The notes below the pieces were generated by a model. The model was not told where the DNA came from and did not search any database. It saw nothing but the letters and a program-made list of their open reading frames with translations. The translations under genes and the position numbers were made by a program. From the NCBI RefSeq assembly GCF_028641065.1, contig NC_073400.1:19468001-19532000 (forward strand): 64,000 nt of DNA. The letters are read 5' to 3'. This document shows, piece after piece, positions 1 through 64,000 of the stretch (positions are counted from its first letter, which is position 1; each line of letters opens with the position of its first letter). Origin of the DNA: Leucoraja erinacea. Its lineage: Eukaryota.

Positions 1-1316
1 GACAGGATGGATCATGAGTAAACTTTCAGGACTCTGCAAGTGTTTGGACTAAGGCCGCATTTCGTAGCCCAAGTCTGGCTTTTGTAAGCTGCTGCAGAGA
101 GTCTCGTAAACGTTAACGGATCCTTGCTGGGGCCTCTTCACTAGGAGAATGCGCCAAGGATGTCCCATATCTGGTCAGCTGTGAGCCTTGTAAAAACTAG
201 GTTGGCCAAATATTTACTGTGAGCAATTAAAGACCCCAAAATCTGGTCACTTACTGCCAACCTGCTCCTCCTCAGAGGGAGGGGGTGGTGTAGCCACGAG
301 AGTGTCCAGTCCTCCCCCCTGTCACGATGGGTGTCAGAGATGCTCGTGAGCGTGGAGCGATTCCGACCGGGCTTAACCCGGCTCCACTGGAATTGCTCAC
401 TAGACCCAAGGCCCGGAATCTTTCCCGGGAGCCGGTCCCACACAACATGAGCCGTCTCTCCGAGATAGCCAACGCGCCGTGATGCAGGGAAACGCTTGCT
501 GTCCGGACACGCCTTGGTGGGCTGTTCCATTGTCCGACCGCGGGGAGGGTCCCCAGTGGAGGTCTCTCTCTCTCTGTCTCTGTGAGTCCTCTCCCTTTAT
601 ATCGGGGACTCGGGGTGTTGTACACAACCGTGCCATGTAATAGATTTGTACATGGATCATGGTCACGCCAGCCGCCTGTCACTGTGTGTACGTGGAGTGT
701 GAGAGGTTGCAGTCCCTGTGGGAGTATTACACGAGGCTGCTCCTCTGATTTGGCTGTATTTCAGCCCCACGCTCCTACCCTTTGGTTACCCAATACGGAG
801 GGGGGCCATTCGGGTCAGTGATGGCTGGGGGGGGGTACCTGGGGGGGGGGGGGATCCCCTTAGCCACAAGGGGTGAACTGGCCTCAACTACCCTCTGTGG
901 TTGTGTGAAAAAAAGTTGCCCAATACGGAGGGGGTGGGTCTGGGGGGGGGGGGGGGGGGGGGGTCTCTCCCTGTCGGTTTGCTCCTGGGGCCTGGCCAAG
1001 GTGGCCATTGTTGGGTCCTGGGGATGGGCAGTGAGGTCTCTACCCAAGTCGCTCACGGGCTTACTTCTGTGCCCGCATGTCCCTGGAGAGGGAACACACG
1101 GTGTTCACGGGGACTCCATACAATTTGATCACCGCAGGGTCTCGAATGTATCGTGGAGTTAAATATATTGTAATTTGATGCCTGTTGTTTACAAACTGCA
1201 CGAACAGCAGTATTGATAAATGTAATACCATGATAATTGTGCAAACATATTGTGACTATGCAGAAAACTCCCCTGTAAAGGCAAAAAAAAGAACTTAAAA
1301 TCAGGCACGTGATTAC

Positions 1317-1455
1317 CAATTTCATGAGCGACGGTGAAGGCACTCTGAAGGCCGATGTCCTGGACCACGGCACAGTTCTGACCACCATCCACCTCACACA
1401 CCGTCCCAATGTGGCCAAGCCCCAGCGACTCGCAGAAGTTTTCCTGACAGAGGTT
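1317..1455 (-). CDS. ADAMTS-like exon ending in the start of the zinc-binding motif (HEIG)
   Basis: 139 nt; acceptor ccgtcag, donor GTAATC; NLCQENFCESLGLGHIGTVCEVDGGQNCAVVQDIGLQSAFTVAHEI(G). Confidence 0.9.
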
Positions 1456-4400
1456 CTGACGGGTCAATGGCACCGAGGTGTTAATGCTGTTAGATATTGT
1501 ACAGACTGTGTACAGTGAGAGTGTGCAGAGAAAGAGGGTGCATAGACAGTGTATGGTCAGTTTACAGAGAGAGTGTACAGGGACAATGGACAGAGAGTCA
1601 TTGTACTTAGAGAGATAGTACAGCCAGTGTAGAGATACACAGAGACCATGTGCAGGGTATACAGAGATTTTATAGAGTGTGCAGAGAGAGTGTACAGCGA
1701 GCGCGTACAGTCAGCAGGGCCGGATTTAGATGAAGAGAGGCCCTAAGCTATTTCTCTTGGGAGGCCACCCCCCCCCTCCCAATCCCCCACCCCCACAACT
1801 ACAAGGCCATGACTACCCGAAAGTGACAGTGTGACACTTTTAGATCCTACTGTATGTTATCATTGAACAGTTGGTTTCAAAATCCATATTGGATTCACCG
1901 CGGAGCCTTACCTGGATCGCCATTTGAAGCTGGAGTGTTGGGCCTGTGGCAGGGATGGAGGTTGGGGCCGGAGGAAGGCAGGTGAGTGGACTGAGGTCGA
2001 GGCGATGTCTAGTGGAGGGGTGGTGGGTGGTCAGGGGGGAAGGGGTATGAGGACTGTAGTGTGGGTGGGGAAGAGCTGGGGTCACATGGTTTGAGGGGAA
2101 TGGGGAAGACCCAGTGGAACAGCCACTGAGGTTACCAGGGTTGGGGGGCCTAGCACTAAGACCCAGCGCAGTCAAACCCAGGGGAGTGGGAGTCTGCAGC
2201 GTGGAAACTTCAGGCCCGGTGCTGAGTCCAGGCTGCAGGTAAGGAGACTGCTGCGGGCTGCTGGAGGGCGGTGGAGTGGCTAGGGTCATCGGGCAAAGAG
2301 TAGGAGGTCCCGGTGGGCTGATGGTCAGTGAGGCAGCGAGGTGAGTAGCCCCCCCTAGATCTCGAGGCTCTAAGCTTAAGCTTGTCTACCTTATACGTAA
2401 ATCCGGCCCTGACAGTCAGTGTACAGACAGTGTACAGAGAGAGTGTATAGAGATTATGTAGAGGGTGTACAGAGACTTGTCGAGTGTGGAAAGAGAGCGT
2501 ACAGAGAACGCATGGAGAGAGTTTAGAGATAGGGATATGACGCGGAAACAGGCCCTTCGGCCCACCGAGTCCCGACGCCGACCCCTACACACACTAGGGA
2601 CAATTTTTACATTTGCACGCCTTTGGAGTGTGGGAGGAAAGCGAAGATCTCGGAGAAAACCCACGTGGTCACGGGGAGAACGTACAAACTCCAAACAGAC
2701 AGGACCCGTAGTCAGGATCGAACTCGGGTCTTTGGTGCTGAAAGCGCTGTAAGGCAGCAACTCTACCGCAGTCAGTGTACAGGGGCAGTGTACGGAGACA
2801 GTGTATAGAGACAGTCAGTGTACAGAGAGAGTCAGTGTACAGATATCCCCCCTGAGAGCGAGGGACTCTGTGACACCGATCAGTGTACAGAGATGAATGT
2901 AATACCATGATAAAAGAATTACGACTGCAAGAAACTCCCTTGTAAAGACTAAAAAAGGATTGTAAAACATGCATGAGTGATTACCAAATTCATGAGCGAT
3001 GGGGAAGGCGCTCTGAAGGCCAATGTCCTGGACCATGGTGCAGTGTAGACAGATTATGTTGGAACATTTGTACCTATTTTTATGAGTTGTTGTCACAGTG
3101 TTTGTGTGTGTGGTTACTGAAGCAGAATTGTGGTCTTGAGCGGATTTGTGAGAGGCAACTCAGAAAGCTTTGGTTCTGTCTGACCACATTGTATTTGTCA
3201 GCAGTTCCAGAGCCTCCTTGATTTTTTATTGCTGCTTTAAGGTCCTTTGCAAAGGAATGTGGCAGAGCCCAATAAACAAGGGCTGCCAAAAATAAGAGAG
3301 GAGAGAGGGAGGGAGGGGTGGAGAGAGGGGCAGAGAAGGGTGGAGAGAGGGAGAGAGGAGTGGAGAGAGGGGGAGAGAATAGTGGAGGGAGATGGAAGGA
3401 AGGGAGGTGAGAGATATAGGGTGAGAGTGAGGGAGAATGAGTGGGAGGGGGGGGAGCGAGAGAGAGAGGGATAGAGAGAGAGAGGCAAAGAGAGAGAATT
3501 GAGAGGTTAAAGAGGGAAAGGGGAGTGAAAAGTGTTGGGAGAGAGAGAGAGTGTAAGAGAGAACAGAGGAAGGGAGAGATTGGGGGAAGGAGGGGGATCG
3601 AGAGAGAGAAGGAGGGTGAGATTGAGAGAGTGTGTGTTCGACCCCATGTGAGTGTGACTCTGACAAGTGACTCTGAGCTGGGCGGCCTTGCTGTGACAGT
3701 GAATCCTGTGAATGTGAGCACGGTGTCACACCATTGATTGTGAGTCCTGTCTGTCTGATCCAGGTAAGTGTGAGCACAGCAAGAATGGTGAGCATGAGTG
3801 ATCCTGGCAGCTGTAAGCAATGTGGGTGTGGGTCCAGTAAGTGTGACCCAGTGATGTGACTGTGGTGAGTGTGACCACAGATTTAATGCAAGATGAGTGC
3901 GAAGCTAAGTACAGAGGATTGAGAATGGCGAGTGTACGCTGGCAGATGTGACTGAGTGTGCCCCTGCAGGTGTGATTTTATGAGTGTTGGCAGTGTGACC
4001 CGGCAGGTGTATGCAGCCAGTCTGACACAGTGTAAACATTGATGTGCAGGGACAGCAAATGTGTCCCAATCAGCCTGAGTTGGCGAGTGACCCAGGATGT
4101 GTGCCCTGGTGAGTGTGTCACTGTAAGTGTGTCAAGGTAAATGTTCCCATCGAGTGTGCCCTGGTGAATGTGCCTTTGTGGGTGCACTGATGGATGTGCT
4201 ACGGTGTGTGTCATGATGTGTGTGCCCTAGCCTCAGTGCACAGACCCCAGTGAGTGTGCCCTGGTGAGTGTGCCCCAGTGGGTGTGCCCTGGTGAGTGTG
4301 CCCCAGTGAGTGTGCCCCAGTGAGTGTGCCCCAGTGGGTGTGCCCTGGTGAGTGTGCCCAGTGGTTAGGTGAGTGCCCCAGTGAGTGAGTGTGCCCCAGT

Positions 4401-4953
4401 GAGTGTGCCCTGGTGGGTGTGCCCCAGTGAGTGTGCCCTGGTTAGTGTGCCCCAGTGAGTGTGCCCCAGTGGGTGTGCCCTGGTGAGTGTGCCCTGGTGG
4501 GTGTGCCCTGGTGGGTGTGCCCTGGTGGGTGTGCCCTACCTCTCGTGTCAGCAGCAGGGCAGCATCGTACGGTGCCTCTCCCCAGTCTCCCATTTGCCGC
4601 CGTTCCCGCTGCCAGCGGCAGAAGGCGTGCAGAGTTTGCCTGGCGTCGGGAACGACCCGCGGACCCATGGCCTGGTCCCACACCACCTCCAGCCGGCTGA
4701 CCACCAGCCTCACTGCGCTGCCCAGCGACGGGTGCCGGTACAGCCGATCCGCCGCTCCCAGCAGCGCCAGCACATAGGGGCGCACCTCCCCACCCAGTGC
4801 GTGCGCCAGACCCACGTCCACCACCACCAGCAGCTCCACCCGCCGCAGCCGGGACGTGCCCACCACCATCCCCTGCTGCCCTCGTGCCCCCGGCTGCCTC
4901 CTCGCCCCCAACACCAGCAAGCACCACAGTCCCAGCGACCGTCCCAACATCAT
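1317..4953 (-). CDS. ADAMTS-family (ADAMTS4-like) zinc metalloprotease, 5' part; coding exons 4953-4540 and 1455-1317, continuing beyond position 1
   Basis: The exon translations match the ADAMTS1/4 reprolysin domain (VELLVVVD...HPSL...LVVSRL...FCRWQ...YDAALLLTRE | NLC...LGLGHIGTVC...CAVV.D.GLQSAFTVAHEIG). GT-AG boundaries have phases 0 and 1, as in ADAMTS4. ADAMTS4 identity is inferred from proximity to NDUFS2/FCER1G; the sequence is too divergent to assign a symbol. Confidence 0.85.
1715..2411. mobile_element. Non-autonomous hAT-type DNA transposon (MITE)
   Basis: TIRs CAGGGCCGGATTTA...TAAATCCGGCCCTG with a perfect 8-bp TSD ACAGTCAG (1707-1714, 2412-2419). Confidence 0.9.
2880..3045 (-). 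pseudogene. Partial intragenic duplicate of the ADAMTS HEIG exon 3' half plus its downstream intron
   Basis: CTMVQDIGLQSAFPIAHEFG followed by GTAATC, and flanking intron similar to ~1215-1375. The 5' half of the exon and its acceptor are absent. Confidence 0.8.
4150..4538. repeat. ~14-bp minisatellite (GTGAGTGTGCCCCA / GTGGGTGTGCCCTG)
   Basis: Tandem copies are visible directly and run up to the ADAMTS splice donor. Confidence 0.9.
4540..4953 (-). CDS. ADAMTS-like exon: putative signal peptide, short linker and N-terminal half of the metalloprotease domain
   Basis: MMLGRSLGLWCLLVLGARRQPGARGQQGMVVGTSRLRRVELLVVVD...YDAALLLTRE. Donor GTAGGG at 4539. Pyrimidine-rich acceptor (ctcacccctgcag) immediately upstream of 4975. 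Confidence 0.85.
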
Positions 4954-5209
4954 CCCCAAAACCCTCGCCTCCCCACTGCAGGGGTGAGCAGGGGTGTCGA
5001 GGGTGAAGAGGGCAGGGTAGGGATGTGCAGCGTGGCGTGGCGGGGCCTGGCACAGCCTGGCACGGTGCTGGAACCCTGGTCCGTAATCGGAGGCTGCTTA
5101 CAAGACGTCCCGAGCCCAAGATCAAGCTCCAGATGACACGTCCCATCCACGAGGTAGGCGGGAGCGAGGAGTGCAGCCAGAAACTCTCAAAGTTGGCAGC
5201 CTGTCCCTC

Positions 5210-5830
5210 TCAGTGTTAACCCTCTCCCCATCCACATCCCGGGCAGACCGTTCCCCATACGAGTAAATTAACCCTTCCCCACCCACACCCGGGGCACCCG
5301 CTCCCTCTCAGTGTAAACTCTCTCCCCATCCACACCCAGCAACCCATTCCCCATTGAAGAGGGCGAACCCCCCTCTCTCCGCACACATCCCAGGCAGATT
5401 ACTGCCTCTTCACAAGGGATTCATCCTCTCAATCACCATTCACTATGTAAGGACACCTGGCAGCACGTTCCCTGCCAGAGAGGATTAACCAGCTGAAAAT
5501 TAAGGACATCAAGCTGCCCGCTCCCTGTCAGAGGAGATTAACCCTCTCACCTCCATCCACATCCCTGGCTCCCGTTACCCATCAGTTAAACTCTCTCCCT
5601 GTCCACACTGCAGGCCACCCGTTCCACATCCGTGAGATTAACCCTCTCAACCCATCTCCTCACCCCCTTTCACAGGGGTTTAACCCTCTCACTCAGAGGA
5701 GATTAACCTCTCATTCGCCACTCGCAAGGTAAGCATGTTCCCTGCCAGAGGGGATTAACGTTCTCACCCCCTATCTCCACCCACACTCAGACATTAGTTC
5801 CCAGTCAGGGGGGATTACCCCGCTCACAAT
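5210..5830. repeat. Degenerate ~55-60 bp tandem repeat with a TTAACCCTCTC core
   Basis: Recurrent (GA)TTAACCCTCTC...CCACA motifs at roughly regular spacing. Confidence 0.6.
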
Positions 5831-7286
5831 GTAAGGACGTTGCAGAGCCAGTTCTGTGAAGTACACATTAGTCGCTGAACGACACTGGGAATAATTGATT
5901 CAATATGTACCTCCGCTTGCAGATCTGTGTGCCAGATGCTGTCTCCAAAGTTGAGTCGGCCTTGGCACACGTCCCTGCGCTATCTGTTACCCGACTGAAA
6001 TTCTTGAAATAATTATCTTGATCGTAATGTTTTGAACAGAATAATGCCACATGTACAAAAGTTATATTGAATTCACACGGACAGTAACATGATTGGAAAC
6101 AGAGTTCCCTCTCACACACACACTGACATCCTGATTCTTGGTTTCCTGCTCCTCCAAGATTATTCCAAATGGAATTTAAACTGGAGGTGGCGGATCACTA
6201 ATAAAAGAATGTTCCTCACACCAGGCCTCACACAAACGGACATCGCAACTGAAGGAGCATTGGCACTGGCAAATGCAGGTGCTGCTTTACAAGAAAAGAG
6301 ACAAGGTGCTGGAGGAAATTAGTGACTCAGGTAGCATTTTCGGAGAATGTGATGTTTTTCCTCGCGACTCTTCTTCAGAATGGAAGGTTCCCACACACCT
6401 GGACTCACACTGAAATGACCACTTCTTCTTGCGTATGCCATGCACAGCCTAAAGTTGTAGGACAACTTGTTCCATTTGATCTTACTTGATTGTGCACGTC
6501 AGGTTGATTGCATTCGTCGATACAGGGCGGACCACGTGAAGGTTGCAATCTCTCACCCCAAATGACCACTGTGCCCTGCCAATGGGAAACGGGCTGCCCT
6601 GTATATGGATGGGAGAGGTGGGTGAGAGTTAATGTTCCTGGGATGATTCATTTGTTTGTGTTTGTGGCTCTCTCTCTCTGGTTACTCTGCCACGTTTTGG
6701 AAGGAGTTTAATCATTTTTTTTCTTAGTTCTGTTATTTGATCTCCTCTTACAATGCTGATGTTGGCTTCACTCTGTGTCCCAGTTGGCTCAGCTCTCTGT
6801 GTGGTCAGTCTTGCGTGTATCGTTCCCCGGCTGTCTGTGGACTATGCGCAGGTGGCCAGACCTTGTTTAATCTCCTTCTTCTCTTCCCACAATGGTGTGG
6901 GCAATCTCCTGAGGACAGGTAGAGAGAGAAGGGGGTCAGATATAGGGGAGGAGTGGGGAATTTGAGAAAGAGAGAGAGGGGACAACACGACCAAAGCTGC
7001 CTTTGTGGCAGTTTACAAAGATACAGACATCAATTTTACAATAACGTCATCATCATCAACAATAAACTCAGCCTCCCATGGCGAAGGCCTCTAAAGTCCC
7101 CGTGGGCACCGCGTGTTCCATCTCCAGGGACACGCGGGCACGGACATAGGCACGGAAAAGGGGCAGGTAGCCGTCCCTGGTGTGGCCATCGACTACCAGC
7201 TGCCTGGACCCGCAAATGGCCATGTCTAAAATCAATATACAGCGCAAACAGGAAGTGTTGAAGATTATACTTTTAATTATATAGAT

Positions 7287-8297
7287 AACTATACTAAGTG
7301 GGACCCGTTGGGTCACATGTTCACACGGGAGGGCTGGTCCACCAACACAACATTCCACCTCTCCACAAATTCCAAGATTGCTGGCCAGTTGGGGGGGGGG
7401 GGGGGGGGCTTTCTGCAGCACTGGCATGGGTGTTGTGGGCCAAAGGGACTGGTTTCCAGAGGGCTAATATGGATATTGTGGGCCAAATGGATTCTTGGGC
7501 TGGAAGCTCAGTCACTCAGGCCTGGCAGCTCAGTAACTCAGGCCTGGCAGCTCAGCAACTCAGGCCTGACAGGTCAGAAACGTCCAGAAATTCTGCCGAA
7601 AACAGACGAGAGACTGTTAGAGGGACGGGGGAGAGGGTTGGCAATCAATTTTAACCATTTTCATCTTTTTTTACAGTTGCAAAAGGCATAGTGTTGAAAT
7701 AGGCACACAGTTGCAAAAGGCACAGTTTAAAATACATAAAGGGTACTCACAAGTCAGTATACTCAGTGTTCTGTACATTTCCAGCTCAGGCTGAGAGCCT
7801 TTCACTCCCCATCTTGTAGAGACGGAGCTTTTCATTTCAAACCAACCACATTTTCTTTTCAATTCAAACTAACCACCGTTCAAACTTGATTATCAAACGA
7901 CAATAAGGGCACTCACAGGTCAGTAAAACGACACTCACAGTTTAGTAGACATGTGTTCAGTGTTATTCCCAGCTCAGACTGAGAGATGTGACCTCTCGTT
8001 CCCCCATCTTGCAGAGACTGAGGCACGTCCACACTTCCGGGTTTTATAGTCCCTCCCTACTCCCACTGAAAGTGGCATGACCTCCATGACGTGATTGACA
8101 GGAGAGAATCTCAACATTTTTTAAACATTAATAAGTTTTTTTTTCATCGATGGGAAAAATCCTCTGGTCCTGCGGAGTGGAGGGGGACTCTGAGTAAGAT
8201 GGCCAAAAGTCACAGCCGTAAGTGGTAGTGTTTTTTGTAAAATCAATATGCGGTGCAAACAGGAATTGGTTAAGATCAGACTTTTAATTATATAGAT
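7287..8297 (+). mobile_element. Non-autonomous Helitron/Helentron-like (HINE-type) element; a second truncated copy ends at ~7286
   Basis: Starts with ACTATACTAAGTGGGACCCGTTGGGTC (short hairpin) and ends with ...CTTTTAATTATATAGAT. The same 3' end occurs at 7225-7286. The class assignment is inferred. Confidence 0.45.
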
Positions 8298-8776
8298 ATC
8301 ACTAGCAAAGAAGGTTAAGAAAAATTCCATTTAATTTTATAAATGTGAGTGAGTGAGTGAGAGAGTATCCAGGTGGAATAGTTTGGCCCATGAAGGACCA
8401 AGGGAGCAATCTATGCATGGAACCAGAGTGTGAATGAAATCTTAAATTTATACATTAGAGATACAGTGCAGAAACAGGCTCTTCAGCTCACTTAGTCCGT
8501 GGCGACCATGTTCTGGGATCATTCTGGGTCTGGGTCTCTGGTGCTATAAGGTCGTAACTCTACCGCTACGCCACTGTGTTGCCCAAAATCCTTCCCATCT
8601 GCATTCACTAAGGACAAAGACGTACAGGTGGAGAATTCAGGAAGGGGATTGGGGTTATTCAAGAGTCAAGCGTGTTTTATTGTCATATGTCCCAGATAGA
8701 ACCATGAAATTCTTACTTGCAGCAGCCCAGCAGAATGTGTGTGCATATACACATACTCACTTATACACAGATAATC

Positions 8777-8821
<45 letters not shown>

Positions 8822-10866
8822 ACGTACATATAAACCAACAAATAATAATAGTGTCATAATAACAATAATAGTCTATGTAGTTCAGAGCTTATTTGGAGGT
8901 TGTAGTGTTTAATAGCCTAATGGCTGTTATTGCAGGACATGTATTCAGAATGTCACCAGAACGTGCGCCTAAGGTAGCAATGACATGGCAATGTGACAGA
9001 AGAATGAAAAGCGATTGACCAAAACACACATGGAGGCGAACATTCCAGAAGGATTTGGAAGCCCGGGACGCAAACCTATCGAGGGTGGAAGAGGTCGCAC
9101 TTAACCGAACAGAATGGTGAAAGCTTGCTGCCCAATGCACTCAACGGAGTGGGAGGAACTGCGTCTAAGTCTGAGTTGTGGCTGTAGGGAAGAAGCTGTT
9201 CCTGAACCTGGACGTTACTGTTTTCAGGCTCCTGTACCCTCTTCCCAATGGCAGGGGTGAAATGAATGTGTGACCAGGGTGGTGTCAGTCTCTGATGATG
9301 CTGGCTACATTTTTGAGGCAGTTCTTATATGAATCCCTTTGATGATGGGCAGGTCAGAACCCGTCATGGACTGGGCAGCGTGCACAACTTTTTACAGTAT
9401 CCTTCGCTCCTGGGCATTCAAGTTGCCGAACAAGGCTGAGATGCAACGTCAATATAGTCTATCTACTGTACACCTGTAGAAGTTCATCATAGTTTCATCA
9501 TTAGAAAGGTGGACGTGATGGCTTAGCAGGCTGAGAGGTGGATAAATCCCCAGGGCCTGATGAGGTATATCCTATTTGTGGAAGGCAAGGGAGGAAATTG
9601 CTGGATCTCGACCAATAATTTCAAATCTTTTACCAGCCACAGGTGAGGCATGAGACAAACGACTACAGGACAATGAATATTAAACCTTCATTCAAAGGGA
9701 CAGCAGGAATAAGTCTGGAAATTATCAGTCAGTGAGTCTATAATATCAATGGAAGGGTAGTCGCTAAAACAATTCCTATGGACAGGATTACGTTTGATTG
9801 AGATTTTTGAAGAAATAAGAAAAGGTGTTGATATGGACAGTGTGATTGATGTATAGGCAGGAACTGCAGATGCTGGTTTAAACCGAGGATACACACAAAA
9901 TGCTGGAGTAACTCAGCGGGACAGGCAGCATCTCTGGAGAGAAGGAATGGATGCGATACGGGTCTGAAGTAGGGCCTCGATCAGAAACGTCAACCATTCC
10001 ATCGCTCCAGTGTGATTGATGTCGTGTAGACAGACTTCAGCAAGGCCTTTGACAAGGTTCCATGTGGGATACTGCTGGTCAGCAAGGTAACAGCCCACAG
10101 GATCCAAAGCAAGTTTAATCCCACAAGTGTGTGATGCACTTTGGGCGGACTAACAAGGGTAGGACATACAGGGGGAGTAATGAGGAACAGAGGACCTTGG
10201 TATATTTCCAAAGCTGCCTGGAGGTGGCAGTACAGGGTTAAGAAAGGAGACTTGGGTGCTTAAGAGTAAAGGAGCAGGGAGGTTATGGTGCAACTTATAC
10301 CACATTATTCAGGCCACATTTGGAATATCATGTACACTTCTGGTCTCCACATTTACAGGAAGGACGGGATTGCACCATGAAGTGAATACAGCAGAGACTC
10401 CCCTGGATGTTGCCTGGCATAGAACTGATGAAGAAAGAGAGGGTTTAGGGCTGAGGGGGAGGAGATATAAAACGTAGGAATTATGAGGGGAATAGAGGGG
10501 GCATGTAAAGTCCACAGCTGAAGAGTCTGTAGCCAGAAAGCATAGGTTCAGGGTAAGCGGAAGGAGAATTTTTTGTTTCACCAGGATGGTTGCAACCTGG
10601 AACACACTGAGTGAGAGGGTGGTGGAGGAGGACATTCTAAATGCACGTGAATGGCCCAGGGATGTATGGTTATGGACAGTGCAGGGTTAGAAAAGTGGAA
10701 TGAGTAGTAATGGCTACTTGATAATCAGCATGGACACAGGAGGCAAAGATCCCATCCTGGGATACGGGTTACACATAGAGCATAGTTTCCTATGCACTGT
10801 TCCATCACATGATGGTCAGACACCCGGGGATCCACCACCCTCCCTAAACCTGATTCTCACTCTGAC

Positions 10867-11154
10867 CAAATGTGGTCTGTTTACAGACGCCCCTCAGCCA
10901 GATCTCTGCCATGCCCTCACTGACCAGATTCCTGACCTCACACCTGTACACAACGCCACCGACCTCTGCTGTGTGATCAACCTCTACTGTCTCTCCGTGT
11001 CCCCGGGGGTGATGGGTGCTGTCTTTTCCCAGAGGTTCTCGTCCCCTCCAGTACCTGAAGCTGGTGGGGTCGCCGGAGGTCACGGAGGAGGTCAAGGCAA
11101 AGTTACAGATCTCAGTGATGTTCTGAGCCTTAATCTGTGTAACTGCCACGGGCT
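10867..11154 (-). pseudogene. CD2/SLAM-family IgC2 (membrane-proximal) domain exon, copy 1; probably degenerate
   Basis: 288-nt open phase 1-1 exon with acceptor cttctctccgccccaacctcag and donor GTCAGA: EPVAVTQIKAQNITEICNFALTSSVTSGDPTSFRYWRG...GETVEV...YRCEVRNLVSEG...VCKQ. It fits the SLAM domain-2 pattern (C-x-x-x-LTC, YxCxxxNPVS, C-terminal C), but the B-strand Cys is Ser and NPVS is NLVS. Confidence 0.7.
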
Positions 11155-14149
11155 CTGAGGTTGGGGCGGAGAGAAGGAAGATGCGTAAAGGAGATCCTTG
11201 TGGACCCCACGATACCCAACACCCCCATCTCCAACATCCACGAGTGAACTTTAAACCAATCCCAGTTCATTTCCACCCACCAGTTTAACTCTTCCCTCAC
11301 CCCCTTCAGTTCAGCCAGTTGTTTCTGGAGGAAGTCCACAGGTGTGACGTGCTCCCTTCCCGACCACTGCCCGCAATCATCCACAAACTCTACACCGTGC
11401 CCTGTTTATAGCTCTGTGAATCCAGGGAATCTCTCCAGTTCCATATCTTTTGTCACTCCTGTGAGTGGTCCAGGTGTCCCGTATACACCTGAGTGGGACC
11501 AAGCCCAGATTGGCCCTGAACCATCCTAGACTGGGTATTATGTAATAAGGAAGGATTAGTTAGCAATCTTGGGCAACAGTGACCATAATATGGTAGAATT
11601 CTGCATTAGGACGGAGAGTGACACGGTTAATTCAGAGACAAGGATCCTGAACTGAAAGAAGGATCTCGACCCGAAACGATGCCTACTTCCTTCGCTCCAT
11701 AGATGCTGCCTCACCCGCTGAGTTTCTCCAGCATTTTTGTCTACCTTGAACTTAAAGAAAGGTAACTTTGATGGTGAGACAGAAATTGACAAGGATAGAC
11801 TGGCAAATGATACTTAAAGGGTTAATGGTGGATTTAAAGATCACATGGATGAATTACAACAATTGTTCATCCATATCTGGCGTAAAAATAAAACAGGGAA
11901 GGCGGCTTAACCGTGGCTAACGAGGGAAATTAGGGATAATGTTAAATCCAAGGCAGAGGCATATAAATTGGCCAGAGGTGTGTCCCCTCCCATTGGTACG
12001 GAGCTTTTGAATTTTTCAGCTTGAAATTGTGCAATTTGGTGCATACTGTAGCGGGTCTTTTAATTTACACTTGAATGCAATATATATGCTTTAAATTGGA
12101 TTAGCTATGAATAAGGTTAGACTAAATTACATTCCTAATGACATTCCACAATAGAGCCCAGGCTCTGATCAACAGGTGCAACACATGAATGATCTTAGTG
12201 TATTCATGTATGGAAATCAGATTATATTCAAACACTTGGCCCATGTTGACCAACCTGGGTCTCACTGCACACCTGGTACTACTCCTGACCCTGACTCCAG
12301 TTGCATACCTTCTCTCATTCCTGACCCTGAGTCAAGCCTTACACCTGGCCCCCCTATTCTACCCTGATCATAGCTGCTTGCCTGCTTAGGTTCCCAGTGC
12401 TGAACAACCATTGCAACAGAGTGGTTGGGAATGGAGCCACGCAACTGCTGATTCCCCAGCCCTGGTCCCCAGTGGCATTGCCTAGCACCCCTCACTCTGT
12501 TGGGATCTTCCTCCTTCCTCGTCTCCGTTCTTTAACTCAGGCGCCTCAGTGGGGAGGGATGTCAGGGTGAGCAGGAATTTCTAACCTCCTGCAGACAAGA
12601 GAGGAGTGTGTAGCCAGGACTGCAGCAGTCAGCAGTGTGAAAAAGAGAAATGCCCGACTGTAATGGGATCTGCCCTGTTGGACAGGACATAGAGACCCGG
12701 GCCCCAGTCTCAGAGGCCCTCAGTATATTGACTGGTGGCCCTCAGACACTCTCTCTCAGGGGGATACCTGTACACTGACTGCTGTCTCCCAGTCCCTATC
12801 TGAGATGGATATGTGTACACTAGATAGGGAACTTCTGATGGTTAGTGGAGATGTCTTCATGACAGACAAGATAGGCTGATATCCTGCCACACATTGTAAA
12901 CATCCTTTAATTCTCCGAAAGAAGAATTGAGCAAGTAATGAGAAAAGGGGAAATAGAATGTGAGAAGAAGTTGCCAGAAAACAAACAGTGACAATGATTC
13001 AACAGATGACAACATAGAACAGTACAGCTCAGGAACAGGCCCTTCAGCCCACAATTGTTGTGCTTAACATGATACCAAGTGAAACTGATCTCATCTACTG
13101 GTACATGATCCATATCACTTTAGTCCTTGCATCTCCATGTACTAAATACCTCTTAAGCACCACTATTGTATCAGCCTCCACCACCCTGTGTCCTGCACAT
13201 CTTCAACAAACTTTCCTCCTATTACCCTATAGCTATGCCCTCTAGTGCTGAACATTTCCATCCTGGGGAAAATCCTTGATAGGGGACGATCGGCCATGAT
13301 CACAATGAATGGCAGTGCTGGCTCGAAGGGCCGAATGGCCTCCTCCTGCACCTATTTTCTATGGTTCAAAAAGGTTCTGACTGCCTACCCTTTCTAAGCT
13401 GGCCATAATTTTATACGCCTGTATAAAGTTTCCCCTCAACCTCCGATGTTCTTTTTACTGAAACTAGACTGGTGGGAAGCTTAGAAACGAGCAATTGACA
13501 ACATCACCTACCTCAGGATTGTTCAAAATGCAGCTTCCTCAGCATGTTTCTCCTGCTACTCCTTCCATACAAGTCTTTCCCCAAAGGTCAAACCTAGTTG
13601 GGCCCTAAATCAAGCACCTATCTCCAAAGCATCTCAAAATGCCATATGGCCATAAATAGTGGATTTGCTTCCCATTTATGCTTACAGGCGGTTCACAACT
13701 CATTCTTAGTCACGTGTGTGACCAAATATATGAAAACTTATTTTGGAATACATCTCTTCTAATTCTGAAACCATTACAGGTATATTGTTTTGTACCGTAT
13801 ATAGGATTCATATTTTTTTCGAAGTTTATCAAGGGAAATTTTTGTTATGCTGACAATGTTTGGTTAGGGTCTGAGGTCAAATATGACTGGTCACATATGT
13901 GACCTCACGCAGGAGCATTTTTTTCATAACTCAGTTTTATCTTACAAACTGTGAATTTTAAAAAGCTAGAATGTTCATATCTTTAACAGACATGCATTAT
14001 TGTTCTGTAGGTAGGGAAATAGTAATGAATGCGATTCATCTCTTCCAAGAATTATTTAATGTATTACTTTATGATGCCATTTGGTCACGTGTGTGACCTT
14101 TTGGTCCACTTGCCAAAGAATGGCCCAATACCCTGTGTCATCTCAGAGT

Positions 14150-14855
14150 ATAATTGAATTGAATTGAATTGCATTGAATTGAATACATTTTATTCGCCAA
14201 TTATGTATACATACAAGGAATTTGCCTTGGTACTTTGCTCGCAAATAACGACACGATGTACAGTAGACAATTAAAAATAAAACATAATTTAAACATGTGA
14301 AGAATGAAATAAAATACCAGAGGACAAGGAGGCTACAGACTTTTTGGCTGTTGAGTAGAGCGACTGCTCGTGGAAAAAAAAGCTGTTTTTATGTCTGGCT
14401 GTGGCGGCTTTGACAGTCCGGAGTCGCCTTCCAGAGGGAAGTGCTTCAAAGAGTTTTGTGGCCAGGGTGAGAGGGGTCAGGGATGATCAACCTTCTTGGC
14501 TGATCGAACAATGCGTTGCAGCCTCTGGATGTCGTGCTTGGTGGCCGAGCCAAACCAGACCATGATGGAGCAGGTGAGGACAGACTCTATGATGGCCGTA
14601 TAAAACCGGACCATCATTGCCTGTTGCAGATTGTGTTTTCTCAGAAGCCGCAGGAAGTACATCCTCTGTTGGACCTTTTTGATGGTGGCCTCTCATTTAA
14701 GGTTCCTGGAGATGATTATTTCAAGGAACTTAAATGACTTCACAGATGTGACTGTGGTGTTGCTGATGGTGAGTGGGGGGAGGGGAGGGGGAGCGCTCCT
14801 AAAGTCTACAATCAATTCCACTGTCTTAAGAACATCAAGCTCCAGGTTGTTGCAA
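14150..14855 (-). mobile_element. Rex1/Babar-like LINE 3' fragment (also ~19990-20690 and ~27050-27955, continuing at ~28610-28930)
   Basis: RT C-terminal translation (LDVLKTVELIVDFR, YFLRLLRK...FYTAIIESVLT.SI.VWFG, LPSGRR); (CAATT)n tail. Confidence 0.7.
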
Positions 14856-16703
14856 TAAACAACAGGAATGCAGTAGTAGGCCATTCAGCCTTTCGAGCCA
14901 GCTCCGCAAACCTATCGAGGGTGGAAGAGGTCGCACTTAACCGAACAGAATGGTGAAAGCTTGCTGCCCAATGCACTCAACGGAGTGGGAGGAACTACGT
15001 CTAAGTCTAAGTTGTGGCTGTAGGGAAGAAGCTGTTCCTGAACCTGGACGTTACTGTTTTCAGGCTCCTGTACCTTCTTCCCAATGGCAGGGGTGAAATG
15101 AATGTGTGACCAGGGTGGTGTCAGTCTCTGATGATGCTGGCTACATTTTCGAGGCAGTTCTTATGTGAATCCCTTTGATGATGGGGAGGTCAGAACCCGT
15201 CATGGACTGGGCAGCGTGCACAACTTTTTACAGTATTCTTCGCTCCTGGGCATTCAAGTTGCCGAACAAGGCTGAGATGCAACGTCAATATAGTCTATCT
15301 ACTGTACACCTGTAGACGTTCATCATCATTTCATCATTAGAAAGGTGGACGTGATGGCTTAGCAGGCTGAGAGGTGGATAAATCCCCAGGGCCTGATGAG
15401 GTATATCCTATTTGTTGAAGGCAAGGGAGGAAATTGCTGGATCTCGACAAATAATTTCAAATCTTTTACCGGCCACAGGTGAGGCATGAGACAAACGACT
15501 ACAGGACAATGAATATTAAACCTTCATTCAAAGGGACAGCAGGAATAACTCTGGAAATTATCGGTCAGTGAGTCTATAATATCAATGGAAGGGTAGTCGC
15601 TAAAACAATTCCTATGGACAGGGTTAGGTTTGATTGAGTTTTTTGAAGAAATAAGAAAAGGTGTTGATATGGACAGTGTGATTGATGTATAGGCAGGAAC
15701 TGCAGATGCTGGTTTAAACCGAGGATACACACAAAATGCTGGAGTAACTCAGCGGGACAGGCAGCATCTCTGGAGAGAAGGAATGGATGGCGTTACGGGT
15801 CTGAAGTAGGGCCTCGATCAGAAACGTCAACCATTCCATCGCTCCAGTGTGATTGATGGCATGTAGACAGACGTCGGCAAGGCCTTTGACAAGGTTCCAT
15901 GTGGGATACTGCTGGTCAGCAAGGTAACAGCCCACAGGATCAAAAGCAAGTTTAATCCCACAAGTGTGTGATGCACTTTGGGCGGACTAACAAGGGTAGG
16001 ACATACAGGGGGAGTAATGAGGAACAGAGGACCTTGGTATATTTCCAAAGTTGCCTGGAGGTGGCAGTACAGGGTTAAGAAAGGAGACTTGGGTGCTTAA
16101 GAGTAAAGGAGCAGGGAGGTTATGGTGCAACTTATACCACATTATTCAGGTCACATTTGGAATATCATGTACACTTCTGGTCTCCACATTTACAGGAAGG
16201 ACGGGATTGCACCATGAAGTGAATACAGCAGAGACTCCCCTGGATGTTGCCTGGCATAGAACTGATGAAGAAAGAGAGGGATTGGGGCTGAGGGGGAGGA
16301 GATATAAAATATAGGAATTATGAGGGGAATAGAGAGGGCATGTAAAGTCCACAGCTGAAGAGTCTGTAGCCAGAAAGCATAGGTTCAGGGTAAGGGGAAG
16401 GAGAATTTTTTGTTTCACCAGGATGGTTGCAACCTGGAACACACTGAGTGAGAGGGTGGTGGAGGAGGACATTCTAAATGCACGTGAATGGCCCAGGGAT
16501 GTATGGTTATGTACAGTGCAGGGTCAGCAAAGTGGAATGAGAAGTAATGGCTACTTGATAATCAGCATGGACACAGGAGGCAAAGATCCCATCCTGGGAT
16601 ACGGGTTACACATAGAGCATAGTTTCCTATGCACTGTTTCATCACATGATCCTCGGACACCCGGGGAACCACCTCCCTCCCTAAACCTGATCCTCACTCT
16701 GAC

Positions 16704-16991
16704 CAAATGTGGTCTGTTTACAGACGCCCCTCAGCCAGATCTCTGCCATGCCCTCACTGACCAGATTCCTGACCTCACACCTGTACACAACGCCACCGAC
16801 CTCTGCTGTGTGATCAACCTCTACTGTCTCTCCTTGTCCCCGGGGGTGATGGGTGCTGTCGTTTCCCAGAGGTTCTCGTCCCCTCCAGTAGCTGAAGCTG
16901 GTGGGGTCACCGGAGGTCACGGAGGAGGTCAAGGCAAAGTTACAGATCTCAGTGATGTTCTGAGCCTTAATCTGTGTAACTGCCACGGGCT
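16704..16991 (-). pseudogene. CD2/SLAM-family IgC2 exon, copy 2
   Basis: Same 288-nt phase 1-1 exon with a few substitutions (SFSYWRG, LGNDST, GQGE). Confidence 0.7.
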
Positions 16992-19900
16992 CTGAGGTTG
17001 GGGCGGAGAGAAGGAAGATGCGTAAAGGAGATCCTTGTGGACCCCACGATACCCAACACCCCCATCTCCAACATCCATGAGTGAACTTTAAACCAATCCC
17101 AGTTCATTTCCACCCACCAGTTTAACTCTTCCCTCACCCCCTTCAGTTCAGCCAGTTGTTGCTGGAGGAAGTCCACACGTGTGACGTGCTCCCTTCCCGA
17201 CCACTGCCCGCACTCATCCACAAACTCTACACCGTGCCCTGTTTATAGCTCTGTGAATCCAGGGAATCTCTCCAGTTCCATATCTTTTGTCACTCCTGTG
17301 AGTGGTCCAGGTGTCCCGTATACACCTGAGTGTGACCAAGCCCAGATTGGCCCTGAACCATCCTAGACTGGGTATTATGTAATAAGGAAGGATTAGTTAG
17401 CAATCTTGGGCAACAGTGACCATAATATGGTAGAATTCTGCATTAGGATGGAGAGTGACACGGTTAATTCAGAGACAAGGATCCTGAACTGAAAGAAGGA
17501 TCTCGACCCAAAACGTTGCCTATTTCCTTCGCTCCGTAGATGCTGCCTCACCCGCTGAGTTTCTCCAGCATTTTTGTCTACCTTGAACTTAAAGAAAGGT
17601 AACTTTGATGGTGAGACAGGAATTGACTAGGATAGACTGGCAAATGATACTTAAAGGATTAATGGTGGATTTAAAGATCACATGGATGAATTACAACAAT
17701 TGTTCATCCATATCTGGCGTAAAAATAAAACAGGGAAGGCGGCTTAGCTGTGGCTAACGAGGGAAATTAGGGATAATGTTAAATCCAAGGCAGAGGCATA
17801 TAAATTGGCCAGAGGTGTGTCCCCTCCCATTGGTACGGAGCTTTTGAATTTTTCAGCTTGAAATTGTGCAATTTGGGGCATACTGTAGCGAGTCTTTTAA
17901 CTTACACTTGAATGCAATATATATGCTTTAAATTGGATTAGCTATGAATAAGGTTAGACTAAATTACATTCCTAATGGCATTCCACAATAGAGCCCAGGC
18001 TCTGATCTACAGGTGCAACACATGAATGATCTTAGTATATTCATGTATGGAAATCAGATTATATTCAAACACTTGGCCCATGTTGACCAACCTGGGTCTC
18101 ACTGCACACCTGGTACTACTCCTGACCCTGACTCCAGTTGCATACCTTCTCTCATTCCTGACCCTGAGTCAAGCCTTACACCTGGCCCCCCTATTCTACC
18201 CTGATCATAGCTGCTTGCCTGCTTAGGTTCCCAGTGCTGAACAACCATTGCAACAGAGTGGTTGGGAATGGAGCCACGCAACTGCTGATTCCCCAGCCCT
18301 GGTCCCCAGTAGCATTGCCTAGCACCCCTCACTCTGTTGGCATCTTCCTCCTTCCACGTCTCCGTTCTTTAACTCAGGCGCCTCAGTGGGGAGGGATGTC
18401 AGGGTGAGCAGGAATTTCTAACCTCCTGCAGACAAGAGAGGAGTGTGTAGCCAGGACTGCAGCAGTCAGCAGTGTGAAAAAGAGAAATGCCCGACTGTAA
18501 TGGGATCTGCCCTGTTGGACAGGACATAGAGACCCGGGCCCCACTCTCAGAGGCCCTCAGTATATTGACTGGTGGCCCTCAGACACTCTCTCTCAGGGGG
18601 ATACCTGTACACTGACTGCTGTCTCCCAGTCCCTATCTGAGATGGATATGTGTACACTAGATAGGGAACTTCTGATGGTTAGTGGAGATGTCTTCATGAC
18701 AGACAAGACAGGCTGATATCCTGCCACACATTGTAAACATCCTTTAATTCTCCGAAAGAAGAATTGAGCAAGTAATGAGAAAAGGGGAAATAGAATGTGA
18801 GAAGAAGTTGCCAGAAAACAAACACTGACAATGATTCAACAGATGTGAACATAGAACAGTACAGCTCAGGAACAGGCCCTTCAGCCCACAATTGTTGTGC
18901 TTAACATGATACCAAGTGAAACTGATCTCGTCTACTGGTACACGACCCATATCACTTTAGTCCTTGCATCTCCATGTACTAAAAACCTCTTAAGCACCAC
19001 TATTGTATCAGCGTCCCCCACCCTGTGTCCTGCACATCTTCAACAAACTTTCCCCCTATTACCCTATAGCTATGCCCTCTAGTGCTGAACATTTCCATCC
19101 TGGGGAAAATCCTTGATAGGGGACGATCAGCCATGATCACAATGAATGGCAGTGCTGGCTCGAAGGGCCGAATGGCCTCCTCCTGCACCTATTTTCTATG
19201 GTTCAAAAAGGTTCTGACTGCCTACCCTTTCTAAGCTGGCCATAATTTTATACGCCTCTATAAAGTTTCCCCTCAACCTCCGATGTTCTTTTTACTGAAA
19301 CTAGACTGGGGGGAAGCTTAGAAACGAGCAATTGACAACATCACCTACCTCAGGATTGTTCACAATGCAGCTTCCTCAGCATGTTTCTCCTGCTACTCCC
19401 TCCATACAAGTCTTTCCCCAAAGGTCAAACCTAGCTGGGCCCTAAATCAAGCACCTATCTCCAAAGCATCTCAAAATGCCATATGGCCATAAATAGTGGA
19501 TTTATTTCCCATTTTTGCTTACAGGCGGTTCACAACTCATTCTTAGTCACGTGTGTGACCAAATATATGAAAACGTATTTTGGAATACATCTCTTCTAAT
19601 TCTGAAACCATTACAGGTATATTGTTTTGTACCGTATATAGGATTCATATTTTTTTCGAAGTTTATCAAGGGAAATTTTTGTTATGCTGACAATGTTTGG
19701 TTAGGGTCTGAGGTCAAATATGACTGGTCACATATGTGACCTCACGCAGGAGCATTTTTTTCATAACTCAGTTTTATCTTACAAACTGAATTTAAAAAAG
19801 CTAGAATGTTCATATCTTTAACAGACATGCATTATTGTTCTGTAGGTAGGGAAATAGTAATGAATGAGATTCATCTCTTCCAAGAATTATTTAATGTATT

Positions 19901-22900
19901 ACTTTATGATGCCATCTGGTCACGTGTGTGACCTTTTGGTCCACTTGCCAAAGAATGGCCCAATACCCTGTGTCATCTCAGAGTATAATTGAATTGAATT
20001 GAATTGCATTGAATTGAATACATTTTATTAGCCAATTATGTATACATACAAGGAATTTGCCTTGGTACTTTGCTCACAAATAACGACACGATGTACAGTA
20101 GACAATTAAAAATAAAACATTATAATTTAAACATGTGAAGAATGAAATAAAATACCAGAGGACAAGGAGGCTACAGACTTTTTGGCTGTTGAGTAGAGCG
20201 ACTGCTCGTGGGAAAAAAAGCTGTTTTTATGTCTGGCTGTGGCGGCTTTGACAGTCCGAAGTCGCCTTCCAGAGGGAAGTGCTTCAAAGAGTTTGTGGCC
20301 AGGGTGAGAGGGGTCAGGGATGATCAACCTTCTTGGCTGATCGAACAATGCGTTGCAGCCTCTGGATGTCGTGCTTGGTGGCCGAGCCAAACCAGACCAT
20401 GATGGAGCAGGTGAGGACAGACTCTATGATGGCCGTATAAAACTGGACCATCATTGCCTGTTGCAGATTGTGTTTTCTCAGAAGCCGCAGGAAGTACATC
20501 CTCTGTTGGACCTTTTTGATGGTGGCCTCTCATTTAAGGTTCCTGGAGATGATTATTTCAAGGAACTTAAATGACTTCACAGATGTGACTGTGGTGTTGT
20601 TGATGGTGAGTGGGGGGAGGGGAGGGGAGCGCTCCTAAACTCTACAATCAAGTCCACTGTCTAAAGAACATTGAGCTCCAGGTTGTTGCAATAAACAACA
20701 GGAATGCAGTAGTAGGCCATTCAGCCTTTCGAGCCAGCTCCGCAAACCTATCGAGGGTGGAAGAGGTCGCACTTAACCGAACAGAATGGTGAAAGCTTGC
20801 TGCCCAATGCACTCAACGGAGTGGGAGGAACTACGTCTAAGTCTAAGTTGGGGCTGTAGGGAAGAAGCTGTTCCTGAACCTGGACATTACTGTTTTCAGG
20901 CTCCTGTACCCTCTTCCCAATGGCAGGGGTGAAATGAATGTGTGTGACCAGGGTGGTGTCAGTCTCTGATGATGCTGGCTACATTTTCGAGGCAGTTCTT
21001 ATGTGAATCCCTTTGATGATGGGGAGGTCAGAACCCGTCATGGACTGGGCAGCGTGCACAACTTTTTACAGTATCCTTCGCTCCTGGGCATTCAAGTTGC
21101 CGAACAAGGCTGAGATGCAACGTCAATATAGTCTATCTATTGTACACCTGTAGAAGTTCATCATCATTTCATCATTAGAAAGGTGGACGTGATGGCTTAG
21201 CAGGCTGAGAGGTGGATAAATCCCCAGGGCCTGATGAGGTATATCCTATTTGTGGAAGGCAAGGGAGGAAATTGCTGGATCTCGACAAATAATTTCAAAT
21301 CTTTTACCGGCCACAGGTGAGGCATGAGACAAACGACTACAGGACAATGAATATTAAACCTTCATTCAAAGGGACAGCAGGAATAAGTCTGGAAATTATC
21401 GGTCAGTGAGTCTATAATATCACTGGAAGGGTAGTCGCTAAAACAATTCCTATGGACAGGGTTAGGTTTGATTGAGTTTTTTGAAGAAATAAGAAAAGGT
21501 GTTGATATGGACAGTGTGATTGATGTATAGGCAGGAACTGCAGTTGCTGGTTTAAACCGAGGATACACACAAAATGCTGGAGTAACTCAGCGGGACAGGC
21601 AGCATCTCTGGAGAGAAGGAATGGATGCGATACGGGTCTGAAGTAGGGCCTCGATCAGAAACGTCAACCATTCCATCGCTCCAGTGTGATTGATGTCGTG
21701 TAGACAGACGTCAGCAAGGCCTTTGACAAGGTCCCACGTGGGACACTGCTGGTCAGCAAGGTAACAGCCCACAGGATCCAAAGCAAGTTTAATCCCACAA
21801 GTGTGTGATGCACTTTGGGCGGACTAACAAGGGTAGGACATACAGGGGGAGTAATGAGGAACAGAGGACCTTGGTATATTTCCAAAGCTGCCTGGAGGTG
21901 GCAGTACAGGGTTAAGAAAGGAGACTTGGGTGCTTAAGAGTAAAGGAGCAGGGAGGTTATGGTACAACTTATACCACATTATTCAGGTCACATTTGAAAT
22001 ATCATGTACACTTCTGGTCTCCACATTTACAGGAAGGACGGGATTGCACCATGAAGTGAATACAGCAGAGACTCCCCTGGATGTTGCCTGGCATAGAACT
22101 GATGAAGAAAGAGAGGGTTTGGGGCTGAGGGGGAGGAGATATAAAACATAGGAATTATGAGGGGAATAGAGAGGGCATGTAAAGTCCACAGCTGAAGAGT
22201 CTGTAGCCAGAAAGCATTGGTTCAGGGTAAGGGGAAGGAGAATTTTTTGTTTCACCAGGATGGTTGCAACGTGGAACACACTGAGTGAGAGGGTGGTGGA
22301 GGAGGACATTCTAAATGCACGTGAATGGCCCAGGGATGTATGGTTATGTACAGTGCAGGGTCAGCAAAGTGGAATGAGTAGTAATGGCTACTTGATAATC
22401 AGCATGGACACAGGAGGCAAAGATCCCATCCTGGGATACGGGTTACACATAGAGCATAGTTTCCTAGTTTGGGGCGGAGAGAAGGAAGATGCGTAAAGGA
22501 GATCCTTGTGGACCCCACGATACCCAACATCCCCATCCCCAACATCCACGAGTGAACTTTAAACCAATCCCAGTTCATTTCCACCCACCAGTTTAACTCT
22601 TCCCTCACCCCCTTCAGTTCAGCCAGTTGTTGCTGGAGGAAGTCCACACGTGTGGCGTGCTCCCTTCCCGACCGCTGCCCGCACTCATCCACAAACTCTA
22701 CACCGTGCCCTGTTTATAGCTCTGTGAATCCAGGGAATCTCTCCAGTTCCATATCTTTTGTCACTCCTGTGAGTGGTCCCGTATACACCTGAGTGTGACC
22801 AAGCCCAGATTGGCCCTGAACCATCCTAGACTGGGTATTATGTAATAAGGAAGGATTAGTTAGCAATCTTGGGCAACAGTGACCATAATATGGTAGAATT

Positions 22901-25900
22901 CTGCATTAGGACGGAGAGTGACACGGTTAATTCAGAGACAAGGATCCTGAACTGAAAGAAGGATCTCAACCCGAAACGTTGCCTATTTCCTTCGCTCCGT
23001 AGATGCTGCCTCACCCGCTGAATTTCTCCAGCATTTTTGTCTACCTTGAACTTAAAGAAAGGTAACTTTGATGGTGAGACAGGAATTGACTAGGATAGAC
23101 TGGCAAATGATACTTAAAGGGTTAATGGTGGATTTAAAGATCACATGGATGAATTACAACAATTGTTCATCCATATCTGGCGTAAAAATAAAACAGGGAA
23201 GGCAGCTTAACCGTGGCTAATGTGGGAAATTAGGGATAATATTAAATCGAAGGCAGAGGCATATAAATTTGCCAGAGGTGTGTCCCCTCCCATTGGTACG
23301 GAGCTTTTGAATTTTTCAGCTTGAAATTGTGCAATTTGGTGCATTCTGTAGCGAGTCTTTTAACTTACACTTGAATGCAATATATATGCTTTAAATTCGA
23401 TTAGCTATGAATAAGGTTAGACTAAATTACATTCCTAATGACATTCCACAATAGAGCCCAGGCTCTGATCAACAGGTGCAACACATGAATGATCTTAGTG
23501 TATTCATGTATGGAAATCAGATTATATTCAAACACTTGGCCCATGTTGACCAACCTGGGTCTCACTGCACACCTGGTACTACTCCTGACCCTGACTCCAG
23601 TTGCATACCTTCTCTCATTCCTGACCCTGAGTCAAGCCTTACACCTGGCCCCACTAGTCTACCCTGATCATAGCTGCTTGCCTGCTTAGGTTCCCAGTGC
23701 TGAACAACCATTGCAACAGAGTGGTTGGGAATGGAGCCACGCAACTGCTGATTCCCCAGCCCTGGTCCCCAGTGGCATTGCCTAGCACCCCTCACTCTGT
23801 TGGCATCTTCCTCCTTCCTCGTCTCCGTTCTTTAACTCAGGCGCCTCAGTGGGGAGGGATGTCAGGGTGAGCAGGAATTTCTAACCTCCTGCAGACAAGA
23901 GAGGAGTGTGTAGCCAGGACTGCATCAGTCAGCAGTGTGAAAAAGAGAAATGCCTGACTGTAATGGGATCTGCCCTGTTGGACAGGACATAGAGACCCGG
24001 GCCCCAGTCTCAGAGGCCCTCAGTATATTGACTGGTGGCCCTCAGACACTCTCTCTCAGGGGGATACCTGTACACTGACTGCTGTCTCCCAGTCCCTATC
24101 TGAGATGGATATGTGTACACTAGATAGGAAACTTCTGATGGTTAGTGGAGATGTCTTCATGACAGACAAGACAGGCTGATATCCTGCCACATATTGTAAA
24201 CATCCTTTAATTCTCCGAAAGAAGAATTGAGCAAGTAATGAGAAAAGGGGAAATAGAATGTGAGAAGAAGTTGCCAGAAAACAAACAGTGACAATGATTC
24301 AACAAATGTGAACATAGAACAGTACAGCTCAGGAACAGGCCCTTCAGCCCACAATTGTTGTGCTTAACATGATACCAAGTGAAACTGATCTCATCTACTG
24401 GTACACGATCCATATCACTTTAGTCCTTGCATCTCCATGTACTAAAAACCTCTTAAGCACCACTATTGTATCAGCCTCCACCACCCTGTGTCCTGCACAT
24501 CTTCAACAAACGTTCCTCCTATTACCCTATAGCTATGCCCTCTAGTGCTGAACATTTCCATCCTGGGGAAAATCCTTGATAGGGGACGATCAGCCATGAT
24601 CACAATGAATGGCAGTGCTGGCTCGAAGGGCCGAATGGCCTCCTCCTGCACCTATTTTTTATGGTTCAAAAAGGTTCTGACTGCCTACCCTTTCTAAGCT
24701 GGCCATAATTTTATACGCCTCTATAAAGTTTCCCCTCAACCTCCGATGTTCTAGAGAAAACAAACCACTTATCCAACCTCTCCCTGCAGCTGAAAGCCTC
24801 TAATCCAGGTAGTATTCTGCTAAACCTCCTCTGTATCCTCTTCAAAGTCTCCACTGTAATGAGACAACCAGAACTGAATGAAATACTCCGTGCGGCCTAA
24901 CCAAAGCCTTATAGAGCTCCATCATGGCTTCTTGCCTCTTATAGTGAATGCCTCTGGCAATGAAGGCAAGCATACTGAATGCTTTCTTTACAACTCTATC
25001 TGTTTGTGCTGCCACCTCCTGTGAGCTATCAACTACGATCCTACTGCACATCAATGCTGTTTAGAGTCTTGTCATTAACTGTATATTTCTTCACTTACAT
25101 TCAACCTCCCAAAGTGCAGCACTTCACATTTGCTTGGATTATACTCCATCTGCCATTTCTCCGCCCATTTCTGCAGTTGATATATATTGTGCCGTGTCTT
25201 CTGACAGCCTTCCCCCACCAATGGACTTGCATAGCATTGACCCTTAGGACGCATGTAATTGTCCTCCAAACCCCCCCCTATGACAAGAACATTGAGTTGT
25301 CTAGGTTCCGGTAACCTTTTAGTTTTTTAGTTCTGTTCCCCACCCTACTCTCACTCCTTACTATCCACCTAAGATGTTCATCTGGGAATGAAAGCTTGCT
25401 GACAGCGGCACGGTGGATACACCCCTCTCCCCAGGAGTCATGTCTGAAGATGACCCGATGCTCCAGACACCAGGAGTCCACCTGCAGCCAGGTCCTGAGG
25501 GCTGGCCTCTCTCACACCGTTATGCCAATTCCATATAGCTCTGGGGAGTCACCGTCAGCAAGCAGGTCCACAATCTCATCACCAGTGAGTTGAAGAAGAG
25601 TGTGCCACAAGCCAAATCCTGTGGCATTTGGATCTGTGGCATTGTTAATTCTGGCCAAATTGGAGAGGCTAGGACTTTAAAATGGGGTAAAAGCTTCAGG
25701 GCTGCTGGGAAATTTGGTCAATTTGGAATTGCTCTCTGCAGAGCTGGGACAAGCTGCGGGATGGTGCCAGTGTGTCTAGAGCCTAGATTACAATTTGCAA
25801 GAAATGAATAAGAACATCTGCAGACCCTGTCAATTAGGTGCAAAACGCATAAAATGGATTGGATGGCTGCAAACCAGACATACAGCTTGTAAATAATTGT

Positions 25901-26060
25901 AAATAATGTTGCAGAGTTCTACTTTGTTGATTGGATGAGGTATTGAGCCTTGTTTGGGTTCCTTGCAGATCAGGGTAAATGTTTCTAAGTTGGCTTCCTT
26001 GAGAAGTCCGGTGTGAATACAATGTATTGAGCTGCTGTATTATTGGGTTAGGGGAATGTC

Positions 26061-26398
26061 TGTTATGTATGGGGTTAATTGATATCTGTATTTGGATTAT
26101 TAAGAGACCACCCTCATGTGGTTCGGCCCCTCGAGGTCCCGGGACCTATAAAGGTCCGCTACCATGAGATCTTCTGGGAGAGCGCTAGGGACTGCGTGAC
26201 TTTCTGGAGTATCTCTGCCTGAGCGAGGCCTAGAGGACTTGATCAGGCAGATACGAAGATCGAACCGCGATGTGATAGATACAGTAGTTGAACTGTAATG
26301 CGCTTTTGCTAAAATAAAGATCAGTTGTTTCAAGTGCTTGATTCAGTGTTTTTACTGAAACTAGACTGGGGGGAAGCTTAGAAACCAGCAATTGACAA
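26061..26398 (+). mobile_element. Solo LTR-like sequence; only its 3' end is kept in repeat units 1 and 2
   Basis: Begins TGTTATG, contains TATAAA and AATAAA, ends near ...CA. No TSD found. Confidence 0.45.
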
Positions 26399-27702
26399 CA
26401 TCACCTACCTCAGGATTGTTCAAAATGCAGCTTCCTCAGCATGTTTCTCCTGCTACTCCCTCCATACAAGTCTTTCCCCAAAGGTCAAACCTAGTTGGGC
26501 CCTAAATCAAGCACCTATCTCCAAAGCATCTCAAAATGCCACATGGCCATAAATAGTGGATTTACTTCCCATTTATGCTTACAGGCGGTTCACAACTCAT
26601 TCTTAGTCACGTGTGTGACCAAATATATGAAAACTTATTTTGGAATACATCTCTTCTAATTCTGAAACCATTACAGGTATATTGTTTTGTACCGTATATA
26701 GGATTCATATTTTTTTCGAAGTTTATCAAGGGAAATTTTTGTTATGCTGACAATGTTTGGTTAGGGTCAGAGGTCAAATATGACTGGACACACATGCGAC
26801 CGCACGCAGGAGCATTTTTTTCATAACTCAGTTTTATCTTACAAACTGTGAATTTTAAAAAGCTAGAATGTTCATATCTTTAACAGACATGCATTATTGT
26901 TCTGTAGGTAGGGAAATAGTAATGAATGAGATTAATCTCTTCCAAGAATTATTTAATGTATTGCTCTATGATGCCATCTGGTCACGTGTGTGACCTTTTG
27001 GTCCACTTGCCAAAGAATGGCCCAATACCCTGTGTCATCTCAGAGTATAATTGAATTGAATTGAATTTAATTGAATTGAATACATTTTATTAGCCAATTA
27101 TGTATACATACAAAGAATTTGCCTTGGAACTTTGCTCGCAAATAACGACACGATATACAGTAGACAATTAAAAATAAAACATTATAATTTAAACATGTGA
27201 AGAATGAAATAAAATACCAGAGCACAAGGAGGCTACAGACTTTTTGGCTGTTGAGTAGAGCGACTGCTCGTGGGAAAAAAAGCTGTTTTTATGTCTGGCT
27301 GTGGCGGCTTTGACAGTCCGGATTCGCCTTCCAGAGGGAAGTGCTTCAAAGAGTTTGTGGCCAGGGTGAGAGGGTTCAGGGATGATCAACCTTCTTGGCT
27401 GATCGAACAATGCGTTGCGGCCTCTGGATGTCGTGCTTGGTGGCCGAGCCAAACCAGACCATGATGGAGCAGGTGAGGACAGACTCTATGATGGCCGTAT
27501 AAAACCGGACCATCATTGCCTGTTGCAGATTGTGTTTTCTCAGAAGCCGCAGGAAGTACATCCTCTGTTGGACCTTTTTGATGGTGGCCTCTCATTTAAG
27601 GTTCCTGGAGATTATTATTTCAAGGAACTTAAATGACTTCACAGATGTGACTGTGGTGTTGTTGATGGTGAGTGTGGGGGAGGGGAGGAGGAGCGCTCCT
27701 AA

Positions 27703-27902
27703 AAGTTAATTGGCTATATTTAAGAGGGAGTTAGATGTGGCCCTTGTGGCTAAGGGGATCAGGGGGTATGGAGAGAAGGCAGGTACGGGATACTGAGTTG
27801 GATGTTCTATGTTTCTATGATCAGCCATGATCATATTGAATGGCGGTGCAGGCTCGAAGGGCCGAATGGCACCTAATTTCTATGTTTCTATGTTTCTATG
27901 TT
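27703..27902 (+). mobile_element. 5'-truncated CR1 3' end, inserted only in repeat unit 3
   Basis: CR1 3' UTR and (TTCTATGT)n tail interrupt GCTCCTAAAGTCTACA, which is continuous in unit 1 and nearly so in unit 2. Confidence 0.85.
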
Positions 27903-27959
27903 AAAGTCTACAATTAATTCCACTGTCTTAAGAACATTGAGCTCCAGGTTGTTTCAATA

Positions 27960-28590
27960 GACAACAGGAATGCAGGAGTAGGCCATTCAGCCTTTCGAGC
28001 CAGCTCCGCCATTCACAGTAATCATGGCTGATCATCCACAATCAGTACCCCGTTCCTGCCTTCTCCCAATATCCCCTGATTCCTTATCTTTAAGAGCTCT
28101 ATCTAACTCTCTCTTGAAAGCATCCAGAGAATTAGCCTCCACAGCCTTCCAGAGAATTCCAGGCAGAGAGTTCCACAGATTCACAACCCTCTGTGCGAAA
28201 ACGTTTTTCCTCATCTCCGTTCTAAATGGCTTTCCCCTTATTCTTAAACTGTGGCCCCTGGATCTAGACTCCTCCAAAATTGGGAACATGTTTCCTGTCT
28301 CTAGTGTGTCCAAACCCTTTATATGTTTCAATAAGAACCCCTCTCATCCTTCTAAACTCTGGAGTATACAATCCCAGCTGCTCCATTCTATCAACATATG
28401 ATAGTCCTGTCATTCCGGGAATTAACCTCATGAACCCACGCTGCACTCCCTCAATAGCAAGAATGTCCTTCCTCAAATTAGAGGACTGGAACTGCACACA
28501 ATACTCCAGGTGTGGTTTCACTACGGCCCTGTACAACTGCAGAAGGACCACTTTGCTTCTATACTCAACTCCTCTTGTGGTGAACTCCTC
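27960..28590 (-). mobile_element. CR1 LINE 3' fragment nested in the Rex-like LINE
   Basis: RT C-terminal motifs ([28 protein letters not shown]). Confidence 0.85.
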
Positions 28591-29277
28591 TTCTCCTGGT
28601 GCCATCTTACAATGACACCAGGACGCCAGTTGTGTCACTTCCTGTCTGTAGGCAGATTCCTCCCCATCCTGGATCAGTCCAATCAGGGTTGGCCATCCAC
28701 AAACTGGAGAAGCTTGACAGAGGAGTTTGTGGAGGTGCAGTCGGTGGTGTAGAGAGTAAAGGAGAGGGGAGAGTATGCAGCCTTGCGGTGCTCCTATGCT
28801 GAGGGTCAGCAGGTCTGAGATGTGCTTTCCCAGCCTCACATTGCTGCTTCCTGTCTGTCAGGAAGTTGGCGATCCACTGACAGGGGTTCAGATGCAGTCA
28901 ATTGGCAGAGTTTGGATTGCAGCTCTGGCACAATGGTGTTGATTGCAGAGCTAAAATCCACAAACAAAATCCTTGCATAGGTCCCCTGGTGGCCTTGGTG
29001 CTGGTGGATGGTGCTAAGTGCAGCCCTAGGTCGACTGTGTCATTCACTGATCTATTGCCAGTGTCACAGTGTCAAACAAGGGCCAGTGTCACCCTCCATA
29101 CCTGGGACATCCTCCTCCCACACATTATTGCAGGACTGTGCGTATCACTGCTCGCCACTGGATGGTTCCCACCATAAAACCGCAGCCGGAACCAAAAGGT
29201 GGTGGTCTTCTCCCACTGCGGACCACCCCCACCCTGTTCCCCGACAGCTTCACTGTGATGGGTAAAGGGGGGAATAA

Positions 29278-29293
29278 CAGCGCCACCTGCTGT
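29278..29293 (-). promoter_or_regulatory. Candidate CTCF-binding site
   Basis: Minus strand reads ACAGCAGGTGGCGCTG, one mismatch from the CCASYAGRKGGCRS core. Motif match only. Confidence 0.4.
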
Positions 29294-30169
29294 CAAAGGG
29301 TAGGCAAAGTCCCTGTATTGTCAGATTTAAAGTAAATTCAGAGGTCTTGGCGCTGAAAAATGCTGTGACTGAGCTGTTGCCCTGCCCTCACACTGCCAAC
29401 CCCCAGCCGATTATTGTGCTTCACTGCAGCATGCTCTGTCCGGCCCTGCTCCTGTCTCACTCTACCCAGCCCTCCAGTCCACCTCAGCTTTACTCTGCCA
29501 ATTCCACCACCATCCTTACATCACCCAGTCACTTCCAATCTCACCCGCTCCTCCTTTAACTTCAGGTCATTTCTGGGTTTGTGGGCTGCCATGAAAAGGT
29601 AAGGGTGAGGATCAGAGCGAGAGGGGTTGGAGTCGGGGGGAGGGAGAATTCAATTTCATGGGGTTGTCAGCTACCCAAACAGAATATAGAGTGTTGTTCC
29701 ACCACTCTGGACTGGAGGAGTCCATGTGACCCTCACACACATCTTTCTCTCCACTTCCCCCACACCCTGTCACCATTCCATTCCCCTCCTGCTTAATACC
29801 CATCCCTATTTCCTCCTACGCCCCTCCCCGTTCCCGTATAACAACTACCCCTCACTCCGGTTCCACGCTAGATTCTTCACCGTTCCTTAAACTCAGGGAC
29901 CGGGTCTCCGTTCATCCGTACACAACTGTAGCCTCAACTTCCTCATTGGCAGACCACAATCATAATGAATTGGCAATAACACTTCCTCTTCAATAACCAT
30001 CTTCACAGGGGCCTCAGGGCTGTGTGCTCAGTCTCCTGCTCTACTCACTCTACACCCATGACTGTGTAGCCAGACTCTGTTCCAACACAGTGTTTTCATT
30101 TGCAGATGACACCAGATATTGGATGAATAACGAGTAAAGATGATTCAGAGTACAGGAGGGAGATGCTGG

Positions 30170-30700
30170 CTAAAATAGGCACAAAATGCTGGAGTAATTC
30201 AGTGGGACAGGCAGCAACTCTGGAGAGAAAGACGGGTAACATTTGAGGTCAAGACCCTTCTTCAGACAGTCAGGAACAGGGGAATGGAGAGATATGGAAG
30301 GGTAAGGTGCAAAAATGACAGATCAAAGCAGACGATGATCAAGGAAATGTAGAATGGTTCATTGTTGGCTGAGGGGAAGGTGACAACGAGGTATACAAAC
30401 AGCAGGAGGACTGAAATATCGGAGAACTAGGATGGGGCAGGGATGGAGGGAGAGAGAGAGAGAGAGAAAGCAAGGGCTACTTGAAGTTGGAGAAATGAAT
30501 CTTCTTACCACTGGGTTGCGAGCTGCCCAAGCGAAATATGAGGTGCTCTTCCTCCAATTTGCGATGACCTCACTCTGACAGTGGAGGAGGCCCAGGACAG
30601 AAAGGTCAGTGTGGGAATGGGAGGGGGAGTTAAAGTGTTTAGCAAACTGCAGATCGTGTAGGCACAGGCACAATGAGCGAAGGTGTTCAGCTGAACGATC
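30170..30700 (-). mobile_element. Penelope-like element remnant
   Basis: GIY-YIG-associated C-terminal text HFNSPSHSHTDLSVLGLLHCQSE, plus the typical ACAAAATGCTGGAGTAA end. Confidence 0.65.
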
Positions 30701-30867
30701 GCAGAGAGCCTGTTTTCTTCAAAGCATTGGTGGTGGAGAGAATCAACGACAAATTCCTGGGTGTGCACATCTCTCAAGATCTGTCCTAGGCTCCGCACAT
30801 TGATGTAGTCATAAAGAAAACCCATCAATACCTCAACTTCCTGAGAAAATTGAGGAGATTCAGTATA

Positions 30868-31345
30868 TAGAGAGAGTGCAGAGGAGATTTACTAGAATGT
30901 TGCCTGGGTTTCAACAACTAAGTTACAGAGATAGGTTGAATAAGTTAGGTCTTTATTCTCTGGAGCGCAGAAGGTTAAGGGGGGACTTGATAGAGGTCTT
31001 TAAAATGATGAGAGGGATAGACAGATTTGATGTGGACAAGCTTTTCCCTTTGAGAATAGGGAAAATTCAAACAAGAGGACATGACTTCAGAATTAAGGGA
31101 CAGAAGTTTAGGGGTAACATGAGGGGGAACTTCTTTACTCAGAGAGTGGTAGCGGTGTGGAATGAGCTTCCAGTGGAAGTGGTGGAGGCAGGTTTATTGG
31201 TATCATTTAAAAATAAATTGGATAGGCATATGGATGAGAAGGGAATGGAGGGTTATGGTATGAGTGCAGGCAGGTGGGACTAAGGGGAAAAAAAATTTGT
31301 TCGGCACGGACTTGTAGGGCCGAGATGGCCTGTTTCCGTGCTGTA
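30868..31345 (+). mobile_element. CR1-type LINE 3' fragment (second subfamily)
   Basis: QRRFTRMLPG...[15 protein letters not shown]...FFTQRVV.VWNELP; (TTATATGG)n-like tail. Confidence 0.85.
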
Positions 31346-31923
31346 ATTGTTATATGGTTATATGTTGACAAATACTCTCTTGAACTTCCAGAAGTGTATG
31401 ATAGGGAGCAGATTGCCTGGTAGCAGTGTGGCCTGGTTCAGCAACTCGAAAGTCCAAGAATAAAGGAGATTGCAAATAGTGGTAAACACTGCCCGGTCCA
31501 TAACAAGTACTAACCTTCCCATCATGGAAGGATCTATAGGAGGCGTTGCCTCTAAAGGCAGCTGGCATCATCAAAGATCCACACTATCTTGGCCATGCTC
31601 TAATTTCCTACTCCTAACACTGGGAAGAGGGTGTTGGAGACTGAAAATTATGGCCACCAGCTTTAAGAATAGCTTCTCCCCAAAAAACATCAAGCTCTTG
31701 AACACAACACAATTAACCTTAACCTCTCCTCACTTGAATCTACCTATCATTTGCCCCACTCCTTCCACTCACCTTTTACAATCTCCATTTCTAGACCATC
31801 AGTCCGAAGAAAAATCCCAACCCAAAACATAATCTGCCCATTTCTCTCCACTGATGCTGGCCTGCCTGTTGAGTTCCACTAACACACCATTTTGCTCAAG
31901 CTTCCAGCATGTGTTGTCTCTAG

Positions 31924-32034
31924 CAGTAGCGGACTGGGTCTAAAGATATTGGTTGCCAGGAGATGAATGGGGCCCACTTCATCAGGGGCCCACTTGCCAT
32001 CGGGCAAGCTGACACCCTGTCCAGTCCGTCACTG
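31924..32034. mobile_element. Short hAT-like MITE
   Basis: TIR CAGT(A/G)(G/A)CGGACTGG; 8-bp TSD GTCTCTAG/GTCTCTTG with one mismatch. Confidence 0.6.
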
Positions 32035-32406
32035 GTCTCTTGTGTCACCAAAACCCTGGTCAGTTTAATAGAGCTAAACCACAAAGTCTGAGCCTTAACT
32101 TTAGAGCTGGGCCTCGAGTCGGCTTTACTGTAAGTTGTTCAAATACAGTGAGGTGCAGGTGCAGTGTAAATCTTGCTTGCAGCAGCATCACATGCGCATA
32201 GACCATGGCAGGGGAAGAGGTGATCAATAATGTTTCGTTGCTGAGGTAGGATCAGAGGTTGAAGTTTAGTGTGAGGCCACAAAGCTTGGGCCTGGGGTTT
32301 AGAGAGAGGCGACACACACCCTGTGCCTATTGAGTCAACCTCCAGCCTGGAGTGAAGCCTCTTGATAATAATGACACTTGACCACCAGACTATTGCACCG
32401 GCTACA

Positions 32407-32412
32407 TTTATT
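32407..32412 (-). terminator. Probable FCER1G polyadenylation signal
   Basis: AATAAA on the minus strand ~520 nt after the stop codon. Confidence 0.5.
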
Positions 32413-32934
32413 GCACAGAATAAGCTCACATAAAACCGAGAATGAATGAAATGACAGTTGTTCATCAATCTATTCAACCAGGTGTGACCCACCTCCTGCC
32501 TCCACCATTCAAAGCGTTACTAACCCCACCCATATGATGTAAATATTATTTAACATGATCCCAGAGTCCCCAGTCCCCGCATTCCCTCCACCCAGTCATC
32601 GAGCAGAGCAGCTTCCTTCCACGCCTTTGTTGGAGGAATGAAAGAGGCTGAATGGCCTTACTGTCCCCAGGTGACAAACTCGAGGGGCTCAAGAGCCTCC
32701 AGCTGTAGGAGGAAGGACGAGCAATTCCCGCAGTCGCACAAAACACGTTGGTCTTGATGCTGAAGATTGGGTGATCATGAACAGTTACCCCACCCTCCCA
32801 GTCCCACCCCAACCCCTACACTCCCACCCCACCACCACTACATCCCCCCCCCCCCCCCCCCCCACCCCCCCCCCCCCCCCCCCCCCCGCCACACACACAC
32901 ACACATGATCTAGCCCCAGCGATTGGCAGCATCA

Positions 32935-33000
32935 CTACTTCTTTCCAGGAGCCTGGCGCTGCAGAGATTCGTACGTATCAACATGGTGCTCTCCCAGACC
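32935..33000 (-). CDS. FCER1G: FCER1G exon 5 (second ITAM Tyr, stop codon)
   Basis: [24 protein letters not shown]. Confidence 0.93.
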   Translation of the reverse strand, partial: GLGEHHVDTYESLQRQAPGKK

Positions 33001-36000
33001 CTGAGGGGGAGAGAGAGAAAGGTTAGATACAAACTGAGATGGGGGGGTGTGGGGGGGTTGGAGAGAGGGGGGGGGGGGGGGTAGGGGGAGGAGAGGAGAG
33101 AGAGGTGAGCAGAGAGAGGGGAATGGGGTTAGAGATCAACTGGGAAGCAGGGAGGAGGAGAGGCGGGGAGAGAGGGGTGGGGCGAGGGGAAGGCTGGGAA
33201 GGGAGAGGGTGAGAGGGAGGGGTGGGAGAGAGGGAGGTAGACAGAAGGATAGAGAGAGAGAAAAAAGAGTGAGAAAGAGAGAGAGTGGGAGGGGGGGGTA
33301 GTGTGGGAAAAAGTGGAAGAGAGTTCAGAGATGAGCACACAAAAATAGTGAAAGAAAACAGAGAGTGAAAGGGAGATCTAGAGAAACCAAGAAAGTGACG
33401 GTGGAAAACATGGATAGAGAGGAAAACAGTGAGAAGATACAACAGAAAGACACGAAAATGCGAGACAGGGAGAGGGGGGGGGGGTCAGAGAGTCGGACAG
33501 TAACAGTTAGCGGAGGTAGAGAGAGGGAGATTGACCGAGAGGCATACGCGGAGCAAAAAATACCGTGGCCATACCGTGTAAATGCTCTCTTCTTGCTGTG
33601 GGGAGAGAAGAAAGTGAGAAAAATAAATAAATAAGTGATTGCAACAACTGCACCATCTGCCACACACTCGCAGGGCATGCGGCCAGACACAGGGTGAAAC
33701 TCCCATAGAAACATAGAAAATAGGTGCAGGAGTCGGCCATTCGGCCCTTCGAGCCTGCACCGCCATTCAATATGATCATGGCTGATCATCCAACTCAGTA
33801 TCCTGTACCTGCCTTCTCTCCATACCCCCTGATCCATTTAGCCACAAGGGCCACATCTAACTCCCTCTTAAATATAGCCAATGAACTGGCCTCAACTACC
33901 TTCTGTGGCAGAGAATTCCAGAGATTCACCAGTCTCTGTGAAAAATGTTTTCCTCATCTCGGTCCTAAAAGATTTCCCCCTTATCCTTCAACTGTGACCC
34001 CTTGTTCTGGACTTCCCCAACATCGGGAACAATCTTCCTGCATCTAGCCTGTCCAACCCCTTAAGATTTTTGTAAGTTTCTATAAGATCCCCCCTCAATC
34101 TATGAAAGTCCTGACATCCCAGGAATCAGTCTGGTGAACCTTCTCTGTACTCCCTCTATGGCAAGAATGTCTTTCCTCAGATTAGGAGACCAAAACTGTA
34201 CGTAATACTCCAGGTGTGATCTCACCAATGCCCTGTACAACTGCAGTAGAACCTCCCTGCTCCTATACTCAAATCCTTTTGCTATGAATGCTAACATACC
34301 ATTCGCTTTCTTCACTGTCTGCTGCACCTGCATGCCTACTTTCAATGACTGGTGTACTATGACACCCAGGTCTCGTTGCATCTCCCCTTTTCCTAATCGG
34401 CCACCATTCAGATAATAGCCTACTTTCCTGTTTTTGCCACCAAAGTGGATAACCTCACATTTATCCACATTATACTGCATCTGTCATGCATTTGCCCACT
34501 CACCCAGCCTATCCAAGTCACCTTGCAGCCCCCTAGCATCTCCTCACAGCTAACACTGCCCCCCAGCTTCGGGTCATCCGCAAACTTGGAGGTGTTGCAT
34601 TCAATTCCCTCGTCCAAATCATTAATATATATCGTAAATAGCTGGGGTCCCAGCACTGAGCCTTGCGGTACCCCACTAGTTACTGCCTGCCATTGTGAAA
34701 AGGACCCGTTTACTCTTACTCTTTGCTTCCTGTCTGCCAGCCAGTTCTCTATCCACATCAATACTGAACCCCCAATACCGTGTTTGTATACTAATCTCTT
34801 ATGTAGGACCTTGTCGAAAGCCTTCTGAAAGTCCAGATATAACACATCCACTGGTTCTCCCTTATCCACTCTACTAGTTACATCCTCGAAAAATTCTATA
34901 AGATTCGTCAGACATGATTTACCCGTCATAAATCCATGCTGACTTTGTCCACTGATTTCACCACTTTCCAAATGTGCTGCTATCTCAACTTTAATCACTG
35001 ATTCTAGCAGTTTCCCCACCGCCGACGTTAGACTAACTGGTCTGTAATTCCTCGGTACACTGACCCGTCATGTACGGCCGCCCGTCATTTGACCAGGACT
35101 CACCTTTTTTCTTCCTCCGCCAGACGGCTTTTCTCCCTTTATCTCCTCATAAATGTCCTTGCTTCCCATCTGCAGGTGCTGCCAGGGACAGATACCGGTT
35201 AAAGTCAGTGCAGGCGGCCCGTTCCCCGTCCGTCAAGTTAACCCTCTCCCTCTGCCCATCGGTCTGTGGCATTAACCCCCCCCCCCCCCCCCCCCCCCCA
35301 CCCCCTTTGGGTTGAGGTGTCAGGCCCGCGATTGGGTGGGGGGGGGGGGGGGGAATTTTAGATTCATTTTTACTTGTGTTTTTAATTGTAAAGTAAAGAC
35401 ACAACGAAATGCATTTAGCATCTCCTTTGAAGAGCGACATAGCAAACGATTTTGAATTAAAAAAAAATAAAAAAAAAAAGAATCTGTTCCTAAATCCAGC
35501 CAGATGACAGCCCCCCCTCCCCCCCCTCTCCTCGGCCCAAGCTCTAGCCTCACCTCATAAGCCGCCGCCTTTTCCTTCTTTCGATTCAAGATCTGTCGAT
35601 TGATTGAGAAAGGTTTACGTTAGCCTTCAGTGCGTGGGCAATTGTTGCAAGATGGCAGCGCCGTCCACCCCACGCCCGTTACTCATTGGATACAACGGTA
35701 CAAACCACAGACCCATCCAAATTCTTTCATTCAATACCTATCCCAGCGCCCCGTGTCACTGACTGACCATCTCCGCTGATGTGAATCCTCCTCCATCACA
35801 CTCCCTTAGCGACACCTCCCCTCCAGCACCCTGTATCATTAACTGTATCTTTACTTAATGTTACTCCATCCTCACATGATCCTTCAGCTAATCCTCTCCC
35901 CCAGCGCCCCGAGTCACTGACTATATCTCCAAGCGTTGACCAAGGTCCCTCACACTGTCCCCCATCCCTTCGCTCCGTATCAATGCCACACCAATATCTT

Positions 36001-39000
36001 CACTGATGTTTACAGCTGGGTGGAGTTGTTACAACAGGACGCTGTTGTTGAGGTGTTGTTGAGGCCGAGAGACAGTGTGAGAGAGCTGGATTAACATTAC
36101 AGCCTTAGCTCCAGAGACTCGGATTCTATCTCATCGCTAGCTGTCCACTCACCTTCAGACGGCAGTACAGAGCCGTTAACACCGTCCCATAGATGAACAG
36201 AACGGCGTCCAGGACGTAACAGATCCCGGGCTCCTGCAGTCCAGCTGCTGAGAAAGAGGTGAGTGAGGATCAGAGGATGTCGAACACAGTAGGATCCAAA
36301 TGAGAGGTACCGGGTAGCTTCCCGTCTCGTGGCGTACAAATTGACGCCAGGCATCAGCGGAGCGGTCCATTGGGAACAGCCCCATTGGGAGAGACCGTTG
36401 GTCGGTGAAGTGTAAAGTTTTTATATCTCCTTTTAATGTCTATTTGTAATTGTTTCATTTTATACGTAAGACAATCAGGGGCTGGTGTGTACGAGCAATT
36501 TACGTTTAGGTTAGCTACTGTCGGCATATTATATTATTTTGTCTATATATATTTTGCAGTATTATTTTGGACACTTGGGGGGGGGGGGGTTATTAATGCA
36601 CAGAGGGCATTGTGGACAGGGAGGGGCAGAACAGGCACAGGGGTGGAGAGCATACAGTTTTCACCAGACCGGGACGAACAGCAAGCTACAACTTGTATGC
36701 TGAATAAGGAAAACCTGGTACATTCACCTCTTTGTTTGTACAACTACTTCAATAAAGAACCAATAAATAATGACTGGAAAATCTGTTCTATTTGGTCTGC
36801 ATAAGATCATTCCTACTTACCTGTGTTAGTAATGGCAACGGGAAGTTGGACACTGGAAGAGTGGGAAAGTTGCCATTACATTTAAGCGAAAAACTAGCTC
36901 CGTGAAACTGGAGCAAGTGAAAACCTGGGAACAAGGATTGTTTTACTTCACCAGCCTGACGCCGCCATTCCCGATCAAACTGGTCACGGTCGCCACCTTC
37001 GCTAATCTGACTAACGGAGATTGGAAACCTCAAAAGCCGACGCGCAGGGAGAAGGAGCACGTACAGCATTAAGGTGTATTAGTGACGCTATATATAAGCT
37101 GTATTGGAAACCGGTTACTAAAATGGAGAATTGAGAAGTGACCTTGAGAATCAGAGCGATATCAGCCGTTTGAAATACCAGCCGCAGGCATACGGCTTTC
37201 ACATCAAGGAAACTTAAAGGGATAGTGGACAAGTATGTCTAAAGCTCAGTTACAAGATGGCGATGTTGGAAAGGATTCTGAAAAGGAAAGAAGAGTTATT
37301 AAACACAATGACAAAGGCTGGGACTTGTTCGTGGAAAAGTGTCTGGAGACCAGATACTCGATGTGTAAACAAGCTAACAAGTTAATTGAAAAGTTGAACG
37401 AGCTCATGAAATCAAAGGAGAATGAAAATGAAGTACAATCTAACCTGGTTCAATTACTCAAGCTCTATGGTCAGTGAAAACCATCAGTTATTGGGAATGT
37501 ACCACTGCCTGAAAAGGAGCCTGAAAGGTAAAATCAGTGGTTTGAACTGAAAATGGATTTTTTTTATGACTTTATACAAGATGTAAGGGTGTGGTTATCT
37601 GATATTGGACAGCAAGCTACACACCCCATAGCTGAAAGTGCCATGCAACAGTGTTGTAAACTCAGATGAAATTGGACCTGATGACAGCGTCTCAAAACCT
37701 AAATTATGCCACAAATCATGAGCATCTTCAATGGCCTCTGCTCTTATTAACGCTCAGGCAGATAGGGGCTGCTCTCTTGGACTGGGCTGCTGCCATATGG
37801 GGGGGGGGGGGGGGAGCACAAGTTTGAAGCACAAGAGGGACAGTTGAAAAGAGAGATGGGACAGTTGGAACTAGAGACCGAGCTGGCAGCAGCCAATGCA
37901 AGGATCAATATACTTTTTGCCAAGGGATCAAAAGAAACAGCTCGAGTATCTGATGGGATGAAATCTTACTTGAAAAAAAGGAACTGCTCAAAGTGATGCA
38001 TCAGCTAAATTAAATCCACGTGCAAATGAATACTTACCTGATCAATTGCAACAAAGTCAAAATGTGTTGATGGGAACTGAATCCTCCTCCCAGCAACTGG
38101 TTGTTAGACCAAAACAAACAACTCGTGGAGCATCTGTTAGAGCTCACGGTAAGACCCATCTAACTCAATATTCTCTTCATGGGCAAAATGTACAGACATA
38201 ACTGCTCTTCTGGCTCAACAAAATCTCTCTTCTACTTTAGAGACATTCCTGTTTATGATGGTGATCCTTTGCAGTGTGAAGTTTACATCGGGGCATTTGA
38301 GAGAGTAGTGAAAAGCAAAACTAATGATAAGAGTGGTTGGTTGCAATTTCTAGAGCAGTACACAAGAGGGTATGCAAAAGACCCTCTTTGAGTGGCCAAC
38401 ATTTTTGGATCATAGAAGCTAATCGAGCTTTTGCACAGAAAGCTTGATGGGAAGGCAGAAAATTACCGGACAAAAGACTAGTATTCTCTGGCGTACCATG
38501 AACCAGGTGAAGCCTGTGATCAGTCACCATATCTCAGGTTTGGAAATATCTAGTCTGGACAAAGACAATGTCATTCAACTATCTGGTGTGTTCACACACA
38601 AGACCTTGCCTGTTTCTCAGCTGAACATTCCCAGACGGGAAGAAGGATATCAAGATTCCTGAAATAGACTCATGGGGACAAATGCTTAAAAAGTATTGGA
38701 ACCTTGGGAGCTGGCCAACAGCTAAGAGAATGGACCATGCGCTGTGAAGACCCCACTGGGGTGGGTCATCTATGGTCCCCTGAGAAGAGACAACAAAAGC
38801 AGGGATGAAAATGGCTGCGCTGCTGCTGCTGTCAATCGAGTATCCATTGTAAAGCTAGAGGTGCTACTTGTCAAGCAATATAATCATGACTTCAGTGAAA
38901 GAACCAGCAAGCAAGAAATATCCAGAGAAAATGTAAAGTCCTTGGATATTACGAACCTCTCATCAAAGATGATAGATGAATTGTCTAGACTTACCTTTCA

Positions 39001-42000
39001 AACAAGAGTCAGCATGCCAAATAACTATTGTATTGCAGAGCAGCTCATCCAGAGCCTGAAACGCAGATTAGAAACACAGAAACATAGCAAATAGGTGCAG
39101 GATTAGGCCATTCGGCCCTTCGAGCCTGCACCGCCATTCAATATGATCATGGCTGATCATCCAACTCAGTATCCCGTACCTGCCTTCCCTCCATACCCCC
39201 TGATCCCTTTAGCCACAAGGGCCACATCTAACTCGCTCTTAAATATAGTCAATGAACTGGCCTCAACTACCTTCTGTGGCAGAGAGTTCCAGAGATTCAC
39301 CACTGGGTGAAAAATGTTTTTCTCATCTCTGTCCTAAAGGATTTCCCCTTTATCCTGAAGCTGTGACCCCTTGTCCTGGACTTCCCCAACATCGGGAACA
39401 ATCTTCCTGCATCTAGCCTGTCCAACCCCTTAAGAATTTTGTAAGTTTCTATAAGATCCCCCCTCAATCTCCTAAATTCTAGCGAGTACAAGCCGAGTCT
39501 ATCCAGTCTTTCTTCATATGAAAGTCCTGACTTCCCAGGAACCAGTCTGGTGAACCTTCTCTGCACTCCCTGTATGGCAATAATGTCCTTCCTCAGATTT
39601 GGAGACCAAAACTGTACGCAATACTCCAGGTGTGGTCTCACCAAGACCCTGTACAACTGCAGTAGAACCTCCCTGCTCCTATACTCAAATCCTTTTGGTC
39701 TGAATGCTAACATACCATTTGCTTTCTTCACTGCCTGCTGCACCTGCATGCCTACTTTCAATGACTGGTGTACCAGCAGGTTTGGCAAAAATAAGAAATT
39801 TCATGATGAATATACATCTTTCCTCACAGAACTTATTGACAATGGTTATGCTGAAATGGTACCAGTGGACTGGTGCATGAAGCCAGCAAGCCTTGGTCAA
39901 ATCGGATATGCACAGCAGCACCACTTTTCAGATGCCAGTGAAAGTGGCTACATTACTGTTTCATACCCAAGACTGGAAGTTAATAGCAAAGAAGTGCATG
40001 TTGCATTCATAATGGAAAAAGCCAGTGGCACCATTAAAACAAATGATGATTCTCAGAATGGAGCTTCCAGCTGCAGTCCTAACTGTCAGAGTTGACAATG
40101 CTGCGAAAGGAATTACAATTTCAACTGGACAAATCCATCTTCTGGATCAATAGCACAACGGTGCTCAAGTACATCAACAACAAAATCAAACGCTTCCAAA
40201 CATTTGTAGCTAACAAGATCTCTTTTGTAAGGGATGCTACTGATGAAGATATGTTCACATAAAGGAAAATCCTGCAGATGAAGACTCCAGAGGACTAACA
40301 GCAGACGGCTTCTTAAGCTGTAAGAAATAGATTAATGGACCAATTTCTCTGTAAGCCAGACAGAGAAAGGCCAAAGCTTCACTTGGAATCTGAAATCTCT
40401 GCTAATGATCCAGAAATCAAACAAGACATCACAATGAACATCATTGTTAAGGATCCAATGCACCCCACAAATTCTCTGATCACCTATTTCTCACCATGGA
40501 GGAGTCTGAAGACTGCTATAGCTTGGCTTCTTAAAGTAAGGAGAACACTTGCAGTTGGCTTGAAAGGGAAAGGAGATTCAGACTGCTACGAGTCATGCTA
40601 AACGATGTGAAGAAGGAAGAGAAGATTGATGAATCACTAAAGGTTAGATGGCAACACATAGTACATACCTTTTTGTTGTATATGTGTAAATTTTTATAAT
40701 TCCATATAATGTTTATTGGTAATTGCTTCGTTATATACGCAAGACAATTAGGTGTGTAGGAGCAATTTATGGTTAGGTTAGCTACTGTCGGCATATATTA
40801 TTTTGTCCAGATATATTTTGCAGTATTATTTTGGACACTTGGGGGTCGGTCATTAGATGCACAGAGGGCATTGTGGACAGGGAGGGGCAGACCAGGCACA
40901 GGGGTGGAGAGCATACAGTTTTCGCCAGACTGGGAAGAACAGCAAGCTACAACTTGTATGCAGTATAAGGAAAATCTGGTAGGTTTCATCTCTTTGTTTG
41001 TACAACTACTTCAATAAAGAACCTATTATCGAACTGAAAATAACAACTGGAAAATCTGTTCTATTTGGTCTGCGTAAGATTACTCCTACTTACCTGTGTA
41101 GTAACGGCAATGGAAAGTTGGACACTGGAAGAGTGGGAAAGTTGCCATTACAATATCCCTCAACTATTAACTGCATTAAACTCATCCACCTTATTTCGAA
41201 TGATTCTCACATTAAGGCATAAAGCTTCCAGGTTCGTTTTTCTGATCTCCCTTCTACCTTTTGCATCCGTCCTCCTTTTATGGCCCTCCGTCTCCTTGCA
41301 TTTGGTCCCATCCCCCCTCCCCCCCCCCCCCCCTGCCCCTGCCCTGTTAGTTTAAACGTGACCTTTCCCTCACTCTCTTTCCCCGTTAGCTGCATGGATA
41401 CGCTTCCATTTTTTATTTTGGGTTTACACCTAAAATTTGGTATTTTTCAAGGTGAGAGAACATTTTCCACTTGCCTGGGTGAGTGCACTTCTATCAACTC
41501 AAGAAGATTGACACCATCCAGGACAAAGCATCTCTCCATCACCCTTCCAAAACATTTCCTCCCTCTGCCCTAACATCCCTCCCTCCACCACTGGTGCACA
41601 GTGTCTGCACCATCGACAAAATGTCCCACAGGTACCCACCCAGACCATGGTAATAGAACCACACCATTTACAGTGAATTCTGACACACTCCACAGTACAA
41701 TAGTACAGCGTACAGGCATGTATCTGATCCAGAATTCTCTGTCCCTGCCTTTTCAGTCAGTATGAGGCAGCTTCGACCTGTGTCTCACCAGTGTCCTAGT
41801 AGTGTGTGAGTGGTGTACTTGTCCACTGTTCGGGTCATTGTTACCAGCAGAGCAGTTTGAGACTTCAGAGATAACATACCTCACTTGTGCTCTGGTGCAA
41901 GGTCAGAGGAAGGGGGCATGATTGTGATCACTAGCTTACTCTCGCCCTGTACTCTGTCGATCAGATAACCAGAGCTATTTAAAACTGTATTTTCACAAAA

Positions 42001-45000
42001 TGTTTAGGTAGTAATAATTTCCCAACCACTGAAGTTGTGAACATCATACGGTCACCTTCCCCTTCTACTCACCCAGCAGAAAGGCAGCCATTCAGCCCAC
42101 TGAGTTTGTGCTGGTCCTTTCCAGGAGCCTATCCCTGTCCCATGCTCCCACGCTCTCTGCTCAGCCCCTCCTCTCCACAAGACCCTGCACCCCATCCCCT
42201 CTCCAATACTGATCAACTCCCATCTTCCCCTCCTCTCTGCCACAACTAAAACCCGCTCATCTGTGGAACCGTGTTGGGAAATCCCTTGCCCATCCTTTCT
42301 GGAACTCTTGCATCTTTCCTAAAGTTAGGATTCTAGGCCTGGACACAGTTGTCTGGCTCCTGCTGCATGCAGACACGGGCTGTTCACTAGCTGAGGAGTT
42401 GTGAATGGGACGGAACATTGTGCAATCAATGATCATCCTCACTTCTGACCTTGGGATGGAAGGGCATTGATGATGCAGCTGAAAATAGTTGGGCCCAGGA
42501 CACTCCCCTGAGGGAGACAGTGACTCGTACCCTCCATTATTTTGAGGTTCAGTGTGAGCTGATGCATCTGGGGAGGTGAAACCAGACAGGGAATAGGCAA
42601 TGAACAGGCAATGAACAGCGAGCACCGAGCATTGTAAAACAGTAGAGGGAGCTTGGGTTACATCCACAGGTTCTAAAGACTAGGTTGAGAGACGTCAGTA
42701 CCCTGGATGGTGGGTAGGATCGGTGATGGGAGGATGGAGGAGGTTCTGTGACGATATAGACAGTCCATGTGAATGGGCAAGGACATGGCAGATGGAGTAC
42801 AATGCGGGAAAATGGCAGGTCACCCACTTCAAGTCAAGTCAACTTTATTTCTCACATACACATACAAGATGTGCAGTGAAATGAAAGTGTCAATTCCTGC
42901 GGATTGTGCAAAAAAACTATAGAACAAGAGTAGAACAGAATCAATATTTACATGTTAGAATTTTTTTTTTCAAGAGACACAACACAACAGTAAATTAGTA
43001 AATTAGTCCCTGGTGAGATAAGTTTACAGTCCTGATGGCCTGTGGGAAGAAACTCCGACATCCTCTCTGTTTTCACAGCATGACAGCGGAGGTGTTTGCC
43101 TGACTGTAGCAGCTGGAACAGTCCGTTGCTGCGGTGGTAGGGGTCCCCCATAATGTTGCTGGCTCTGGACCTGCACCTCCTGGTGTATAGGTCCTGTAGG
43201 AGGGGGGGGGGGGGGGAGTGTAGTTCCCATGGTGCGTTTGGCATTACTCTCTGTAAAGCCTTCCTGTCCTGGGCAGAGCTGTTCCCAAACCAGCTTGAGA
43301 TGTTGCTGGACAAGATGCTTTCTACAGCCCCAGTGTAGAAGCACTGAAGGATCCTCAGAGAGACTCTGAATTTGCTCAGCTGCCTGAGGTGGTAAAGGCT
43401 CTGCGTTGCCTAATGCCCCTGTCCCACTTAGGAAACCTGAACGGAAACCTCTGGAGACTTTGCACCCCACCCAAGGTTTCCGTGCGGTTCCCGGAGGTTT
43501 TTGTCAGTCTCCCTACCGGTTTCCACAAACTGCAACCTCCGGCAACCACCTGCAACCTCCATGAACCACAAGGAAACCTTGGGTGGGGAGCAAAGTCTCC
43601 AGAGGTTTCCGTTCAGGTTTCCTAAGCGGGATAGGGGCATTACTCACCTGTGTTTCAGCGTGTGTTGTCCATGTCAGATCATCTGTGATGTGGACTCCCA
43701 GGTATTTAAAGCAGCTCACCCTATCCACAGTTGTCCCATTCGGACTATTCCTATTCCTTTCTATTCCTTCCAACCCATACTGTGGTGGAAGGAATAGAAA
43801 GCCGGGGCACTTTTGTTGTGATGGACAGAGACGAGACGGTGTTGTTGTGGAGAGGGACATGGGAGTCCCTGGACACCACTCACTAGACAATCCCCCACAG
43901 GAAGACCAGCAGTCAGGAAGGAGACTGTCCGTGGGCCTTCACTGCGAGAGGGTTTGAATCAATGACTCGATGGGGCAGATGTGAGGATGGCTGTGCCTTG
44001 GCTGGGGTGTCTAGAGACACCTCAGAGTGAGGGGTAGAGATGGGAGAAATGTTTTCACCCAGAGTGGAGAATTCATGGAATTCCTTCCCTGATGGGCTTT
44101 GGGGACTCGGACAACTGTCCTGGGGCAACTGAATATTAAAGCCTTGCAATTGTGCTTCAGTTGTGTCAGGAATTGGTGACACTTGCACAGTGTCAGTCTC
44201 TATATAATGAGATGGGCCCCTCTCCCAGCTCATGGCCTTGGGGAACGTTGCCCCAACAGTAACTGGGGCTCAGACCATGCAGCTTCTGGAGGCTGGGCCA
44301 GCTCGGGTATGAGAGCGGCCGGGCCCATCTTTCACACACGCTCGCTATCACCATCTCTCCCCCATTTTGCAACAGGAAGAGAGACTGAAACCAAAATAAG
44401 ATCAGACGGCCATTTTAATCAGGGCTTTTGATCACCATGTCTCGACAGAAACAGCACAGGGAGAATTCAATCACCGTTTGGCAATTGCTAGACTCTCCCA
44501 TCCCACCAACTATTCCCTGTCAAGGCAGGTGTAGCAGCAAAACCCTCAGGCACACCATGTACACACCCCAAAATATGACAACGATTCACTCAATTCCAAG
44601 AGCAGCCTCTCCCAATTTTATTATCCTCAGCAATGCTCGGTACGAATATCGCCCTCAACCCAGTCCCTGTACAACAGTCAGATAGTGATGAACACAAACC
44701 ACCCTGCCTGCAACCTAACCAGTACAGATGCAGCGGCTGGAAGGGGTGATGGGTAGAGAGGGCAGAAGGGTAGAGAGGCTCACAGAAACAGGAAGGGGTG
44801 TAGGGGCCAGAGGCGGGGAAGGGATTAGAGTCTGTAGGGGCTTACAGGGACATAGAAGGATGTCGGGGCTGGAGGGGGTTACAGGGATAGGGAAAGGTGT
44901 AGGGGCTGTAACAGGTTACAGGGATACGGCAGGGTGTACGAGCTGGACAGGGTTACGGGGACAGGAGTGTAGGAGGTTACAGCAATAGGGCAGGGTGTTG

Positions 45001-45350
45001 GGGCTGAACGGGGGTTACAGGGGCAGGGAAGGCTGTAGGGGGTTACAGCAATAGGGCAGGGTTACAGGGACAGGGAAGGCTGCAGGGGCTGGAGAGGGAT
45101 ACAGGGGCAGGGAAGGCAGTAGGGGCTGGCGTGTGTTGTGGAGGGCTGTAGCAGAGTACTGATGGGGTAGATTTTGGATGTCTGGGCTCAGGGCTGGACG
45201 GAACGCAAAGTGGCCCTCAGTACATCCCACGGCTCAGTGCTAGTCGGCAAACATGAGGTGTCGGGGGAGGGGTGACCACAGGTCCCAGGACATGTCCGAC
45301 TTACCAGCTGCGGAGTGGAAGAGAAAGACGAGGGCAAGAACAGCCTTCAT
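32935..45350 (-). CDS. FCER1G: Fc receptor common gamma chain (FcR-gamma), complete 5-exon CDS: 45350-45305, 36247-36153, 35592-35554, 33595-33575, 33000-32935
   Basis: Spliced product of 88 aa: [88 protein letters not shown]. It has a signal peptide, a CYxLD transmembrane segment with the conserved Asp, and an ITAM (YTGL-x7-YESL). All introns are GT-AG; Kozak context CCACCATG; lies directly downstream of NDUFS2 as in mammals. Confidence 0.96.
33575..33595 (-). CDS. FCER1G: FCER1G exon 4 (21-nt microexon, first ITAM Tyr)
   Basis: cttctctccccacag-QEESIYT-gtatgg. Confidence 0.9.
33704..35051 (-). mobile_element. 5'-truncated CR1 LINE in FCER1G intron 3
   Basis: RT motifs ([29 protein letters not shown]) with frameshifts; CR1 tail at 33704. 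Confidence 0.92.
35554..35592 (-). CDS. FCER1G: FCER1G exon 3
   Basis: 39 nt, [15 protein letters not shown] acceptor and GTGAGG donor. Confidence 0.9.
36153..36247 (-). CDS. FCER1G: FCER1G exon 2 (short ectodomain and transmembrane segment)
   Basis: [30 protein letters not shown]; CAGCAG acceptor, GTGAGT donor. Confidence 0.96.
36411..41152 (+). mobile_element. Decayed BEL/Pao LTR retrotransposon in FCER1G intron 1; LTRs 36411-36880 and 40685-41152
   Basis: Two ~470-bp direct repeats TGTAAA...GCCATTACA. Internal gag/pol remnants typical of BEL/Pao ([26 protein letters not shown], NPADxxSRG), with many stops. TSD not recognisable. Confidence 0.85.
39069..39775 (-). mobile_element. CR1 3' fragment nested in the BEL/Pao element
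   Basis: ORF 39297-39788 encodes the CR1 RT C-terminus; tail at ~39070; the pol text resumes at ~39776. Confidence 0.9.
42830..43740 (-). mobile_element. Rex/L2-like LINE 3' fragment
   Basis: [30 protein letters not shown] motifs; (GACTT)n tail. Confidence 0.65.
43411..43642. mobile_element. Palindromic MITE with long TIRs, inserted in the LINE fragment
   Basis: TAATGCCCCTGTCCCACTTAGGAAACCTGAACGGAAACCTCTGGAGACTTTGC... is mirrored at the other end for ~70 bp; TA-flanked. Confidence 0.85.
44780..45125. repeat. Degenerate minisatellite (GGGGTTACAGGGACAGGGAAGGCTGTAG-like)
   Basis: Tandem GTTACAGGG/GGGCTG units. Confidence 0.7.
45305..45350 (-). CDS. FCER1G: FCER1G exon 1 (signal peptide)
   Basis: [23 protein letters not shown], phase-1 donor GTAAGT. 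Confidence 0.9.
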
Positions 45351-45419
45351 GGTGGAGCGAGCAGCCGGGCGCAATGGAAGAGTCCGCACGTTCTGCCTGC
45401 TGGGCTGGCCGTCTGTGAG

Positions 45420-45492
45420 GAGGAAGTAAGACTGGAGAGCCCAAACAGAGATGCGGTCAAAGAGTCACCGACTTCCCAGAGCACAGGAAGTG
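45420..45492. promoter_or_regulatory. Cluster of ETS cores in the FCER1G proximal promoter/5' region
   Basis: GAGGAAGT (45420), ACTTCCC (~45471) and ACAGGAAGTG (45483), 70-140 nt upstream of the ATG. Confidence 0.5.
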
Positions 45493-45714
45493 GCGCAAGA
45501 TAGGGGTGGGTTGGGCAGGGAGATGGACAGGGTTGAGACATAATGAGGGGGGGGGGGGGGGGGGGGGGGAGAGAGAGAAAGAGGGGGGGAGAAGAAGAGG
45601 GGGGGGAGAGAGGGGAGGAGAGGGGAGAAGAGAAGAGGAGAGGAGAGGGGATGGGGAGTGCGGGAGAGAGAGAGACGTTTCAACTCTTGATTTGAGTTCA
45701 GAAAGATAGATCCA

Positions 45715-45848
45715 NNNNNNNNNNNNNNNNNNNNNNNNNNNNNNNNNNNNNNNNNNNNNNNNNNNNNNNNNNNNNNNNNNNNNNNNNNNNNNNNNNNNNN
45801 NNNNNNNNNNNNNNNNNNNNNNNNNNNNNNNNNNNNNNNNNNNNNNNN
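45715..45848. other. Assembly gap (N run)
   Basis: 134 N bases. Confidence 1.
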
Positions 45849-46239
45849 AGGAGGGAAGAGCTAGCTAGTTGGGGGTGTTGGGGGGAGGGGAAGAGTGGGA
45901 GGGAGAATGAGATAAGTGGAAGCTAGGATGGAGGGGGAGAGTTGGGGGGGAGGCCAGGAGCAGGAGGGATAAGAGGACATGATGGGAAATTGGGGAGGGG
46001 TGGGGATGCTGGGGAGAGGTGTTCGGAAGGGCTGAGCATTTTGGATAGATCCCTGCTGAATTGTCTCCCACAATAATGGGCAGTGCAAATCTCATAATGT
46101 AACTCCACTGCCTGCAACCACAGGTGGCGATGGCCCTGCAATTAAACAGCTCCATTCCTACAACTAGCAGCCCCACCACTACGGGCCTTTGAGGTCACTC
46201 CCCACGGAGAGATGATGTGAACGAGCTTGAGCAATTCCA

Positions 46240-46245
46240 TTTATT
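46240..46245 (-). terminator. Probable NDUFS2 polyadenylation signal
   Basis: AATAAA on the minus strand ~120 nt after the stop codon. Confidence 0.65.
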
Positions 46246-46365
46246 AATCCAATGTTACATTGAGGAACATACACACTGAGCAAAGGGTGGCAGGGAGGGG
46301 AATAGCCCCGTCTGCCCTCCGGGGGAGCGAGAGACGATTGCGCAGCTGGGCTCCTGGAGTGTGCG

Positions 46366-61110
<14,745 letters not shown>

Positions 61111-61482
61111 CTGTTGGCCGGAGAGTGGAGGAGATAAAGGAAGGGGAGGTGATGAACAATAGATCACTTGGCTACTCGTTCCTGCTGCCCCATTCAGTGA
61201 GACCACAGCTGATCTTTTCCCTCAGCCCCACTCTCCCTCACTAACCCCACGTCCCTCAATTTTGTAACATCCCAAACCCCAACGATCTGTCCTAAATTGC
61301 CTCTGTGACCGAGTCCCCACAGCCTCAGTTGAATTCCAAAGACCCCCCTGTGTGGGGTGGGGGGGGGGAGGAAAGAGACATTTCTCCTCGTCTCTGCCCT
61401 GAACAGCCGACCCCTCACTCTGAGACAGGGACCCCCCCCCCCGTTCCAGACACGGGAAACAACCTCCCCACCCCCTTCCTGT

Positions 61483-62425
61483 ATCTCCAAGTTTGCGGAT
61501 GACACTAAGCTGGGGGGCAGTGTTAGCTGTGAGGAGAATGCTAGGAGACTGCAAGGTGACTTGGATAGGCTGGGTGAGTGGGCAAATGTTTGGCAGATGC
61601 AGTATAATGTGGATAAATGTGAGGTTATCCATTTTGGTGGCAAAAACGGGAAAGCAGACTATTACCTAAATGGTGGCCGATTGGGAAAGGGGGAGATGCA
61701 GCGAGACCTGGGTGTCATGGTACACCAGTCATTGAAGGTAGGCATGCAGGTGCAGCAGGCAGTAAAGAAAGCGAATGGTATGTTAGCTTTCATTGCAAAA
61801 GGATTTGAGTATAGGAGCAGGGAGGTTCTACTGCAGTTGTACAGGGTCTTGGTGAGACCACACCTGGAGTATTGCGTACAGTTTTGGTCTCCAAATCTGA
61901 GGAAGGACATTATTGCCATAGAGGGAGTGCAGAGACGGTTCACCAGACTGATTCCTGGGATGTCAGGACTGTCTTATGAAGAAAGACTGGATAGACTTGG
62001 TTTATACTCTCTAGAATTTAGAAGATTGAGAGGGGATCTTATAGAAACTTACAAAATTCTTACGGGGTTGGACAGGCTAGATGCAGGAAGATTGTTCCCG
62101 ATGTTGGGGAAGTCCAGGACAAGGGGTCACAGCTTAAGGATAAGGGGGAAATCCTTTAAAACCGAGATGAGAAGAACTTTTTTCACACAGAGAGTGGTGA
62201 ATCTCTGGAACTCTCTGCCACAGAGGGTAGTTGAGGCCAGTTCATTGGCTATATTTAAGAGGGAGTTAGATGTGGCCCTTGTGGCTAAGGGAATCAGGGG
62301 GTATGGAGAGAAGGCAGGTACGGGATACTGAGTTGGATGATCAGCCACGATCATATTGAATGGCGGTGCAGGCTCGAAGGGCCAAATGGCCTACTCCTGC
62401 ACCTAATTTCTATGTTTCTATGTTT
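61483..62425 (+). mobile_element. 5'-truncated young CR1
   Basis: Uninterrupted RT C-terminus from KFADD to GTGY*, plus tail; nearly identical to 59205-60126. Confidence 0.93.
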
Positions 62426-64000
62426 CCTGTCGAGCCCTGGAAGGAGTTTGGAGGTTTCAGTGACATCTCCTCTTGTTCTTCTAAACTCCAGAGAGGACAG
62501 ATTCTTCCCAGTCTGCTTCTTCTCTCCTCCTGGGATAAACCCCCCGTTCCCGGGAATCAATCCGGTGACCCTTTGCTGCAGTCCCTCCCTCACCTGAGGC
62601 GGGGAGGCCAGACCTGTCCACAATATTCCAGGTGTGGTCTCCCCTGGGCCCCGGATAATTGGAGCGAGACGTCTCAACTCCTGGACTCAACCCCTCTCGC
62701 AGTGAAGGCCCACAGACCGTCCCCCTCCTGACTGCTGCTCTTCCTGCAGGGGAACGTCCAGTGAGTGGTGCCCAGGGGCTTGGCTCCTTCTCCACACCAA
62801 CAGCATCCATCTCTCACAAAGTAAAAACGACTGTTTTTTTTCCTCTTTCACAGTGTGAGCTGACAATGTTCACATCATGTTGGCCTTCAACCAAGTACTC
62901 TGCCTGTGCACATCTCCCTGAAGCTTCCATGGGAAGAACTCAGGGGAAGAGTAGGGGAGGTGGTTGGTATTGCCTTCACCAGGGCAGGGGTTGGAGCAGA
63001 TTGTTCGGACTGTGGGCTGGTAGCCTCCAGCTGCTGATGGAATTCACCCAAGTATCTTCAAAGAGTAGTCAGTGAAATGGATGATGTACAAGTTCCAATT
63101 CTCGAAAATCTATTCAGAAAAGTTTCAGTTGATTCGAAAATAGCAAATGTATTGGCTTTGTGCAAAGAAAAAGAGGAAGCGAGACAGAAAGCAGGAAACT
63201 CTAGGCCTGTTAGTTTGACATCAACTGGGAGATGTATGTCCAAAGCTATCATTAGAATCATGCATCTCACTAACTAAAAATATGCAAGGCAGTAAGTATA
63301 TCTTTGTGAAAGGAAAACCATGCACTTTTTATGCTTGTTCTCAGAAGAACCCGAGCTGTGGATGAAGGGGAAATGGGAGATGTATTTGTAGCATCAGAGT
63401 TATAGGCCTTTCTCACGGGGCGGCTTGACGCTAGATGTAACCAGAGTGAAGTGGTCGTGGTGTAGCACGATATCACACGATATAACGGGGGGGGGGGGGG
63501 GGGGGGGAGACAAAGAGTTCCCACAGTACTATGCATTTCTGTTATTTGTGCGAGTGACTTGTCCGTCTCCCGAGCTTTCCCGTTAAATCTTGAATGACAT
63601 TGTAAACTGTCAAGTGTAATTAAATCATCACGTGGCACAAATGATGTCACTTTTTTTTCCCCACACACTATAAATATCCTCCCTTGGTTGAATTGGCTCA
63701 TTTGGAGACATGCCTGTACTAATGCCGTGACTTTACTGCAGGAAGATGCCACATTACTTAGGAGAGAGGGGGAGAGAGACAGAGAGAGAGGCACAGAGGC
63801 AGTGTGATGTACTTCGGTGTGTGACTTGCGGAAAAGAGCGCACATGACCTTGGTCTATCTGTGTGTGGGAGCGAAGAGAGACTAAGCAGAATATATCGGT
63901 CTTATTGTGTGTGGGGGGAGAAAGAGAGAGGTGGAGGAGGGGGAGAAAGAGAGAGGTGGGGGAGGGGGAGAGAGAAATGAGGGGAGACGTATATACACGT

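Follow-up and report, generated by a model that had tools for sequence, protein, structure and literature searches.

Introduction

The prodomain of the cartilage protease ADAMTS5 (aggrecanase-2) spans 245 residues and carries a putative cysteine-switch residue and a polybasic site, and the mechanism by which aggrecanase prodomains inhibit their enzymes is stated to be unknown, the putative switch cysteines being described as never mutated (PMC9620172). A single short-propeptide exception, ADAMTS13, is treated as such in reviews of the family (PMC6706451, PMC4448532). Its propeptide, which is removed, confers no latency and is dispensable for folding (PMC6706451, PMC8275829), and the enzyme further carries seven additional TSRs as well as CUB domains and a gatekeeper triad considered unique to this protease. 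ADAMTS9 and ADAMTS17, on the other hand, are reported not to be secreted without their propeptides (PMC8275829).

As far as the active site is concerned, ADAMTS4 and ADAMTS5 are described as switching between two forms, one open and bound to calcium, the other closed and free of it (PMC4448532). With respect to the history of the family, ADAMTS4 (aggrecanase-1), located at 1q21-q23 in human (PMC1867822), has been portrayed as a lone copy that has no tandem partner and is kept only in lobe-finned fish and tetrapods; the word 'shark' is absent from the main text of that study (PMC4349717).

Here, we analyse an ADAMTS gene that begins in a stretch of 64,000 nucleotides from the skate Leucoraja erinacea (hereafter the window) and of which no description was found in the literature searched. 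From our point of view, the gene is best read as an intact eight-exon zinc protease gene, sister to ADAMTS5, whose product has neither a prodomain nor the usual furin site and is likely secreted after removal of the signal peptide alone, and its activation would not require a convertase; we give this reading a probability of roughly 70%.

Gene structure and transcripts

The gene consists of eight exons with AG/GT ends (Table 1), whose lengths of 414 (coding part of exon 1), 139, 168, 275, 187, 164, 176 and 916 nt add up to 812 codons with one terminal stop, and from the double Met on, the product does not differ from the database protein P0006. A sequence-only reading of the window had proposed that a signal-like stretch, a short linker, RLRR and the start of the catalytic domain share one exon. 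This arrangement is indeed found at 4953-4540 (-), where ATG ATG leads into the hydrophobic stretch and the linker; RLRR and 100 residues from the beginning of the reprolysin domain come next, up to a GT donor after 4540. The exon 1 product matches Pfam PF01421 (E 4e-5), shares 97% identity with a protein of Amblyraja radiata and, among solved structures, finds ADAMTS5 best (E 3e-20, 76 bits), followed by ADAMTS1 (70) and ADAMTS4 (65). The domain order of the whole product is M12B, disintegrin-like, TSR, cysteine-rich and spacer (Pfam PF17771, PF00090, PF19236 and PF05986 for the disintegrin-like domain, central TSR, cysteine-rich domain and spacer), then a Pro/Thr/Ser-rich stalk of 119 residues and one TSR. 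The order down to the single C-terminal TSR, the eight exons, the intron phases (0,1,1,0,1,0,2, those of skate ADAMTS5) and the one first exon are all as in ADAMTS5 (PDB 3B8Z, 2RJQ, 6YJM).

Table 1. Features of the gene and its surroundings. Positions are those of the window unless a contig is given.
Feature	Position	Strand	Remarks
Upstream ATG of database gene model	5144..5146	-	Out of frame, stop after 222 codons; beyond the RNA contigs
5' leader	4954..5075	-	Continuous with exon 1, no ATG; contains AG at 4977-4976, unspliced in contigs
Exon 1, coding part	4540..4953	-	138 codons: signal, 14-residue linker, first half of metalloprotease domain; phase-0 GT donor; joined to exon 2 start in X1 contig
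Predicted signal peptide	4903..4953	-	Residues 1-17 with hydrophobic core at 7-17; likely cleaved after Ala17; shared by the sawfish and manta orthologues
Residual linker	4861..4902	-	Residues 18-31, at the ADAMTS5 prodomain position; no Cys, no R-x-x-R beside mature start
RLRR	4840..4851	-	Residues 35-38; mature N-terminal segment entering first beta-strand, not a canonical furin site
Decayed partial copy of exon 2 3' end and donor	2892..3044	-	Within intron 1; 78% identity; skipped in RNA-type contig
Exon 2	1317..1455	-	139 nt; S2' loop, QDIG, first half of zinc motif
Exons 3-5	G000:C24 19466935-19466768, 19457940-19457666, 19457584-19457398		Left of window
Exons 6-8	G000:C24 19456600-19456437, 19454813-19454638, 19453160-19452245		Left of window
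FCER1G/CD247-family transmembrane exon	36147..36233	-	PF11628; synteny marker
NDUFS2 exons	49250..51025	-	PF00346; synteny marker

Splicing can be followed in contigs of the runs X1 (a related skate) and X2, which we guessed to be RNA, a guess that is backed by their spliced joints. A 2,519-nt contig of X1 passes from 4540 directly into the opening letters of exon 2 and also contains exons 4-8, all exactly joined; the 306 nt left over fit the length of exons 2 and 3 (307). Run X2 adds one spliced joint. Given the 812-codon reading frame over eight exons and the exact contig joints, the gene is intact and spliced; a pseudogene is ruled out, as neither a stop nor a frameshift interrupts the 812 codons. 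Transcript start and rare isoforms are not visible in contigs of this type, and four raw-read runs are uninformative on expression, start and tissue (0 reads on exon 1 in X11 and X18, almost no depth on exons 4-8 in X13 and X15).

At the 5' end, an acceptor at 4976 had been taken to imply an upstream exon. The AG is present, but nothing is seen to splice into 4975: a second X1 contig (4743-5036) and an X2 contig (4920-5075, no differences) both run straight through it. The site is also unremarkable in its surroundings: of the YAG sites in 4954-9000, six others reach 15 or more pyrimidines out of 20, a count that the one at 4976 falls short of. Between 5146 and 4953 there is no further ATG, the frame is closed by a stop 49 codons upstream of the start, and the 'low quality' tag of the database model P0006 accompanies its start at the out-of-frame ATG at 5146.

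Some features of the surroundings may be recorded here. A simple tandem repeat (about 4250-4530) follows immediately past the exon 1 donor, no Rfam family was found in the window, and between the gene and FCER1G (9069-27703) a unit of about 5.8 kb occurs in about three copies of about 98% identity, by tandem duplication or as an assembly artefact. The Mobula orthologue models P0005 and P0007 stop before the last TSR, which could be a matter of annotation or a genuine alternative end.

The N-terminal region

The signal peptide is predicted from a Kyte-Doolittle maximum of 2.35, the (-3,-1) rule and the alignment, and it is conserved in all five batoids. Only 14 residues separate it from the mature start, so that the skate protein has no prodomain of the canonical ADAMTS kind. 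The absence of an upstream prodomain exon, which the sequence-only reading had also noted, holds over a far larger region. Since Pfam PF01562 lacks the sensitivity for prodomains of the ADAMTS5 type, we built a profile of 23 hyalectanase prodomains; it gave no match in the 464 kb that surround the gene (the best of 14,657 ORFs having E 0.24) and matched the prodomains of all four paralogues used as controls (E 8e-58 to 2e-19). Ten ADAMTS queries over the same 464 kb had the skate gene as their sole match. PF01562 itself has 16 matches in the genome, none of them on the contig of the gene, which is the weaker test because the skate ADAMTS5 prodomain is missed by it as well. In skate ADAMTS5 and ADAMTS8 (for the latter, the first exon was checked), signal, prodomain and catalytic start lie in one open exon; in ADAMTS1 and ADAMTS15 they are split.

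The RLRR motif had been proposed as a furin site that ends a propeptide. This interpretation does not hold, as the motif aligns with the mature N-terminus of ADAMTS5, is not conserved and overlaps strand 1. At its position, 108 ADAMTS5 sequences have RARH (59), RARQ (29), KSRH (7), RLRH (1) and others, none of which ends in Arg. RLRR itself is confined to the two skates, the rays and sharks having RTRQ, RTRH or LTRH (sawfish RTRQ, mantas RTRH), within an S-R-x-R-x-V-E-type mature N-terminus as in ADAMTS5. A 12-row alignment shows no variation at Ser34, Arg37 and Val39, and since the first strand is modelled at residues 37-45, a cut after Arg38 would fall within it. RLRR nevertheless formally fits R-x-x-R, and cleavage in skates might occur. 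The true furin-site position lies seven residues before RLRR and is occupied in sharks and empty in batoids.

A separate observation concerns the signal sequence at 4909-4953 (-), which, aligned in register from the start codon, shares 32 of 45 nt with the signal of skate ADAMTS5 (contig C13), a value reached by 2 of 20,000 codon shuffles in a post-hoc test, with no match upstream. The shark orthologues have signals that resemble neither that of the skate gene nor that of skate ADAMTS5, and the likeness could reflect chance, old homology or gene conversion.

Orthologues and stepwise loss of the prodomain

Among the matches listed, 12 database proteins are orthologous, all from elasmobranchs (five skates and rays, seven sharks) and carrying the database names ADAMTS4 or ADAMTS5-like. 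The best 120-150 matches listed include neither a chimaera or bony-fish orthologue nor a cartilaginous-fish ADAMTS4, which is weak evidence in both cases. Ahead of the mature-equivalent start, the batoids have 24-31 residues (5/5) and the three sharks with a complete N-terminus 65-70, compared with a median of 238.5 in ADAMTS5 (108 of 110 sequences); of the other sharks, P0012 has the same stub without the signal and three are incomplete. A furin site stands directly before the mature start in none of the five batoids, in all three of these sharks and in 107 of 108 ADAMTS5.

The shark stub thus ends in R-x-x-R immediately before an ADAMTS5-like mature start, and it contains a Cys that aligns with the putative cysteine-switch segment of ADAMTS5. 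As the prodomain profile scores shark and bird stubs only faintly (E 0.2-2.2), it is the alignment that points to homology with the switch segment. In the AlphaFold model of a shark orthologue, residues 1-88, propeptide included, are predicted to be disordered. The batoid orthologues have neither the putative switch Cys nor the furin site and, unlike ADAMTS5 with its prodomain and polybasic site (PMC9620172), no equivalent of either.

Judged from these sequences, the loss of the prodomain is conserved and stepwise, from a full prodomain to the shark stub to almost nothing in skates and rays, and its completion is seen in batoids only. What had been proposed as a minimal propeptide with a furin site therefore describes the shark orthologues and not the skate protein, while the broader proposal of a lineage-restricted, intact ADAMTS without the prodomain of about 200 residues agrees with the 812-codon frame, the elasmobranch orthologues and the empty profile search.

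A comparable state exists in bird ADAMTS4, where 30 of 33 database models have at most 80 residues before the catalytic domain and 24 of 33 an adjacent R-x-x-R (models P0133, P0285, P0306-P0334, P0337, P0344, P0368). The about 47 residues found there consist of a signal and a stretch of about 28 residues that contains a single Cys and a furin site, a stub like that of the shark form, whereas skates and rays lack both elements. Bird ADAMTS4 is true ADAMTS4 in the tree, so that its loss is independent, and in non-bird ADAMTS4 the prodomain is complete, with a median of 210.5 residues and none of 40 sequences at 80 or fewer. Chicken, duck and zebra finch are said in a review to lack ADAMTS4 (PMC4448532), which stands against the many bird ADAMTS4 models in the database. 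The ADAMTS1 duplicate P0126 of Arapaima has about 115 residues before the catalytic domain, about half the usual number, through shortening or an annotation error.

Active site and ancillary domains

The zinc motif (HExxHxxGxxHD) is intact in 10 of the 12 orthologues, the remaining two not covering the region, as is the Met-turn wherever it is covered, and the zinc helix reads AHEIGH as in ADAMTS5. A shark model superimposes on ADAMTS5 catalytic structures with a TM of 0.90 and an rmsd of 2.4-2.8. The catalytic domain is nonetheless divergent, as had been noticed from QDIG and LGLGHIG, both present in exon 2 (1455-1317). Three differences from ADAMTS5 are fixed in 10 of 10 orthologues each (DT to ES, MADV to L(G/A)HI, EDDG to QDIG), at positions where ADAMTS5 keeps DT, MADV and EDDG in 110, 107 and 110 of 110 sequences, and LLD is changed to LLN in 11 of 12. 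The fixed differences, among them the altered S2' loop, cluster around the rim of the active site and, to judge from the alignment, could weaken catalysis. The acidic residues lost in the clade are presumably calcium ligands. The Asp replaced here by Glu is the zinc-binding residue of uninhibited ADAMTS4, the autoinhibitory Asp328, so that an acidic residue at this position is shared with ADAMTS4 (PMC9620172).

Outside the catalytic domain, two Cys of the disintegrin-like domain, one pair in ADAMTS5, are lost together (30 instead of 32 Cys in 5 of 6 rows), the KK exosite of ADAMTS5 is KQ or KH, and all 8 orthologues measured have a mucin-like Pro/Thr/Ser stalk of 119-262 residues ahead of the final TSR, compared with 25-28 residues in ADAMTS5. 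The altered rim, Cys pair, exosite and stalk suggest that specificity has probably shifted; the substrates would likely be matrix proteoglycans, though probably not cut at the rates or sites of ADAMTS5.

These changes also lend themselves to a different view, namely that a gene of the same origin encodes a weak or inactive enzyme with a matrix-binding or decoy role, the prodomain having disappeared for want of much activity to hold in check. The fixed changes in the S2' loop and in the segments ahead of the zinc helix, the missing Cys pair, the new stalk and the very long stem of a catalytic-only tree (1.65) would all fit. We nevertheless regard it as unlikely, given that the three His, the catalytic Glu, the next Asp and the Met-turn are retained in sharks and rays and that the furin site and putative switch Cys of sharks suggest an activity worth restraining.

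Two observations on paralogues may be added. The S2'-loop Asp is absent in 25 of 120 listed matches, probably mostly bird ADAMTS4. Batoid ADAMTS5 (P0053, P0029 and the skate gene on G000:C13) has Lys for a conserved Glu in the first strand and lacks the Asp past the last Cys of the catalytic domain; we take these positions to be calcium ligands, and batoid ADAMTS5 may therefore have an altered calcium site.

Phylogeny and genomic neighbourhood

A tree was built from 39 rows and 589 columns of the mature region, with a single row standing for ADAMTS8; near-duplicates (P0003, P0005), partial or mis-predicted proteins (P0011, P0012, P0013, P0039) and a scrambled one (P0381) were omitted. The skate gene and its orthologues form one clade (100/100) that joins ADAMTS5 (100/98) and stays outside a group (96/99) made up of the ADAMTS5 of all jawed vertebrates, cartilaginous and bony. 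Catalytic-only and ancillary-only trees keep the gene with ADAMTS5 (84 and 100), and AU tests on 22 of the 39 rows reject its union with ADAMTS4 (p 2e-5), with ADAMTS8 (p 6e-4) and, weakly, with cartilaginous-fish ADAMTS5 (p 0.03). Because the stem branch of the clade is long (1.13) and the batoid rows are compositionally skewed, the exclusion from ADAMTS4 is more certain than the exact placement with respect to ADAMTS5. Mature-region identity is 41-44% to ADAMTS5 and 38-41% to ADAMTS4. ADAMTS13 belongs to a separate clade (25% identity to the shark model), and by Pfam the skate protein has neither a CUB domain nor a long TSR array.

The gene is not an ADAMTS5 orthologue either, as it is sister to the jawed-vertebrate ADAMTS5 and not inside it and does not lie in the tandem with ADAMTS1. 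The true skate ADAMTS5 is found there, beside ADAMTS1 on C13; ADAMTS8 and ADAMTS15 share C32, and only the present gene is on C24. A coelacanth ADAMTS4 query, after a stricter first look, detected no further locus in the skate genome. Close to the gene lie FCER1G, NDUFS2 and, as a third neighbour, a B4GALT gene assigned by Pfam family, whose identity as B4GALT3 is deduced from its place. NDUFS2, FCER1G and B4GALT3 together make up what we take to be the human ADAMTS4 neighbourhood, the order in the skate being different.

The gene is probably the genome-duplication partner of ADAMTS5 retained in elasmobranchs. That an ADAMTS5 sister resides in the ADAMTS4 neighbourhood points to an ancestral pair that was duplicated with the genome and then underwent reciprocal loss, a course of events that we hold to be quite likely.

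One could also suppose that a younger duplicate of cartilaginous-fish ADAMTS5 moved beside FCER1G and NDUFS2 and that its fast evolution displaced it from the ADAMTS5 clade. The long stem branch, the modest AU rejection at p 0.03, the lack of chimaera and bony-fish orthologues among the matches listed and the likeness of the two skate signals (32/45 nt) speak for such a course. The grouping of jawed-vertebrate ADAMTS5 without the gene (96/99) argues against it, all seven introns are kept, so that the gene is no retrocopy, and a chance landing in the neighbourhood of a paralogue seems unlikely; all in all, we consider this origin improbable, slightly more so than a weak or inactive enzyme.

Descent from ADAMTS4, with furin activation at RLRR after a propeptide of 20 residues, as the sequence-only reading had it, is very hard to maintain: NDUFS2, FCER1G and the B4GALT gene nearby, the lack of another ADAMTS4 in the genome, the R-x-x-R form of RLRR and some database names would favour it, but the AU test, the higher identity to ADAMTS5, the restriction of RLRR to two skates and the location of its bond in strand 1 all oppose it, as do the stalk and TSR after the spacer, where ADAMTS4 has no domain (PMC4349717).

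Discussion

The gene is real, conserved and apparently undescribed, and its evolutionary reading, drawn from comparative sequence data, appears well supported. Under the preferred reading of an ADAMTS5 sister without a prodomain, a gene of the ADAMTS5 type, its signal, prodomain and catalytic start all encoded by one exon, would have been duplicated before the split of cartilaginous and bony fishes, probably with the whole genome, one copy being left in the ADAMTS4 neighbourhood. An in-frame loss inside the single exon would first have removed the folded part of the prodomain, leaving sharks with some 45-50 residues that include the putative switch Cys and the furin site; both of these would then have been lost in batoids. 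We infer that such a loss within one exon would explain the present structure without a change in splicing.

Lacking a prodomain, the skate protein would likely be secreted without needing the usual activating cut, carrying 14 surplus residues and bypassing convertases. ADAMTS13, with its short, non-latent and dispensable propeptide, offers a functional precedent (PMC6706451, PMC8275829), although folding without a propeptide is not guaranteed for the skate protein, since ADAMTS9 and ADAMTS17 need theirs for secretion. Control of latency probably differs from that of canonical ADAMTS and could be exerted by expression and by clearance of the TIMP-3/LRP1 type, as for ADAMTS4 and ADAMTS5. Another possibility is a self-closing S2' loop, in which Glu stands in place of the zinc-binding Asp and a bias towards the closed form could replace prodomain latency.

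Taken further, and put forward only tentatively, the data could mean that elasmobranchs keep a sixth aggrecanase-type gene, the lost duplication partner of ADAMTS5, in place of ADAMTS4; that its batoid form is propeptide-free and shut by its own S2' loop; and that, together with the mini-propeptides of sharks and birds, reduced in both to the putative switch Cys segment and the furin site, it forms a natural deletion series from which the latency-conferring part of the aggrecanase prodomain could be read.

The gene offers three natural states in one lineage, namely a full prodomain, a stub with Cys and furin site, and nothing, with bird ADAMTS4 as a parallel stub, and the question of how aggrecanase prodomains inhibit thereby becomes directly testable. 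As the bird stub is independent, short propeptides outside ADAMTS13 are also less unique than assumed. The locus further suggests paired loci and reciprocal loss, which challenges the published account of ADAMTS4 as a gene that was never part of a tandem pair (PMC4349717). Lastly, an aggrecanase relative that is peculiar to animals with lifelong cartilage skeletons would be of interest for cartilage biology.
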